From positions 1 through 64,000 of the forward strand of contig NZ_JBOEHB010000002.1 in assembly GCF_050633725.1 (NCBI RefSeq): a stretch of 64,000 nucleotides of DNA, written 5' to 3'. The position numbers were made by a program, and so were the translations under genes. Shown in pieces: positions 1 to 64,000 of this stretch (the stretch's first letter is position 1; every line of letters begins with the position of its first letter). Under the pieces are notes generated by a model, which saw nothing but the letters and a program-made list of their open reading frames with translations, was not told the origin of the DNA and ran no database searches. The DNA is from Planktotalea sp. (GTDB lineage: Bacteria > Pseudomonadota > Alphaproteobacteria > Rhodobacterales > Rhodobacteraceae).

Positions 1-1760
1 GCGCGCGGCGCACCGCATTGGCAACGGAGGTCACCGCAGATTGCTGCCCGATCACGCGGCCATGGAGCGCATCTTCCATGCGAAGCAGCTTGTCGCGCTC
101 GCCCTCAAGCATTTTGGACATGGGGATACCTGTCCAACGCTCAACCACCGATGCGATTTGCTCAGGGCGCACAGCCTCTTCGACCATCACACCGTTGTCT
201 TCGCGATCCTCGGCATCACCCAATGCCTTTTCCAGATCAGGAATAACGCCGTAGGACAGCTCACCCGCTTTGGCGAGATTGCCCTCACGTTTGGCGATAT
301 CCAGCTCCGCGCGTGCTTGATCGAGCTGCTCTTTCAGATCACGGGCACCTGCGAGTTTATCGCGTTCCGCCTGCCACTGCGCGGTCATCTCGCTTGAGCG
401 TTCTTGCAGATCAGCCAGATCTTTCTCAAGCGTTTCGAGACGGTCCTTGGACGCCTGATCATCCTCAAGCTTGAGCGCTTCCGCCTCGATCTGCTTTTGC
501 ATGATCTCACGGTCAAGCGCGTCCAGCTCTTCTGGCTTGCTGTCCACTTCCATACGCAAACGCGACGCGGCCTCGTCCATCAGGTCGATGGCTTTGTCAG
601 GTAGGAATCGGTCGGTGATATAGCGATGCGACAAGGTTGACGCCGCCACAAGCGCGCTATCAGAGATGCGCACACCGTGGTGAAGTTCGTACTTCTCCTT
701 AATACCGCGCAGGATAGAAATCGTGTCCTCAACGGTTGGTTCTTCCACCATCACAGGCTGGAAACGACGCGCAAGCGCTGCGTCTTTTTCAACGTGTTTA
801 CGGTACTCATCCAATGTGGTCGCGCCCACGCAGTGCAATTCTCCGCGCGCAAGTGCTGGTTTCAGCAGGTTAGATGCATCCATCGCACCATCGGCCTTGC
901 CCGCGCCAACAAGCGTGTGCATTTCGTCGATGAAAAGGATGATTTCGCCAGCCGCAGACGTAACTTCGCTCAGGATCGCTTTCAAACGTTCCTCGAATTC
1001 ACCGCGGTATTTTGCGCCAGCGATCAAAGCACCCATGTCGAGCGACATCAGCTTCTTGTTGCGCAGGCTTTCTGGCACGTCGCCATTGACGATGCGTAGG
1101 GCCAAACCCTCGGCAATCGCGGTTTTACCAACGCCGGGCTCACCAATGAGAACGGGGTTATTCTTGGTTCTGCGCGAAAGAACCTGCATCGCGCGGCGAA
1201 TTTCCTCGTCGCGGCCAATGATCGGGTCAATCTTGCCCTGCTCCGCCATTTCGGTCAGATCCGTCGCGTATTTCTTGAGCGCGTCATAGCCTTCTTCGGC
1301 GCTCGCGCTATCGGCGGTGCGACCCTTGCGAATGTCATTGATCGCGGAATTCAAACTCTGCGCTGTCACAGCGCCAGCCTCCAGAGCCTCACGCGCCTTG
1401 GATTTCACCAGTGCAAGCGCCTGCAAAATGCGCTCAACAGGAACGAAACTATCGCCCGCCTTCTTGGCCAGCTTCTCGGCCTCATCCAGAACCTTGGCAG
1501 TCTGCCCATCCAAATAGACCTGCCCTGCATCGCCGCTCACTTTGGCGATCTTGCCAAGCGCTGTTTCAAGCGCTTCGACAACGCGCGCGGGTGCGCCGCC
1601 AGAACGGGTAATCAGGTTGGATGCCAGACCTTGGTCGTCATCCATCAATGCTTTGAGAATATGCTCAGGCGCGAGGCGCTGATGATCTTCGCGCTGTGCA
1701 ATGGTTTGCGCCGCTTGGATAAATCCGCGCGAACGCTCAGTGAACTTGTTAAGGTCCATA
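1..1760 (-). CDS. clpB: Chaperone ClpB (AAA+ disaggregase), N-terminal ~586 aa. The C-terminus runs off the window's left edge.
   Basis: The minus-strand translation begins [18 protein letters not shown] at the ATG whose complement is 1758-1760, and AAGGAG lies 7 nt upstream. Walker A (GEPGVGKT), the coiled-coil middle domain and the second-AAA conserved segments are readable. Plus-strand track ORFs 18-1289 are antisense shadows. Confidence 0.9.
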
Positions 1761-1833
1761 GTCGTACTCCTTCTAAAGCGCCCGTCTAAATATTGCGCCT
1801 GCTTGGCAGCACGCTTGGCGTCGGGCCTCATCC

Positions 1834-1865
1834 ATAATGTGGGTATTGCAGGTCATTCTATCAAG
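1834..1865 (-). promoter_or_regulatory. Putative sigma32 (RpoH)-type heat-shock promoter for clpB.
   Basis: The minus strand reads CTTG-N18-CCCACATTAT about 70-100 nt upstream of the clpB start, resembling the alphaproteobacterial RpoH consensus CTTG-N17/18-CYTATNT. Confidence 0.4.
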
Positions 1866-1984
1866 AGAGTGTCGCCACGATATTAACGCTCATTTGGACA
1901 CATTTTGCCCAGATTCGCCTGTTTAAGGTCATAGCAGTTAACAATCAGAGGCTCCCAAAGCAGGAGCACAGCAGGAGCAAAACA

Positions 1985-2251
1985 ATGATCGTAAAGCGTA
2001 TCGACATCACGCCCACAAAAGAATTCACGCCAGAAACTGGTGGCGCTGGAAAAGTATCGTTCATTACAGACACAGGAGACGTAATCTTTGACTGTCAAAT
2101 CAAACCCGGCCACGAAGCCGAAAAGCGCAACCCCGTCGTTGCCCTCATCTCCGAAGCAATGCGCCAAGTGCAGCGTATGCCGGAATATCGCATCTCTAAA
2201 TCGTACATGAAATTCGCGCCCGGCGTTTTGCCAGCAGAATTCGCGCTGTAA
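1985..2251 (+). CDS. Hypothetical small protein (88 aa).
   Basis: The ORF has a GGAG 8 nt upstream of its ATG, sits intergenic between clpB and pyrF, and I recognise no motif in it. Confidence 0.45.
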   Translation: MIVKRIDITPTKEFTPETGGAGKVSFITDTGDVIFDCQIKPGHEAEKRNPVVALISEAMRQVQRMPEYRISKSYMKFAPGVLPAEFAL

Positions 2252-2317
2252 GCCCTTCTGCTTGACCTGCACCGCCCCTCCGCGCGATAGGAGGGCGTAT
2301 TCAGCAGGAGAAGCAAT

Positions 2318-3028
2318 ATGTCCGATGATCGTTTGATCGTAGCCCTTGATGTGCCAAACGCATTGGAAGGGCTAAAAATGGCCGAAACCTTGGGCGATAC
2401 TGTATCGTTCTACAAAATCGGTCTCGGCATGCTGACAACTGGCGGACTCGCCCTCGCGAATGAGCTGAAGGCCGAAAAGGGCAAGCGTATCTTTCTGGAT
2501 ATGAAGCTCTTTGATATCGGCGCGACTGTCGAGGCTGCGGTGCGCGGCCTAGCGCAATTTGATCTCGACTTCCTGACCGTTCATGGCGACCCGCATGTTA
2601 TTCGCGCCGCCAAAGAAGGCGCGGCAGGCAGCAACATGAAAATTCTTGGCGTAACGATCCTTACGTCGCTAGATCGCGGTGATCTGGATGATTGCCTGAT
2701 CCGTGACGGCGCTGTGCCTGATCTGGTCGTTGATCGCGCGGGCCGAGCGCTGGACGCTGGCGCAGATGGCATCATCGCCTCCCCGCAAGAAGCGGCTGCC
2801 ATTCGTGCGCTTCCAGAATCCGATGGCCGTTTGATTGTGACCCCTGGTGTCCGCCCAATAGGAGCCGAGCTAGGCGATCAAAAACGTGTCGCGACGCCCC
2901 TTAGTGCAATTTCTGACGGCGCAGATCATGTCGTAGTGGGACGCCCGATCCGTGATGCGAAAGATCGTAAAGCAGCGGCAGAAGCAATCCTTTCCGAACT
3001 TGCAACCGCAGGGCATAATCGCGCCTAG
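2318..3028 (+). CDS. pyrF: Orotidine-5'-phosphate decarboxylase.
   Basis: Translation shows LIVALDV..., the DMKLFDIG motif with catalytic Lys, and the GRPI C-terminal motif. An SD GGAGGG lies upstream. Confidence 0.9.
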   Translation: MSDDRLIVALDVPNALEGLKMAETLGDTVSFYKIGLGMLTTGGLALANELKAEKGKRIFLDMKLFDIGATVEAAVRGLAQFDLDFLTVHGDPHVIRAAKEGAAGSNMKILGVTILTSLDRGDLDDCLIRDGAVPDLVVDRAGRALDAGADGIIASPQEAAAIRALPESDGRLIVTPGVRPIGAELGDQKRVATPLSAISDGADHVVVGRPIRDAKDRKAAAEAILSELATAGHNRA

Positions 3029-3297
3029 TCGTTAATATCTTCGTCGAAGACTTTCACCTGACCACTGCGCACGCCAAGCACGCGGCGCAGTGCGATCCAT
3101 GAGATCAGTGATACAACAGCAAACACCAGAAATGTCATCGGCAGGCTAAGGCTGATGGCAGAGCCTCCGACCATCAGGATCAACCCGACCAAAGCCGCGC
3201 CAATCGCGAAGCCAAGGAAGATGAAGCTTGGCGCAAAGACTTCTAGGATGGCCAAAGCAACCGCCGCGATCATCCAAAATACCCAAGACGTCCACAT
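3025..3297 (-). CDS. NfeD-like short membrane protein, partner of the SPFH protein.
   Basis: The 90-aa product has two TM helices plus a C-terminal beta-rich tail. Its start overlaps the SPFH stop, and its stop overlaps the pyrF stop (shared CTAG). Confidence 0.7.
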   Translation of the reverse strand: MWTSWVFWMIAAVALAILEVFAPSFIFLGFAIGAALVGLILMVGGSAISLSLPMTFLVFAVVSLISWIALRRVLGVRSGQVKVFDEDIND

Positions 3298-4193
3298 TAT
3301 TTGGCCCCTCCTTTGAGCATTTTGAAGGCATCGCCAAAGGCATCCATCGCGCTGGCAGGAACGACAACCGTTTGCGAACCATTGCTTGTTCCGAGCGCTG
3401 TCAGCGCCTCAACCTGTTTCAACGCCACCTGATACTGCGCCGCTTCCAAGCCGTTCTCGGCAATCGCGGCGGCCACAACGCCCGTCGCATAGGCTTCGGC
3501 ATCGGCCGCAATGCGGCGCGCTTTGGCGATTTGTTCAGCGGCGTAAAGTTCTGCATCCGCGCTCAATTCAACGGCACGCTTTGCGCCTTCGGCCTCGGTC
3601 ACCTGCGCGCGGCGGGCGCGTTCTGCGTTGAGTTGCTGCAACATCGCATCGCGGGTTGCTTGATCGAGGTTCACATCCAAGATTTCAGCGCGGGTCACTT
3701 CAATGCCCCAATCATCCACAGCGCTTTCGACAAGTTTTTTGATCTCGGAAATAAGCTGCGTGCGGTTGGACTGCACTTCGTCCAGCTCCATCTTACCGAT
3801 CTCGGAACGCACCATACCCGCAACTGTCGTCGCAATCGCGCCGTCCACATCACGGATCCGGTACACTGTCTTTTCTGGCTCAAGAATACGGTAGAACACC
3901 GACGTTTCGACCTGCACCAACACGTTGTCGGCCGTAATCGCGTCTTGAACAGCATTGGGAAGCTGACGCTCAAGAATAGAAATTTTGTGCGCGACCTTAT
4001 CAAGGAACGGCACAATCAGGTTGATGCCTGGCCCAAGCACCGAACGCAGACGCCCAAAACGCTCCACCACAAATTTCTCGGACTGCGGAACGATCCGCAC
4101 GCCAAGCAGGATACAGATAATAATAAAGACGGCGAGCAACACGATAAACGTGTTCTGGCTCAGAAAATCTAAAGCAATTTGATCAAGCGACAT
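3297..4193 (-). CDS. SPFH / band-7 (stomatin/prohibitin-like) membrane protein.
   Basis: The product has an N-terminal TM segment, an SPFH core (VPQSEKFVVERFGR...) and a C-terminal Ala/Glu-rich coiled coil. An SD GGGAGA lies 6 nt upstream, inside a TCCCTA-N15-TAGGGA inverted repeat. Confidence 0.85.
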   Translation of the reverse strand: MSLDQIALDFLSQNTFIVLLAVFIIICILLGVRIVPQSEKFVVERFGRLRSVLGPGINLIVPFLDKVAHKISILERQLPNAVQDAITADNVLVQVETSVFYRILEPEKTVYRIRDVDGAIATTVAGMVRSEIGKMELDEVQSNRTQLISEIKKLVESAVDDWGIEVTRAEILDVNLDQATRDAMLQQLNAERARRAQVTEAEGAKRAVELSADAELYAAEQIAKARRIAADAEAYATGVVAAAIAENGLEAAQYQVALKQVEALTALGTSNGSQTVVVPASAMDAFGDAFKMLKGGAK

Positions 4194-4319
4194 AAATTTC
4201 TCCCTAGGATTATGTTCTACATAGGGATGAAACGGGCAAAGTTCAAAGACAGCTTGTTTGAATTTACGCGCCCACGAAGATAGTCTGCCTATTCAATTTA
4301 GACGAGGTGACGTCAACAC

Positions 4320-5576
4320 ATGCCCGCTCTTTGCAGAGATTGCCTGACAGATTTTGAAAGCGGCTCGCGTTGCCCCGCTTGTCGCTCTGTGCGGGTGATT
4401 GAGCATCCTGAATTGATGTCGCTCTCGATTGCCCATATGGATTGCGATGCCTTCTATGCAAGCGTGGAAAAACGCGATGATCCTTCGCTTGCGGATAAAC
4501 CTGTCATCATCGGCGGTGGCAAACGCGGTGTGGTGTCAACGGCCTGCTATGTAGCGCGGATGAAGGGCGTGCGCTCCGCCATGCCAATGTTTCAAGCGCT
4601 GAAGCTCTGCCCCGATGCCGTGGTGATCAAACCCCGCATGAGCGCCTATGTAGAGGCGTCTAAGGCGATCAAACAGATGATGCTGGACCTTACACCTGCA
4701 ATTGAACCGCTTTCGCTTGACGAAGCCTTCATGGACCTGCGCGGCACGCAGCGCCTGCATGGTGCCCCTCCTGCTGTGATGCTCGCGCGGCTTATCAAGC
4801 GCATGCGTGATGAGGTGGGACTAAGCGGATCAATCGGACTGTCCCACAACAAATTTCTCGCCAAGGTTGCCTCTGATTTGGATAAGCCACGCGGGTTTTC
4901 AGTGATAGGCGAGGCTGAAACCGCCGCGTTTCTCGCAGGAAAATCAGTGCGCATGATTTGGGGCGTAGGGCCTGCGGCACAAGCTTCGCTAGAGAAAGTC
5001 GGCATTCGCACTTTTGATGATCTTTTGCGTTGGGAAAAAGTCGATCTCATCGCACGGCTTGGCGGTACAGGCGAACGCCTCTATCACATTGCGCGCGGCG
5101 AAGATTTTCGCCGCGTCTCAGCCCATGCGCCTGTGAAAAGTATCTCCAAAGAAACAACCTTTTTTGAGGACACCGCCGATCTGGACGTGCTTGATGGGCA
5201 TATCTGGCGCTTGTCCGAGCAAGTCGCAGATCGGGCCAAGGCAAGGGATCTTGCTGGACGCGTCGTAACCCTCAAACTCAAACGCGCAAACTTCAGCCAA
5301 ATATCTCGCCGTTTGTCGCTTCGCGAACCAACGCAGATGACTGATCGAATCTACCGCGAATCGCGCGCGTTGTTCGACAGTGTCGCCAAAGAAGGTCCAT
5401 TCCGTCTCATAGGCACCGGACTATCTGACCTGTGTAAAGCAGATGGCACGGCGGATATGAACGGGGATCTGCTCGATCCAAATGCAGAAAAGCGCGGCAA
5501 AGCCGAGCGCGCGACCGATGCGATACGCGCGCGTTTTGGATCGGATGCTATAAAAAAGGGGCGCTCGCTGCGCTGA
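4320..5576 (+). CDS. dinB: DNA polymerase IV (Y-family), with a ~32-aa N-terminal CxxC-X9-CxxC extension.
   Basis: From M33 onward the core reads MSLSIAHMDCDAFYASVEK...SIGLS..., which is canonical DinB. The upstream ATG at 4320 has GAGGTG 10 nt before it, whereas the internal ATG at 4416 has no SD. Confidence 0.9.
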   Translation: MPALCRDCLTDFESGSRCPACRSVRVIEHPELMSLSIAHMDCDAFYASVEKRDDPSLADKPVIIGGGKRGVVSTACYVARMKGVRSAMPMFQALKLCPDAVVIKPRMSAYVEASKAIKQMMLDLTPAIEPLSLDEAFMDLRGTQRLHGAPPAVMLARLIKRMRDEVGLSGSIGLSHNKFLAKVASDLDKPRGFSVIGEAETAAFLAGKSVRMIWGVGPAAQASLEKVGIRTFDDLLRWEKVDLIARLGGTGERLYHIARGEDFRRVSAHAPVKSISKETTFFEDTADLDVLDGHIWRLSEQVADRAKARDLAGRVVTLKLKRANFSQISRRLSLREPTQMTDRIYRESRALFDSVAKEGPFRLIGTGLSDLCKADGTADMNGDLLDPNAEKRGKAERATDAIRARFGSDAIKKGRSLR

Positions 5577-5578
5577 TT

Positions 5579-6442
5579 TTATTCTGCTGCCAATGGCAAA
5601 CGATCTAGCCGCCCAATGTTACAAACATCAGCCAATACAGACTGCAAAGAGCGTTTGACGCAATCAAAGGACTCGTTCGGAGTAAGGTCACGCTCGTTCA
5701 TATAAATCGATCTATCTATCTCAACCTGAACCGCGTGTTGATTGCGCGACGGGCGACCGTAGGTTTGTGTAATATATGCACCCGCAAACGGCGTGTTCCG
5801 CGATACAATAAACCCAGCATTCACAAAGGCCGCTTCAATTTGATCGACAATCAAATTGCTTGCTGAGGCCCCAAACCGGTCCCCCAAAACAACATCTGGT
5901 CGCGTCTGCGAATTTCGCGCAACCCCGTCAAGCGCCTCTCGGGGCATCGAATGAAAATCAACCAAAATGCCCTGACCAAATGTCTGGCTCGCCTCTTGGA
6001 GAAGGCTTGCCAGCTGGCCGTGATAAGGATGCCAGTAATCGAGTAAACGCTTGCGTGCCTCAGCCAAGGAAATCTTACCTCGATAGATGGCGCGACCATT
6101 GGAAACGACTCGTGGAATAACGCCGAGTCCCGACGCAACACGTGGATTATGTCCGCTCTTCGCAACGCCTTCAATCAAAGCAGAGTCCAGTTCTTCTGAA
6201 CTCCTGTTCAAATCTACATAAGCGCGCGGCACATTAGCAGTCAGTAAAGGCGCACCAAATGTCGGGGCGTGATCAATAAGTTGATCGACAAAAGCATCTT
6301 CGGACGAACGGATGGCTAGCTCGCTCAATGCAGATCGGCGCATAAACGACCAAGTGTAATCGCGGCCACTATGCGGTGATGCGAATACGACGCTTGTAGA
6401 AAGCTCAATTGGCCGAATAAGTTGAAAGCCGGATCGTGGCAT
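5579..6442 (-). CDS. N-formylglutamate amidohydrolase family protein (HutG-like).
   Basis: The 287-aa product is convergent with dinB and has FGE/HutG-type zinc hydrolase motifs (SPHSGR, DFHSMP). Confidence 0.75.
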   Translation of the reverse strand: MPRSGFQLIRPIELSTSVVFASPHSGRDYTWSFMRRSALSELAIRSSEDAFVDQLIDHAPTFGAPLLTANVPRAYVDLNRSSEELDSALIEGVAKSGHNPRVASGLGVIPRVVSNGRAIYRGKISLAEARKRLLDYWHPYHGQLASLLQEASQTFGQGILVDFHSMPREALDGVARNSQTRPDVVLGDRFGASASNLIVDQIEAAFVNAGFIVSRNTPFAGAYITQTYGRPSRNQHAVQVEIDRSIYMNERDLTPNESFDCVKRSLQSVLADVCNIGRLDRLPLAAE

Positions 6443-6593
6443 GAATGCTCCTGTTAGCGTGCTTGACTATAGCCATAACAAAGCAATTACCAAAAGCCCT
6501 TGATCCCGCGAACGACTCCTTTTATAGCCCCCGTACTGACGCGGGATTCTGCGCCCCATTTTGTATAGGGCAAGCGTTTCGTAACGGTTTCAT

Positions 6594-6668
6594 GGGCGAT
6601 TAGCTCAGCGGTAGAGCACTTCGTTGACATCGAAGGGGTCACAAGTTCGATCCTTGTATCGCCCACCA
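6594..6668 (+). tRNA. tRNA-Val (anticodon GAC).
   Basis: The sequence GGGCGATTAGCTCAGCGGTAGAGCAC...CTTCG-TTGACAT-CGAAG...GGTTCGATCC...ATCGCCC-A-CCA folds as a cloverleaf. It has a 7-bp acceptor stem, anticodon-loop positions 34-36 reading GAC, and an encoded CCA. Confidence 0.85.
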
Positions 6669-6735
6669 TGAATTTTTGCCCATTTTGGGCGCTAACCCCG
6701 AGGCGCACGCAGCGCCGCGTATGAGGAGATAACCG

Positions 6736-6861
6736 ATGAAGGTTAAAAACTCGCTCCGCTCGCTGAAGCAGCGTCACCGCGATTGCCGCGTTGTGCGTCG
6801 TAAAGGCCGTGTTTATGTGATCAACAAGACACAGCCTCGCTTCAAGGCCCGTCAGGGTTAA
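6736..6861 (+). CDS. rpmJ: 50S ribosomal protein L36 (41 aa).
   Basis: [41 protein letters not shown] matches L36 essentially end to end. GAGGAG lies upstream. It is missing from the ORF track because it is shorter than 60 aa. Confidence 0.85.
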
Positions 6862-6886
6862 GAGCAAGTAGCTTTTGAATTGATTG

Positions 6887-6917
6887 GGCCGTCTCTTTTG
6901 AGGCGGCCTTTTCTTTT
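6887..6917 (+). terminator. Rho-independent terminator after rpmJ.
   Basis: A 9-bp stem GGCCGTCTC-tttt-GAGGCGGCC (one G-U pair) is followed by TTTTCTTTT. Confidence 0.6.
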
Positions 6918-6927
6918 GCACCTATCT

Positions 6928-7713
6928 TTAACAACTTGTGACGCCTGCCTGACACAGTGTTTCGTGATCGGGGAACCAGATTTCTTCGAAAGGAACTGAA
7001 AAGGCGCGCTTAAGAAACAAGGAATCTACGCCGCGTTTCTCAAACATTTTTTGATCGCGCAACTGCTCTGTTTCAGTGTCGATCGTCTGAATTCCACTCA
7101 ATAATTTGTACCCATGAAATCCAATCCGTCCTTCTTGCGTTAACCTTCGTTTTTCACCAGCAATGAACACAAGTGTGCATGCAGAAGAACAGGTTCCGCT
7201 GGTGAGTGTGTCCAACTTTGCCTCCGACACCAATCGGGCCATACCGCGCGCCGCCGCAATCCTTCCGCCGGCACTATCAAGTGACAGGGTCTTAAGCCGA
7301 GGGTTTTGATGAAGCGTCCTTTCCAACGCATCAAAACTATCGAAATCTATTGGGCCGAGCCAATAGACGACAGTTCCGCGCGTTTTTAAAACAGGCGCTT
7401 CAAGAGGGGGCATAGGTGGTCGCATGGCGCGCAGAGCGACGGCGCTTACCCAGTGATTTGCGCTGACAAAAAGGGCGATGATGACCGACAGTGACATCAA
7501 CCAAAACGACAACGTCTGAGGATGCAATCGGATCAATCGAACCGCTAAGGCAATCGTGGCAATCAGGATGAGAAAATCTAGGCAGAAAATTCTTACAAAT
7601 GCCGTTGAATCAATGCTCGCGTCGTTCGGAAGACCGAGAAAAACCCCCAGCCTCCCAAGCCACAAAAATGCGAGCGTTAACAGTATTTGAACTTCAGGCG
7701 ATCGCCTCAACAT
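6928..7713 (-). CDS. Membrane protein with a C-terminal ClpP/crotonase-like periplasmic domain (COG3904-like).
   Basis: Three N-terminal TM helices precede a segment GRIAAARGMARLVSEAKLDTLTSGTCSSACTLVFIAG that resembles the serine-protease-like fold of COG3904. It is the last gene of the long minus-strand block. Confidence 0.5.
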   Translation of the reverse strand: MLRRSPEVQILLTLAFLWLGRLGVFLGLPNDASIDSTAFVRIFCLDFLILIATIALAVRLIRLHPQTLSFWLMSLSVIIALFVSANHWVSAVALRAMRPPMPPLEAPVLKTRGTVVYWLGPIDFDSFDALERTLHQNPRLKTLSLDSAGGRIAAARGMARLVSEAKLDTLTSGTCSSACTLVFIAGEKRRLTQEGRIGFHGYKLLSGIQTIDTETEQLRDQKMFEKRGVDSLFLKRAFSVPFEEIWFPDHETLCQAGVTSC

Positions 7714-7790
7714 ACGTCAATAAGGCAACTAAGCACGCGAATTAGCAACATTCAAATTTGATGCACGTGTTTGCTGCCGTTCGATCGGTC

Positions 7791-8987
7791 TTAATCGTAG
7801 CTGCGTTGATCCTCGATCACCAAACCATCGCGCGGCAAAGCGCCGGGCGCAACGAGCTCTACGTTGCCCTTCATTTTGAGCGTGGATTGCACAGCGCTGG
7901 CAAAGCCGTTCGGATCAGTGTCAGACGTCTCGATCTGCACCGTCAGCACGTCTTTCTCAGCCTCACGCGTCGCAACAACGCGCGCGCGCGCGATTCCGTC
8001 ATGGCTTGCGACCAGGTCAGCAACCTGTTCAGGGCGCACGAACATACCTTTGATTTTGGTTGTTTGATCCGCGCGGCCCATCCAGCCTTTGATCCGCATG
8101 TTGGTACGTCCACACGAAGACTGCCCTACCATCACCGCACTTAGATCGCCTGTCGCAAATCGGATCAAAGGGTAATCAGGGTTCAGTGACGTCACGATCA
8201 CTTCGCCAACTTCGCCAGGTTCAACAGGGGTGCCTGTACCGGGAGTTACAATCTCAACGATCACGCCCTCATCGACAATCATACCTTCCGCAGCGGGGCT
8301 CTCGTAGGCCACATTGCCAAGATCGGCCGTTGCGTAGTTCTGCAAGCAAAGCACACCGCGATCTGCGTATTCTTGGCGCAAGGACGGGAACAAGGCACCG
8401 CCACCAACAGCGGCCTTTGTAATGCCCAACTCAATGCCCATCGCGTCAGCTTTATCAAGGATAACCTTAAGATAATCAGGCGTTCCAGCATAAGCCGTCG
8501 AGCCGACATCTTTAGCTGCGCGCACCTGCAATTCGGTTTGACCTGTTCCCGCTGGCAGCACAGTCGCGCCAACCGCGCGCGCACCGTTTTCAAAGATCGA
8601 ACCAGCTGGGGTCAAGTGATAGCCAAAGCAGTTCTGAACAATGTCCCCTTTGCCAATGCCAATCGCATGGAGAAAACGCCCAATGCGCCACCAATCATGG
8701 CTGACACCGCCGGGCTCATAGATCGGGCCGGGGCTTTGGAAAACATGCGCAACATTGGACACATTGAGCCCACCGAATGGCGGCTTGTCCGCTTGCAGGC
8801 TCACAAGGTCAGACTTGCGAAACACCGGCAGCTTTGGAAGGTCCGCGATTGAGCTTATCCCGCTCGCATCTGCACCTGCACGCGCCAATTGCTCAAGGAG
8901 TGCAGCGCTTTGCTGCGTCATGCGTTCGTCAGCGGAACGTGTTTCTAACGTGTCGAAAAAAGAGGTCATTGAGCGGCTCGCAAGCAA
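7791..8987 (-). CDS. Phenylacetate-CoA ligase family (PaaK / F390 synthetase-like) adenylating enzyme.
   Basis: The ORF is 398 aa (the true start may be M7 MTSFFD...). The AMP-binding-like core without the classical long N-domain matches the PaaK-like family usually linked to HAAT transporters. Confidence 0.75.
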   Translation of the reverse strand: MLASRSMTSFFDTLETRSADERMTQQSAALLEQLARAGADASGISSIADLPKLPVFRKSDLVSLQADKPPFGGLNVSNVAHVFQSPGPIYEPGGVSHDWWRIGRFLHAIGIGKGDIVQNCFGYHLTPAGSIFENGARAVGATVLPAGTGQTELQVRAAKDVGSTAYAGTPDYLKVILDKADAMGIELGITKAAVGGGALFPSLRQEYADRGVLCLQNYATADLGNVAYESPAAEGMIVDEGVIVEIVTPGTGTPVEPGEVGEVIVTSLNPDYPLIRFATGDLSAVMVGQSSCGRTNMRIKGWMGRADQTTKIKGMFVRPEQVADLVASHDGIARARVVATREAEKDVLTVQIETSDTDPNGFASAVQSTLKMKGNVELVAPGALPRDGLVIEDQRSYD

Positions 8988-9009
8988 AAGGGAAATCAGA
9001 AAGGGCGGC

Positions 9010-9882
9010 TTAGCTCAGCCAACGCTTGCGACGGCGGTAAGAGCGCACATCACGGAAGCTCTTACGGCCATCATCGGACATGCCAAGATAGAACTCCTTA
9101 ACATCGGGGTTCTCACGCAGTTCGGCGGCAGGACCGTCCATCACGACGCGGCCGCTCTCAAGAATATAACCATAGTGCGCGAAACGCAGCGCGACGTTGG
9201 TGTTTTGCTCAGCCAGAAGGAAGGTCACGCCTTCTTCTTCGTTCACCTTTTTGACGATCTCGAAAATCTGCTCCACCAGTTGCGGAGCAAGACCCATAGA
9301 AGGTTCGTCCAGCAAAATAGTTTCAGGTCGGGACATCAATGCACGGCCCATCGCAACCATCTGTTGCTCACCGCCCGATGTGTAGCCCGCTTGGGACTTA
9401 CGACGTTCCTTGAGGCGTGGGAAATAGTTGTAGACCATCTCCAAATCAGAAGCGATTGCGCCCTTGCCGTCAGTGCGTGTGTACGCACCCGTTAGCAGGT
9501 TTTCCTCAACAGTGAGGTGTTCGAAACAGTGACGGCCTTCCATCACTTGAATGACGCCAGAGCGGACCAAATCGGCAGGGTCTCGCCCCGCGAGATCCGC
9601 GCCGCGATAGCTGACGGAGCCTTTGGTAATGTCACCGCGCTCGGACTTCAAAAGGCCGGAAATCGCTTTAAGCGTCGTTGTTTTACCAGCACCGTTGCCG
9701 CCAAGAAGCGCAACGATACCGCCTTTGGGCACATGAAGGCTCACGCCCTTCAACACAAGGATCACGTGGTTATAGATCACTTCAATGTTGTTAACTTCGA
9801 GAAGTTTTTCGGTGCTCGGAGCAGCATCTAGCATGTCAAACGCCCTGTCATGAATTAGGTTAGGGGATGGTTCGGCCAGCAT
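9010..9882 (-). CDS. ABC transporter ATP-binding protein, HAAT family (LivF-like).
   Basis: Walker A GGNGAGKTTTLK, the LSGGEQQM signature and Walker B ILLLDEPS are present. The start may be the internal MLDAAP ATG at about 9834. Confidence 0.85.
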   Translation of the reverse strand: MLAEPSPNLIHDRAFDMLDAAPSTEKLLEVNNIEVIYNHVILVLKGVSLHVPKGGIVALLGGNGAGKTTTLKAISGLLKSERGDITKGSVSYRGADLAGRDPADLVRSGVIQVMEGRHCFEHLTVEENLLTGAYTRTDGKGAIASDLEMVYNYFPRLKERRKSQAGYTSGGEQQMVAMGRALMSRPETILLDEPSMGLAPQLVEQIFEIVKKVNEEEGVTFLLAEQNTNVALRFAHYGYILESGRVVMDGPAAELRENPDVKEFYLGMSDDGRKSFRDVRSYRRRKRWLS

Positions 9883-9907
9883 AGGGCCGGCCGAACCTTA
9901 AAGAGGC

Positions 9908-11194
9908 TTACTTGCAGCCTTCTTCGATTTTGTTTTCCGCAGCATAAGCCATGGAATCCGCGTCGATGAGTGGCTGGATCACGTCCATGTCGCTAGGTGC
10001 GAAGTCAGAGATCAATGTCCACTTTTTCGCAGCAGCGTCCCACTGAGTCATACCAACGAGACCTGGGCCACCGTGGTTCTCACAGGTGACAGAGAAAGAT
10101 GGACCAAAGCCCGGCAGGCCAAGAGCAGCCATTTTCTCTTCTGTGATTTCCAGCGCTTCCATGCCGTCCATCATCATCGCAGCGTCGATATCTGCTGTGC
10201 CGTGGATACCTTGCGCTGTTTTCACAGCTTCAGCGGCAAGCATCGCAGCGTAAAGACCGCGGTTATAAAGAACCGTACCGATCTGATCGCCAGCGCCAGC
10301 CGCTTTGCCTGTGTCTACAACGTGCTTCTGGATGTCTGCGAAGACTGGGAAGTCATTGCCAACGCCGTGGAACGTAAGTGCTTTATAACCGTTCGCCTTG
10401 TCGCCTGCTGGAAGAACGTCGTTCTCAGAACCAGACCACCAGATGCCGATGAAGTTTTCCATGTTGAAACGGATGTTCGCTGCTTCTTGAACCGCAACTT
10501 GGTTCATGACGCCCCAACCGTACATGATCACGAAATCAGGCTTTTCACGGCGAATTTGCAGCCACTGTGATTTTTGCTCCTGACCAGGGTGGTCAACAGG
10601 GATCAACGTCAGATCATAACCGTGCTTTGCAGACAGCTCTTCCAATGTACGGATAGGCTCTTTGCCGTAAGCAGAGTTGTGATAAACCAGCGCAACTTTC
10701 TTGCCGCTCAGATCGCCCTGAGACTTAAGATAGTTGATCGCGCCAGATGCACCGTTCCAGTAGTTCGCAGGGTAGTTGAAGACGTTGCTGAACACTTTAC
10801 CGTTCGCCGCAGATGTACGACCGTAACCCATTGAGTGGATCGCGATGCCGTCAGCTGTTGCTTTCGGGATCAACTGGTATGTGATGCCTGTGGAGAGCGG
10901 CTGGTATACCAACGCGCCTTCGGCTTTTGTGGACTCGTAGCACTCAACGCCTTTTTCTGTGTTGTAGCCTGTCTCGCATTCCAGAACACGCGCAGGAACA
11001 CCGCCGATGCCGCCATCACGCTCGTTGAGCAATGTGAAGTAATCCGCATAACCATCCGCGAATGGGATGCCGCCAGCCGCGTAAGGGCCTGTGCGATAGG
11101 AAAGTGACGGGAACACAAGATCCGCCATTGCGGGGCCTGCGGCCATCAGCGCTGTAAGCGCCATTGTTGTTAGTTTCATCTTCATCGGTTTCAT
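9908..11194 (-). CDS. ABC transporter substrate-binding protein (type I periplasmic binding fold, Leu/Ile/Val-binding-like).
   Basis: The signal peptide is MKPMKMKLTTMALTALMAAGPAMA, and GGGAGG lies immediately upstream of the ATG cluster at 11194 / 11185 / 11179. The track start at 11251 is probably too long. Confidence 0.85.
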   Translation of the reverse strand: MKPMKMKLTTMALTALMAAGPAMADLVFPSLSYRTGPYAAGGIPFADGYADYFTLLNERDGGIGGVPARVLECETGYNTEKGVECYESTKAEGALVYQPLSTGITYQLIPKATADGIAIHSMGYGRTSAANGKVFSNVFNYPANYWNGASGAINYLKSQGDLSGKKVALVYHNSAYGKEPIRTLEELSAKHGYDLTLIPVDHPGQEQKSQWLQIRREKPDFVIMYGWGVMNQVAVQEAANIRFNMENFIGIWWSGSENDVLPAGDKANGYKALTFHGVGNDFPVFADIQKHVVDTGKAAGAGDQIGTVLYNRGLYAAMLAAEAVKTAQGIHGTADIDAAMMMDGMEALEITEEKMAALGLPGFGPSFSVTCENHGGPGLVGMTQWDAAAKKWTLISDFAPSDMDVIQPLIDADSMAYAAENKIEEGCK

Positions 11195-11254
11195 CCTCCC
11201 ATGGTTATTCCGATGTGGCGGGCTTTCACCCGATATTGAACTCTGGCCCAACGC

Positions 11255-12331
11255 TTAGTGCGGGAAGGGCCAAAGGCGTAGTTTCTCTTTTGCAACGCGC
11301 CAAAGCTGGGCGATGCCGTGTGGTTCTGCGATCAAAAAGACGATGATAAGTGCGCCCACGATCACCAAGTTAAAGTGCGCAACGATATCTGTTGGCCACC
11401 CGAGCATATCCACACCGATCAGCTTAAGCAGAACTGGCAGCAGCACAAGGAATGCAGCGCCCGCGAAAGAGCCAAAGATAGAGCCAAGCCCGCCGATGAT
11501 GATCATGAAGAGCACAAGGAACGATTTTTGAATGCCAAAGGCTTCGCCAACCTCAACCGCACCAAGATAGACCGCAAAGAAGAGCGCGCCAGAGATACCA
11601 ATGAAGAAGCCTGATACGGCGAAGGCGCTTAGCTTTGCACGTAGCGGGTTCACGCCAATGATCTCAGCCGCAATATCCATATCGCGGATCGCCATCCATT
11701 TACGCCCCTGCATGCCTCGCGTCAGGTTACGGGCGATGATCGCGCTGATCGTCAGGAAGACGAGGCAGAACAGATAAGTCGCCCAAGCATCCGTGTTTGC
11801 GCCAGTGACTGGTACGCCAAAGACTGTGCGCTCTGGTGCGTTGATCTGACCAGAGGCAGAATAGTTGTAGAACCACTCAACCTTGTTGAAGAGCCAAACC
11901 AGAAAGAACTGAGCAGCCAGCGTCGCCACGGCGAGATAGAAACCTTTGATCCTAAGCGAAGGCAGGCCAAACGCCGTACACACAACGGCTGTAATTCCGC
12001 CGGACAGAATGATGTGGAAAAAGATGTTCACCTCAGGAAACGAGGTCATCAGCTTGTAGCAGGCATAGGCCCCCACAGCCATGAAACCGCCGGTTCCGAG
12101 GGAAACTTGTCCGCAATAGCCGGTTAGAATGTTCAGTCCAATCGCCGCGATCGAATAGATCAGGAAGGGCAGCAAGAACGCGTTTGCCCAATAATCATTG
12201 ATCAGGAATGGAATGACGCCGAAGGCGACTGCCAGAACGAAGTAGTAACGATACCGGTCAAACTTAATCGGGAACGTCTGGTTGTCATCGGTGTAGGACG
12301 TTTTGAAATCGCCCGCTTCACGGTAAAACAT
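11255..12331 (-). CDS. ABC transporter permease, HAAT family (LivM-like).
   Basis: The 358-aa product is multi-TM and ends in the family's conserved EPHG tail. Confidence 0.85.
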   Translation of the reverse strand: MFYREAGDFKTSYTDDNQTFPIKFDRYRYYFVLAVAFGVIPFLINDYWANAFLLPFLIYSIAAIGLNILTGYCGQVSLGTGGFMAVGAYACYKLMTSFPEVNIFFHIILSGGITAVVCTAFGLPSLRIKGFYLAVATLAAQFFLVWLFNKVEWFYNYSASGQINAPERTVFGVPVTGANTDAWATYLFCLVFLTISAIIARNLTRGMQGRKWMAIRDMDIAAEIIGVNPLRAKLSAFAVSGFFIGISGALFFAVYLGAVEVGEAFGIQKSFLVLFMIIIGGLGSIFGSFAGAAFLVLLPVLLKLIGVDMLGWPTDIVAHFNLVIVGALIIVFLIAEPHGIAQLWRVAKEKLRLWPFPH

Positions 12332-12574
12332 TTATGCCGCCTCTTCGTCTGCGCGCTGATACACGCGGTTTGGTTTCTTGGCGTAGCCTGTCGCTTCGCT
12401 ATGTCGGATCAATTGGAAGTATGCCCAAAGCCCGACTGCAGCCCCTGTTGCCGCAAGCACGGCAGCAATTGTCATTTGCCCGCTATCCGCTGGCTTGGTG
12501 GTGAGGGCGAGATAGCCAAAGGCCCAAAAGCCGCCCCATGCAATAACATTCACGATTGCGATGATCTTATGCAT
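12332..12574 (-). CDS. Small two-TM membrane protein inserted between the two permease genes.
   Basis: The 80-aa ORF has its stop abutting the LivM-like start and its start 2 nt from the LivH-like stop (a translational-coupling geometry), and its product has two predicted TM helices. Confidence 0.5.
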   Translation of the reverse strand: MHKIIAIVNVIAWGGFWAFGYLALTTKPADSGQMTIAAVLAATGAAVGLWAYFQLIRHSEATGYAKKPNRVYQRADEEAA

Positions 12575-12576
12575 AG

Positions 12577-13563
12577 CTACACCCTCTCAATGATCTTCTC
12601 GCCGAACAGACCCTGAGGGCGGAAGACGAGGAAAATGAGAGCAAGCACATATGCGAACCAGTTCTCTGTCGCGCCGCCCACCATCGGGCCGATTGCGAAT
12701 TCAAACAGTTTCTCGCCAACGCCAATGATCAGTCCGCCAACAATCGCGCCGGGAATGGACGTAAAGCCGCCGAGCATGAGAACAGGCAGAGCTTTCAAAG
12801 CGATCAAGGACAGTGAGAACTGAACGCCCGACTTTGTACCCCACATAATCCCCGCAACCAGAGCAACGAAACCCGCAACGGACCAAACCATGATCCAGAT
12901 AAAGTTGAGCGAAACACCCACTGACAAGGCAGCTTGGTGATCGTCCGCAACAGCGCGCATCGCGCGGCCTTCTTTGGAGTACTGCGAGAAAATCACCAGC
13001 GCGATCACGAGAAGCGCAGCAATCACAGTGGCGACGAGATCGAGGTTATCGATGAAGAAACCGTAATCGAAGATGCCAAAGGTAAATTCATCAATCGCAA
13101 GGTTGATGCCCTGTGGCAGACCAACGTCGAGCTTCTTGATCTCAGAGCCCCACATCAGATCGCCCACACCTTCAAGGAAGTACGCAAGACCGATGGTTGC
13201 CATGAACAGAATGATCGGCTCTTGACCCACCAAGTGGCGGAAAATGTAACGCTGCACGATCCAGGCGAACAGCACCATCACTGCCATTGTTAAGAGAATC
13301 GCGAGCAGCGCGGGGACATGCCAGCCAAAGTGGTGAATTTCAGTGCCAAACACCGCGTTGATGATGTGGCTGAAGGGGATTTGCCCTTCCATGATGCCGA
13401 CCAGCGTCAGCGCCGAGAACAGCGCCATAACACCTTGGGCGTAGTTGAAAATGCCGGACGCTTTGAAGATCAAAACAAAGCCCAGCGCGACGAGCGCGTA
13501 GAGAACCCCGGCCATCAGACCATTGAGGAAAACTTCCATCGCAAAGACGAGTTGTTCAGCCAT
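12577..13563 (-). CDS. ABC transporter permease, HAAT family (LivH-like).
   Basis: The 328-aa product is multi-TM with a conserved GxLxG core. Confidence 0.85.
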   Translation of the reverse strand: MAEQLVFAMEVFLNGLMAGVLYALVALGFVLIFKASGIFNYAQGVMALFSALTLVGIMEGQIPFSHIINAVFGTEIHHFGWHVPALLAILLTMAVMVLFAWIVQRYIFRHLVGQEPIILFMATIGLAYFLEGVGDLMWGSEIKKLDVGLPQGINLAIDEFTFGIFDYGFFIDNLDLVATVIAALLVIALVIFSQYSKEGRAMRAVADDHQAALSVGVSLNFIWIMVWSVAGFVALVAGIMWGTKSGVQFSLSLIALKALPVLMLGGFTSIPGAIVGGLIIGVGEKLFEFAIGPMVGGATENWFAYVLALIFLVFRPQGLFGEKIIERV

Positions 13564-13599
13564 TAGAAGGTCTCCAGAGTTTTAGTGTTGAGGATGAAA

Positions 13600-14442
13600 T
13601 TAGTCATGTGCCACCCCCAAATACGCGTCGATAACAGCTTGGTTGTTGCGGATGTCGTTTGGCGTGCCGTCGCCGATCTTCTTGCCGTAATCCATCACAA
13701 CAACGCGGTCGGATAGGTCCATAACAACGCCCATGTCGTGCTCGATCAGGGCGATTGTCGTGCCGAATTCGTCGTTCACATCAAGGATAAAGCGGGACAT
13801 GTCCTCTTTTTCCTCAACGTTCATACCTGCCATCGGCTCATCGAGCAGCAGGATGGACGGCTCTGACACAAGTGCGCGCGCAAGTTCGACGCGTTTCTTC
13901 AAACCGTAAGGCAAACGCGCAACTGGCGTTTTGCGAATCGCTTGGATTTCGAGGAAGTCGATGATTTGCTCCGCCTTCTCGCGGTTCTCAACTTCTTCGC
14001 GCTCTGCTTTGCCCTTCCAAATGGACTGCGCCAGCAAACCTGAACTCATATTGTTCAAACGGCCCGTCATAACGTTGTCCAAAACGGTCATACCTTCAAA
14101 CAAAGCAATGTTCTGGAATGTCCGTGCGATGCCCTGTTGAGCAACCTCGTAAGGCTTCATCTGCGGGCGCGGCTTGCCTTGGAACATCACCTGACCTTCT
14201 TGGGGCACATAAAAGCCCGAGATCACGTTCAGCATCGAGGATTTACCAGCACCGTTCGGGCCAATAATGGCACGAATTTCGCCCTGACGGATGTCAAAGC
14301 TGATGTCCTTGATCGCAACCACACCGCCAAAGCGCAGTGTGATGTTTTTCATTTCCATCACCACGCCGCCAATCGTGCGGCCATCCTCGGTGACGTATCC
14401 TTCTGCGTTATCCAGCATCATACGTTCCTTATTCAGCAGCAA
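13600..14442 (-). CDS. ABC transporter ATP-binding protein, HAAT family (LivG-like).
   Basis: Walker A GPNGAGKSS, the signature and Walker B LLLLDEP are present. The start is uncertain: the internal MEMKNITLRF ATG at about 14358 is plausible. Confidence 0.85.
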   Translation of the reverse strand: MLLNKERMMLDNAEGYVTEDGRTIGGVVMEMKNITLRFGGVVAIKDISFDIRQGEIRAIIGPNGAGKSSMLNVISGFYVPQEGQVMFQGKPRPQMKPYEVAQQGIARTFQNIALFEGMTVLDNVMTGRLNNMSSGLLAQSIWKGKAEREEVENREKAEQIIDFLEIQAIRKTPVARLPYGLKKRVELARALVSEPSILLLDEPMAGMNVEEKEDMSRFILDVNDEFGTTIALIEHDMGVVMDLSDRVVVMDYGKKIGDGTPNDIRNNQAVIDAYLGVAHD

Positions 14443-16402
14443 TCTTGGAGGTGGTCACAGGGACAACCTTCGCATCGCGAATTTCCAGTGTCGCCGTGAT
14501 TTGACCCTTGCGGCCGTCTTCATAGGTGACTTCTGTTTCGGTGTAGATTTCAGATGAACCGTCATAAAGCGCGGTCACCAGATCTTCGAACTTCTCGCCA
14601 ATGATCTTGCGGCGCACCTTTTGTGTACGGGTCAATTCGCCGTCATCCGCATCGAGCTGCTTGTGAAGCACGAGGAAGCGGTGAACCTGGCACGCAGACA
14701 ACATCGGATCTTCGGCAACGGATTTGTTGACCGTCTCAACATGCTCTTGGATCGTGTCCAGAACCTTCGGGTGACCCGCGAGTTCCTGATAGGACGCATA
14801 AGCAATGTTGTTCCGCTCGGCCCAGTTGCCAACCGCGTTGAGATCGATGTTCACGAAGGCTGTGCAGTATTCTTTGCCAGCACCGAAAACGACAGTCTCA
14901 AGGATGTTGGGATAGAACTTCAATTTGTTCTCAACATACTTCGGCGCGAACATTTCGCCGCCTGCCATTTTAGCCACGTCTTTTGCGCGATCGATAATGC
15001 GCAGATGGCCTGTATCTTCCTCAAAGAAGCCCGCATCGCCCGTTGCGACCCAACCCTCCGGATCTTTGGTGTCAGCGGTGCTTTCAGGGTTCTTGTAGTA
15101 CTCAACAAATGTGCCGGGGCTGCGATAGAAGACCTCGCCATTGTCGCCAATGCGCACTTCAACGCCGGGGCTAGGCACGCCAACCGTATCTGCACGCACT
15201 TGGCCGTCAGGTTGCTGCGTGATGAAAACACCCGCTTCGGTCTGGCCGTAAAGCTGCTTCAGATTGATCCCGAGAGAGCGGTAAAAGCTGAAAATCTCAG
15301 GGCCGATCGCCTCACCAGCGGTATAGCCAACGCGCACACGGCTAAAGCCGAGCGTGTTTTTCAGCGGGCCATAGACCAGCATATTACCCAGCGCATATTT
15401 CAACTTGTCCATGCCACTAACGGAATTACCGTCGAGGATATCAGGGCCAACTTTGCGCGCGTGCTCCATGAAATAGTGGAACATCTTTTTCTTGAAATTA
15501 CCCGCGTCTTCCATGCGGATCATCACATTGGTGAGCTGGGTTTCAAAAACACGCGGAGGGGCGAAGTAGTAGGTCGGGCCGATCTCGCGAAGATCGGTCA
15601 TCATTGTGCTTTCGCTCTCGGGGCAGTTGACGCAGAAACCAGTCCAATACGCTTGACCAAGCGAGAAGATAAAGTCACCAACCCATGCCATCGGCAGGTA
15701 AGCGAGGATATCTTCGCCAGCGCTCAGCTTATCAAACTCGGACGAGCTGCGCGCGACTTCGATGATGTTGCGGTTGCTCAGAACAACGCCTTTAGGCTTG
15801 CCTGTTGTACCAGAGGTATAGAGCATCACGCAGGTGTTGTCGTAGCTCAACGCGTCGCGGCGGCGGTTCAACTCTTTGATGTATTCATCATAAGCCGCGC
15901 GGCCTTGGTCTTGCACATGGGAGAACTGATGCAGCGTTGTATGGTCATACTTACGCAGACCGCGCGGATCGAGGTAAATCAGATGTTCGAATTGGTGCAG
16001 ATCGTCCTGCACCTCGATAACTTTATCGACTTGTTCTTGGTCGGCAACGATCACAAAACGCGCGCCGCAATGATCGAGGACGTACTGCATTTCTTCGGCA
16101 GCCGCGTCGGAATAAAGAGGCACAGGAACAGCGCCAACAGATTGTGCTGCAACCATAGACCAATATAGATAAGGGCGGTTGCGGCCGATCACTGCAACAA
16201 AGTCGCCTTCATTCACACCAAGGTTTAAAAGCCCGAGCGCAAGCGCTTCGATCTCTTTTTCAGCTTCCGCCCAAGTCCAACTTTGCCAAATACCGAATTC
16301 TTTTTCACGGTAAGCGGCTTTGTCGCCAAACTTGGTGGCGTTTCGATGCAATAGCGCTGGAACGGACGTGAGTCCGTCAACGCCTTCCGACGTTTGTGAC
16401 AA
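14429..16402 (-). CDS. Long-chain-fatty-acid-CoA ligase-like AMP-dependent synthetase.
   Basis: AMP-binding motifs YTSGTTGKPKGV and GEMFAPKY(VENKL) are present. The likely true start is the TTG at 16402 with GGGAGGAG 6 nt upstream, since the track's 736-aa version has a composition-odd N-terminus with no SD. Confidence 0.8.
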   Translation of the reverse strand: MSQTSEGVDGLTSVPALLHRNATKFGDKAAYREKEFGIWQSWTWAEAEKEIEALALGLLNLGVNEGDFVAVIGRNRPYLYWSMVAAQSVGAVPVPLYSDAAAEEMQYVLDHCGARFVIVADQEQVDKVIEVQDDLHQFEHLIYLDPRGLRKYDHTTLHQFSHVQDQGRAAYDEYIKELNRRRDALSYDNTCVMLYTSGTTGKPKGVVLSNRNIIEVARSSSEFDKLSAGEDILAYLPMAWVGDFIFSLGQAYWTGFCVNCPESESTMMTDLREIGPTYYFAPPRVFETQLTNVMIRMEDAGNFKKKMFHYFMEHARKVGPDILDGNSVSGMDKLKYALGNMLVYGPLKNTLGFSRVRVGYTAGEAIGPEIFSFYRSLGINLKQLYGQTEAGVFITQQPDGQVRADTVGVPSPGVEVRIGDNGEVFYRSPGTFVEYYKNPESTADTKDPEGWVATGDAGFFEEDTGHLRIIDRAKDVAKMAGGEMFAPKYVENKLKFYPNILETVVFGAGKEYCTAFVNIDLNAVGNWAERNNIAYASYQELAGHPKVLDTIQEHVETVNKSVAEDPMLSACQVHRFLVLHKQLDADDGELTRTQKVRRKIIGEKFEDLVTALYDGSSEIYTETEVTYEDGRKGQITATLEIRDAKVVPVTTSKIAAE

Positions 16403-16538
16403 TGATTTCTCCTCCCAATGCACGCTAGTAGACGCGCCAAGTCGCCTGTCGCGACTCGTTTGCCATACCGTGCCAGCAAATTCTTGAACGTCAACTTTTT
16501 CTGCAAGTTTTCTGAATCCTAACGAATTGTAACAATGC

Positions 16539-18503
16539 TTGCTCGGGGCTTTTCGCACCCCTCTTTCCGGTGGTAACGCTTGGAATATGAAGCGCACTGA
16601 CACCCACGACGCGATGATCGCAGCTGGCTTGAATTTCATTCAACAAGCCATGTCGATTTTCGATTCCGAATTACGTTTGGTGCTTATCAACCGCCCGATG
16701 CAGCAGATGTTCAATCTTCCAAACGCGCTTGTTGAGCCAGGCGTTAGCTTTGAGAGCGTTATTCGCTATCTCGCGGAAGGTGGCGAATATGGCGTCGTCG
16801 ATGACATTGAAGATTTTGCAAAGACACGGGTTAACTTGGCTCTCAACTTCGAAGCGCACTATATGGAACGCACCCGCGCAAACGGACGCGTCATTAGCGT
16901 CGAGGGTGCGCCCCTTCCGGAAGGTGGCTGGGTTACCGTTTATACAGACATAACAGAAATCAAGAGCCAAGAAGCCCTTCTGCGCGCGCGATCCGAGGTT
17001 TTGAGCGAACAGGTTTTGGCTCGCTCGGAAGAGCTATCCTCGACCAACCGTGCGCTGGCGTCGAGCAATGCTGCTCTTGAAGAAGCCAAGCATCAACTAA
17101 CGAAGATGGAAGAACGCACCCGCCTTACAACGCAAATGATGCCCGCCCATATCGCGCATATTGATTTGAACGAACGCTACACTTTTTCCAATCGTCGATT
17201 GCAAGATGTCATGCCCGGCAGCACCGATGAAATCGTCGGACTCACCACGACGCAGGCGCTTGGCGCACCAACACAAGCCATCATCGGCCCGCATATTCAA
17301 CGCGCTTTTGACGGTCTGCCATCGGTTTTTGAATTCACGCACGAACCAAGCTCACGCCGTATTCGCGTCGCGCTAACCCCTGATGTAGACGCAAAGACGG
17401 TTCAGGGCGTTTATGTTCTTTCGATGGATATCACTGAGGAAACCCAAACACGCGTTGCTTTGCAACAAACCCGTCGCCGCGAAATGGCGGCGCAACTGAC
17501 CAGCGGATTGGCGCATGATTTTTCAAACCTTCTCACCATTATCCTTGGGATGCAGAGCAAGCTGGAGCGCATGCAAAATCTGCCTAGCGAAGCAGATCCC
17601 CTAATTACAGCAACCTTGTCTGCCGCACGGCGCGGTGGTGGGCTCTTGCATCGCATCGCCGACATGACAGGCCCGCGCAATTTCCGCCCAGCGCCAATTC
17701 GATTGTCGGCTTTTCTTAGCGAATTGCAGATCATGGCCAGCCCGACGATAGGCCAAGATCACCTGCTAAAGATCGAACAAGAAACTGAAGACGGTACATT
17801 CAACATCGACGCGGGGATGCTGCAAGATAGCCTGTTGAACCTTATTCTGAATGCACGCGATGCAACGCCCCCCGGTGGACAAATCACCCTTAGCGCGCGC
17901 GCGCTGCAAGACACTTGGTTAGAGCTGGAAGTTGCCGACACTGGCACTGGCTTTACCGAAAAAGCGTTAAAAAACGCCACACAACCATTCTTTACCACCA
18001 AGGGTGGAGAAGGTTCAGGACTTGGTCTTGCGATGGTCTATGACATGACCAAACTCGCTGGCGGCGACGTGCGCTTATTCAATGACGGCGGCGCGCATGT
18101 TGTGCTGCGCTTGCCGCTACGCCCTGCTGATGCGCAATTGCCGCCCGGCCTTGTTTTACTTGTGGAAGACAGTGAAGATCTGCGGATGTCGATCCGCGAT
18201 ATGTTGGTCGCACAGGGCCACTTGGTACTGGAAGCCACAAGCGTCCACGAAGCTGAAATGCTCCTCAAAACTGTCTCTGATATCGCTTATGTTTTATCTG
18301 ATATCCAACTTAGCGGCGCTCGCACCGGGCTTGATTTGGCACAATTGACGGATCTACCCACAACGCTCATGACATCGCTTCCTGCAAGCGATCCGCGACA
18401 TCAAAGCGCTGCTCGCTCAGGCGCGTTTCTGCACAAACCATTCGCCGAGGATGCACTGCGCGCCGCGCTTGCAAGTGCTGTCCTTAAGGAGACCTCGCAA
18501 TGA
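16539..18503 (+). CDS. Hybrid sensor histidine kinase (PAS - PAS - HisKA - HATPase_c - REC).
   Basis: The H-box is LTSGLAHDFSNLL. The N/G boxes read (ILNARDA...DTGTGF...GGEGSGLGLA). The C-terminal receiver has the acidic pair (VEDSED), the phospho-Asp (LSDIQL) and the conserved Lys (LHKPF). The start may be the downstream MKRTDTHD ATG at about 16587. Confidence 0.85.
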   Translation: MLGAFRTPLSGGNAWNMKRTDTHDAMIAAGLNFIQQAMSIFDSELRLVLINRPMQQMFNLPNALVEPGVSFESVIRYLAEGGEYGVVDDIEDFAKTRVNLALNFEAHYMERTRANGRVISVEGAPLPEGGWVTVYTDITEIKSQEALLRARSEVLSEQVLARSEELSSTNRALASSNAALEEAKHQLTKMEERTRLTTQMMPAHIAHIDLNERYTFSNRRLQDVMPGSTDEIVGLTTTQALGAPTQAIIGPHIQRAFDGLPSVFEFTHEPSSRRIRVALTPDVDAKTVQGVYVLSMDITEETQTRVALQQTRRREMAAQLTSGLAHDFSNLLTIILGMQSKLERMQNLPSEADPLITATLSAARRGGGLLHRIADMTGPRNFRPAPIRLSAFLSELQIMASPTIGQDHLLKIEQETEDGTFNIDAGMLQDSLLNLILNARDATPPGGQITLSARALQDTWLELEVADTGTGFTEKALKNATQPFFTTKGGEGSGLGLAMVYDMTKLAGGDVRLFNDGGAHVVLRLPLRPADAQLPPGLVLLVEDSEDLRMSIRDMLVAQGHLVLEATSVHEAEMLLKTVSDIAYVLSDIQLSGARTGLDLAQLTDLPTTLMTSLPASDPRHQSAARSGAFLHKPFAEDALRAALASAVLKETSQ

Positions 18504-19204
18504 GCGAACTACCATTTGTCACAATCCTCGACGATGAACCTGAAATCCGTGAAATTCTGACCGAAACGCTGGAGGATGCAGGTTTTCAAACCCTCAGCTT
18601 TGGACGCGCCCGCGAATTCGAAGCCGCCCTGCGCACAATGACGCCTGATGTGTGTTTGGTTGATCTCTCTTTACCTGACAAAGACGGGCTGACGCTCGTG
18701 CATCGGCTTGCACTGGAACAAGGCGCGATCGTGATTATCATTTCAGGCCGCGCACAGGTGCAAGACAAGGTGACTGGCCTTGAGCTAGGCGCAGATGATT
18801 ATATCATTAAGCCTTTTGATCCAGGCGAAGTTGTAGCTCGCATTCGAGCGCGACTGCGAAAGAGCAAACCCGCTGAAGCCACATCAAACACCGCTCGCTT
18901 TTCAGGATGGACCGCTTTTTTCGATCGCTATCTGTTAGAGGACGATGAAGGCAGCGAAACCACGTTTAGTCATGCAGAAGGTGAAGTGCTGCGTCTTTTC
19001 CTTGAAAGTCCCAAACGCCTCATTTCGCGCGCGCAAATGCAAGACATGCTTGGGGGAGGTGCAGGCGAGAGTTTTGATCGCGCGATGGATGTTCGTATCT
19101 CACGATTGCGCACAAAGCTTCGCGAAGACCCAAAGAACCCGCAACTGATCAAGACGATTTATGGGGCAGGTTATATATTCCTTGGCGATGTAGAATGGCG
19201 CTAA
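18500..19204 (+). CDS. OmpR/PhoB-family response regulator.
   Basis: A REC domain (ILDDEPEIRE...DLSLPDKDG...) is joined to a winged-helix domain (RLRTKLREDPKNPQLIKTIYGAGY). The start overlaps the kinase stop (ATGA). Confidence 0.85.
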   Translation: MSELPFVTILDDEPEIREILTETLEDAGFQTLSFGRAREFEAALRTMTPDVCLVDLSLPDKDGLTLVHRLALEQGAIVIIISGRAQVQDKVTGLELGADDYIIKPFDPGEVVARIRARLRKSKPAEATSNTARFSGWTAFFDRYLLEDDEGSETTFSHAEGEVLRLFLESPKRLISRAQMQDMLGGGAGESFDRAMDVRISRLRTKLREDPKNPQLIKTIYGAGYIFLGDVEWR

Positions 19205-19240
19205 GAACAAGTCAGTGCGCTGAGCGTTGAGGACAATCTT

Positions 19241-20215
19241 ATGGGACTAAATGACGGCGCATGTTGCCCAAAAGGAAGCGCTGAAACTGGTCAGGCACCG
19301 CATCACATTTATCGCAACGCTGCCTTGGCAGTTCCTAAGGCATCTCCTGAGGTTCGCGATAAATTGCGTGAATCGCTCGTAGAAATCCGCGGCGGAATCT
19401 TTGAGATGGGTGCCCGAAAATCAACGTTTCCTGCGGATCTCGACAGCCCACGCGCTAAAGTTAAAGTATCGTCCTTTCTGATATCCCCGTACTCGGTCAC
19501 GAACGCGCAATTCGCAGCATTTGTGTCCGACACAGGCTATGTGTCCGTCGCTGAGCGCGAAGGTTGGAGCTTTGTGTTTCACCTATTCCTCGATCAACCT
19601 AATAAATGGCAAATTTCGCCCCCCGGCCTGCCCTGGTGGCGCAAAGTAGATGGCGCTTATTGGGCGGCGCCACGTGGGCCAGAAAGTAGCTGGCATGACA
19701 TTCCCGACCATCCTGCCGTCCATATCACTTGGTCAGACGCTTTGGCCTATTGCACATGGGCAGGGCTAAGATTACCGCGAGAAGCCGAATGGGAACGTGC
19801 CGCACGTGGGAAACTGGCAAAGGCTAAATTCCCTTGGGGGAACGCGTTTAGACCGAATGGCGAAACTCAGATGAATACGTGGCAAGGCGATTTCCCGAAG
19901 ACTAACACAGGTGCCTTCTCTCGAACGGGAACTGCGCCTGTTACGGCGTATGAACCAAATACCTTTGGCCTATACAACATGACGGGAAATGTTTGGGAAT
20001 GGGTTCAAGATTACTTTGGCCCGATCCCCAGCAGCGCAAAACGCCCTGTGTTTGATCCAACTGGCCCGAAAAATGGAGATTGGCGGGTCCAACGTGGCGG
20101 GTCTCATCTATGCCATGTCAGTTATTGTGATCGTTATCACGTCCACTCGCGTAGCTCCAATGATCCAGATAGCTCTACCGGAAATTGCGGCTTTCGTGTT
20201 GCTGCTGATATCTAA
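19241..20215 (+). CDS. Formylglycine-generating enzyme (FGE / SUMF1) family protein.
   Basis: The FGE-sulfatase fold is readable (VEIRGGIFEMG...GNVWEWV...RGGSHLCHVSYCDRY, with the C-x4-C catalytic Cys pair). No signal peptide is evident. Confidence 0.8.
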   Translation: MGLNDGACCPKGSAETGQAPHHIYRNAALAVPKASPEVRDKLRESLVEIRGGIFEMGARKSTFPADLDSPRAKVKVSSFLISPYSVTNAQFAAFVSDTGYVSVAEREGWSFVFHLFLDQPNKWQISPPGLPWWRKVDGAYWAAPRGPESSWHDIPDHPAVHITWSDALAYCTWAGLRLPREAEWERAARGKLAKAKFPWGNAFRPNGETQMNTWQGDFPKTNTGAFSRTGTAPVTAYEPNTFGLYNMTGNVWEWVQDYFGPIPSSAKRPVFDPTGPKNGDWRVQRGGSHLCHVSYCDRYHVHSRSSNDPDSSTGNCGFRVAADI

Positions 20216-20221
20216 AAAGAA

Positions 20222-20256
20222 GCGAGGGCAATCGCCCCCGCTGCAATTTGTTTGAT
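20222..20256. terminator. Probable bidirectional terminator between the convergent FGE and thiolase genes.
   Basis: A stem GCGAGGGC-aatc-GCCCCCGC with one mismatch is flanked by an A-run upstream and a T-rich stretch downstream. Confidence 0.35.
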
Positions 20257-21441
20257 TTAAGCGATGTTTTCGATCGCCAGTGCAATGCCCTGTCCGCCAC
20301 CGATGCACATCGTCACAAGACCATAACGACCGCCAGCGCGTTCCAGTTCATTCAACGCTTTGATTGTAATGATCGCACCCGTTGCACCAACGGGATGGCC
20401 CAGCGCAATTGCACCGCCATTTGGGTTTACCTTGCTCACATCCAAGCCAAGCTCTTTGTTGACGGCACAGGCCTGCGCCGCAAACGCCTCGTTGGACTCG
20501 ACGACATCAAAATCACTAGCCTGCATTTTCAGGTTGCTCAGCAATTTTGTCACCGCGCTCACCGGCCCTATCCCCATAACTTCGGGACGCACCCCAGAAT
20601 GCGCGTATCCAAGCAACCGCGCGCGTGGCTTGAGGCCCATTTTGTCAGCCGTCTCTGCGGATGCCAGAACCATTGCCGCCGCGCCGTCATTTAGACCAGA
20701 CGCATTACCAGCAGTAACAGAACCATCCTTCCGAAATGCAGCGCGCAAATTCGCAAGGCTTTCGGCTGTCGTTGATGATTTTGGATGTTCATCAGTGTCA
20801 AAGGGCACCAACTCGCGTCGCCGCTTTACTTCGATTGGCATAATCTGACTTTTGAAGCGACCTTCTTCGATAGCGACAGACGCGCGCCGTTGGCTCTCCG
20901 CTGCAAAGGCATCCTGATCTTCTCGGGTGATCCCATGCTCGTCCGCAACGTTTTCAGCGGTCACGCCCATATGACCCGTTCCAAATGGATCGGTCAGCGC
21001 CGCGATCATCATATCCGTCATCGCCATATCGCCCATCTTCTGACCAAAACGCGGGGATTGGCTGGAAAAAGGCGAGCGCGACATGCATTCGGCACCACCC
21101 GCCAAAGCAAAGTCTACATCGCCAAGCATAATATGCTGCGCAGCTGAAACGATCGCCTGAGCGCCCGATCCGCAAAGCCGGTTAACCGTTAGCGCCGGAC
21201 TTTCAATTGGGATGCCTGCTTCAACAGCCGCGACGCGGCTAAGATACATATCGCGACCCTCTGTATTGATCACATGACCAAATACCGAGTGACCAACGAG
21301 CTTTGGATCAATGGAGCTGCGCGCGATAGCTTCTCGTGCAACCGCCGCCGCGAGCGCAGTCGGCGCAGTTCCTGCAAGTGATCCGCCAAACGTGCCAATC
21401 GCTGTGCGCGCACCATCCAAAATTACAACGTCTTGAACCAT
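20257..21441 (-). CDS. Acetyl-CoA C-acetyltransferase (thiolase II).
   Basis: Translation reads MVQDVVILDGARTAIG... with active-site Cys (NRLCGSG) and C-terminal His/Cys motifs (GHPVGATG, CIGGGQG). The ATG at 21441 has AAGGA upstream, whereas the track start at 21456 is a TTG extension. Confidence 0.9.
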   Translation of the reverse strand: MVQDVVILDGARTAIGTFGGSLAGTAPTALAAAVAREAIARSSIDPKLVGHSVFGHVINTEGRDMYLSRVAAVEAGIPIESPALTVNRLCGSGAQAIVSAAQHIMLGDVDFALAGGAECMSRSPFSSQSPRFGQKMGDMAMTDMMIAALTDPFGTGHMGVTAENVADEHGITREDQDAFAAESQRRASVAIEEGRFKSQIMPIEVKRRRELVPFDTDEHPKSSTTAESLANLRAAFRKDGSVTAGNASGLNDGAAAMVLASAETADKMGLKPRARLLGYAHSGVRPEVMGIGPVSAVTKLLSNLKMQASDFDVVESNEAFAAQACAVNKELGLDVSKVNPNGGAIALGHPVGATGAIITIKALNELERAGGRYGLVTMCIGGGQGIALAIENIA

Positions 21442-21663
21442 TTTCTTTTCCTTCAAAGTTTAAGCCGAGCTTAGAGAAAAACCTACGGTGTTAACAGAGC
21501 CAGTCCTTCCGCGACGTGACTGATCGCCGCAAAGTTGCGAAACACACATTGCGAATAGGCATGGAAACCAACTACAAAGTTGCCTAACTTTTAAACAGCA
21601 CGTCTCCCTGAACGGCCATACTTGGGCTGGCGAAAACAGATTGTTAAAGACTGAAGGAAACAC

Positions 21664-22656
21664 TTGATGCCATCTACACGACTAAAGGTAATTGTCACGC
21701 GGCGCTTACCCGAGCCAGTTGAGAAACGATTAAGTGAATTTTTCGATGTTTCCTTGCGAGACACAGACGAGCCAATGACACGGGCTGAATTGGTGGAAGC
21801 AGTCAAGAATTGTGATGTTCTTGTCCCAACGCTCACCGATCGCATCAATTCCGGCCTCATTGGCCAAGCGGGCGAGCGCCTTAAGCTGATTGCCAACTAT
21901 GGGGCTGGCGTGGATCACATCGATGTTCACACAGCGCGTCAACGCGGCATTCTTGTGTCCAACACACCTGGCATTCTGACCGAAGACACCGCTGATATGA
22001 CCATGGCACTGATCCTCTCTGTGACGCGCCGCATGAGCGATGGCATCGCGCATATGAAGTCTGGTGAATGGCAAGGTTGGTCACCAACGGCCCTGCTCGG
22101 CAGTCGCATTTCTGGCAAGCGTTTGGGCATTGTTGGCATGGGTCGGATCGGCCAAGCAGTCGCCAAACGTGCAAACGCATTTGGGATGCAAGTACATTAC
22201 CACAGCCGCCAACGTCAGCGCCCTGCAATCGAAGAACCGCTCGAAGCAACCTATTGGGAAGATTTGGACGAAATGGTCAAGCGCATGGATGTAATCAGCA
22301 TTCACTGCTCCCACACCGCGGAAACATATCACCTGATGAACGCGAAACGCCTGAAATCGATGAAATCAGACGCAGTGATTGTGAATACGGCGCGCGGCGA
22401 AATCATCGACGAAAACGCCCTTAAGCGCATGTTGAATGATAAAGAGATCGCAGGTGCTGGATTGGACGTCTTTGAGCACGAAAACGATGGCGAGGGGATC
22501 GACCTGACGCCCCAGAGCAACGTCGTTCTTCTGCCGCATATGGCATCAGCAACAGTCGAGGCGCGCCAAGAAATGGGTGATCGCGTCGTACTGAACATCA
22601 AAACTTTCGACGACGGTCACCGTCCACCGGATCAAGTCATCCCAGCGATGGTTTAA
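21664..22656 (+). CDS. D-isomer-specific 2-hydroxyacid dehydrogenase (glyoxylate/hydroxypyruvate reductase-like).
   Basis: The NAD-binding motif LGIVGMGRIGQAVAKRA and the catalytic R/E/H triad region are present. Confidence 0.85.
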   Translation: MMPSTRLKVIVTRRLPEPVEKRLSEFFDVSLRDTDEPMTRAELVEAVKNCDVLVPTLTDRINSGLIGQAGERLKLIANYGAGVDHIDVHTARQRGILVSNTPGILTEDTADMTMALILSVTRRMSDGIAHMKSGEWQGWSPTALLGSRISGKRLGIVGMGRIGQAVAKRANAFGMQVHYHSRQRQRPAIEEPLEATYWEDLDEMVKRMDVISIHCSHTAETYHLMNAKRLKSMKSDAVIVNTARGEIIDENALKRMLNDKEIAGAGLDVFEHENDGEGIDLTPQSNVVLLPHMASATVEARQEMGDRVVLNIKTFDDGHRPPDQVIPAMV

Positions 22657-22674
22657 GGCCTCGAAAACAAGCAT

Positions 22675-22712
22675 AGGCGCTTTTGCAGTAAAATGCGAAA
22701 GCGCCTTTTTTA
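22675..22712 (+). terminator. Rho-independent terminator, possibly bidirectional.
   Basis: A 9-bp stem AGGCGCTTT...AAAGCGCCT is followed by TTTTTTAT, between convergent genes. Confidence 0.6.
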
Positions 22713-23744
22713 TCTCGTAAAGTCGGTGATCACCGCAGTTCCGGGCCGCGTTGGTCCCTTCATCGCGCGAAGCTCAGCGCTCGCCGCAGACAAGGGCACA
22801 ACGCGATCCAGCATCGGGGTCAGATCGACCTCACCGCGTTCTATCATTCCCAATAGTGACGGATACTTCCAAGCAGGCATGCCGCGTGTTCCATAAAACG
22901 CCAATTGTTTGGAATAGATCGCACGCATATTTATCGACATCACGCCATCCCCTGCTGGCATGCCAACGTGAACATGCCGACCAAGCGTAGCGAGACACTC
23001 GACCGAAGCATTTGTCGTCGCTTCAATACCTAGCGCCTCTAGTGAAACCTGCGCGCCGCCGCCTGTTATCTCTCGGATCGCTTCTGGTACATCTGTTTCC
23101 AGTGCATTTACCGCAGCGTCAGCACCAAGTTGTTTGGCATGAGTCAGTTTTTCCTCGACCACATCGACAACAACAACGCGCGCACCAAGCATTTTCGCTA
23201 GTAGCAATGCAGATAGGCCAATACCGCCAGTCCCATGTACAGCAACCCATTCACCGGCGCGTACATTGGCGCGATCCGTCAATGCATGCCACGCCGTTGT
23301 CACACGGCACCCAAGGCCCGCGGCAAGCGCGGGAGAAAGCGTTTCGGGTAAGTGAACTAGGTTATGATCAAACGGAACAGCCACATATTCGGCATAGGCA
23401 CCAGGCGCACCAAAGCCGGGCACAATTGCGCTTTCGCACGCATTGGATGTACCCGTCTGGCAAGCAGGACAATCACCGCATCCCAAGATAAAGGGTGCGA
23501 TCAACTTGTCGCCGATTTTGTGTTTTGCCTGCGCCCCCGCTTCAACAACGGTGCCACAATATTCGTGCCCCATGATTGAGCCATTCACCACCTTGGGGTG
23601 CCCCCCAACCCAGCCATGAAAATCCGATCGACACACACCACAAGCCGCAACCTCCAGCACCACGCCATTATCTGGGCAAGTCGGATCAGCGACGGTTTCT
23701 ATCGACAGGTCTTCGTTGAATTCTCGAACGACAGCTGCACGCAT
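22710..23744 (-). CDS. Zinc-dependent alcohol dehydrogenase (MDR family).
   Basis: Translation reads MRAAVVREF...CGVCRSD...GHEYCGTVVEAG. The track ORF carries a 14-aa N-terminal over-extension. Confidence 0.85.
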   Translation of the reverse strand: MRAAVVREFNEDLSIETVADPTCPDNGVVLEVAACGVCRSDFHGWVGGHPKVVNGSIMGHEYCGTVVEAGAQAKHKIGDKLIAPFILGCGDCPACQTGTSNACESAIVPGFGAPGAYAEYVAVPFDHNLVHLPETLSPALAAGLGCRVTTAWHALTDRANVRAGEWVAVHGTGGIGLSALLLAKMLGARVVVVDVVEEKLTHAKQLGADAAVNALETDVPEAIREITGGGAQVSLEALGIEATTNASVECLATLGRHVHVGMPAGDGVMSINMRAIYSKQLAFYGTRGMPAWKYPSLLGMIERGEVDLTPMLDRVVPLSAASAELRAMKGPTRPGTAVITDFTR

Positions 23745-23965
23745 CGTATGACCTTTCCTAGTCTTTAGCGCGCTGAATGCCACCAAACGTCGCCTCTACG
23801 GCAGTGCTCAGACCAGAGTTGAACCACGCTTGGCGTAGTCGGCAACTGCAGCAGTTACGCCAATTGTTGTTAGATCGTCGAGAAATTTGTAGCAGTAAGA
23901 ATTTCTTTATTATAGTAAAATCAATTAACAAATCTTGTAAGAAAAACTTTCTAATTCCTGGGTGA

Positions 23966-24871
23966 GTGTCCATGACAATCAGGCTATTGCGAACTCTTGT
24001 TGCGATTGCAGATACGCGCACGTTCAGTGCTGCCGCAGATGTCGTGCATGTGACCCATGCCGCGGTGAGTCAGCAAATGCAGACCCTAGAGGCAAACTTG
24101 GGCATTGCCCTATTCAATCGCGAGACACGCACGCCCGAACTAACGCCAATTGCCCATGAAATCGTCCGAAATGCACGCAAACTCATCGCGGACTACGACA
24201 ATCTGGTACCCTCGGTACTCGCAGATGATGGGCTGAGCGGAACTCTTACCTTGGGCGCGCTGCGCACAACGTTGACGGGACTTACCCCGCAAGCAATGGC
24301 GCGGTTGACGAAGCACTACCCCGATCTCACCCTTCATATCAGACCGGGGTTAACCGAAGCGCTTTTGACAGATATCGAAAGAGGAACTCTCGACGCGGCG
24401 ATCATCACCAAACCACACTTGCTGCCGGTCGATATTCAATTTCGAGAATTATGCCACGAGCCAATGGAGCTAATCGCAGCCACCGAGGAAACCGAGACCG
24501 ATCCGATCGTCCTTTTGACCTCGCGTCCCTTTATTCGTTTCAATCGAAATGCGGTTCTCGGCGCATTGATCGACAACTGGCTGCGAACCAATCAAATCCG
24601 CGTCTCTGAAACGATGGAGCTTGATAGCCCAGAGGCGATTGCCAGCATGGTCCACTCTAATCTTGGCGTGTCGATTGTACCCAATCTCGCGGTGAAGCCG
24701 CTCAATCGTATGCCTGTAAAAAGAATTTCCCTCGGTGCCGAAGCGCCTGTTCGCTCTTTGGGTCTGGCCTATCATAAGAACCAGTTGAAAATGCGAGTCA
24801 TTGACGAGGTTTTTGCCGCTCTCTCAAACGTCGTTCAGGCGCAGCACCCTGTGAATGGAAGCGATTCCTAA
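23966..24871 (+). CDS. LysR-family transcriptional regulator.
   Basis: An N-terminal HTH (LLRTLVAIADTRTFSAAADVVHVTHAAVSQQMQTLE) is followed by a LysR substrate-binding domain. The gene is divergent from the ADH, and its stop overlaps the TauE start. Confidence 0.85.
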   Translation: MSMTIRLLRTLVAIADTRTFSAAADVVHVTHAAVSQQMQTLEANLGIALFNRETRTPELTPIAHEIVRNARKLIADYDNLVPSVLADDGLSGTLTLGALRTTLTGLTPQAMARLTKHYPDLTLHIRPGLTEALLTDIERGTLDAAIITKPHLLPVDIQFRELCHEPMELIAATEETETDPIVLLTSRPFIRFNRNAVLGALIDNWLRTNQIRVSETMELDSPEAIASMVHSNLGVSIVPNLAVKPLNRMPVKRISLGAEAPVRSLGLAYHKNQLKMRVIDEVFAALSNVVQAQHPVNGSDS

Positions 24872-25614
24872 TGAGCTTTGAGGTCGCGCTTTTTCTCACA
24901 TTAGGCGCTGCTGCGGGTGGTTTCATAAACGGCCTCGCAGGCACAGGCACCGCGCTGTTTGCGCTGGGCTTTTACTTGCTCGTTTTGCCCCCGATCAGCG
25001 CCGTGGCAATCGTCGCTTTGATGTCCGTTCTGGCTGGGCTTCAAGGATTATGGGTCGTGCGCCGTGAAATTCGCGCCAACCCGATCCGATTGCTCAGGTT
25101 CCTCATACCCGGCCTCGCGGGTGTTCCGATAGGACTTGCCTTGCTTTCGGCAATCGACGCAGGCGCATTGCGTATCGCGATAGCTGCGCTGCTTATCATA
25201 TACGGTGGCTATTTCAGTTTACGCAAATCACTACCGGCATTTTCACGGCGAACGCCTATCATCGACAGCTGCGTTGGCTTCATCGGTGGCGTGTTAGGCG
25301 GCGCTGCGTCTGTATCTGGCGCACTTCCCGTCATTTGGCTGTCGCTGCGCCCATGGCCAAAGGCAGAAACGCGTGCGGTGCTACAGCCCTTCAACGTTGT
25401 CATTCTTAGCACGACAATCGTTCTGCTGTTTTTTAAGGGTGCCTATGATGACACATCCGTCAAAGCCTTGTTCATCACCATCCCCATCGGGATGATCGCC
25501 GCACAAATTGGGATTTTTGTCTTTAATCGGTTGAATGATGACATGTTCCGTAGATTGCTGATTGGCCTCACTCTCTTGATTGGTGCAGGAATTTTCGTAA
25601 GCGAAGCCTTTTGA
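24871..25614 (+). CDS. TauE/SafE (DUF81) family membrane permease, putatively a sulfite / organosulfonate exporter.
   Basis: The 247-aa product has 7-8 TM helices and the duplicated GxGGG motif (GAAAGGFINGLAGTG, GFIGGVLGGAAS). Confidence 0.8.
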   Translation: MSFEVALFLTLGAAAGGFINGLAGTGTALFALGFYLLVLPPISAVAIVALMSVLAGLQGLWVVRREIRANPIRLLRFLIPGLAGVPIGLALLSAIDAGALRIAIAALLIIYGGYFSLRKSLPAFSRRTPIIDSCVGFIGGVLGGAASVSGALPVIWLSLRPWPKAETRAVLQPFNVVILSTTIVLLFFKGAYDDTSVKALFITIPIGMIAAQIGIFVFNRLNDDMFRRLLIGLTLLIGAGIFVSEAF

Positions 25615-25658
25615 GTAAGGCAATAGCCTGCTAACAGGCGCAAACTTTCTACAACGCA

Positions 25659-26084
25659 ATGTTTAAAGGGCGCGTTTCAATGATCTATGAATTTCCGCAA
25701 AAAATTCTGTTCAAACACTGTGATCCCGCCGGCATCGTGTTTTATCCCCGCTATTTTGAAATGCTTAATGATTGTGTCGAAGCCTTCTTTGCCGACATTG
25801 GCTTTGCTTTCGAAGAAATCCACGAGATCGGGCGTGTCCCAACGGTTCAGATCGAAGCGCACTTTGCCAGCCCCAGCAAACACGGCGATGCAATGGTGAT
25901 CGACTTGCAGCTTACCAAGATCGGAAGCAGCAGTATTGGTTTGGAGTTTCATGCGCATTGTGGCGGCGTTACACGCCTAACTGCGAAATCGACGCTGGTT
26001 TACATTAGCCCAAACAATCAATCACAGCCAATCTCAGATGAGCTACGCGCTGCGCTGATGCCTTATCTTCGCTCAGATCAATAG
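25659..26084 (+). CDS. Hotdog-fold acyl-CoA thioesterase (4HBT/YbgC-like).
   Basis: The N-terminal motif reads FKHCDPAGIVFYPRYFEMLNDCVEAFF. The probable start is the internal MIYEF ATG at about 25680. Confidence 0.7.
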   Translation: MFKGRVSMIYEFPQKILFKHCDPAGIVFYPRYFEMLNDCVEAFFADIGFAFEEIHEIGRVPTVQIEAHFASPSKHGDAMVIDLQLTKIGSSSIGLEFHAHCGGVTRLTAKSTLVYISPNNQSQPISDELRAALMPYLRSDQ

Positions 26085-26101
26085 AGCGACGTGCAGCCAA
26101 A

Positions 26102-27532
26102 TCAGGCCCAGCGCGAGAAACCGAACATGAGATAATCGCGCTGATAAGCATCATGAACCGCTTTTTCGATGTCGTCATTATAGACATCCGCCAGATCAAA
26201 GAAGAGCGGCTGGTCTTCGACCAAATCAAGATCACTCTCTTGCTCGCATCCCGCTGATTTTGCGAGCATCGGGAGCATCTCAGGCAATTGATCTTCGCGC
26301 AGCACCATATCCGGAAGGGCAAACTCACCCATATTAGAAATCGCCTGCGATTGGCTGCACCAATGCGCGTCAACGCGGATAGATGTTTGGCCTGATAGGT
26401 TCATCTTCACAAACTGTGCAAACGCTATGAAAGCCTCTTGATGAGCTGCAATATGCCAATTGCCACCTGGCTCTTGGCCCGGGATTGGCAACTTGTGAAA
26501 GCGGCGCAAGGTATTGCGGATTTTGCTAAAACTTCCTGCGCCAGTTGTCAGAATTTTAGTGCAGAACGCGTCATGCAATCGCGCAACTGGATGGCGTAGC
26601 ACCGTAAACGTGCGGTGCCCAAGATGGTCGCGCTTCCATTGCCGCAAGGTCTTTTGATTGAAACCTGTTTGAAGCCCATCGACCGTTGTTCCATCCAAGG
26701 ATGCGAGCCAGCTTTGCACCAGCGCCTCAGGTCCAGACCTTATCGGTAAATACAAAAGAGGGGATTTCGCGGCTGCGATATAACTTGGAACAACGGGCCC
26801 TCGACGTGGTTCGAAATTTGGAGTGCGCGAAAGATTGAAGCGATCAAGTCGCGCCAGACCACGTTCTAAATCACCGCGGTTTTCTACCTTTTCCTCCAAA
26901 GCAACAGGGTTCTGAGGCTTGAGTGAATCATCTAGACTGTCAAGGCGCGCTTCGATGTCTAGATAAGTCGCCAATCCGTTCATGACCTCAACACTTTGAA
27001 GGTCTTCATATGCAACATAGAAGGCCGTTTGGCCCGTTGCTTGAAGGCGATTGAGCAGAGTGACCTGAAACTCTTGCAACTCTTCTACATGCGTCTCGAA
27101 TTCAGCAGCACTAAACGTCGCTTTCGCTTCGCGCCGGCGTTTGACGTTCGTCAGTTTCCACTGACCTGTTTCCTGCGCGATTTTCCAAGACACATAGCTT
27201 TCAAGCGGATTGCGCGTCAGAATAATCTTCGCGCAACGCGGATCGTCCAGGGCAATATCCATGACGCGAGGATCATGATCGTGAAAATAGCGAAACCCAC
27301 CTAAACCATCTGAAAACTTCTTAATCGTTTCGATCAACTGGACCGGGCTGCTTTCACGCATCTCCCGCGTTACGCCCAAAATCTCGGTTTTATTCGGAAA
27401 GCCGATAAAATGCGGATTGAACGCTTCACCATGACACGTGACTCCATCCATTGCGTTCAAATTCGCTTCAAGGAAGTTCGAGCCCGTCCGCATTTCTGCA
27501 AAGACGATGAAGTAGTCGAAGTGTTCACTCAT
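26102..27532 (-). CDS. Tandem-domain sulfotransferase (NodH/Stf-like N-half plus a second sulfotransferase-like C-half).
   Basis: The N-half has a 5'-PSB-like EMRTGSNFLE and a 3'-PB-like LTRNPLESYVSW. The C-half repeats the pattern (PIRSGPEAL; TVLRHPVARLHDAF). Confidence 0.65.
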   Translation of the reverse strand: MSEHFDYFIVFAEMRTGSNFLEANLNAMDGVTCHGEAFNPHFIGFPNKTEILGVTREMRESSPVQLIETIKKFSDGLGGFRYFHDHDPRVMDIALDDPRCAKIILTRNPLESYVSWKIAQETGQWKLTNVKRRREAKATFSAAEFETHVEELQEFQVTLLNRLQATGQTAFYVAYEDLQSVEVMNGLATYLDIEARLDSLDDSLKPQNPVALEEKVENRGDLERGLARLDRFNLSRTPNFEPRRGPVVPSYIAAAKSPLLYLPIRSGPEALVQSWLASLDGTTVDGLQTGFNQKTLRQWKRDHLGHRTFTVLRHPVARLHDAFCTKILTTGAGSFSKIRNTLRRFHKLPIPGQEPGGNWHIAAHQEAFIAFAQFVKMNLSGQTSIRVDAHWCSQSQAISNMGEFALPDMVLREDQLPEMLPMLAKSAGCEQESDLDLVEDQPLFFDLADVYNDDIEKAVHDAYQRDYLMFGFSRWA

Positions 27533-27535
27533 GAT

Positions 27536-29233
27536 TTACTTTACCAAATATGGCTTGCGCGGTTTCTGAATGGACACAGCAGGACCATCATTGATTGGGA
27601 AATCACCCATAAGATGCGGATGCATCCCTTGGTTCTTAAGGTTTTGCAAAAACTGCCCAAAGCCTTTTAAGTCGGCCATTTTCGGAACCTCTGATAAACG
27701 ACGTTGCGGGGCGTTGCCGATCTCGTCGATGATCGTTTGAAGCGGCTCCATAGGGCTTTCGATAAACTCTGCCATTGTCCAAATCCGAATGCGCGCTTTC
27801 GCATTTGGACTACGCAGTTTGTAAAGAAACTTGTTTTCGATCTTTTGCAGACGCGCAGCTTCGCGGCGCAGGTCAGAAAAATTGTGATTGGCACGAAACA
27901 AAGGTACGGCCCAAGCACCACTTATAACAGACACCTGCGCATTCGGATCTTTGCTGATCTTTGTGCTAATCTTCTGACTATCCATCGGCCCATACTGAAA
28001 GCACTGTCTTTCGCCGCGCGTATTCCAAATCAGGTTCGTAAGGAACGCCGCGCCATTGTAGTCACGCAGGTTAGGATCATCACTTAAGCCGCCGTTGATC
28101 ACCTTTTGATTTCCTGAAAACTCAGCGCGTTCTGGCGAAAAAAGATGGCCGTGAACCTGCGTTCCCGTAGCCTTGGACAACCAAGGTTCAAAATCTTCAA
28201 ACAGCTCTGTGAAGCCTTGAAACACAGAATAATTGGAGCAAGTCAGACCGTTTTCCCAGCCTTCGTTCGGGAAACGGCTGTGCATCACCAAACCCGCACG
28301 ACCGCGCGTACGGCGCTCGACCGCTTTGGCGAAAATGCGGTCTATCTTCCCAGGATTAGGCTCGGCGCGCTTCATTGCACCGTCTTCGTCAGTCAAGAAC
28401 GCGTTATAGACCCGATTGGCATGCGGCCAAATTTTGCGTGCTACAAAACAATCTGAACGGCGCAATAGCTGCAAGTGATCGTCATAGAAAATATGCGGCT
28501 TGCCTTGGAAATCAAACTTGGACAAGGTCAAAGAGCGGCTCTCGATGTTTGAAGAATACTGTCGAGATAACGTTTGAAAATAGCTCTCGTCAGGGATCCA
28601 TACTTTTCGAAAATACCGATCATAAGTTGCGCGCTCTGGGTCTTCCAAGATCGCAGACAACGTTTGACGGGTCAGGCACCACCACTGCGATCCCATATGA
28701 GGCACGATACCTTTGGGAATGCGCCGCTTTAGCCCAATACGGCGCTGCAATGCGGTATATTTATCGAACAGGCGGCGTTGCGTTTTCCAAGAGAACGGGA
28801 ACCGCATGGTAAAGCGTTCAATATCAAGACCGCCAACTGTCCACGGAACATCAGACGTCGTTGCGGATTCGATAAAATCAGTGCGCGGACGTGCGTCGAG
28901 ATATTCAATTAGCTCACGCACGGGACGCAAAGGCAGACACGATCCCGAAGCCAGAAAAACATGGCGCACATCTGTAAATTGCGCGAGCATTTTTTCAGAA
29001 GCAACCTGCGTTGCCGCCGTTATGCCCCAACCGCCCCATTCGCAATAATGTCGCTTGCAAAAATCAATCTCTGGTACGTCTTGCATGGACGCTTGAAACT
29101 CTTGGTAAGTCTTGCGGTCCACCTTCTTGTCGACATGAATAACGACAGGGCACCCCGCCGTTGCCCAATGACGAGCAACTTGTTCAGCGCGGCCAAGGGC
29201 CGTGTGAACCAGCATGACGATACCAACACTCAT
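27536..29233 (-). CDS. Two-domain protein: N-terminal GT14 / core-2 I-branching-type glycosyltransferase-like domain plus a C-terminal domain of unknown function.
   Basis: The N-terminus IVMLVHTALGRAEQVARHWATAGCPVVIHVDKK matches the Branch-family start. The remaining roughly 300 aa have no motif I can name. Confidence 0.6.
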   Translation of the reverse strand: MSVGIVMLVHTALGRAEQVARHWATAGCPVVIHVDKKVDRKTYQEFQASMQDVPEIDFCKRHYCEWGGWGITAATQVASEKMLAQFTDVRHVFLASGSCLPLRPVRELIEYLDARPRTDFIESATTSDVPWTVGGLDIERFTMRFPFSWKTQRRLFDKYTALQRRIGLKRRIPKGIVPHMGSQWWCLTRQTLSAILEDPERATYDRYFRKVWIPDESYFQTLSRQYSSNIESRSLTLSKFDFQGKPHIFYDDHLQLLRRSDCFVARKIWPHANRVYNAFLTDEDGAMKRAEPNPGKIDRIFAKAVERRTRGRAGLVMHSRFPNEGWENGLTCSNYSVFQGFTELFEDFEPWLSKATGTQVHGHLFSPERAEFSGNQKVINGGLSDDPNLRDYNGAAFLTNLIWNTRGERQCFQYGPMDSQKISTKISKDPNAQVSVISGAWAVPLFRANHNFSDLRREAARLQKIENKFLYKLRSPNAKARIRIWTMAEFIESPMEPLQTIIDEIGNAPQRRLSEVPKMADLKGFGQFLQNLKNQGMHPHLMGDFPINDGPAVSIQKPRKPYLVK

Positions 29234-30240
29234 GCCCAGTTCCCTTTGGACATAAGACCCAGAATTTCAAGTTGGCGCCAGTTGATGTATTTTTCTGACC
29301 ACTTGCACCAGAGTTCAGGGTTCTCCGCCAAACGCTCCGCATAGGCTTGGTATTCAACGCTGGCTGAATAATGCTGCTTACGCTCTAGCTCTTCCTGCGC
29401 CTTTTCGGTGAACGTGTTCAGGAACTTCGTGTGAAGCAACACACCTGACGCTTTCTCACCACCCCATTCATCGTAAACGAGGTTTAAGCCACGTGGCAAA
29501 AGGTTATGGGTAGAGCTGACGTAAGTGTACTTGCGATCCCATTTCACCAGCGGAATTTTGTTAAGCGCAGGCGCTTTCTCTGGCTCATCACTAAAGAACA
29601 CACGCGCGCGCGGTCCCCCTTGAATCCAAAGGTTTCCGAGTTTTTTGTTCTTTTCAATCGTGTAGTTGCCTGCATCAAACCAGCACGCCGTATCAATCGG
29701 GTTTTGCCCGGGCATGTATGGCTCGGCGTCAATGCGGCCCTTCGGGTACATATCCAAAAGCATTGCACTAAAGGATTTGATCGAGGATGCATCAAGCCAA
29801 TCAGTCAAAGCGCGGATCGGACGCGTATCGCAGAACGGGAACAAGAAAAACTCGTCCGGATCAACGGTCAAGCACCAGTGCCCATGCGCATAACGCAACT
29901 GCAACCAGTTCAGCCAATCCACACCATAACGCGATTTCTTATAGCTGCTTCGACTGTGCCAAACAGAAACATCAGGCTGATCCGCGAGATACTCAAGCCC
30001 GCCATCATTGCTATCATTGTCCACAATGAAAAAGTGGTTCACGCCCATGTCGCGGTAATACTTGAGGAAGTATGGCAAACGCACATGTTCGTTGCGCATC
30101 GTGGAAAACAGGAAAATGTCACCTGGTTTGATCTGGCTGGTACGATTGCGGATTGGTTGCAACTCGCGACGCTTGCGGAACGCACGAATGCGCCAACGCT
30201 TGCGTTGCAGCCGAAGCCTATATGACCTGACGATGCCCAC
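29230..30240 (-). CDS. Glycosyltransferase (GT2-like / Glyco_tranf_2_4-type).
   Basis: Translation reads FLFSTMRNEHVRLPYFLKYYRDMGVNHFFIVDNDSNDG (nucleotide-sugar-binding start with a DxD-like DND). The ORF overlaps both neighbours by 4 nt. Confidence 0.6.
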   Translation of the reverse strand: MGIVRSYRLRLQRKRWRIRAFRKRRELQPIRNRTSQIKPGDIFLFSTMRNEHVRLPYFLKYYRDMGVNHFFIVDNDSNDGGLEYLADQPDVSVWHSRSSYKKSRYGVDWLNWLQLRYAHGHWCLTVDPDEFFLFPFCDTRPIRALTDWLDASSIKSFSAMLLDMYPKGRIDAEPYMPGQNPIDTACWFDAGNYTIEKNKKLGNLWIQGGPRARVFFSDEPEKAPALNKIPLVKWDRKYTYVSSTHNLLPRGLNLVYDEWGGEKASGVLLHTKFLNTFTEKAQEELERKQHYSASVEYQAYAERLAENPELWCKWSEKYINWRQLEILGLMSKGNWA

Positions 30241-30284
30241 GTGTGCTCTGCCTCCTCATAACCCTATCAACCGCGCTGTTCCGC

Positions 30285-31532
30285 TTAACCAAAGTGTTTC
30301 AACACGAGGTTAAAATGTGCAGCCCACTGCGGCGGTGTAAATCGGGCCTGATCATTACCTACTCTACCTCGATCATCGCTATCTTTTTGCAGCAGTTTTT
30401 CAATCTCGGTGCGCCAAACATAGGCATTCGAGGTCTCTGCGTAAACGGGGAATTCTCCTAGAACTTCGCGATATATGTCCAGATCGCCACAAATGACGGG
30501 AACGCCCAAAGCAAAGGCTTCGACTTGGGGCAAACCATAGCCTTCAGCCAAGCTTGGGAACAGCGCGGCTTCCGCGCCTTTCATCAGCCCCATCATCTGC
30601 GCATCATCAAGGCCGTTGAACTCTAAAATGGGTAAACCGCTCGCTTTGACACCGTCCAGACGCGCGAACACATCTTCATTCTTCCAGCCACGATTGCCAC
30701 AAATCACCAAATACGGCGGAGAGCTTTCGCTAGAGCCGCTCCAATCCTCCCAGAGATCCAGCAAGAACGCGTGGTTCTTGCGTGGCTCAATCGTACCAAT
30801 CGAAATGACATAAGGCGCGGGAACATCGGGCAAGCGAACATCAGGAGTGTTCGGAATATCAACACCAAGATGCGCGACAATCGCATCGGGCACGCGCCCA
30901 AAGCGGGTCATATGTCGCTCTGCGTCAGCGCGGGTTTGTTGTGAATTACAGATCAAAGCGTCGGCATATTGCGACACGATACGCATACGCTTTTCAAAGG
31001 CTTCAACCGTGCCATCACGTTGATGATCTGGCCAATCCAGCGGGATCATATCGTGAATAAGAACAACGCATTGCGCCGTCTTCAACGATTTGAACGCACC
31101 AAAGACACGGCGCGTTAGATTGCTATGCCCTGTGTTGAGGTAAAGAACATCGTCAGGAAAAGCACGCCGCAGCATCCGCGCGAGACGCGCCGGTGTGGAA
31201 CGAGCAATGGCTCGTTTGCGCAGCGCCGTTTCTGCCGCGCGCCGTTGGGGACTAAGCTTTAGAGCAAATCGGGACAGCAAATCAGGATCACCCCAATCCG
31301 CTGCTCTTAGGTGCTGATGCGCGAACGCAAGGCCTGAGCGATCCAAAAGCACATAGCCAAATGCGCTGCGGAACAGACCGTAGATCGCCCGATCTAAACT
31401 TAGGCACCATTCAAGATAGGCCCATTCCACCCGATCCACCCCAGTGTGAACCAAACCCGTTCGACTGAGCAAACGGGTTAGGTCAAGGCAGATAGGCCGT
31501 TCATTTTCAGAAATGCTGTGCGCGCGTGTCAC
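30285..31532 (-). CDS. Glycosyltransferase family 4 (GT-B, retaining).
   Basis: The C-terminal motif reads PSLAEGYGLPQVEAFALGVPVICGD (E-x7-E). Confidence 0.8.
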   Translation of the reverse strand: MTRAHSISENERPICLDLTRLLSRTGLVHTGVDRVEWAYLEWCLSLDRAIYGLFRSAFGYVLLDRSGLAFAHQHLRAADWGDPDLLSRFALKLSPQRRAAETALRKRAIARSTPARLARMLRRAFPDDVLYLNTGHSNLTRRVFGAFKSLKTAQCVVLIHDMIPLDWPDHQRDGTVEAFEKRMRIVSQYADALICNSQQTRADAERHMTRFGRVPDAIVAHLGVDIPNTPDVRLPDVPAPYVISIGTIEPRKNHAFLLDLWEDWSGSSESSPPYLVICGNRGWKNEDVFARLDGVKASGLPILEFNGLDDAQMMGLMKGAEAALFPSLAEGYGLPQVEAFALGVPVICGDLDIYREVLGEFPVYAETSNAYVWRTEIEKLLQKDSDDRGRVGNDQARFTPPQWAAHFNLVLKHFG

Positions 31533-31557
31533 TTGAGACCCTCGCTCACTGCCGCTC

Positions 31558-32451
31558 CTACTGGGCTGCTTTGTCAGTTGCCATCACATCAGTGAGATAG
31601 GAATGCAAATCATCGCGCAGATCATCGCGAGACAAGCCGAAGGCCACAGTCGCTTGCAAGAAGCCCGACTTAGATCCGCAATCGAAGCGCTGGCCGCGGA
31701 AGCGATAACCGTACACTTCCCGCTCTGTTCCGATTTCCTGCGCGATCGCGTCTGTTAACTGGATTTCACCACCTGCGCCGGATTTGATTTTGTTCAAATT
31801 CTTCAAAACATTTGGCGACAGGATATAGCGGCCGATTACAGCAAGATTAGAGGGCTCTGTGCCAGGTGCTGGCTTTTCAACCATGCCATTGACCGAAACC
31901 ATTGATCCCATGTCTTCCTTAATGTCCAACACACCATAGGAAGAGGCTTTTGCAGCGGGGACTTCCATTGCGGCAACCATGTTACCGCCTGTTTCTTCGT
32001 ATGCTTCTACCATTTGCTGCAAGCATGGCTTTTCAGCTGCAATCACATCGTCCGGCAGGATTACAGCAAACGGTTCATTGCCGATCAACCGACGCGCACA
32101 CCAAACCGCATGGCCAAGGCCAAGCGCCTTGTGCTGGCGCATGTAGGCGATCGCGCCGCTATCCATATTGGTGGTTTTTAGAATATCAAGCAGCTCTTGC
32201 TTGCCCTTTTTGCGAAGCTCGTTCTCAAGCTGAGGCGAATGGTCAAAATAGTCTTCAAGCGCACCTTTGCCGCGCGAAGTAACAAAGATAAATTCCTTGA
32301 TGCCAGCCGCACGCGCCTCATCAATGGCATATTGAATGAGCGGTCGGTCCACCAACGTCATGATCTCTTTAGGTACAGATTTCGTTGCCGGAAGAAACCG
32401 TGTGCCTAGACCTGCTACTGGAAAAATCGCCTTCGTTACTTTGTTACGCAT
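31558..32451 (-). CDS. galU: UTP-glucose-1-phosphate uridylyltransferase.
   Basis: Translation reads MRNKVTKAIFPVAGLGTRFLPATKSVPKEIM...VEKP. The track start 21 nt upstream is probably an over-extension. Confidence 0.85.
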   Translation of the reverse strand: MRNKVTKAIFPVAGLGTRFLPATKSVPKEIMTLVDRPLIQYAIDEARAAGIKEFIFVTSRGKGALEDYFDHSPQLENELRKKGKQELLDILKTTNMDSGAIAYMRQHKALGLGHAVWCARRLIGNEPFAVILPDDVIAAEKPCLQQMVEAYEETGGNMVAAMEVPAAKASSYGVLDIKEDMGSMVSVNGMVEKPAPGTEPSNLAVIGRYILSPNVLKNLNKIKSGAGGEIQLTDAIAQEIGTEREVYGYRFRGQRFDCGSKSGFLQATVAFGLSRDDLRDDLHSYLTDVMATDKAAQ

Positions 32452-32584
32452 CGCTCTCGTCCTCGAGTTCAAACATTATTATCTACTTGCCATGCTCCTA
32501 ATATGGAATTGGGCCTAAATCATGTCCATTCGACGGTTTTTAAAGTTTTTGTTTCCAAAATTTAGCATATTGAGCAAGCTATAG

Positions 32585-33814
32585 TCAAAAATCACGAAGT
32601 TTGGCAAGTCTACTCAACTCTAGGGAGAGCCTTCGCGCGCGCGACACAATAGAAATTCTGCGCCCGCTCCGCACGCTTCGGCCAAAAAGACCGCCCGATT
32701 GAACCCAAACGCCTTGGCGCGTGAATCGCACGGAATGTGCACGTGCTCCGCTTGAAAATATGAAAAGTGAGGCACGTCTTCCCGATTTAACGGCGCTCGC
32801 CGCTTCTGCTAACAACGACTCGCGTGCGGAAGGCCGCCCAGACGCAACAAAATGAGTGCCGGAAAACACACTTCGCCAAGACTTCAGCCCTTTTTGCGCC
32901 TCAAAAATTTCAGGCAGCGGCTGAATACTACGTATCGCCCCTTCCTTAGCACCTTCATCAAATGATCTTAGTAGGCGCTTAACTTCGCTCGGCTCAATCG
33001 CACCACGCACCATATGGCCAAGCACTCTGCGCCGTTGCTCTTCGCGAAAAGAGGCCATCGCACTTGCATGCCTATCGACTGGTGCGTGTTTGCGTAGAAA
33101 GATTACCGAACTCGCCGCAATTTCAAACAGATCAGTAGGAGCGCGATCACGACGGCGTGTCGCGCTCGCTTTGTATCCGTGATGAACAATCGCCAACGGA
33201 GAAATTGCCGTTCGGAATCCTTGCCCCATAAGGCGATAGTTCACATCAGTTTCATCAAGAAAAAACTTAAAGGCCGGATCAAACCCACCCATCTTCGCAA
33301 TCACATCACGCCGCAGCGCCATGTTCGTTCCTTCAGTCTTTATCGCCTGGCCGTTTTGAGGCGACAAAAGGTTCGTATTGCTCTCATCAACACCCAATGC
33401 ACTTGCAACGCCAAGGCAATTTACGGTGCGCGCCTTCCACTGAAAGCTTATCCCGTTGCGACCAATGACAAACCCGCCCGAGGCCGCGACATCTGCTTCG
33501 CTAAAACCTTCGACAAGATAAGTTAACCAACTCGGCTCCGGGACAGCATCATCGTCGATAAAGGCTATGATTTCACCAGCCGCGATTTCTATCCCGAGAT
33601 TGCGAGCCTTCGAAATATTAGCTTCATCGAACTGAACGACTTTAAGATCGTCATAAAAAGACAATGAGCGCGCAGCTTCGAGCCCGTCCTTGTCCGCAAC
33701 AAGAACCACTTCAAACGTTGGATAATCAAGTTGCGTGATGCCAATCAGACAGAGTGGGAGATCAGCAGCGCGGCCTCGGCTGACAACAATGACAGAGACC
33801 GAAGGGGCGTTCAT
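32585..33814 (-). CDS. Glycosyltransferase family 2 with a C-terminal extension.
   Basis: Translation reads VSVIVVSRGRAADLPLCL...FIDDDAVPEP (DxD / ED motifs). An AT-rich 110-nt gap separates it from galU. Confidence 0.8.
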   Translation of the reverse strand: MNAPSVSVIVVSRGRAADLPLCLIGITQLDYPTFEVVLVADKDGLEAARSLSFYDDLKVVQFDEANISKARNLGIEIAAGEIIAFIDDDAVPEPSWLTYLVEGFSEADVAASGGFVIGRNGISFQWKARTVNCLGVASALGVDESNTNLLSPQNGQAIKTEGTNMALRRDVIAKMGGFDPAFKFFLDETDVNYRLMGQGFRTAISPLAIVHHGYKASATRRRDRAPTDLFEIAASSVIFLRKHAPVDRHASAMASFREEQRRRVLGHMVRGAIEPSEVKRLLRSFDEGAKEGAIRSIQPLPEIFEAQKGLKSWRSVFSGTHFVASGRPSARESLLAEAASAVKSGRRASLFIFSSGARAHSVRFTRQGVWVQSGGLFGRSVRSGRRISIVSRARRLSLELSRLAKLRDF

Positions 33815-34611
33815 TCAATCCCCATCTCCAGCATCATGCGCTCGATCACAGGGACATCTTCGGGATTGTTCAACTCCCAAAATTGCTTTCCACGAGCGTC
33901 TACTTCAACGCATCGAACTGTTCCGCCTTGCTCCATAAAGCGGAGCTGCTCAAGACCTTCGAGCTGTTCGAGCGGACCGATGGGCCAGCTGGGATAGGCC
34001 GCCAATGCGCTCGGCCGGTAAGCATAAACACCAACATGATGGAAAACTGGGGTTTCAGTGGCATCGTCGTAGGTTTCAGATGTGAATGGCACGACTTCTT
34101 TCGAGAAATACATCGCGCGCATATTGGCATCGAAAACAGCGGTGGTGCCACCAACGCGCCCCGCTTTGCGATCAGCGAGAAACCCGTTCAAAGCGCGCCC
34201 ATCACAGCGCAAAACTGGGGTCGCAATATCCGCCTCTGGCGCAGCTTTCATAGCGCTCACCAGATCTTCAACAAACCAATGTGGTGTTAGCGGCGCATCA
34301 CCTTGCAAATTCACCACAATTTCCGCATCGCTGCCCAGCGCCTCATAGGCCGCTGCGCAACGCTCTGTTCCGTTAAAACAAGTATCAGGTGTCATAACGA
34401 CCTCAGCGCCGAACGCCTCGCTTGCCGCTTTGATCCGATCATCATCCGTGGCAACGACAACGCGATCCACCCCGCTTACAGCACTTGCCGCTTCCCAAGC
34501 GCGCTGGATAAGCGAGCGGGATTGACCGCTCGCACCTTTCAGCGCTGCTAGAGGCTTTGCAGGATAGCGCGTTGATGCATAGCGTGCGGGAATGACAATC
34601 AGAACAGACAC
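33811..34611 (-). CDS. kdsB: 3-deoxy-manno-octulosonate cytidylyltransferase (CMP-Kdo synthetase).
   Basis: Translation reads VLIVIPARYASTRYPAKPLA...VVVATDD...NLQGDAP. Confidence 0.85.
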   Translation of the reverse strand: MSVLIVIPARYASTRYPAKPLAALKGASGQSRSLIQRAWEAASAVSGVDRVVVATDDDRIKAASEAFGAEVVMTPDTCFNGTERCAAAYEALGSDAEIVVNLQGDAPLTPHWFVEDLVSAMKAAPEADIATPVLRCDGRALNGFLADRKAGRVGGTTAVFDANMRAMYFSKEVVPFTSETYDDATETPVFHHVGVYAYRPSALAAYPSWPIGPLEQLEGLEQLRFMEQGGTVRCVEVDARGKQFWELNNPEDVPVIERMMLEMGIE

Positions 34612-35409
34612 TTACGCTTCTTTCAGCTCAACATCAGGAGAATAGGCGATAAAGAACGGGTTCGCGTAATCGTCTTTGCCATACCGCAGGTCTTCATGGT
34701 TATCGAAACGCACCACACGCCCACCAGCGCCGGTTAGAACAGCATGGCCCGCGGCGGTGTCCCACTCCATCGTGCGGCCAACACGCGGGTAGATGTCCGC
34801 TTCGCCCGTCGCAATCAGGCAAAACTTAAGAGAAGAACCCGCACTCTTCATGTCGCGCACTTGGTACTTGTTGATGTAATCGTCCGTCGCTTGATCGCGA
34901 TGGGATTTCGAGGCCACAACAAATAGCGCTTTGTTGTCTGGTTTGCTCACGCCAATGACATTTTGCTGACCGACAACATCCGGGTGCAAAGGACCAGTCT
35001 CTTCGATCGACTGTCCATCCGCTCGGGTGTAGAACATACGCTTTTTCGCAGGCGCATAAACAACACCGCGCGTTGGTACACCGTTCTCAACAAAAGCGAT
35101 GTTCACAGTGAAATCACCGCGGCGGTGAATGAATTCTTTCGTACCATCCAAAGGATCCACAATCAGGAACGTCTCGCCTGATGTTTTATGGGAATCCGAC
35201 TGCTCTTCGGTAACAAGCATGACGTCCGGGAACGTTTCGCGAAGACCTGCCGAGATCAGTTTGTCTGCTGCTTCATCCGCAGCCGTTACAGGGCTGTCGT
35301 CCGACTTGGATTTTACATCGAAATCGTCCTGACCATAGATGTCCATAATGACATCGCCCGCCGCGAGCGCCAATCGACGCATCGTTTCTTCTAGCTGTTT
35401 GTAGTCCAT
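34612..35409 (-). CDS. cysQ: 3'(2'),5'-bisphosphate nucleotidase (PAP phosphatase, inositol-monophosphatase fold).
   Basis: The metal-binding motifs VDPLDGT, TEEQ and WDTAAG are present. It is the first gene of the leftward operon and abuts kdsB. Confidence 0.8.
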   Translation of the reverse strand: MDYKQLEETMRRLALAAGDVIMDIYGQDDFDVKSKSDDSPVTAADEAADKLISAGLRETFPDVMLVTEEQSDSHKTSGETFLIVDPLDGTKEFIHRRGDFTVNIAFVENGVPTRGVVYAPAKKRMFYTRADGQSIEETGPLHPDVVGQQNVIGVSKPDNKALFVVASKSHRDQATDDYINKYQVRDMKSAGSSLKFCLIATGEADIYPRVGRTMEWDTAAGHAVLTGAGGRVVRFDNHEDLRYGKDDYANPFFIAYSPDVELKEA

Positions 35410-35532
35410 TTGCCCGATCCTTGCCTAATATCGTTCGATAATGTTGATAAAATATCTACGCCTCTTATGATATGTAGCTGCGAGAACGGCAATAATCTTC
35501 AAACAATTCGTTCGGCATCAGGCAGAGTAAAC

Positions 35533-36354
35533 ATGTTTCAAGTACGAAAACGCGAGACCACGTTCAGGAAAATCCTGACCTTCAATGAGCTCGTTTACCA
35601 TAATATCGTGCGAACGATCCGCAAAACGCATGGCAATGCGTTGATGAGTATCGTGATGAATTTAATGCAAATGATCATCTTTGTTCTCGCGTTCTATTTC
35701 ATGTTCTCGATTCTTGGCCTGCGCGGCGCGGTTCTGCGTGGTGACTTCATGGTTTACATTATGACAGGCATTTTCCTGTTCATGACCCATATCAAAACGG
35801 TCGCGGCTGTATCCGGTTCTGAGGGACCAGCATCTCCGATGATGAAGCATGCCCCAATGAACACCTCGATTTCGATTGCCGCTGCCGCGCTCAGCCAGCT
35901 CTATATTCAAATGCTGTCGCTTGTTGTGATCATGTTCGCCTACCACGTTCTTGTCACACCGTTCGAAATTCAAAGCGTCACGGGCGTGATGTTCATGATC
36001 ATCTTGGCGTGGTTTACCGCAGTAGCCGTCGGCATGGTGTTTCTCGCGATCAAGCCATGGTCACCGGGCCTGTCATCGCTACTCTCTACGATTTACCAAC
36101 GCGCGAACATGATTGCTTCGGGCAAAATGTTTGTGGCCAATACCCTGACACCGCAGTTGTTGACGATGTTTGACTGGAACCCACTGTTTCATTGCATCGA
36201 CCAATCGCGTGGATATGCCTTTGTGAATTACGCACCGCGCAATTCTTCGTGGGAATATGCGTTCTACGTCGGAGTTATTCTGTTGGTCATTGGCATGATG
36301 GGCGAATTCTACACACGCAAACACGCATCTGCCAGCTGGAGCGCGCGCCAGTAG
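35533..36354 (+). CDS. ABC-2 type polysaccharide-export permease (KpsM-like), with no adjacent ATPase.
   Basis: Translation starts MFQVRKRETTFRKILTFNELVYHNIVRTIRK, followed by 6 TM helices, which is the KpsM/Wzm architecture. The in-frame ATG is at 35533, and the track start at 35410 lies in the divergent promoter region. Confidence 0.75.
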   Translation: MFQVRKRETTFRKILTFNELVYHNIVRTIRKTHGNALMSIVMNLMQMIIFVLAFYFMFSILGLRGAVLRGDFMVYIMTGIFLFMTHIKTVAAVSGSEGPASPMMKHAPMNTSISIAAAALSQLYIQMLSLVVIMFAYHVLVTPFEIQSVTGVMFMIILAWFTAVAVGMVFLAIKPWSPGLSSLLSTIYQRANMIASGKMFVANTLTPQLLTMFDWNPLFHCIDQSRGYAFVNYAPRNSSWEYAFYVGVILLVIGMMGEFYTRKHASASWSARQ

Positions 36355-36652
36355 CGCACGCCCCGTCAGTGTATTCGCTCACTCCACCCGACCATCAGGG
36401 CCGAGTCGATTTCGGGTGAAAGATCCGAACGAGGCGTGCCAAGCCCGTATGAAACACGGCGCTGCGCTCATAGCGCGCGCGTTCTTCGTAGTTTGGTTGT
36501 CCCGCTGGGGTGTTTGAATTTTCAATGAACATTTTCTTTCCTTCGAAGTTCAAATTCTCTGCATTTCGCGTCTGAATCCAATATGATCATTGACTTCACC
36601 CCTGACAAACGAGAGCTTTGCGACAGCCAGTTAAGAAAATCTTGTGTAAAAA

Positions 36653-37576
36653 ATGGATCGCATCGCCCCCTTTACCGCCCTCAGAGCCTTCGAAGCTGCC
36701 GCACGGCATTTGTCTTTTGCCGCAGCTGCGGAAGAGTTGAACGTCACGCCCGCTGCGCTTTCTTTTCAAATCCGCTCCTTGGAAGAACATCTTGGTGCAC
36801 CTGTCTTTCACAGGCGCAATCGGGCAGTTGATCTAACAGAAATCGGTGCAACTCTTTATCCAGAAGTTGCAGAAGGACTTGGCACTCTGTCGCGCGCTTG
36901 GAGCGCTGTTCGGCGGCGCATCACGGCATCCAGCCTAACGATCACCGCTGGCCCCGCTTTCACTGCAAAATGGCTCGCGCCGCGCCTTTTCACATTTGCC
37001 CAAGCCAATCCAGATCTAGAGCTTCGCTTTGCGGCAACTCTGCGGCTGCTTGATTTCACGCGCGATGAAATTGATGTCGCGATCCGCTTTGGCACTGATG
37101 ACACAGCCGGTCAGTTTAACGAGGTTATTGTGCGCGAATGGGTAACGCCAATGATGCACCCTAATCTTGCCCACGCGATCGAAACGCCAGAGGATTTGCT
37201 GACGCTTCCTTTTATTCATGACAGCAGTCTTGATTTTCTCCCAAACTGGGACGGATGGGCCACATGGTTCGATGCAATGGATATGAAATTCGCGATTAAA
37301 CAAGGCCCTCGCTTTTCCCAAGCGGACCATGCCACGGACCTCGCCTTATCTGGCGGCGGTGTATTGCTTGGGCGTGCCTCGATCACAGAGCGTTCATTGA
37401 AGGAGGGATTGTTGGTAGCCCCCTTTGCCCAGAGCCTTCGTGTTCCGGCGAGCTATCGTTTGGCTTGCCCGCTCGGGCTAGAAACGACCTCCGCAGTAAA
37501 ATGCTTGCGCGATTGGATTTCTGATGAGCTCGAAAGTTTTGATCAGCTTTCGGCGACGCGTGATTTTCTAAACTAG
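36653..37576 (+). CDS. LysR-family transcriptional regulator (GcvA-like).
   Basis: The HTH reads FTALRAFEAAARHLSFAAAAEELNVTPAALSFQIRSLE. Confidence 0.85.
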   Translation: MDRIAPFTALRAFEAAARHLSFAAAAEELNVTPAALSFQIRSLEEHLGAPVFHRRNRAVDLTEIGATLYPEVAEGLGTLSRAWSAVRRRITASSLTITAGPAFTAKWLAPRLFTFAQANPDLELRFAATLRLLDFTRDEIDVAIRFGTDDTAGQFNEVIVREWVTPMMHPNLAHAIETPEDLLTLPFIHDSSLDFLPNWDGWATWFDAMDMKFAIKQGPRFSQADHATDLALSGGGVLLGRASITERSLKEGLLVAPFAQSLRVPASYRLACPLGLETTSAVKCLRDWISDELESFDQLSATRDFLN

Positions 37577-38175
37577 CGCACGACACGCAATGTCAGATTT
37601 AGCCGACCGCCTTTTGCCAACAAACGTGACGAGCCAAAGCGGATGCGATCAACCCCGTGATACGTCAAACGCGCGTCGCCGCCCATTACAACGACATCAC
37701 CAGAACTTAGCCAAATCGAGTCCGTTTTGCCGCCACGCTCTAGATTGCCAATGCGAAACAAACCATCGTCGCCAAGAGAAATGGAAACAACGGGCTGAGA
37801 GAAATCCCCTTCGTCGCGGTCCTGATGCATCCCCATGCGTGCGTCTTCACCGTAGTAGTTGATCAAACAGCATTCAGGCGCGCGCGCCGACCCACTCACC
37901 TCATTCCAAATATCTAAGATCGGTTCGGGAATTGCTGGCCAAGCATTTCCGTTTGGGTGCTTTTGCTCGTAGCGATAGCCGGTGCGATCAGAGACCCAGC
38001 CAAACTGCCCAGCCGAGGTCATCTTGACCCGCATCGGCTTTCCATATGGGGTCATAGGAGAAAACATCGGTGCAACTTCTACTACGCCGCGCACAGCTTT
38101 AACCAAAGCCTGCTGCGCCTCCTGCGAGAGCAACGACTTGTAGATTTCGAAGCCGCGAATGTTCAGCTTTTCCAC
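37573..38175 (-). CDS. alkB: Alpha-ketoglutarate/Fe(II)-dependent dioxygenase AlkB (alkylated-DNA repair).
   Basis: The HxD...H triad context (MGMHQDRDE, ...LTYHGV) and the NYY motif are present. The gene is convergent with and overlapping the LysR stop. Confidence 0.85.
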   Translation of the reverse strand: MEKLNIRGFEIYKSLLSQEAQQALVKAVRGVVEVAPMFSPMTPYGKPMRVKMTSAGQFGWVSDRTGYRYEQKHPNGNAWPAIPEPILDIWNEVSGSARAPECCLINYYGEDARMGMHQDRDEGDFSQPVVSISLGDDGLFRIGNLERGGKTDSIWLSSGDVVVMGGDARLTYHGVDRIRFGSSRLLAKGGRLNLTLRVVR

Positions 38176-38258
38176 CGCTCAATTAACCCCTTATTCACCT
38201 TCAAGACGAAAATTCTGCCACAGAGCAGGAAAATCGCAAAATGAGTTGCATTGCAACG

Positions 38259-38288
38259 CTTGCAGCACCCTTTTGCGCTCCCTATATA
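38259..38288 (+). promoter_or_regulatory. Sigma32 (RpoH)-type heat-shock promoter for dnaK.
   Basis: CTTG-N18-CCTATATA lies about 115 nt upstream of the dnaK ATG, a near-textbook alphaproteobacterial RpoH promoter. Confidence 0.5.
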
Positions 38289-38401
38289 CCCCTCGAACGT
38301 TGGTTTGCAGCATTGCAAATCACTAACCAATCGGGGCGCGGATGCCATAACGGGTTTGCGTCTCGTGACATCGCCTTGAACATTATAAAGGGATCGAAAA
38401 C

Positions 38402-40315
38402 ATGGCCAAAGTAATTGGTATTGACCTTGGAACGACAAATAGCTGCGTTTCCATCATGGACGGCTCTCAGCCACGCGTGATTGAAAACGCTGAAGGCGCG
38501 CGCACGACACCGTCGATCGTTGCTTTCACTGACGAAGAGCGCCTCGTAGGCCAGCCGGCAAAACGCCAGGCGGTTACGAACCCAGACAACACTGTCTTTG
38601 GTGTTAAGCGCCTCATCGGTCGCCGTTTTGACGACGCGCACCTGAAGAAAGACATGAAAAACCTGCCATTCGCTGTTGTCGACGGCGGAAACGGTGACGC
38701 ATGGGTTGAAGCAAAGGGTGAGAAATACTCCCCAAGCCAAATCTCTGCCTTCATCCTTGGTAAGATGAAAGAAACCGCAGAGAGCTATCTCGGCGAAGAC
38801 GTCACGCAAGCGGTTATCACCGTGCCTGCGTACTTCAACGACGCACAGCGCCAAGCGACAAAAGACGCGGGCAAGATTGCTGGCCTCGAAGTGTTGCGTA
38901 TCATCAACGAGCCGACAGCGGCTGCGCTGGCCTATGGCCTCGATAAAGAAGAAACTCAGACAATCGCGGTTTACGACCTCGGCGGTGGTACATTCGACGT
39001 TACCATCCTTGAGATCGACGACGGCCTCTTCGAAGTGAAATCCACCAACGGTGATACGTTCCTTGGCGGTGAAGACTTCGACATGCGCATCGTGAACTAC
39101 CTCGCGGATGAGTTCAAAAAAGAGAACGGTGTTGACCTGACGCAAGACAAGATGGCGCTTCAGCGTCTGAAGGAAGCGGCGGAAAAGGCTAAGATCGAAC
39201 TCTCTTCTGCGAACCAGACAGAGATCAACCAGCCGTTCATCTCTATGGACCCAAAAGGTGGTCAGCCACTTCACATGGTTATGAAGCTGACGCGCGCCAA
39301 GCTGGAAAGCCTCGTTAGCGATCTGATCAAAGCCTCTATCAAGCCTTGCCAAGCAGCACTTAAGGATGCGGGCCTATCCACATCTGACGTAGACGAAATC
39401 GTTCTCGTTGGTGGTATGACACGTATGCCGCGCGTTGTTGAAGAAGTGACAAAGTTCTTCGGTAAAGAGCCACACAAGGGTGTGAATCCTGATGAGGTTG
39501 TTGCGATGGGCGCGGCTATTCAGGCCGGTGTTCTTCAAGGTGATGTAAAAGACGTTGTTCTTCTCGACGTTACACCACTGTCCTTGGGCATTGAGACACT
39601 CGGCGGCGTGTTCACACGTTTGATCGACCGCAACACGACGATCCCAACGAAGAAGTCTCAGATCTTCTCGACTGCGGAAGACAGCCAAAGCGCCGTGACC
39701 ATCCGTGTTTTCCAAGGTGAGCGTGAAATGGCCGCCGACAACAAAATGCTCGGTCAGTTCAACCTTGAGAACATCCCACCAGCGCCGCGCGGTCTGCCAC
39801 AGATCGAAGTGACCTTCGACATTGACGCAAACGGCATCGTTGCTGTTGGCGCGATGGACAAAGGCACAGGCAAAGAGCAGAAGATCACGATCCAAGCCTC
39901 TGGCGGTCTGTCCGATGACGATATCGAAAAAATGGTCAAGGACGCGGAAGAGAACGCTGATGCGGATAAAGAGCGCCGCGAGCTGATCGAAGCGAAAAAC
40001 CAGGCGGAAAGCCTCATCCACTCGACTGAAAAGTCCATGGAAGAGCATGCCGACAAGGTTGATCCGACGACAATCGAAGCGATCGAGCTGGCAATCGCCG
40101 CGCTCAAGGACGAGCTGGAAACAGAGAACGCCGACAAGATTAAGTCCGGCATCCAGAACGTCACTGAATCTGCGATGAAGCTTGGCGAAGCGATCTACAA
40201 AGCGAGCCAGGAAGAAGGCGACGATGAGCCAATGGCGGCAGATGCTGGCCCTGCGGATGATGACATCGTTGATGCCGACTTCGAAGATCTGAATGAGGAC
40301 GAGAAACGCGGGTAA
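38402..40315 (+). CDS. dnaK: Molecular chaperone DnaK (Hsp70).
   Basis: Translation reads [16 protein letters not shown]..., with DLGGGTFD and the C-terminal EEVD-like acidic tail. Confidence 0.97.
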
Positions 40316-40344
40316 GTCGCACTTTATGTGTAATTAACCCTTAA

Positions 40345-40382
40345 GGGCCGGCCTGTTTCACCGGGCCGGCCCTGTGCGTTTT
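40345..40382 (+). other. GC-rich hairpin plus a short U-tract between dnaK and dnaJ (putative partial terminator / attenuator).
   Basis: A 9-bp all-GC stem GGGCCGGCC...GGCCGGCCC is followed by TGTGCGTTTT. Confidence 0.4.
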
Positions 40383-40400
40383 CCCAAAGGGGGAACTAAT

Positions 40401-41552
40401 ATGTCAAAACGAGACTATTACGATGTTCTCGGCGTCTCAAAAGGGTCGTCAGCAGACGAGATCAAAAAGGGCTATCGTAAGAAAGCCAAAGAACTGCACC
40501 CAGATCGCAATGCGGACAACCCAAAGGCTGAAGAACAGTTCAAAGAAGCCAACGAGGCTTATGAAGTTCTGAAAGATGCTGACAAAAAAGCGGCTTATGA
40601 TCGCTACGGTCATGCAGCCTTTGAAGGTGGCATGGGCGGTGGCGGTGGTCAGCGCGGCGGCGCTGGTCATGGCGACTTTGGCTCTGCATTCTCCGATGTC
40701 TTTGATGATCTGTTCGGTGACTTCATGGGCGGCGGTCAGCGTGGCGGCGGTGCACGTAATCGTGCGGCGCGCGGCTCTGATCTGCGTTTCAACCTGCGTA
40801 TCACGCTGGAAGAGGCTTTTGCAGGCATGCAAAAGACCATCAACGTACCAACGGCGGTCAATTGCACTAGCTGTGATGGCACTGGTGCCGATGGCGGCGC
40901 TGAACCGACGAATTGCCCGACATGTTCAGGCATGGGTAAGGTGCGTGCGCAGCAGGGTTTCTTCACTGTTGAACGAACCTGCCCGACCTGCTCTGGCATG
41001 GGTCAAATCATCAAGAACCCTTGTAAGTCTTGCTCTGGTCAAGGCCGCGTTGAAAAAGAACGTGCGCTTAGTGTGAACATTCCGGCAGGTGTGGAAACTG
41101 GCACCCGTATCCGTCTTGGCGGTGAGGGCGAAGCTGGTTTGCGCGGCGGCCCAGCAGGCGATCTCTATATCTTCATTGAGGTTTCCAAGCATAAGCTGTT
41201 TGAACGCGAAGGCACAAACTTGTTCTGCAACGTCCCTGTATCCATGTCCTCTGCGGCGCTGGGCGGTGACATTGAGGTGCCGACAATTGACGGGGGTCGC
41301 TCTCGGGTAAAGATCCCAGCAGGTAGCCAATCAGGTCGTCAAATGCGCCTACGCAGCAAAGGCATGCCAGCACTTCGCGGTGCGGGAACGGGTGATATGT
41401 TCATCGAACTTGCAGTTGAAACGCCTGTGAACCTGACAAGCCGTCAAAAGGAACTTCTCAGAGAGTTTGAAGAGCTTTCCGAGGACAATAACCCAGAGAG
41501 CAAAAGCTTCTTTTCTTCTGTGAAATCCTTTTGGGATGGCATGAAGGGATAA
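40401..41552 (+). CDS. dnaJ: Molecular chaperone DnaJ.
   Basis: Translation reads [12 protein letters not shown]... (J domain, HPD), a G/F-rich region and four CxxCxGxG zinc-finger repeats. The start coordinate is ±1 by my count. Confidence 0.95.
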
Positions 41553-41573
41553 AGCCCAAACAAACGCTTCTGA

Positions 41574-41608
41574 AAGCCCGACCAGTTTTTACTGTGTCGG
41601 GCTTTTTA
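41574..41608 (+). terminator. Rho-independent terminator after dnaJ.
   Basis: A stem AAGCCCGAC...GTCGGGCTT is followed by TTTTT. Confidence 0.6.
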
Positions 41609-41653
41609 TTGCCTTTAACACAAAATTTATCGAATCGACCCATCAAGGTCGAC

Positions 41654-42415
41654 ATGAGCATTCAAAACACACACTTCACCGATGTAGCCACGCCCGCATT
41701 TGACCCCAGAACAGCGGATCGCAAAAGCAGACGCCGCCTTGGGCTCATTGATAGCAAATTGCGCGATAGGCACATTGAAATTCGAACGAGGTTTCAGAAC
41801 CACGGCGCAGATCACTTGGATGACGCTGAACTACTGGAGTTGATGTTACTCCATTCTTCGCCTCGCAAAGACACCAAGCCGATGGCGCATGAGCTCATTG
41901 CTGAGTTTGGCGACATAGCCAGCGCTCTTTCCGCAGATACTGCGCGGCTAGAAGCAATTGTTGGCACCACAGCGACCCAGGACCTAAAACTCATTCACGC
42001 GGCCTCTGCGCGACTCGCTAAAGCGCGCATCGCGCATCGTCCGCTAATCTCTAGCTGGGACGCGGTCCTTACCTATTGCCGAACAGCACTAGCGCACAAA
42101 GAAACCGAAGAGTTTCATGTTCTCTTTCTAGATCGACGCAACATGCTGATCGCTGATGAAGTGTTGGGCGTCGGCACTGTTGATCATGTACCTGTTTATC
42201 CGCGCGAGGTTCTGAAACGCGCGTTAGAACTCAACTCCTGTGCGATCATTCTGGTCCACAACCATCCCTCTGGCGATCCTTCGCCTTCCCCTAGCGATAT
42301 CGAAATGACCAAGCTTATCAAGCAAGCTGCCGACAGCCTGTCGATCACGCTTCATGATCATCTGATCATTGGCGCAACGGGGGAAACGAGCTTTGTCAGC
42401 AAAGGATTGCTTTAG
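41654..42415 (+). CDS. radC: RadC-family JAB/MPN-domain protein.
   Basis: A JAMM-like motif HNHPSGDPSPSPSDI is present. The probable start is the MSIQNTHF ATG at about 41654, since the track start lies before the dnaJ terminator. Confidence 0.8.
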   Translation: MSIQNTHFTDVATPAFDPRTADRKSRRRLGLIDSKLRDRHIEIRTRFQNHGADHLDDAELLELMLLHSSPRKDTKPMAHELIAEFGDIASALSADTARLEAIVGTTATQDLKLIHAASARLAKARIAHRPLISSWDAVLTYCRTALAHKETEEFHVLFLDRRNMLIADEVLGVGTVDHVPVYPREVLKRALELNSCAIILVHNHPSGDPSPSPSDIEMTKLIKQAADSLSITLHDHLIIGATGETSFVSKGLL

Positions 42416-43971
42416 TGTACCCACACCTCTACGCGGCGATTCACTTGGCGGCCCCAAGCACTATCATCGCACGCCATTGGGAGCGTTTCGCCAAAGGCAT
42501 CAACCGATATATCTAGATCATCCAAACTCACAGTTTCCGCAGCCTGTTTGACCGCGGCAAGAACCGCACGCGCCCGCTGCATCGAAATACGTTGGTTGCC
42601 ATTTGCTGGCCCCTGACCGTCGCTGAAGCCAACAAATTTGATCGAACGCTCGTCGTATTCGCCCGTTTCAATTGCTCGAGCCAACTGCTGAACGTTCGAC
42701 AACGATTGCGCGTCCAGCGCGCTTGATCCAGCGCGAAAGCGGAACGATGTGCTCAGTCGTTTCATCGGCGACAGAACTTTCACCAAGCGCTTTACTTCGC
42801 TCAAATTGATCTCGGTACCAATCAACGAAATCGCGTTAGCAAAACGATCACCCTGCTGGTTGATGGAAAGCTCTTCTGGAGCTTGGTCAACAAACCCAGC
42901 ACGGCGAATTACGATCTGAGCCGAAGGCGAGCGTGTAAATGTTAAGAATTCGCGCGCCAGCTTTGGCAGCCGACGGGCAGGAATATAGAGGAACATCGGC
43001 GCGGTAAGGGGGTAGTCTTCCGTCTTGATCGTGACCCGCCCCGCGCGCAAAGAAAACCCACAGGTACCAGTGAGAACCAAAACATCTGCATTCGCTGTTT
43101 CTGAATAGCTGGAAATTCCAATCGCAAAGGGATCGTTTGTGACGGCCTCAGTCAGCGCTTTGTTCGTCGTATGACGCACAATGGTGTTATCCAAAACAAG
43201 CCCCGCTGGCGCCATTAGGCGATCTTGAACCGCTTGAGATAGCCCTGACTTGGAATCCCTCAGGTGCACCGAAATAGGCGCATCGGGGCCGCCAAGCTGG
43301 GTCCAATTGGTCACGCGCCCGGCGAACACACGGGCCAATTGCGCGGGCGAAATGGAATCCACAGGATTGCCGGGCGCTGTTATCGGCACCATAGCATCCA
43401 GCGCCAAAACGCGGCTTCTGTTTGGCCCGGTCAGATCACCCAAGGCCGACTCACTCGCGCGGCGATTCTCAGTTAGGCGAATTTCCCTCAACGCCATAAC
43501 AATATCTGCGTCATCTGCTAGCAAATCCGCAAAGCCAGTGTCGGTGTTCGTGATACGAAATGCAAACTCACCAAGAAGCGTTTGATCGGCGCGATTTCGC
43601 AGCATGTAGGTAAAGTGCGTTGCGTCAACCCGAACACGTTCAACACTGTACCCACGCCTAAGCGCAAAGCCCTCTATCAGCGCAGGCATCAGAACTTCGC
43701 CAATAGTAGCGGATCCAGAAATGGACAATTTCGCCACATAGTTTTGAAGATCAGGGCAAGCAGGCCCAGTACAATTCACCCCTGTGCCATCAATCGTCAG
43801 CTCGCCGTAAATTGTTTGAAGTCGATAAAAATCACCATCGAAACCCAAGAGGGTTCCACTTACCTCTACCGTTCCATCGGGCGAAGTTAGGGTGACGTCC
43901 TGCGCTGCTAACGGGGCAGCAAACATAAAAAGGAAAAATGCGGCAAAACGCGCCGCATGTTGAACCATCAT
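42412..43971 (-). CDS. Fusion protein: PstS-like phosphate-binding domain plus a C-terminal OmpA-like peptidoglycan-binding domain.
   Basis: A signal peptide precedes a PBP-fold middle segment, and the C-terminus reads FRAGSSALD...VGFSDGQG...NRRVEVWV (OmpA_C-like). Confidence 0.7.
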   Translation of the reverse strand: MMVQHAARFAAFFLFMFAAPLAAQDVTLTSPDGTVEVSGTLLGFDGDFYRLQTIYGELTIDGTGVNCTGPACPDLQNYVAKLSISGSATIGEVLMPALIEGFALRRGYSVERVRVDATHFTYMLRNRADQTLLGEFAFRITNTDTGFADLLADDADIVMALREIRLTENRRASESALGDLTGPNRSRVLALDAMVPITAPGNPVDSISPAQLARVFAGRVTNWTQLGGPDAPISVHLRDSKSGLSQAVQDRLMAPAGLVLDNTIVRHTTNKALTEAVTNDPFAIGISSYSETANADVLVLTGTCGFSLRAGRVTIKTEDYPLTAPMFLYIPARRLPKLAREFLTFTRSPSAQIVIRRAGFVDQAPEELSINQQGDRFANAISLIGTEINLSEVKRLVKVLSPMKRLSTSFRFRAGSSALDAQSLSNVQQLARAIETGEYDERSIKFVGFSDGQGPANGNQRISMQRARAVLAAVKQAAETVSLDDLDISVDAFGETLPMACDDSAWGRQVNRRVEVWVH

Positions 43972-43998
43972 AGATTTTTTGCCCCGAATGTCGCGCGC

Positions 43999-45036
43999 TT
44001 AGTTACGCGCAACTTTCAGGTCTTGGAGCAGATTTTGCAACACAAGAAAGTCACCTACCGCCTCGCATGATGGGATTGGCAGGGTCAAATCCTGTACTTT
44101 CAGCGCGCCTGCGCCCGATACTTCTAGGGTTTGAGCCTCGACACGCAGTCCGCAATTGGCTGAAGTGACTTCCGCATCCACCGAAACGTGAACCTCGCCC
44201 TGTTGCTTCACCGTGCTGGTCGGGAAAGTATAAACTTCCGCAACGAGCGCTTCGGCTTGCGACGCATCACCAAGCGATGTGATGAAACCGCCCTTGCCCT
44301 TGGCTGCATCAGCCATGGAGCGATCAGATTTCAAACTCACATGACCTTCGTCACGGAAATCCGCGCCAAATTCGAACGCATTGATATGCAATTCACTGCT
44401 GGCTTTGGATTGGACAACCATACGGTCATAGAATTCCAGCGAAGGTACCTTTGCATCTGCAAGCGCGCCTTCTCCGTTCGCAAAAGCGGCGATAAATACC
44501 GCGCTTTCTGACATTGCTGGGATGCTAACGCTCAGATTCCCATCTTTATCAGTCTCCTCGGTGAACATCATTCCGCTATGGTGAAGCGTCACGCGCTCAT
44601 TCGGATAACAATTCGCAGCGATCGCAATGTCGACCATAGCCGCAGCAACCGGCGTTGCAGTCATTTCGATATCACACAGAGACGCAGGAGGTGCGAGCGC
44701 GTCAGTTTCAGGCGCAACATCTTCATCAAGCGCGGCTGTCTTAACCTCGACAACCGGGGCCTCTTTCGCAGGAGCATCCATGGATCCTGCAACAGCCGCA
44801 TCTTGTTGGGCTTGCATTTCGGTTCTCGGCTCAGCAACGTTCGCTTTTGCGCCAATGACTGATGAGGTCAACGCAATCCCCGTCACTTCCATCGGTTCTG
44901 CAGCTGTGCCCGAAATATCAGGGACAGAGGCTTGTGCGTATCTTGCTTTCGCCGACTCGCCGTTTTGCATGACAAATCCGATTGCGCCAGCCGTTGCCAA
45001 CACTCCGCCCGCCATAACGATCCGCTTAATATCCAT
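43999..45036 (-). CDS. Hypothetical N-terminally anchored (probably periplasmic) protein with an Ala/Glu/Pro-rich linker.
   Basis: The 345-aa product has one N-terminal TM helix. It lies 27 nt upstream of, and co-oriented with, the PstS-OmpA gene. Its GGAGG RBS is embedded in a hairpin. Confidence 0.5.
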   Translation of the reverse strand: MDIKRIVMAGGVLATAGAIGFVMQNGESAKARYAQASVPDISGTAAEPMEVTGIALTSSVIGAKANVAEPRTEMQAQQDAAVAGSMDAPAKEAPVVEVKTAALDEDVAPETDALAPPASLCDIEMTATPVAAAMVDIAIAANCYPNERVTLHHSGMMFTEETDKDGNLSVSIPAMSESAVFIAAFANGEGALADAKVPSLEFYDRMVVQSKASSELHINAFEFGADFRDEGHVSLKSDRSMADAAKGKGGFITSLGDASQAEALVAEVYTFPTSTVKQQGEVHVSVDAEVTSANCGLRVEAQTLEVSGAGALKVQDLTLPIPSCEAVGDFLVLQNLLQDLKVARN

Positions 45037-45155
45037 GGTACTGCCCTCCGAAGGGATATCTATTCGGAGGTAAGAGTCGCTCTCAAACAGGGCGACATTA
45101 GGACGGCAGCAAGGAGTCTTTCAGACCCCTTACCGTATTCTTGCCATTTTTGAAT

Positions 45156-47858
45156 TTAGGCCAATCTGCCGTGGCAATGTTTGAATTTCTTGCCTGACCC
45201 ACATGGGCAAGGATCGTTACGACCCGGATTTCCCCATGTCGAACTGTCGTTCTCGTCAAAGCCTTCAACCTCTGGTTCAGGCGACTGAGATGCCTCTGCT
45301 GACGCTTCGCGCGCCGCTTCCTGCATCAAAGCCTGCTGCGCCTGCATCTCGGCAATAATCGCGGCTTGCTCTTCTTCAGTTCGCATTTGAACACGGCCCA
45401 ATGTCTGTGTGACGTCCGTGCGCAGGCTATCAAGCATGCTTTCAAACAGTTGGAAGCTCTCGTTCTTATACTCGTTCAACGGATCACGCTGCGCATATCC
45501 ACGGAACCCAACGACAGAGCGAAGGTGTTCAAGTGTCACAAGATGCTCACGCCACTTTCCATCAATCGTTTGAAGCAAGACCTGCTTTTCGATTTGGCGC
45601 ATGTTCTCAGGACCAAAGGCAGCCGCCTTTTGCGCCATCGCCTCGTCGGCAGCTTTCTCTAGACGCTCACGAATGATCTCGTCATCCGCGCCTTCTTCGA
45701 CGCCCCATTCCTGCACAGGCACATCAATATTGATTGCTTCGGCAACAGCAGCATGCAGGCCTTCCATATCCCACTGATCAGCGTAGGTTTTGGGCGGCAT
45801 ATATTGGTCGATCAGGTCCTCAATCACCTGATAGCGCATATCCTGCGCGATCTCAGATAGGTCCGCCGCTTCCATGATTTCACGGCGCTGACCAAAGATC
45901 ACTTTACGCTGGTCATTCATCACATCGTCGAACTTCAAAAGCTGCTTACGAATGTCAAAGTTACGGCCCTCAACCTTCGCCTGCGCGCGCTCAAGAGATT
46001 TGTTGACCCAAGGGTGAACAATCGCTTCGCCTTCTTTCATACCAAGCGAGGACAGAACCTTGTCCAAACGCTCAGAGCCGAAAATGCGCATCAGATCGTC
46101 ATCGAGCGATAGGAAAAACGCAGAGCGACCCGGATCACCCTGACGACCAGAACGACCGCGCAATTGGTTATCAATGCGACGGCTTTCGTGGCGCTCTGTC
46201 GCGATGATATAAAGACCACCGGCGTCGAGAACCTTCTGGCGCCAAACCTGATGCTCTTCTTCGATGCGCTTGCGCAGCTCTTCTGGATCTGCTTCTGGCT
46301 CTGCCGCGATCGCTTCCAGTACCTTCAATTCAACGTTGCCGCCAAGCTGAATGTCAGTGCCGCGACCCGCCATGTTTGTCGCAATCGTAATCGCGCCTAG
46401 CTTGCCTGCATCACCAACAATCTGCGCTTCTTGTTCGTGCTGACGCGCGTTCAAAACGTTGTGCGGCAAACCTGCCTCTTTCAGCAGATTCGACAGGAAT
46501 TCAGATTTTTCGATCGACGTCGTGCCCACAAGGCAGGGTTGGCCCTTCTCGTGAGCCTCTTTAACGATCACAACGATTTCGTCGTATTTCTCTTTTGCGG
46601 TGCGGAATACCTGATCGTGCTCATCAACACGCGCGATGGGGCGGTTTGTCGGAACTTCAACAACACCCAGCCCATAGATTTCAGCGAATTCTTCCGCTTC
46701 GGTCATCGCCGTACCCGTCATGCCAGACAATTTGTCATAAAGACGGAAATAGTTCTGGAACGTAACCGAGGCCAGCGTGACGTTCTCAGGCTGGATCGGG
46801 CAGTTCTCTTTGGCTTCAATCGCCTGATGCAGACCATCAGACAAACGACGACCAGACATCATACGGCCCGTGAATTCGTCGATCAGAACGACTTCGCCAT
46901 CACGTACGATGTACTCTTTGTCTTTCTCAAACAGCTTGTGCGCGCGCAGACCTTGGTTCACGTGATGCACAATCGTCGTGCTTTCAGGATCGTAAAGCGT
47001 CGCGCCTTCGGGCAGCAAACCCTGCTGAAGCAAAAGCTGCTCGAGGAATTCATTGCCTTCCTCGGTGTAGGAGACGTTACGCGTCTTTTCGTCCAGTTCG
47101 TAATGCTCAGGCAAAAGCGACGGGATCACCATGTCGATTGCGAGATAAAGCTCGGAGCGATCTGCGGCAGGGCCGGAAATAATCAGCGGGGTACGCGCTT
47201 CGTCGATCAGAATGGAGTCAACTTCGTCCACAATCGCAAAGTTATGTTCGCGCTGGAACATCTGGGACAACTCGGCTTTCATGTTGTCGCGCAGATAATC
47301 AAAACCCAACTCGTTGTTTGTGGCGTAAGTCACATCACAAGCATAAGCCGCTTTCTTTTCATCATCTGGCTGGTTGGGATAGATCACCCCCGTGGTCAGG
47401 CCCAAAGCGCCAAATACTTTGCTCATCCACTCAGCGTCACGCTTTGCGAGGTAGTCGTTCACCGTCACAACGTGAACGCCCTTACCCGTTAACGCGTTCA
47501 AATAAGCAGGCAAAGTCGCAACGAGCGTTTTGCCCTCACCTGTTTTCATTTCAGAGATATTGCCCTGATGCAGGAAAATGCCGCCCATCAACTGCGTATC
47601 AAAAGCACGAAGACCTAACGCACGGCGCGCGCCTTCACGGCAGTTGGCAAAGGCTTCGGGCAGAAGGTCATCAAGACTTTCGCCGTCCATCGCACGTTTG
47701 GCGAGCTCTTCAGTCTTTTGCTTGAGACCTTCATCGCTGAGTTTTTCAAATTCAGGTTCCAGCGCGTTGATCGCCTCAACGATCGGGCGTGTCGCCTTAA
47801 CTTTGCGGTCATTCGGCGTTCCGAACACCTTTTTAGCGAGTTTTCCAAGTCCTAGCAT
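45156..47858 (-). CDS. secA: Preprotein translocase subunit SecA.
   Basis: The 900-aa product has a DEAD-like motor, a preprotein cross-linking domain and a C-terminal zinc-binding tail [14 protein letters not shown]. Confidence 0.97.
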
Positions 47859-48033
47859 CTGCGCTCATCCATCCTTGACGTCTTTGTGCATAGGCTCACC
47901 TTGCTCGCCCTGCACGCAACCCATAGATACGAGAGTGAAAGACGGCCTGAACCAGTGCCTTAAGGCGATGTAAGGGGCGGGTATGCCAGTGTCAACGGCG
48001 CGAAGGAAACGCGCATGAAACAAGGAAAAAACG

Positions 48034-48879
48034 ATGTTAAAACGCACCCAATTGATGGCTAGTGTGGCCTTTGCTGTAACTCTCGCCCTACCTGTCTACG
48101 CTGAAAATGGCGCAGATACGGTTGTCGCGACGGTAAATGGCGTGGACATCACGATGGGTCACATGATTGTGGTTCGCGCCGGATTGCCCGAACAATATCG
48201 GAACTTGCCGGATGATGCGCTATTTACAGGCATTCTGGACCAACTCATCCAACAAACGGTTCTTGCCGATGCTGCTAAAGGCGACACACCCCTTCGCGTT
48301 GAACTCGCGCTAGAGAACGAACGCCGCGCGCTAATGGCGGCAGAGCACATGGATAGCGTCCTCGCCGATGCGGTGACGGACGATGCGGTGCAAGCTGCTT
48401 ATGACGCCAAGTATGCGGGCGCTGAACCTGAAAAGGAATTTGATGCGTCACACATTCTTGTTGAAACAGAAGACGAAGCCAAAGACCTCGTCACAACGCT
48501 AGAAGGTGGCGCAGATTTTGCCGAACTGGCCAAAGAAAAGTCCACAGGCCCTTCTGGTCCTCGTGGTGGGGCGCTTGGCTGGTTTGGCAAAGGCATGATG
48601 GTTCCGGAATTTGAAACTGCCGTGATGGACATGGAGGTCGGCGCAGTTTCCGCGCCCATCAAAACGCAATTTGGCTGGCACGTCATCAAACTGAACAATT
48701 CCCGCTTTAAGGACGCTCCCAAGATGGAAGACGTTCGCGAAGAATTGGAACAGCAAGTGCGCATGGATATCGTTGATAGCTACATTTCCAAATTGACGGA
48801 CAGCGCGACTATTTCTAGAAAAACAAGCGTGGATGTTGATACGTCCAAACTTAAAGATCTTTCACTTCTGGAGAAATAG
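48034..48879 (+). CDS. Periplasmic parvulin-type peptidyl-prolyl cis-trans isomerase (SurA/PpiD-like).
   Basis: A signal peptide precedes a PpiC domain (FDASHILVETEDEA...GWFGKGMMVPEFE...GWHVIKL). Confidence 0.8.
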   Translation: MLKRTQLMASVAFAVTLALPVYAENGADTVVATVNGVDITMGHMIVVRAGLPEQYRNLPDDALFTGILDQLIQQTVLADAAKGDTPLRVELALENERRALMAAEHMDSVLADAVTDDAVQAAYDAKYAGAEPEKEFDASHILVETEDEAKDLVTTLEGGADFAELAKEKSTGPSGPRGGALGWFGKGMMVPEFETAVMDMEVGAVSAPIKTQFGWHVIKLNNSRFKDAPKMEDVREELEQQVRMDIVDSYISKLTDSATISRKTSVDVDTSKLKDLSLLEK

Positions 48880-48882
48880 GAC

Positions 48883-50109
48883 ATGGCAGGCACGCCGCCC
48901 CGCTCCCCGCTTGCGCCGGAGCAATTTCCTGACCTACCGATCATCGACGGCGTGTCTTTTGCCGCTGCTCAAGCGGGTGTCAAATATTCTGGGCGCGCTG
49001 ACGTTATGCTTGCCCAGATTTGCGCAGGCAGCACGATTGCCGGGGTCTTCACCAAATCCGCAACGCGCTCTGCTCCGGTGCTTGATTGTCAGGCAAAGCT
49101 TGGCATCATCAGCGATGCTGGCGCGGCGATTATTGTGAATTCCGGCAATGCAAATGCCTTTACTGGAAAGAACGGTACCGATGTGACGCGCGCTGTAACA
49201 AGCAGCGTCGCTTCTGCACTCGGTCTGCCCGATGATCGCGTTTTCTCGTCTTCGACAGGCGTCATTGGCGAGTCACTGCCACATGAAAAAATCACCAGAA
49301 AGATTGAAGAACTAAAATTGGCTTTAAGCCCAACAGCCATCAAAGCTGCGGCTGAAGCGATCATGACGACGGATACCTTTTCCAAAGGGGCCTCTGCTCA
49401 GATTACGATCGACGGCAAAACCGTTTCCATCGCAGGCATCGCCAAAGGCTCTGGCATGATCGCACCAGATATGGCGACAATGCTGGTCTACATCTTCACC
49501 GATGCAAAGATCGCGCAACCTGACTTACAGGCCATGCTGTCAGAATTGAATGAGGTTACATTCAACTCCATCACAGTAGACAGCGATACCTCAACATCCG
49601 ACTCCTTGCTGCTCGCTGCAACTGGAACAAGCGATGTTGACGTTGCTGGGAACGGGGCATTTCGCGAGGCACTACATGGCGTCATGAAAGACCTCGCGCT
49701 TCAGGTCGTTCGCGATGGCGAAGGCGCAACCAAGTTGATTGAAATTCAAGTCACCGGAGCCGCCAATGATAGCGATGCGCGGATTCACGGCCTTTCAATT
49801 GCAAACTCGCCACTGGTTAAAACCGCTGTTGCCGGCGAAGATCCAAATTGGGGACGCGTTGTCATGGCGATTGGCAAATCTGGCGCTGCTGCCGACAGAG
49901 ACCTACTCAACATTCGCTTTGGCGATATTGTTGTGGCCGAGAAAGGCTGGGTTAGCCCAGACTACAACGAAGAGCTTGGCGCAACTTATATGAAGCAATC
50001 CGAGCTCGTGATTGGGGTCGATCTGGGTCTTGGGACTGGCAAAAGCACGGTTTGGACCTGCGATCTTACCCATGGTTACATCACCATCAACGCGGATTAC
50101 CGTTCGTGA
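48883..50109 (+). CDS. argJ: Bifunctional ornithine acetyltransferase / N-acetylglutamate synthase.
   Basis: Translation shows ATML, the self-cleavage Thr motif (...ATMLVYIFTDA) and the C-terminal HGYITINADYRS. Confidence 0.9.
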   Translation: MAGTPPRSPLAPEQFPDLPIIDGVSFAAAQAGVKYSGRADVMLAQICAGSTIAGVFTKSATRSAPVLDCQAKLGIISDAGAAIIVNSGNANAFTGKNGTDVTRAVTSSVASALGLPDDRVFSSSTGVIGESLPHEKITRKIEELKLALSPTAIKAAAEAIMTTDTFSKGASAQITIDGKTVSIAGIAKGSGMIAPDMATMLVYIFTDAKIAQPDLQAMLSELNEVTFNSITVDSDTSTSDSLLLAATGTSDVDVAGNGAFREALHGVMKDLALQVVRDGEGATKLIEIQVTGAANDSDARIHGLSIANSPLVKTAVAGEDPNWGRVVMAIGKSGAAADRDLLNIRFGDIVVAEKGWVSPDYNEELGATYMKQSELVIGVDLGLGTGKSTVWTCDLTHGYITINADYRS

Positions 50110-50504
50110 AGGTTGTTCATGTTAGCGCCGTAGCGCTTATCGATGTGGACGGACGTGTGTTGCTTGCGCAACGCCCCGAAGGGAAATCCATGGCGGGTTT
50201 GTGGGAATTTCCAGGCGGAAAAATTGAAGCTGGAGAAACGCCAGAAGCCGCTTTGATCCGGGAATTACAAGAAGAGCTAGGGATTGATACCTGGGCCAGT
50301 TGCCTCGCACCATTGACCTTCGCAAGCCATAGTTATGATGATTTTCATCTACTTATGCCCCTGTTTGCCTGCCGCAAATGGGACGGCATTCCGCAGGCAA
50401 AAGAGAATCAAACGCTAAAATGGGTAAAGGCAAGCGACCTAAGCAAATATCCGATGCCCGCGGCCGATATTCCGCTGATTCCTCACTTGCGTGATTGGCT
50501 GTAA
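50106..50504 (+). CDS. mutT: NUDIX hydrolase (MutT / 8-oxo-dGTP diphosphatase-like).
   Basis: The Nudix box reads GKIEAGETPEAALIRELQEELGI. A GTG start overlaps the argJ stop (GTGA), whereas the track start at 50052 lies inside argJ. Confidence 0.8.
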   Translation: MKVVHVSAVALIDVDGRVLLAQRPEGKSMAGLWEFPGGKIEAGETPEAALIRELQEELGIDTWASCLAPLTFASHSYDDFHLLMPLFACRKWDGIPQAKENQTLKWVKASDLSKYPMPAADIPLIPHLRDWL

Positions 50505-50632
50505 GGGGAAAAAGCCGAAAAAAACATCACAAATGAAAAGTTTGTTATAGGAATGTTAGTAGTTTTCTGACATTTTAACGTAAATTTACTGCATGTCTCG
50601 GTTGCCACGCCGAATTCTTGGGGGAGAAATCC

Positions 50633-50767
50633 ATGCTACAAACAATCATCATGGGAACCTGTGTTCAGGTTCAGGGAACATTTGTGCGCGCTCTGTCAGA
50701 CGGACGCATCATCGTAGCTGTAGGCGATCGCAACTACACAGGCACGCCAGTCGCAAACGCGGCTTAA
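50633..50767 (+). CDS. Candidate small protein (44 aa), Gly/Val/Thr-rich.
   Basis: GGGGGAG lies 5 nt upstream of an ATG that is otherwise intergenic, and a terminator follows within 30 nt. The product is MLQTIIMGTCVQVQGTFVRALSDGRIIVAVGDRNYTGTPVANAA. Confidence 0.4.
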   Translation: MLQTIIMGTCVQVQGTFVRALSDGRIIVAVGDRNYTGTPVANAA

Positions 50768-50796
50768 CTCGAATTCTGAAATCCTCGTTTAAAACG

Positions 50797-50828
50797 AAAA
50801 TGGCCCAAACTTATGTTCGGGCCATTTT
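50797..50828. terminator. Bidirectional rho-independent terminator (small ORF on +, infB operon on -).
   Basis: A stem AAAATGGCCC...GGGCCATTTT has A/T runs on both sides. Confidence 0.6.
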
Positions 50829-50927
50829 GCTGTGTTTGTAGATAGCTTTAAAGCGCTTCGGCTTAAACCGTACCACCAACGCGTCAGCATTGGTGATACC
50901 AGTTTTCCAGACTAGAGCTATGACGCT

Positions 50928-53411
50928 CTAGTCAAGCTTGCGTTCAATTGATTCACGCTCGAAGATCTCGATAACGTCGTCAGCACGGATATCGTCATAG
51001 TTCTCAAACGCCATACCGCATTCCTGACCTGACTGAACTTCCGACACTTCATCCTTGAAGCGCTTGAGTGTCTTAAGCGTGCCTTCGTGAATAACAACGT
51101 TGTCACGCAGCAAGCGCACGCCCGCAGAACGACGCGCGACACCTTCGGTAATCAGACAGCCAGCAACTTTGCCGATACCTGTAACCTTAAAGACCTCTTT
51201 GATCGCCGCATAACCGATGAAGTTCTCGCGAATTTCAGCAGACAGAAGACCAGACGCCGCCGCTTTCACGTCATCCACGAGATCGTAGATGATGGAGTAG
51301 TAGCGAATTTCGACGCCTTTCTGGTTCGCAGTGTTACGCGCAGACGCATTCGCACGAACGTTAAAGCCCATGATCGGAGCGCCAGACGCTTCCGCCAAGC
51401 CAATGTCGCTTTCAGTAATCGCGCCAACACCAGAGTGAAGAACGCGAACGCGGACTTCATCGTTGCCGATTTTCGCCATCGCCTGAACAATCGCTTCGGC
51501 AGAACCTTGAACGTCAGCTTTAACCAAGATTGGCATCTCAGAGACGTTCTCGTCAGCCTTGGCATTTGCCATCAACTGCTCAAGCGTGGTTGCAGCGCCA
51601 GCGGCAGCACGTTTGTCTTTTGCAGCTTTCTCACGATACTCGGCGATTTCGCGCGCTTGTGCATCGGTATCAACCACGTTCAGAACGTCGCCTGCCTCTG
51701 GTGTGCCGTTGAGGCCAAGGACCTCAACAGGAACCGACGGAGCCGCTTCTTTCACGCGCTGACCATGATCATTGATCAATGCACGCACTTTACCGTGCTG
51801 CTCGCCCACAACGAAGATGTCGCCAACGCGCAAAGTACCCGTTTGAACAAGAACCGTCGCGACGGGGCCACGGCCCACATCAAGCTGCGCTTCGATAACA
51901 GCGCCAACCGCGGCGCGATCTGGATTTGCTTTCAGCTCAAGAATTTCCGACTGAAGCGCAATCGCTTCAAGCAGTGTATCAAGGCCTTGACCGGTCAACG
52001 CAGACACTTCGACGTCCTGCACTTCACCAGACATTTTCTCAACGATCACCTCGTGCTGAAGCAGATCAGTGCGAACTTTGTCTGGGTTTGCGCCCGGCTT
52101 GTCGATCTTGTTGATCGCAACGATCATCGGAACGCCCGCCGCTTTCGCGTGGTTAATCGCCTCGATAGTCTGCGGCATCACAGCGTCATCCGCCGCAACA
52201 ACCAGAACAACAATATCCGTGACCTGTGCACCGCGTGAGCGCATCGACGTAAACGCCGCGTGACCCGGAGTATCCAAGAAGCTCAATACAGTGCCGTTGT
52301 CGGTCGTGACCTGATAGGCACCGATGTGCTGCGTAATGCCGCCAGCCTCGCCAGCCACGACTTTTGCGTTACGGATCGCATCGAGAAGCGATGTCTTACC
52401 GTGGTCAACGTGGCCCATGATCGTAATGATCGGCGGACGTGATTTCAGGTCTTTTTCATCGTCTTTTACTTCTGCGATAACATCTTCGACGTCCGCATCG
52501 GAAACACGTACGACCTTGTGGCCGAACTCTTCGATGATCAGCTCGGCAGTATCCGCATCAATGGTTTCGTTCTGCGTTACCATCATGCCGTTGGTCATCA
52601 ACGCCTTAACAACTGCGCCTGTCTTTTCAGCCATACGAGCGGCCAGTTCAGAGACAACAATTGCTGGCGGCAGCTGAACTTCACGAATGATCTTTTCGCG
52701 CTCAACGGTGCCACCCATCGCTTTTTGACGCGCGCGCTCTTGCTTACGCTTCATAGCAGCCATGGATTTGTGACGACCGTCACCACCCGACAGCGCTTGG
52801 TTCAACGTCAGCTTACCAGAACGACGACCATCGTTGCCGCCTTTGCCGCGCTGATTTCGCTGATCGCGCTCGCGGTCAGCTTTGCGCGGCGTTGCAGCTG
52901 GCGCAGGCTTGTTCGGAGCGGGGCGAGACGCAGGGGCAGGTTTGTCCGGCGCGGGCGCCGCAGCAACGCGTGCTGCTTCTTCCGCAGCTTTCTTAGCCGC
53001 TTCCTCAGCTTCCGCTTTCGCCTTTGCACGTTCAGCGCGCGCGCGCTCTTCGGCTTCTTTGGCTTCCGCTTCTGCGCGGCGACGTTCGCGATCGGCAGCG
53101 CGGGCCTTTTCTTCTGCTTCACGGCGCGCAGCATCTTCGGCTTCGCGCGCTTTCGCAGCTTGAACGGCCTTTAAACGGCGCTCCATTTCCGCATCAGTGA
53201 TACCTGCCGGACGCTTGGCTGGATTGCCACCGCCCACAGAACCAGCACCCGCAGGCTTTGCTGCGCCCGGCTTAGGCACGACAATGCGCTTGCGCTTGGT
53301 CTCAACCACAACATTCTTCGTGCGACCATGGCTGAAGCTTTGCTTTACATTACCGGGACGCGAACCAGCGCCACGCACACCCAATGTCTTTTTGCCGTCG
53401 TTATCGCTCAT
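50928..53411 (-). CDS. infB: Translation initiation factor IF-2.
   Basis: The 827-aa product has a G-domain ([17 protein letters not shown]) and a Lys/Ala/Glu-rich N-terminal region. Confidence 0.97.
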
Positions 53412-54038
53412 TTAGCTGTCTTTTCCTTTCGGACGGCCCCTGCCGTCGCTAACTTCTCGTATCGCTTTTAATCTTTGGGCTTCCTCTACTACACGAGAGG
53501 TGAGTCCACCAGCGCTTAGCGCGCCATGTATCACAGTCTGTCGCCCAAAGGCCAATCCAAGTTCATCTGCGGTCAACCAACCGATGAAACTGCCGTAATG
53601 CGGCGTGCTTAGCTTCGATTTACCACGTTCTGACCCGTCTGACGCCTGAATAAGCACTTCTGCTTCTTCATTCATCAACCAGCTCTTAACTTTTTCGTAT
53701 CCCGCAACAGCGCTGCCTGACTTGCGTGCCAAGCTGATAAGCTCAACCAAACGGCGCGTCACTTGCGTTTCAACCTCAGCGACCAATCCTTCAGGCACTT
53801 TCACAGGCATCTTGGCGCTACGTGCAAATAGGTTCTTTGATGTCGCCTTTTCAAGGGCAGCTTTATCAGCAGAGACCCAAATACCACGCCCCGGCAGTTT
53901 GCCCAGAATATCTGGCACAATCTGCGCGTCCGGCCCAACGACAAAGCGGATCATTTTTGACATAGGAAGATTTTCCTGTGTCGCAATGCACTTGCGCTCT
54001 GGTCCGCTGGACCGATCTTTATGTGTGCCGCCGCGCGT
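53412..54038 (-). CDS. YlxR(DUF448)-L7Ae fusion RNA-binding protein of the nusA-infB operon.
   Basis: The YlxR motif ERKCIATQE precedes an L7Ae-like C-terminus. A GTG start at 54038 (GAGG 9 nt upstream) avoids the overlap with nusA, whereas the track ORF runs 82 nt into nusA. Confidence 0.65.
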   Translation of the reverse strand, partial: TRGGTHKDRSSGPERKCIATQENLPMSKMIRFVVGPDAQIVPDILGKLPGRGIWVSADKAALEKATSKNLFARSAKMPVKVPEGLVAEVETQVTRRLVELISLARKSGSAVAGYEKVKSWLMNEEAEVLIQASDGSERGKSKLSTPHYGSFIGWLTADELGLAFGRQTVIHGALSAGGLTSRVVEEAQRLKAIREVSDGRGRPKGKDS

Positions 54039-54066
54039 CACTGTCAGAAACCTCTGAGGCCTGAGA

Positions 54067-55677
54067 TCAGACCTCAGCCTCCTCGGTGGCGTCTTCGTCG
54101 TCGTGAGCTGCTTCGAGTTCAGCAGGATCAACCCAACCGAGCAGAACACGGGCTGTCATAATCATGCTTTGGGCTTCCTCAAGCTCCATACCGAATTGCT
54201 CTAGCAGACCGTCGTCTTTAACGCGCTCGCCATCAACAGTCGTCCAGCCGCCAGCCAACTCCCAGTCAGCACAGGTTGCGAAGTCCTCTAGCGTTTTGAC
54301 GCCGTCAGCCGCCAACACTTCCGCCATTTGCGCTGTGATGCCGTCAAATTCGATCAGGCTGTCCTCTGCGCCAAGCTCACGGGCTTTTGCAAGTGCAGCT
54401 GCGGCTTTTGCTTCCAGATGCTCACGTGCACGGGTCTGCAATTCGCCAGCTGTATCTTCATCAACACCGTCGATGACCAACAATTCGTCAACTTCAACGT
54501 AAGCAACCTCTTCAAGGTTGGTGAAGCCTTCGGACACAAGGAGTTGAGCGAAGAATTCGTCAACATCCAGCGCGTCCATGAAGAGTTTCGTGCGCAGCTC
54601 GAACTCGGCCTGACGGCGCTTGCTCTCCTCTTCCTCGGTCATGATGTCGATGTCGAGAGCGGTCAACTGAGACGCCAAACGCACGTTCTGACCACGACGG
54701 CCAATCGCGAGAGAAAGCTGCTCGTCTGGAACAACAACTTCGATCTTGCCCGCTTCTTCGTCCAGAACAACCTTGGACACTTCCGCTGGCTGCAATGCGT
54801 TCACGAGGAACGTTGGCTGATCTTCATTCCAAGGGATGATGTCGATCTTTTCGCCCTGAAGCTCGTTCACAACAGCCTGAACACGAGAGCCACGCATACC
54901 AACGCAGGCACCGACGGGATCAATAGAACCGTCATGTGAAATCACGGCGATCTTTGCACGGGAACCCGGATCACGCGCGACAGCTTTGATATCAATGATG
55001 CCGTCATAAATCTCGGGCACTTCCATCTTGAACAGCTCAGCCATGAATTCAGGCGCTGTACGAGAGAGAAAAATCTGAGGACCGCGCGCTTCGCGGCGCA
55101 CATCTTTGATGTAGCAGCGGATACGATCATTCGGGCGATAGCTTTCGCGGCCGATTTTCTCGTTACGGCGCAGGATGCCCTCGCCGCGACCTACGTCAAC
55201 GATCACGTTGCCGTATTCTTCACGTTTCACAACACCATTGATAATCGTGCCTGCACGATCCTGGAACTCTTCGAACTGGCGATCGCGCTCAGCTTCGCGA
55301 ACCTTCTGCAAGATAACCTGCTTCGCCGATTGGGCAGCAATACGGCCCATTTCGACTGGCGGAACTTCTTCAGTGAACGTCGCGCCAACCTCTGGGTCAG
55401 CCATGTACTGCTTGGCCTGCTCAACAGTGAACTCGGCCTGATAATTCTCTAGCTCGTCATCCTCAACAACTGTGCGCACACGTGTGAATGTCGCGCGGCC
55501 CGTCTTGCGGTCGATAGACACGCGAATGTCCATTTCAGCGCCGTAGCGAGACTTCGCAGCGCGCGCGAGGCTTTCTTCCATGGCCTCGATTACAAGACCC
55601 GGATCAATCATCTTTTCGCGCGCGACCGCTTCGGCGGTTTGCAGCAGCTCAAGCTGGTTTGCTGAGGTAATAGCCAT
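54067..55677 (-). CDS. nusA: Transcription termination/antitermination factor NusA.
   Basis: S1 and KH domains are followed by a C-terminal acidic repeat domain. Its start lies 2 nt from the rimP stop. Confidence 0.95.
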   Translation of the reverse strand: MAITSANQLELLQTAEAVAREKMIDPGLVIEAMEESLARAAKSRYGAEMDIRVSIDRKTGRATFTRVRTVVEDDELENYQAEFTVEQAKQYMADPEVGATFTEEVPPVEMGRIAAQSAKQVILQKVREAERDRQFEEFQDRAGTIINGVVKREEYGNVIVDVGRGEGILRRNEKIGRESYRPNDRIRCYIKDVRREARGPQIFLSRTAPEFMAELFKMEVPEIYDGIIDIKAVARDPGSRAKIAVISHDGSIDPVGACVGMRGSRVQAVVNELQGEKIDIIPWNEDQPTFLVNALQPAEVSKVVLDEEAGKIEVVVPDEQLSLAIGRRGQNVRLASQLTALDIDIMTEEEESKRRQAEFELRTKLFMDALDVDEFFAQLLVSEGFTNLEEVAYVEVDELLVIDGVDEDTAGELQTRAREHLEAKAAAALAKARELGAEDSLIEFDGITAQMAEVLAADGVKTLEDFATCADWELAGGWTTVDGERVKDDGLLEQFGMELEEAQSMIMTARVLLGWVDPAELEAAHDDEDATEEAEV

Positions 55678-55679
55678 GG

Positions 55680-56261
55680 TTACTTCTCCTCTGACAACGG
55701 CGTATCGTCCGTTTCAATTTCGTCAAATTCATCTTCGTTAACATCGCCAGCCGCTTTGCGCTGGCGTAGCATTTCTGTGATCAACTCATCCGTGAGAACC
55801 AGCTTGGCATCGCTGAGCCAATCAAAGTTCAGACCGATCGTGCCTTCTTCGACGTTAATCAAAACATCGTCACCCTCAACGCCAGCCAGCTCACCCTTAA
55901 AGCGGCGGCGACCGTCGATCAGCTCTGTCGTTTCGATCTTGGCCTCATAGCCTTCAAACGTCTCGAAATCCTTGAGGCGGGTCAAAGGGCGATCAATTCC
56001 TGGGCTGGAAACTTCCAGCGTATATTCGTCCACGATCGGGTCTTCGACATCGAGCGTCGCGCCAACAGCCGTGCTGATCTCGGCGCATTGATCAACCTCG
56101 ATACCGCCCTCGGGGCGTTCGGCCATAATCTGCAATGTCGTGGACTTGCCAGACATCAGGCGCACGCGCACCAATTCATACCCGAGATCTTCGATCACAG
56201 GCGTGATAATCTCGGCAAGGCGCTGGTCGATGGCAGCTTTGGCAATCAAATCGTTGTTCAT
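55680..56261 (-). CDS. rimP: Ribosome maturation factor RimP.
   Basis: The 193-aa product ends in an acidic tail, and the gene order rimP-nusA-infB is conserved. Confidence 0.9.
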
Positions 56262-56287
56262 ATCTCATCCAGCCTACGTCTAGGCAC

Positions 56288-56310
56288 AAAAAAACGGGCG
56301 CGCGGCCCGT
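56288..56310 (-). terminator. Intrinsic terminator in the rimP leader, about 27 nt upstream of the rimP start codon.
   Basis: The minus-strand transcript would contain a hairpin ACGGGC-cgcgc-GCCCGU followed by U7. Confidence 0.5.
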
Positions 56311-56578
56311 TGATCGTTCTCGGTGGAGCGTTTGGTTTGGACCCAGCCGCGCCGCTGTTACGAGCCATATAGACAAGCATTACTGAGTCCGCAAGGCCAG
56401 ATGTTAGAGAGTTATGGCTGGCAGTTTAGACACGCTTTCAAGTTAGCGACGAAACTAGAGTTGAATCCCTATCTCCCCATGGGATACTTGATCGACAGGA
56501 AATGCACTTTATGCGTGCAATTCTCGTTTGCTAGTGATCCGTTCTCAGTAGGGGCCGCCTGATTTCAGGCGGTCCTCA

Positions 56579-57562
56579 TTATTTATATCGTTGCGCAATT
56601 TCATCCATCGCACCGACCAATTCCGCACTGATTCCGGGTTCACTCAAAGCATGACCAGCATCCCGCACCATTCTCAGCTCGGCATTCGGGCATGCTTGCG
56701 CCACTTCAAATGCGGATCGGGGAGGACAAATCATATCGTACCGCCCCTGAACTATCACTGCTGGAATATGCGCAATGCGTCTAACGTTTTCCAAAATCTG
56801 GCCATCTGATTCCAAGAACCCTCCATGCACGAAATAGTGGTTCTCAAGTCGCGCAAACGCGCGCGCATATTCGCCGGGCGCGTCACCGCTTTGTCCATTC
56901 GAAGCGACAGAAGCCAGCGCATTTTCCCATTTCGACCACGCCTTGCCAAAGCGCACTTCGGTTGCGTGATCTCCACCAAACAGCCGTCGGTGATAGGCAC
57001 CGATCATGTCATCGCGCTCCGCTTCTGGGATGGGGCTCACAAACTCTTGCCAAGCTTCCGGCCAAAACTGCCCAGCGCCACCACCATAAAACCACTCAAG
57101 TTCTCGCTGCATCATCAAAAAGACACCGCGCAAAACCAACTGCGCGACGCGCTCTGGATGGGTTTGAGCGTAAATCAGCGAAAGTGTTGCGCCCCAGCTT
57201 CCGCCAAAAACAATGAATTTTTCAATGTCCAAGACTTCGCGAATACGTTCGATGTCAGCAACAAGATCCCAAGTCGTATTGTTCTCAACACTTGCGTAGG
57301 GGCGTGAACGCCCACAGCCACGCTGATCAAACAACACAACACGATAAACCTTTGGATCAAAATAGCGCCGCATCGACGGGCTACAGCCCCCACCCGGGCC
57401 ACCATGTAAAACGATCACAGGTATCCCATTCGGGTTACCACATTGCTCAACATAGATCGTATGACCACCCGGCATATCCATCATCCGTTGATCAAAGGGA
57501 TCAATTTGCGGGTAAAGATAATGTACCGCGCTCTTTTGGCCTGAGATTTTATCCATATCCAT
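56579..57562 (-). CDS. pip: Prolyl aminopeptidase (proline iminopeptidase, alpha/beta-hydrolase).
   Basis: Translation reads VLHGGPGGG..., with the nucleophile elbow GGSWGATL and the catalytic Asp/His context. Confidence 0.85.
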   Translation of the reverse strand: MDMDKISGQKSAVHYLYPQIDPFDQRMMDMPGGHTIYVEQCGNPNGIPVIVLHGGPGGGCSPSMRRYFDPKVYRVVLFDQRGCGRSRPYASVENNTTWDLVADIERIREVLDIEKFIVFGGSWGATLSLIYAQTHPERVAQLVLRGVFLMMQRELEWFYGGGAGQFWPEAWQEFVSPIPEAERDDMIGAYHRRLFGGDHATEVRFGKAWSKWENALASVASNGQSGDAPGEYARAFARLENHYFVHGGFLESDGQILENVRRIAHIPAVIVQGRYDMICPPRSAFEVAQACPNAELRMVRDAGHALSEPGISAELVGAMDEIAQRYK

Positions 57563-57614
57563 CCTATATACCCCTTAGGGCTAGTCGCGCCCAATTGAGC
57601 ATACGGAGACAGGA

Positions 57615-58361
57615 ATGCAAACCGCACAAACCACAGTTGACCCCGCTGAGGTCGCAAAGTTTGAAGCTATGGCCGCTGAATGGTGGGATCCCAAGGGCAA
57701 GTTCAAACCCCTTCATATGCTTAATCCCTGCCGTTTGGATTACATCACCCGTCAAATCGCCGGCGAGTTTGATCGCGACCTCACAGCACCCGAACCGTTC
57801 AAGGGTCTGCGCATACTTGATATTGGCTGCGGTGGCGGCTTGCTCTCTGAGCCAATGGCGCGCCTTGGCGCAACTGTCGTTGGCGCGGATGCAGCATCAG
57901 GCAACATTCCCGTGGCGCAAATCCATGCTGAACAATCTGGCCTGACAATTGATTACCGCAACACCACTGCCGAAGCGATGGCGGAAGCTGGAGAGCAGTT
58001 TGATGTCGTCATAAACATGGAAGTTGTCGAACACGTCGCCGACCCGCTGGCGTATCTCACTGCATGCCAGCAACTATTGAAACCTGCAGGCTTGCATCTT
58101 TGCTCAACCATCAATCGCAACCCAAAGAGCTATGCAGTTGCTATTGTTGGCGCCGAAGTGATCATGCGCTGGCTCCCGAAGGGAACACATGAATGGAACA
58201 AGTTCATTACGCCTGATGAGCTGTATGATCTGCTTGAGAAATCTGGCGTAACGCCCGTTGATCGCAAAGGGTTTGTATTCAATCCAGTGCTTTGGAGCTG
58301 GAGCATCTCAGATCGAGATCTGAGTGTGAACTACGTCACCGCAAGTACGAAACCTGCGTAA
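57615..58361 (+). CDS. ubiG: Ubiquinone biosynthesis O-methyltransferase.
   Basis: Translation reads [22 protein letters not shown] (SAM motif I) within a UbiG-length protein. Confidence 0.85.
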
Positions 58362-58363
58362 CG

Positions 58364-58798
58364 TTATTCAAGCTTAAGGCGGAGTTCGCGAATAATCGGC
58401 AGCACGGTTCGTATCTTGTCGCTGCCCATATCGCTAACGATGCCTGCGATCACGGGCTCCATGCCAACAAGCGCTGCGTCACGCGCGGCGCGCCCTGCTG
58501 GACTAAGCGAAACGAGCTTGCGCCGCGCATCATCCCAGTCAGGGCGGATATGAATATACCCTGCCCACTCTAACTTGCCGAGCGTGTTGGTCATCGCTCC
58601 ACGCGTCAGGTGCATGCTTTTGGCCAATTGCGCAGGTGTGCGTTCGCCAGATTGGCTTGCGAGCTGATTGAGCACAGAGAAATGTGAAATCTCCATTCCT
58701 TTTGGCAAGACGCGCCCAAGCCGCGTACGCAGCAATTGATCCGTTGTCAGAATTTCACTGAGCAACATCACAGCGAGGGCGTTTGCCTCATCAATCAT
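58364..58798 (-). CDS. MarR-family transcriptional regulator.
   Basis: The 144-aa product has a winged HTH (PAQLAKSMHLTRGAMTNTLGKLEWAGYI). Confidence 0.8.
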   Translation of the reverse strand: MIDEANALAVMLLSEILTTDQLLRTRLGRVLPKGMEISHFSVLNQLASQSGERTPAQLAKSMHLTRGAMTNTLGKLEWAGYIHIRPDWDDARRKLVSLSPAGRAARDAALVGMEPVIAGIVSDMGSDKIRTVLPIIRELRLKLE

Positions 58799-59631
58799 TA
58801 CGGACCTTCAAACTTACGATCGTGGCCAAGCGCCGCAATCTTCCCCCGTGCTTTTGCCACTTCATTGCGATCGATTTCAACTAAGACCGTGCCAACATCT
58901 GTGCCGCCATCCCCCAAAATCTCTCCCCACGGAGAAATTGCCAAAGAATGCCCAAAAGTTTTGCGTGGTTTGCCAACGCTCGCCTCATGAAGCCCCGTCT
59001 GCGCAGGCGCAAGAACATAGCACCCCGTCTCAATCGCGCGCGCGCGTAGCAAAGTTTCCCAATGCGCCGCCCCCGTGACATAGGAAAACGCCGCAGGTAC
59101 CGTCAAAATCTCCGCGCCAGCCTTGGCCAATGCGCGATAAAGATAGGCAAAGCGCACATCGTAGCAAATACTCAGCCCCAATGTTGCGAACGGCGTTTGT
59201 GCCACAACCGCCCTATTTCCCGGGCGATACCCATCAGATTCGCGATAGGTTTCTTCCTTGGTGACATCCACATCAAACATATGGATCTTGTCGTAGCGCG
59301 CGGTGACTAAGCCATCAGGACCGATCAAAACAGATCGGTTGGCGAAACGTCCGTCCGCATCCTCGGTCTTAAGCGCAAGCGAGCCGATTAGCAGATGAAT
59401 TCCAAGCTCTGCCGCCAAAGCCCTATAAGCTGCCAGCGAAATATCCGCCGCTTCATGCTGCAAAACGGCATTTTGATGAGAACGGCTAGAAGACAGGCAA
59501 TTGCTTACTTCTGGCGTAAGCACGAAACCAGCGCCGTCGTTTACGGCACCCCGTATCTGCGCCGAAATCCGCGCGAGGTTCTCGCGCGGATCATCGCTAG
59601 ACGTTGTTTGAATTAGCGCCGCTAACATCAA
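58798..59631 (-). CDS. Carbon-nitrogen hydrolase (nitrilase-superfamily amidohydrolase).
   Basis: The E-K-C triad context is present (ICYDVRF with the catalytic Cys). Confidence 0.8.
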   Translation of the reverse strand: MMLAALIQTTSSDDPRENLARISAQIRGAVNDGAGFVLTPEVSNCLSSSRSHQNAVLQHEAADISLAAYRALAAELGIHLLIGSLALKTEDADGRFANRSVLIGPDGLVTARYDKIHMFDVDVTKEETYRESDGYRPGNRAVVAQTPFATLGLSICYDVRFAYLYRALAKAGAEILTVPAAFSYVTGAAHWETLLRARAIETGCYVLAPAQTGLHEASVGKPRKTFGHSLAISPWGEILGDGGTDVGTVLVEIDRNEVAKARGKIAALGHDRKFEGP

Positions 59632-59885
59632 GCAGCCAGCATTGCATCTAACTTGCCCGCGCGCTCGAGCGCATGCAATTCATCACATCCGCCAACATGT
59701 TCGTCGCCGATAAATATCTGTGGAACCGTGCGCCCCCCATTCGCGCGCTGAATCATCTCAGCCTTGCGTGTCGGATGCACAAGAACATCCACTTCCGAAT
59801 AGTTTACGCCTTTGGATTTCAGCAAGCGTTTAGCTGCGTGGCAAAAGCCGCAAAGCGGCGAAGTGTAGATCTCTACTTGTTTCAT
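59628..59885 (-). CDS. grxC: Glutaredoxin 3.
   Basis: The CGFC active site, TVPQIF and GGCDEL motifs are present. Confidence 0.9.
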   Translation of the reverse strand: MKQVEIYTSPLCGFCHAAKRLLKSKGVNYSEVDVLVHPTRKAEMIQRANGGRTVPQIFIGDEHVGGCDELHALERAGKLDAMLAA

Positions 59886-59919
59886 GGGTTTTGGTCTTTC
59901 TTGTCAGATTAACCACAAG

Positions 59920-60663
59920 TTAATCATCCTTTGCCACGCGCGCTAGGGTAACAACGCAAACCTCACTCGCTTGTGCATTTATGCAAGCCTCTGTGCAGGC
60001 CGCGAGAGTTGCTCCTGAGGTCATTACATCATCAACCAGCAAAACAGATCGCCCCTCTATCCTCTGTTTGCGTTTGGGATTGGGGGAAATTGCGTCGGAA
60101 ACCTCGCGAAACCGCTCGTCTCGTGATTTTCCGTCCAATGAAGCCGTTGAACGAGTCCGCAATAGCAAATCAGCGCAATAGGATATGTTCAGCTCCCTTG
60201 CCATAGCCTGAGCGATCAGTCCCGATTGGTTGTAGCGTCGCTGGATCATGCGCGACCAATGCAGTGGCACAGGGGCAATCACCATGTTCTCCCGCAGAAT
60301 ATCCTGCGACGCGCGCGCCATCCAGCGCGCAACAGGGCGCACAATGTCGTGGCGATCCCCGTGTTTCAGTCCCAAAACCAGCGCCCGCGCGCGATCTTTA
60401 TACAAAAGCGCCGATCGCCCCTGCGACCATGGGCGCGCGACTCGCAGGCATTCGTCGCACCTGTCACCGCTCTGAACATCACCGCGCAAAGGAACGCCGC
60501 AAGCATCACAAACAGCGCCAGAAATGAACGCAGTATCGCGCCAACAAGGGCCACAAAGCCCGTCATCGCTTGCAACGCGCGCTCGGCAAGACAAACACTC
60601 TGGCGGAAAAACCGCATGGATGAGGGTTTGAAACCCAGCGCTGCGCGCAATAAGAGAGGGCAT
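59920..60663 (-). CDS. comF: ComF-family protein (double zinc ribbon plus phosphoribosyltransferase domain).
   Basis: Translation reads FPPECLSC...CGPC...CDACG...CDEC followed by the PRT motif VLLVDDVMTSGAT. I place the start at the ATG whose complement is 60661-60663, whereas the track's 374-aa version extends through the facing gene. Confidence 0.7.
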   Translation of the reverse strand: MPSLIARSAGFQTLIHAVFPPECLSCRARVASDDGLCGPCWRDTAFISGAVCDACGVPLRGDVQSGDRCDECLRVARPWSQGRSALLYKDRARALVLGLKHGDRHDIVRPVARWMARASQDILRENMVIAPVPLHWSRMIQRRYNQSGLIAQAMARELNISYCADLLLRTRSTASLDGKSRDERFREVSDAISPNPKRKQRIEGRSVLLVDDVMTSGATLAACTEACINAQASEVCVVTLARVAKDD

Positions 60664-61461
60664 ATGCAAACTCCACCACTCTTGACAGATCGCTCTGCAC
60701 TGATCCGCAACCGCGCCCGCGCCTGCGACAACTTCCTGCGCGATATTGCTCAGGAAGAGTGCCTTGATCGCCTGAGTCTGGTTAACAGGACGTTTACAAA
60801 CCCCTTGCTCATTGGACCCGCGCCAGCATTTCTTGAAAAGGCCAAGATGGTCGCGGATTCCGAAACTCTTGATGTTACCCAACAAGAGCATGATCTCGCG
60901 ATTCACTTCATGGCATTGCACTGGGCCAACGATCCGGTTGGCCAAATCATCCAAAGCACGCGCGCACTTCGTCCAGACGGGTTGTTCCAAGCGGTTTGTC
61001 TTGGCGGACAAACCTTGCACGAATTGCGCGCCTCCCTTGCCCAAGCCGAAAGCGAAATTACGGGCGGTCTTTCACCGCGCATCGCCCCTATGGGTGAAAT
61101 CCGCGACCTTGGCGCATTGCTCCAACGCGCGGGTCTTGCTCTCCCCGTCGCTGACAGCGTGACAATCAAAACCAGCTACACCAGTGCCTTTCACTTGATG
61201 CACGATCTTCGCAAGTTTGGCGAAACCAATGCACTCAATGCGCGCTTACGCCACCCGACGAAACGCTCTGTATTCGAGCGCTGTGCGGAAATTTATATGG
61301 AAAACTTTGCTGAAAACGGCAAAATCATCGCCACCTTCGAGTTTCTGTTTCTCTCAGGATGGGCACCGTCAGCAAGCCAACCCAAACCTTTGCGGCCCGG
61401 TTCTGCGACAACCCGCCTCGCTGAAGCACTAAAAACCCAAGAAACGCCTCTGCGCGATTGA
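60664..61461 (+). CDS. Class-I SAM-methyltransferase-like protein (BioC/NDUFAF5-like), with a degenerate motif I.
   Basis: Translation starts MQTPPLLTDRSALIRNRARA...DFL, which matches the family N-terminus. The expected LDLGCGTG motif is replaced by LLIGPAPAF. The start shares CATATG with the comF start. Confidence 0.65.
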   Translation: MQTPPLLTDRSALIRNRARACDNFLRDIAQEECLDRLSLVNRTFTNPLLIGPAPAFLEKAKMVADSETLDVTQQEHDLAIHFMALHWANDPVGQIIQSTRALRPDGLFQAVCLGGQTLHELRASLAQAESEITGGLSPRIAPMGEIRDLGALLQRAGLALPVADSVTIKTSYTSAFHLMHDLRKFGETNALNARLRHPTKRSVFERCAEIYMENFAENGKIIATFEFLFLSGWAPSASQPKPLRPGSATTRLAEALKTQETPLRD

Positions 61462-61518
61462 CCTATCTCAAATTCTGCATATCTCATCACAACGCCAATC
61501 CAAACAGAGCGAGCCAAC

Positions 61519-62583
61519 ATGCCAGATGCAACGATCCCCGCGATCTGCCCAGCCCATGCGCCAAGCGATCACCCGAAGATTCCAGCGCCAAAAGTCGGTG
61601 TTTTGCTCTCCAATCTAGGAACGCCAGATAACACCGATTACTGGTCCATGCGTCGCTATCTCAATGAATTCCTCTCGGATCGTCGCGTGATCGACTATTC
61701 ACCTTGGAAATGGCAACCGCTGCTACAGCTGATTATCCTGACCAAGCGTCCCTTCACCTCAGGCGCTGCTTATCGCACGATCTGGAACAACGAAGCGGAC
61801 GAAAGTCCACTGATGACCATCACCAAACAGCAAACAGCTGCGATCACCGAAAGCATGAAGGCCCGCTATGGCGACAATGTCATGGTTGACTTCTGCATGC
61901 GCTATGGCAACCCATCCACCAAGAGCAAAGTGCGTGCGATGATCGATGCGGGTTGCACCAAAATCCTGTTTGTCCCGCTCTACCCACAATATGCAGGCGC
62001 GACGTCAGCAACGGCGAATGATCAGTTCTTTCGAGTGCTGATGGAAGAGAAATGGCAACCCGCCAGCCGAACGATCGAGCCCTATTTCGAACACCCGCAA
62101 TATATCGAAGCGCTCGCGCAGTCCGTTGAGCGCGCCTATGAGGCGGCCGACAAAAAGCCAGATATTCTTGTATGTTCTTATCACGGTCTGCCACAGCGCT
62201 ACTTGCAAGAAGGCGATCCATATCACTGCCAGTGCCAAAAAACGACGCGCCTGCTGAAAGAACGTCTTGGATGGCCTGACACAGCTATAACCACAACCTT
62301 CCAATCTCAGTTCGGACCGGAAGAGTGGCTCAAGCCTTATACAGTCGACGAAGTGGCTCGTCTCGCAAGCGAAGATGGCAAGAAAAATATAGCTGTCATC
62401 GCGCCCGCTTTTTCAGCCGACTGCATCGAAACGCTTGAAGAGATCAATGAGGAAATCAAAGAGAGCTTTGAAGAAGCGGGTGGTGAGCACTTCACCTATA
62501 TCCCATGTCTCAACGATGATCCCGCACATATCTCAGCGCTTTCATCTGTGATCCAAGAGAACTTGAAAGGTTGGCTGGACTAA
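61519..62583 (+). CDS. hemH: Ferrochelatase.
   Basis: Translation reads VGVLLSNLGTPD... with the C-terminal HFTYIPCLNDDPAHI. Confidence 0.9.
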   Translation: MPDATIPAICPAHAPSDHPKIPAPKVGVLLSNLGTPDNTDYWSMRRYLNEFLSDRRVIDYSPWKWQPLLQLIILTKRPFTSGAAYRTIWNNEADESPLMTITKQQTAAITESMKARYGDNVMVDFCMRYGNPSTKSKVRAMIDAGCTKILFVPLYPQYAGATSATANDQFFRVLMEEKWQPASRTIEPYFEHPQYIEALAQSVERAYEAADKKPDILVCSYHGLPQRYLQEGDPYHCQCQKTTRLLKERLGWPDTAITTTFQSQFGPEEWLKPYTVDEVARLASEDGKKNIAVIAPAFSADCIETLEEINEEIKESFEEAGGEHFTYIPCLNDDPAHISALSSVIQENLKGWLD

Positions 62584-62700
62584 CCCCCCAGACCTTCCTC
62601 TTTCCAGAAATATCCCCGCCGGAGGCAATCCGCATGTCTTTTAAGACATGCCAAACCTGTGTGCGCATAGCGCACTCAATTAGGAAACGGTTCGCAAAAT

Positions 62701-62730
62701 AGAAAAAGGCGGCACCGAAGCACCGCCTTT
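62701..62730 (-). terminator. Rho-independent terminator for the small exported-protein gene.
   Basis: A stem AAAGGCGG...CCGCCTTT gives a hairpin followed by UUUUUCU on the minus-strand transcript. Confidence 0.5.
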
Positions 62731-62756
62731 CGAAACTTTAGCTTCTAAGCGTAAGC

Positions 62757-62942
62757 TTAGCTAGCTGCAGCTGCTGCAACTACTGCAAGAATGAGCAGTG
62801 GAACCAGGATGCCGGAAGAAGAAGAGCCAGCTGCTGCTTCTTCAACGATGATTGGAGCTTCCATTACTGGTGCAGCCATGTTGCCAGCGAAGGCAGTGGA
62901 AGCAGCAACAGACAGAGCAGCGGCAAGTGCGATTTTTTTCAT
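62757..62942 (-). CDS. Small Ala/Ser-rich exported or membrane-anchored protein (61 aa).
   Basis: The product has a signal peptide MKKIALAAALSVAASTAFA and a hydrophobic Ala-rich C-terminal stretch. GAGGAT lies 6 nt upstream, and the gene has its own terminator. Confidence 0.5.
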   Translation of the reverse strand: MKKIALAAALSVAASTAFAGNMAAPVMEAPIIVEEAAAGSSSSGILVPLLILAVVAAAAAS

Positions 62943-63089
62943 AGTACTATCCTCTAGAAATTTGCCTATTGCCCATTTTATAGACAACAAGCACCCAAGA
63001 CTTAAACCTCGTAACCCGTTCTAAACAGGTATTATCGCGGAATGCAAACCCATCTTTTCACGGTAAGACTCAAGATCGCCCCAATGTCG

Positions 63090-63701
63090 TCAAATAAGCA
63101 ACACTTGTGTGCCTACTTTGGCGAAGCTGAACAGCTCAGCGATATGCTCGTTGTAAAGGCCAATACACCCATTGGATGAGCGACGACCAATTTTGCGTGT
63201 ATCATGCGTGCCGTGAATGCGATAATATGTCCAACTCAGATACAATGCATGTGTTCCAAGTGGATTATCTGGCCCTGCAGGAACAAAGTCTGGCCACTCC
63301 GGATTGCGCTTTTTCATCGACGGAGTTGGGCGCCATGTAGGACCTTCAACTTTGCGAACAATTTTAGTGCGACCCTTTTTCGTCAGGTCAGGTGTTAAAG
63401 GAACGGACGACGGGTACAATTTGTAGGTCGCACCGTCTGCGGACCAATAGTGCAAAGCGCGACTCGAGATATCGACAAGAATCGCCCCGTTGTTCAAATT
63501 CGTGAAATATGGGCGCCAATCCAGCGTGCGAAAGCTGGAAATATTCCGGCGCACCGCTTGGCTGATGTCTTGTTCGATCTCAACAGTGCCCGTGCTCGGT
63601 TGCCCTGCTTGCTGCGCAATTGCAGGTGCCGCGAGCAAAGATGCGCCCGCCGCACCGATAAAACTACGTCGATCCAGCACACTCTTTTGGTTGCCACTCA
63701 T
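63090..63701 (-). CDS. L,D-transpeptidase (YkuD domain) with a Tat signal.
   Basis: A twin-arginine motif (LDRRSFIGAAG) precedes the catalytic HGT...SNGCIGL. I place the start at 63701, whereas the track start is 66 nt longer. Confidence 0.8.
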   Translation of the reverse strand: MSGNQKSVLDRRSFIGAAGASLLAAPAIAQQAGQPSTGTVEIEQDISQAVRRNISSFRTLDWRPYFTNLNNGAILVDISSRALHYWSADGATYKLYPSSVPLTPDLTKKGRTKIVRKVEGPTWRPTPSMKKRNPEWPDFVPAGPDNPLGTHALYLSWTYYRIHGTHDTRKIGRRSSNGCIGLYNEHIAELFSFAKVGTQVLLI

Positions 63702-63866
63702 CTTACTCTCCAATTTAGACCTACGTCTTTTCGGGCTTACGTTAGTGCGCGAAAGCCTCACTCGCAATTCAAACGCACGTGTTTGTGCGATTCAAAACCG
63801 ATTGTGGGTTTGAATCGCAACGCATTGAAGAGTAGTCCTAAGCAAATTCAGTTGGGGTACTATACT

Positions 63867-64000
63867 ATGAAGCGCATCGGTTTTCTTCTTGTTTCGGCAA
63901 CACTCGCCCTATCTGCCTGTGGCGGATCGCAACAAACAACCATTGCGCCTGACGGAAAACCATTACCCAAAGTCTACCGTATCGGTTCTGGCGATTCATC
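63867..64000 (+). CDS. Partial N-terminus of a lipoprotein with a Wza-like polysaccharide-export signature.
   Basis: Translation reads MKRIGFLLVSATLALSACGG (lipobox LSAC), then PKVYRIGSGDS, which resembles the YRxGPGD Poly_export motif. The ORF is truncated by the window edge. Confidence 0.45.
   Translation, partial: MKRIGFLLVSATLALSACGGSQQTTIAPDGKPLPKVYRIGSGDS

Follow-up and report, generated by a model that had tools for sequence, protein, structure and literature searches.

A vertically inherited roseobacter operon predicted to build and sulfate a cell-envelope glycan

Eight co-directional genes in a window of 64,000 nucleotides, derived from a Planktotalea MAG, were analyzed together with the permease gene that diverges from them. 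We give about an even chance to the reading that they form a vertically inherited operon of the roseobacter core chromosome, the enzymes of which would build and sulfate a glycan, probably associated with lipopolysaccharide (LPS), in the cytoplasm. No paper on the product or function of the locus was found in the literature, and the counterparts in Ruegeria pomeroyi are recorded in no more than a table of sRNAs, a list from comparative genomics and a dataset of Tn-seq results.

Architecture of the block and the divergent permease

On the minus strand, the eight ORFs are tightly packed between 26102 and 35409, and the ABC-2 permease gene lies divergent to them across a spacer of 123 bp. An earlier sequence-only reading had described eight packed minus-strand genes of named families, and its gene calls are right, as ORF coordinates and profile scores agree with them. 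Calculated from the coordinates, cysQ, the operon's first gene, adjoins kdsB with 0 nt between them, kdsB and the GT2 gene overlap by 4 nt, gaps of 25 and 44 nt separate galU from the GT4 gene and the latter from the Glyco_tranf_2_4 gene, and a 4-nt overlap (Glyco_tranf_2_4/GT14) and a 3-nt gap (GT14/sulfotransferase) complete the series. One larger AT-rich gap (37.6% GC), which may hold an internal promoter, occurs between GT2 and galU (32452..32584). The sequence-only reading had placed a lone gap of 110 nt at 32473-32584; its existence was borne out, whereas its length is 112 nt counted from a TTG start of galU or 133 nt from ATG 32451, the start in the public annotation. Two weak sigma-70-like matches lie there on the minus strand (32588..32559 and 32528..32500), in a scan that as a whole was not above chance, and a gap of like size is present in both relatives examined (L004 and L013).

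The divergent spacer (35410-35532) has a GC content of 40.7% (median length among 70 related loci 120 bp) and contains a promoter-like element, TTGCCG-17 nt-CATAAG, that is directed towards cysQ (35464..35492, minus strand). When 70 spacers were aligned, 64 had TTGCCG or TTGCTG as the -35-like hexamer and 60 had CATAAG as the -10-like one, so that the operon anatomy formerly proposed from this region is supported by an element, TTGC(C/T)G-17-CATAAG, kept in about 64 of 70 loci. Co-expression is suggested by the junctions, which overlap or abut, and by this one conserved promoter-like element.

The divergent gene (35533..36354, plus strand), most likely starting at ATG 35533, encodes a KpsM/Wzm-like ABC-2 permease of 273 aa, named 'ABC-type polysaccharide/polyol phosphate export permease' in the sources, with SPO0040 as its R. 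pomeroyi counterpart. Its full-length match to KpsM in the PDB (8tsh; residues 25-266 against 31-270, E=1.8e-5) agrees with the KpsM-like divergent permease claimed before; the NCBIfam KpsM score of 32.5 bits is far below the cut-off of 300, and Pfam ABC2_membrane stays sub-threshold. Of 82 loci, 66 have the gene, likewise in divergent orientation, and an ABC ATPase partner was found neither among the scanned window ORFs nor beside the permease in relatives. According to hydropathy, roughly five or six membrane segments (six overlapping stretches) occur in the permease and no hydrophobic segment in any of the eight enzymes, which argues for cytoplasmic assembly. Opposite the 3' portion of the permease gene, in antisense (36097..36236, minus strand), a match to Rfam RF02645 (Ruegeria cis2 sRNA) covers the full model length at 65.1 bits (gathering score 50, E=1.9e-11) and recurs in L013, L029 and L045. 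The cis2 RNA of R. pomeroyi lies antisense to SPO0040 and was verified by RT-qPCR (PMC4809877). Given a folding z-score of 0.29 for the region, the match here may reflect coding conservation alone.

The content of the window was scanned in ORFs of at least 130 aa, except ORF 63090-63767; six of those scanned had no Pfam match, and the ones with matches are housekeeping genes. As the sequence-only reading had stated, no kpsT, kpsE, kpsD, kpsC or kpsS, no wzx or wzy and no initiating transferase was found among them; genes for PAPS synthesis were likewise absent from the window.

Enzymes of the operon

The gene at the downstream end (26102..27532, minus strand) encodes a two-domain sulfotransferase of 476 aa with a NodH-like N half and a Sulfotransfer_2-like C half. 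Residues 301-473 score 25.6 bits with Pfam Sulfotransfer_2 (cut-off 22), a profile of 51 homologues matches PDB 9vki, 'LPS sulfotransferase NodH', over residues 7-155 (E=1.4e-14), and an AF2 model with a mean pLDDT of 92 finds only sulfotransferases as its top Foldseek PDB matches. Within the N half (about 1-235), the PAPS motifs M14-R15-x-G17-S18-N19, R107 and S115 recur without variation in all 51 sequences, so that profile, motifs and model all uphold the earlier sulfotransferase call. In the C half (about 245-476), position 265 is P, R, K, A or G, and R313 is found in only 30 of the 51 sequences. The former term 'tandem sulfotransferase' is thus apt for the fold family of the second domain and not for its function: judged by its residues, this half is degenerate, with the fold family kept and the PAPS-binding residues gone, while the N-terminal half is probably active. 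There are more than 5300 homologues, the two-domain length of which holds down to about 31-34% identity, and the invariance of the N-domain catalytic motifs to about 31% identity indicates purifying selection on activity. A precedent for the sulfation proposed here is Sinorhizobium meliloti, in which LpsS sulfates LPS (PMC12445080).

CysQ, a 3'(2'),5'-bisphosphate nucleotidase (PAP phosphatase; 34612..35409, minus strand), scores 263 bits with TIGR01331 (cut-off 228.8) and is encoded at this position in 67 of 82 loci. Its previously suggested link with the sulfotransferase is plausible, but not exclusive, since L050 and L052, two loci with no sulfotransferase gene, have kept cysQ at its position. 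The following gene (33811..34611, minus strand) encodes KdsB, a CMP-Kdo synthetase of 266 aa (NF003950, 348.9 bits, cut-off 234); it is present at the site in 51 of 82 loci and missing in 16 of the 67 that bear cysQ, where cysQ abuts the next gene. Tn-seq mutants of R. pomeroyi in SPO0034-37 and SPO0040, the counterparts of the glycosyltransferases, the sulfotransferase and the permease, showed a relative fitness of 0.98-1.02 (PMC10041152 Dataset S3), and these genes are dispensable there. SPO0038 and SPO0039, assigned as kdsB and cysQ by synteny in other Ruegeria loci and not by their sequences, are without entry in the same fitness table. Against the dispensable genes around it, kdsB therefore looks housekeeping, and KdsB is probably an ordinary enzyme of LPS synthesis and not proof of a Kdo-rich polymer. 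KdsB had been taken to imply a Kdo glycan like the rhizobial K antigen; the enzyme is indeed encoded, but that conclusion is weak in view of the 16 loci without it.

GalU, the UTP-glucose-1-phosphate uridylyltransferase (31558..32451, minus strand; 297 aa from ATG 32451, with GAGGA upstream), scores 334.8 bits with TIGR01099 (cut-off 326.8) and occurs in 69 of 82 loci. Two further enzymes are highly conserved. The Glyco_tranf_2_4 glycosyltransferase (336 aa; 29230..30240, minus strand; PF13704, 117.7 bits) is encoded in 80 of 82 loci, with identities of 69-94%, and a GT14 (Branch) domain fused to DUF5927 (565 aa; 27536..29233, minus strand; Pfam Branch 64.4 bits, DUF5927 535 bits), counterpart of SPO0035 in R. 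pomeroyi, is 73-89% identical between roseobacter genera. The modelled N half of the latter matches C2GnT-L and xylosyltransferase 1 (E~1e-10), by which the Branch-domain fold of GT14 is confirmed at the level of the model; the whole-protein model is poor (pLDDT 66.5), and the fold of DUF5927, on which no paper was found, was for this reason left without assignment. A variable module is formed by the GT4 enzyme (415 aa; 30285..31532, minus strand; Pfam Glycos_transf_1, 53.7 bits), found in 53 of 82 loci at just 40-78% identity, and the GT2 enzyme (409 aa; 32585..33814, minus strand; Pfam Glyco_tranf_2_3 and Glycos_transf_2), found in 48 of 82 at 42-67%. In some relatives a second Glyco_tranf_2_4 paralogue replaces GT4/GT2.

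Chromosomal context and inheritance

Horizontal acquisition had been proposed because the block seemed clearly more AT-rich than its flanks. With 51.5% GC it is the lowest 9-kb stretch, yet only 1.9 points under the rest of the window (53.4%), and third-position GC is alike in the block (0.544) and elsewhere in the window (0.556; Mann-Whitney p=0.45). Neither a tRNA gene nor bounding repeats flank it. The matches came from at least 599 species; in more than 80 Rhodobacterales loci fetched from among them, the block occupies one and the same chromosomal position, next to alkB-dnaK. The gene order dnaK-alkB-[permease]-cysQ-(kdsB)-(GT2)-galU-(galE)-(GT4 or second GT2_4)-GT2_4-GT14/DUF5927-sulfotransferase, with galE also included in most relatives, is kept in 80 loci and unchanged even in lineages with a sulfotransferase only 33-35% identical; the last three genes stand together in fixed order in 79-80 of 82. 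Loci for capsules and O-antigens tend to be hypervariable, whereas here both GT14/DUF5927 and Glyco_tranf_2_4 keep 69-94% identity over the 80 closest of the loci fetched (37% in the distant lineage L084). Shared place, flank-like GC3 and conserved core transferases leave the proposed acquisition unsupported and speak against a recently imported capsule island.

Just past the sulfotransferase gene, most relatives carry the convergent genes kdsD-lptC-lptA-lptB-hpf-ptsN, with an LptB homologue in 78 of 85 loci (identity confirmed in L029 by TIGR04406, 360 bits). The adjacency of lptCAB, which the window, P. arctica and Ruegeria no longer show, may be plain inherited gene order.

Nature and acceptor of the predicted glycan

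These kdsD-lptCAB neighbours, together with kdsB inside the operon, suggest an LPS-associated acceptor; counterpoints are that an ABC-2 permease is not required for an LPS core and that the permease has no ATPase partner nearby. It is very improbable that the block is an island gained by horizontal transfer for a Kdo-rich, sulfated capsule of the K-antigen type, comparable to E. coli group 2 or rhizobial rkp capsules and with kpsM as the visible part of a Kps-type ABC export. Such an island would accommodate the KpsM-like permease, the sulfotransferase, a GC slightly under that of the flanks and kdsB, which recalls kpsU of the E. coli group 2 loci. Nevertheless, its claim on origin is already largely refuted by the place shared in more than 80 loci, an order that holds at 33-35% identity, GC3 equal to the flanks and bounds free of tRNA genes or repeats; furthermore, the scanned ORFs include none of kpsT, kpsE, kpsD, kpsC and kpsS, no ABC ATPase adjoins the permease in relatives, the KpsM score is a small part of its cut-off, kdsB is dispensed with in 16 of 67 loci and its R. 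pomeroyi counterpart, lacking a fitness entry, looks essential, and the core enzymes are conserved, unlike variable capsule loci. A modest probability is attached to a free sulfated poly- or oligosaccharide that is independent of LPS, whether capsule, EPS or glycan of the periplasm, built up in the cytoplasm on a lipid carrier and exported by the permease with a remote ATPase. The conserved divergent permease, enzymes that are all soluble, as in ABC-transporter-dependent pathways, and the dispensability of the R. pomeroyi genes agree with it, and sulfated polysaccharides are known from marine bacteria and cyanobacteria. So does the lipooligosaccharide of Loktanella rosea, the roseobacter structure described in a review, with a tiny core of two Kdo and neuraminic acid in which hexose and sulfate were not reported (PMC3210612); it counts against the LPS-associated reading in so far as this species carries the locus. 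However, neither the scanned ORFs of the window nor the 10-kb flanks in relatives contain an initiating transferase, an ATPase or an outer-membrane or periplasmic export component, capsule or EPS loci seldom have two core transferases so highly conserved, and the locus adjoins kdsD-lptCAB and contains kdsB.

An acceptor other than an envelope polysaccharide, be it a small glycolipid, a protein or a secreted Nod-factor-like signal (NodJ, which the permease would resemble, is an ABC-2 permease), is unlikely. Top Foldseek matches of the sulfotransferase do include tyrosylprotein sulfotransferases and Stf0 (trehalose sulfotransferase), its best sequence match was deposited as NodH, and the GT14 half resembles human xylosyltransferase 1, a protein-modifying enzyme; but fold matches within the sulfotransferase superfamily cannot separate acceptors, a NodC-, NodA- and NodB-like gene set is absent, the locus encodes no conserved protein that might serve as target, and three to five glycosyltransferases along with GalU and GalE seem too many for a small modification. 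It is hardly credible, finally, that no single pathway is encoded and that envelope or housekeeping genes and unrelated transferases are held together by inherited order, with a sulfotransferase that may be inactive or act elsewhere. CysQ, KdsB and GalU serve general purposes, cysQ outlasts the sulfotransferase in two loci, the 133-nt gap may hold its own promoter and the R. pomeroyi mutants are near-neutral (PMC10041152), but junctions and promoter-like element, the fixed trio of GT2_4, GT14/DUF5927 and sulfotransferase, and N-domain motifs invariant down to about 31% identity all speak against it.

In the preferred reading of an inherited operon for an LPS-associated glycan, GalU would provide UDP-glucose and, in most relatives, GalE UDP-galactose. 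The soluble, highly conserved Glyco_tranf_2_4 and GT14/DUF5927 enzymes would build the conserved part of the glycan, to which the variable module (GT2 and GT4 here, a second Glyco_tranf_2_4 in other genera) would add a lineage-specific part. Sulfate would be transferred from PAPS to the glycan by the NodH-like N domain, with the degenerate C domain probably holding the acceptor or serving as a scaffold, and CysQ would hydrolyse the by-product PAP; kdsB would supply the cell's ordinary CMP-Kdo synthetase for LPS and merely ride in the operon. The acceptor would most likely be an extension of the outer core or a glycan resembling an O-chain, the latter exported via the divergent Wzm/KpsM-like permease and an ATPase encoded elsewhere, and the product is most likely a non-essential sugar chain of the roseobacter cell envelope.

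Gene content and layout of the locus

Family scans and the ORF listing agreed almost exactly with the gene calls of the sequence-only reading. Eight minus-strand genes make up the leftward operon, beginning with cysQ for a 3'(2'),5'-bisphosphate nucleotidase (34612-35409; TIGR01331 263 bits, cut-off 228.8) and kdsB for a CMP-Kdo synthetase (33811-34611; NF003950 348.9 bits, cut-off 234), the latter reaching 143.7 with a second model, TIGR00466, and thus falling under its cut-off of 155.2. They are followed by a GT2 glycosyltransferase (32585-33814), GalU (31558-32451; TIGR01099 334.8 bits, cut-off 326.8), a GT4 glycosyltransferase (30285-31532), a Glyco_tranf_2_4 protein (29230-30240) and a 565-aa protein combining a Branch (GT14) domain with DUF5927 (27536-29233), the glycosyltransferases and the 565-aa protein being assigned by family scan. 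The last gene (26102-27532) encodes a protein of 476 aa, which had been read as a sulfotransferase; its C-terminal part indeed passes the Pfam model Sulfotransfer_2 (PF03567) with 25.6 bits against a cut-off of 22.

Six of the junctions are tight (0 nt, 4-nt overlap, 25 nt, 44 nt, 4-nt overlap and 3 nt). The single larger, AT-rich gap described before is present (37.6% GC), but measures 133 nt from the annotated galU ATG instead of 110 nt. Between cysQ and the divergent permease gene lies a spacer of 123 bp with 40.7% GC. When 70 such spacers were aligned, a promoter-like element upstream of cysQ became apparent (TTGCCG-17 nt-CATAAG, 35492..35464, minus strand), of which the -35-like hexamer, TTGCCG or TTGCTG, occurs in 64 of the 70 loci across many genera and the -10-like hexamer CATAAG in 60. 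This putative element is consistent with one promoter driving the whole leftward operon, while general promoter and terminator scans gave no overall signal above chance. None of the eight enzymes contains a hydrophobic segment, so that assembly and sulfation of the glycan would be cytoplasmic.

The divergent gene (ATG at 35533, plus strand) encodes a protein of 273 aa with roughly five or six hydrophobic segments, which matches KpsM in PDB 8tsh over its full length (E=1.8e-5). It reached only 32.5 bits with the NCBIfam KpsM model, for which the cut-off is 300, and stayed sub-threshold with Pfam ABC2_membrane; by these comparisons it is a predicted ABC-2 type permease of the KpsM/Wzm kind and not a KpsM equivalog. 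No KpsT-like ATPase partner was found beside it, neither in the window nor in relatives, and the window's only ABC ATPases (9010-9882 and 13600-14442) are those of the liv-like transporter. An ATPase of 252 aa in relatives was considered as the partner and identified as LptB. In many relatives the permease gene is adjoined by a gene for a protein of about 200 aa (e.g., L013 1332-1934 and L045 4627-5220, both on the minus strand of these homologous loci), with an SH3_3 domain in two of five checked cases and no Pfam match in the other three; it is probably SPO0041 in Ruegeria pomeroyi, and its place in the window is taken by a LysR regulator (36653-37576).

On the strand opposite the 3' end region of the permease gene, the Rfam model RF02645, the Ruegeria cis2 sRNA, was matched over its full length (36097-36236, minus strand, 65.1 bits), and the match recurs in three of the fetched loci (L013, L029, L045). 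The cis2 RNA of R. pomeroyi DSS-3, which RT-qPCR has validated, lies antisense to SPO0040, listed as 'ABC transporter, permease' (PMC4809877). The folding energy of the region was no better than that of shuffled sequences (z=0.29), and hence the Rfam match may reflect conserved coding sequence only.

The two fusion proteins

Homologues of the 476-aa protein number more than 5300; its two-domain length of about 475 aa is retained down to about 31-34% identity, and the distant homologues that carry names still belong to the Rhodobacterales. The AlphaFold model (pLDDT 92) found sulfotransferases exclusively among its top Foldseek matches in the PDB. The N-terminal half fails the Pfam sulfotransferase thresholds, with Sulfotransfer_1 and Sulfotransfer_3 sub-threshold only. 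A profile of 51 sequences nevertheless matched PDB 9vki (E=1.4e-14), a deposition entitled 'LPS sulfotransferase NodH', with the match covering the N-terminal 155 residues; the 9vki protein is single-domain with 264 aa, whereas the 476-aa protein is twice as long. The 5'-phosphosulfate-binding loop M14-R15-T16-G17-S18-N19 is present in the N-terminal half after a strand (7-12) and before a helix (15-27), with R15, G17, S18 and N19 invariant in the 51 sequences down to 31% identity. In the same set R107 and S115 of the 3'-phosphate-binding motif are invariant, N108 and P109 nearly so.

The C-terminal domain, in which the Sulfotransfer_2 match covers model positions 76-252 only, presents another picture, since the conserved PAPS-binding residues sought at equivalent positions in the 51 sequences were not kept. 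Loop position 265 is occupied by P (12), R (11), K (6), A (5) or G (4); in the 3'-phosphate motif, the first arginine (R313) is retained by 30 of 51 sequences, position 321, that of the serine, holds D, R, A, H or E, and only H314, P315 and R318 are conserved. The protein had earlier been called a tandem sulfotransferase, of which the two sulfotransferase-like domains are borne out; a duplication is not detectable, as profile-profile comparison of the halves (hhalign) gave a probability of only 24%. They belong to two distinct families of the sulfotransferase fold and are not a tandem duplicate. We conclude from the residue patterns that the NodH-like N-terminal domain is the one predicted active domain and that the C-terminal domain is a degenerate sulfotransferase-like one, which probably serves binding or scaffolding. 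Among the homologues, a Paracoccus variant (P0219) of 826 aa carries about 350 further residues in addition to the two domains.

In the 565-aa protein, the Branch domain PF02485 was recognized with 64.4 bits (cut-off 23.4), and the N-terminal half of its model, of moderate quality, matched structures of C2GnT-L and xylosyltransferase 1 (3otk, 2gam, 6eje) with E-values of about 1e-10 to 1e-9. PDB structures matched the GT14 half only and none the DUF5927 part. With an overall pLDDT of 66.5 and much of residues 124-329, i.e., the linker and the start of DUF5927, below 50, the model is too poor for a structural explanation of DUF5927. One lineage possesses a Branch-only protein of 283 aa without DUF5927 (L083, 9110-9961).

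Distribution, neighbourhood and origin of the locus

When one genome per species was scanned for the GT14/DUF5927 protein, at least 599 species matched, of which the 80 closest loci were fetched; all of these 80 are from Rhodobacterales. The order in relatives is dnaK - alkB - permease (divergent) - cysQ - (kdsB) - (GT2) - galU - (galE) - (GT4 or second Glyco_tranf_2_4) - Glyco_tranf_2_4 - GT14/DUF5927 - sulfotransferase, and both position and order are constant in more than 80 loci from many genera. The arrangement is kept even in two lineages in which identity to the window's sulfotransferase falls to 33-35%. Among 82 loci, Glyco_tranf_2_4 is present in 80, the sulfotransferase in 79, GalU in 69, CysQ in 67, the permease in 66, GT4 in 53, KdsB in 51 and GT2 in 48; of the 67 cysQ-bearing loci, 16 have no kdsB at the site. 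In 56 of 85 loci a galE-like gene (e.g., L004 6762-7745, Pfam Epimerase 197.6 bits) separates galU from GT4; it is missing there in the window (31533-31557), likewise in P. arctica. In two Roseobacter sp. loci (L050 and L052, about 10001-12300) the sulfotransferase is absent and ptsN follows directly after GT14/DUF5927, with cysQ, kdsB, galU, two Glyco_tranf_2_4 genes and GT14/DUF5927 retained.

Just past the sulfotransferase, most relatives carry ptsN, hpf, (rpoN), lptB, lptA, lptC and kdsD on the opposite strand. LptB homologues occur in 78 of 85 loci; the lpt identity was confirmed in one of them (L029, 13137-17303) by TIGR04406 with 360 bits together with LptA, LptC and KdsD/KpsF models, and Pfam marks also support the genes of this side in two loci of distant lineages. 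The window, P. arctica and Ruegeria all have the lpt side rearranged; in the window a 4HBT thioesterase (25659-26084), a TauE-family (sulfite exporter) protein (24871-25614) and a LysR regulator (23966-24871) take the place of the ptsN-kdsD genes. The remainder of the window is of housekeeping character (pyrF, dinB, the liv-like transporter, dnaKJ, radC, secA, argJ, infB, nusA and others). From dnaJ on, at 40374-62583, the gene order (radC, OmpA-domain protein, secA, PPIase, argJ, ... nusA, pip, methyltransferase, regulator, CN hydrolase, comF-like) parallels SPO0044-SPO0071 of R. pomeroyi, which indicates long-range synteny with the start of its locus-tag numbering (SPO0001 onwards). Some 6 kb to the left of the operon, a protein assigned an FGE-sulfatase domain by Pfam (19241-20215, plus strand), a further gene product with a sulfur connection, lies beside a hybrid histidine kinase/response regulator pair. 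The only tRNA gene of the window is tRNA-Val (GAC) at 6594-6668 (plus strand), and since it lies within the minus-strand ORF 6487-6921, this ORF is probably not a gene.

The block had been described as clearly more AT-rich than its flanks and hence as horizontally acquired. Windowed GC revealed no 9-kb stretch lower than the block, yet the difference is slight (51.5% against 53.4% in the remainder of the window), and at third codon positions its genes (GC 0.544) do not differ from the other genes (0.556, p=0.45). In the window neither a flanking tRNA gene nor bounding repeats surround the block, and no integrase or transposase is among the annotated neighbours. The modest dip is no evidence of horizontal transfer, which was rejected on third-position GC, on the fixed site and order and on the lack of flanking tRNA genes or repeats; the operon is an old core locus and not an acquired island.

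Taking SPO0042 as alkB and following the Ruegeria gene order, we map the locus to SPO0034-SPO0040 of R. pomeroyi DSS-3. SPO0035, the GT14/DUF5927 counterpart, is one of 37 orthologous groups found in nine roseobacters and absent in two comparison strains (PMC8319176). In a transposon study, mutants of SPO0034-37 and SPO0040-42 had a relative fitness of 0.98-1.04, and SPO0038, SPO0039 and dnaK (SPO0043) have no entry in the fitness table (PMC10041152 Dataset S3). Insertions in the counterparts recovered by pooled Tn-seq mean that such mutants are viable. By position SPO0038 is kdsB and SPO0039 is cysQ, and under this positional assignment their missing entries suggest essentiality. Experimental work is thus feasible with viable R. 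pomeroyi mutants; an arrayed R. pomeroyi library also exists, and the available part of the supplement to its preprint does not list the counterpart genes. In our literature search the counterparts figured solely in a table of sRNAs (PMC4809877), a list from comparative genomics (PMC8319176) and the Tn-seq dataset (PMC10041152); the search returned no paper on DUF5927 or on the product or function of the locus, and nothing tying roseobacters to this sulfotransferase or to cysQ/kdsB.

The predicted glycan product and its relation to known systems

The best-supported reading is that of a conserved, dispensable pathway, which would build a hexose-containing envelope glycan and transfer sulfate from PAPS onto it in the cytoplasm, with CysQ removing the by-product PAP. 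KdsB and GalU seem to be enzymes of general supply that do not mark the polymer, KdsB being absent at the site in about a quarter of the cysQ-bearing loci and probably essential. An analogue of the Kdo-rich K-antigen, as envisaged by the sequence-only reading, finds no support here. Glyco_tranf_2_4 and GT14/DUF5927 are 69-94% identical across the 80 closest loci fetched, which argues for a conserved structure and not for a variable capsule.

As to the nature of this glycan, we favour an LPS-associated product because kdsB lies in the operon, kdsD-lptCAB is adjacent in relatives, the enzymes are soluble and S. meliloti LpsS offers a precedent. Several points count against it and make a free polysaccharide, exported by the permease, a serious rival: the LOS core of the roseobacter Loktanella rosea was reported to contain only Kdo and neuraminic acid, with no report of sulfate (review, PMC3210612); an ABC-2 permease would be superfluous for a core pathway; and synteny with the lpt genes may be mere inheritance. 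The remaining point against an LPS-associated product is that the permease has no ATPase partner in its vicinity. An acceptor other than a polysaccharide is conceivable.

LpsS of Sinorhizobium meliloti is not known to share an operon with cysQ, kdsB and glycosyltransferase genes. It is known for the sulfation of LPS (Cronan & Keating 2004, cited in PMC12445080). The two systems have in common an alphaproteobacterial host, a cytoplasmic PAPS-dependent sulfotransferase of the NodH/Stf0 kind (predicted here) acting on an envelope glycan, and a non-essential gene, whereas LpsS is annotated as single-domain Stf0-family and the 476-aa protein is a fixed two-domain fusion. Rhizobial Nod factor sulfation (NodH and NodPQ) and export (NodIJ) share the NodH annotation and a sulfotransferase alongside an ABC-2 type permease, but NodA, NodB, NodC, the NodI ATPase and NodPQ are lacking in the window, and the organisms are marine non-symbionts. 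In E. coli group 2 (Kps) capsule loci, the CMP-Kdo synthetase gene is kpsU. These loci and the KpsMT-KpsE complex (8tsh) resemble the present locus in an ABC-2 permease of the KpsM kind and cytoplasmic assembly, both predicted here, and in the presence of a CMP-Kdo synthetase gene; they differ in that the locus here is a conserved core instead of a variable one, its permease scores far under the KpsM equivalog cut-off and an ATPase neighbour of the permease is absent in relatives. In agreement with the earlier reading, KpsT, KpsE, KpsD, KpsC and KpsS, and likewise KpsF, were not among the scanned window ORFs of at least 130 aa (six without a Pfam match; 63090-63767 left out), nor did the scanned ORFs include polymerase, flippase or outer-membrane export genes. 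Eukaryotic GT14 enzymes (core 2 beta-1,6-GlcNAc transferase, xylosyltransferase 1) are alike in the Branch domain, with a structure match at E~1e-10, but the 565-aa protein is bacterial, cytoplasmic, without membrane anchor and fused to DUF5927. The synechan (xss) cluster of Synechocystis is described as likewise combining glycosyltransferases and sulfotransferases for an extracellular glycan (PMC8205485); the locus here is distinct as a compact operon with cysQ, kdsB and galU.

The component families are already known. Three features set the locus apart from described sulfated-glycan systems, namely the fusion of a predicted active with a degenerate sulfotransferase domain, the GT14-DUF5927 fusion and the lone ABC-2 permease. 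For annotation this means that 'NodH', as public annotations call the 476-aa protein, and 'beta-1,6-N-acetylglucosaminyltransferase' are placeholder names, and that kdsB and cysQ in a glycan operon are insufficient alone to define the polymer.

Roseobacters are among the most abundant marine heterotrophs. Few bacteria make sulfated glycans, the best-known cases being those of rhizobia and cyanobacteria, and the sulfotransferase operon described here is a fixed feature of an entire ecologically dominant marine group. Our broadest proposal, a tentative one that we hold to be rather doubtful, is that nearly all roseobacters carry a conserved sulfated envelope glycan, possibly sulfated LPS, made by a dedicated pathway with a GT14-DUF5927 protein, a NodH-like plus pseudo-sulfotransferase protein and a stand-alone ABC-2 permease with cis-antisense RNA. 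If true, the glycan would be a surface trait of the whole lineage, and its sulfate ester could influence how the cells interact with phytoplankton, phages and gene transfer agents. Recognition between algae and bacteria and the receptors used by phages and gene transfer agents might then be affected, as might the marine sulfur cycle, in which the ester could be an overlooked sink and source of organic sulfate.
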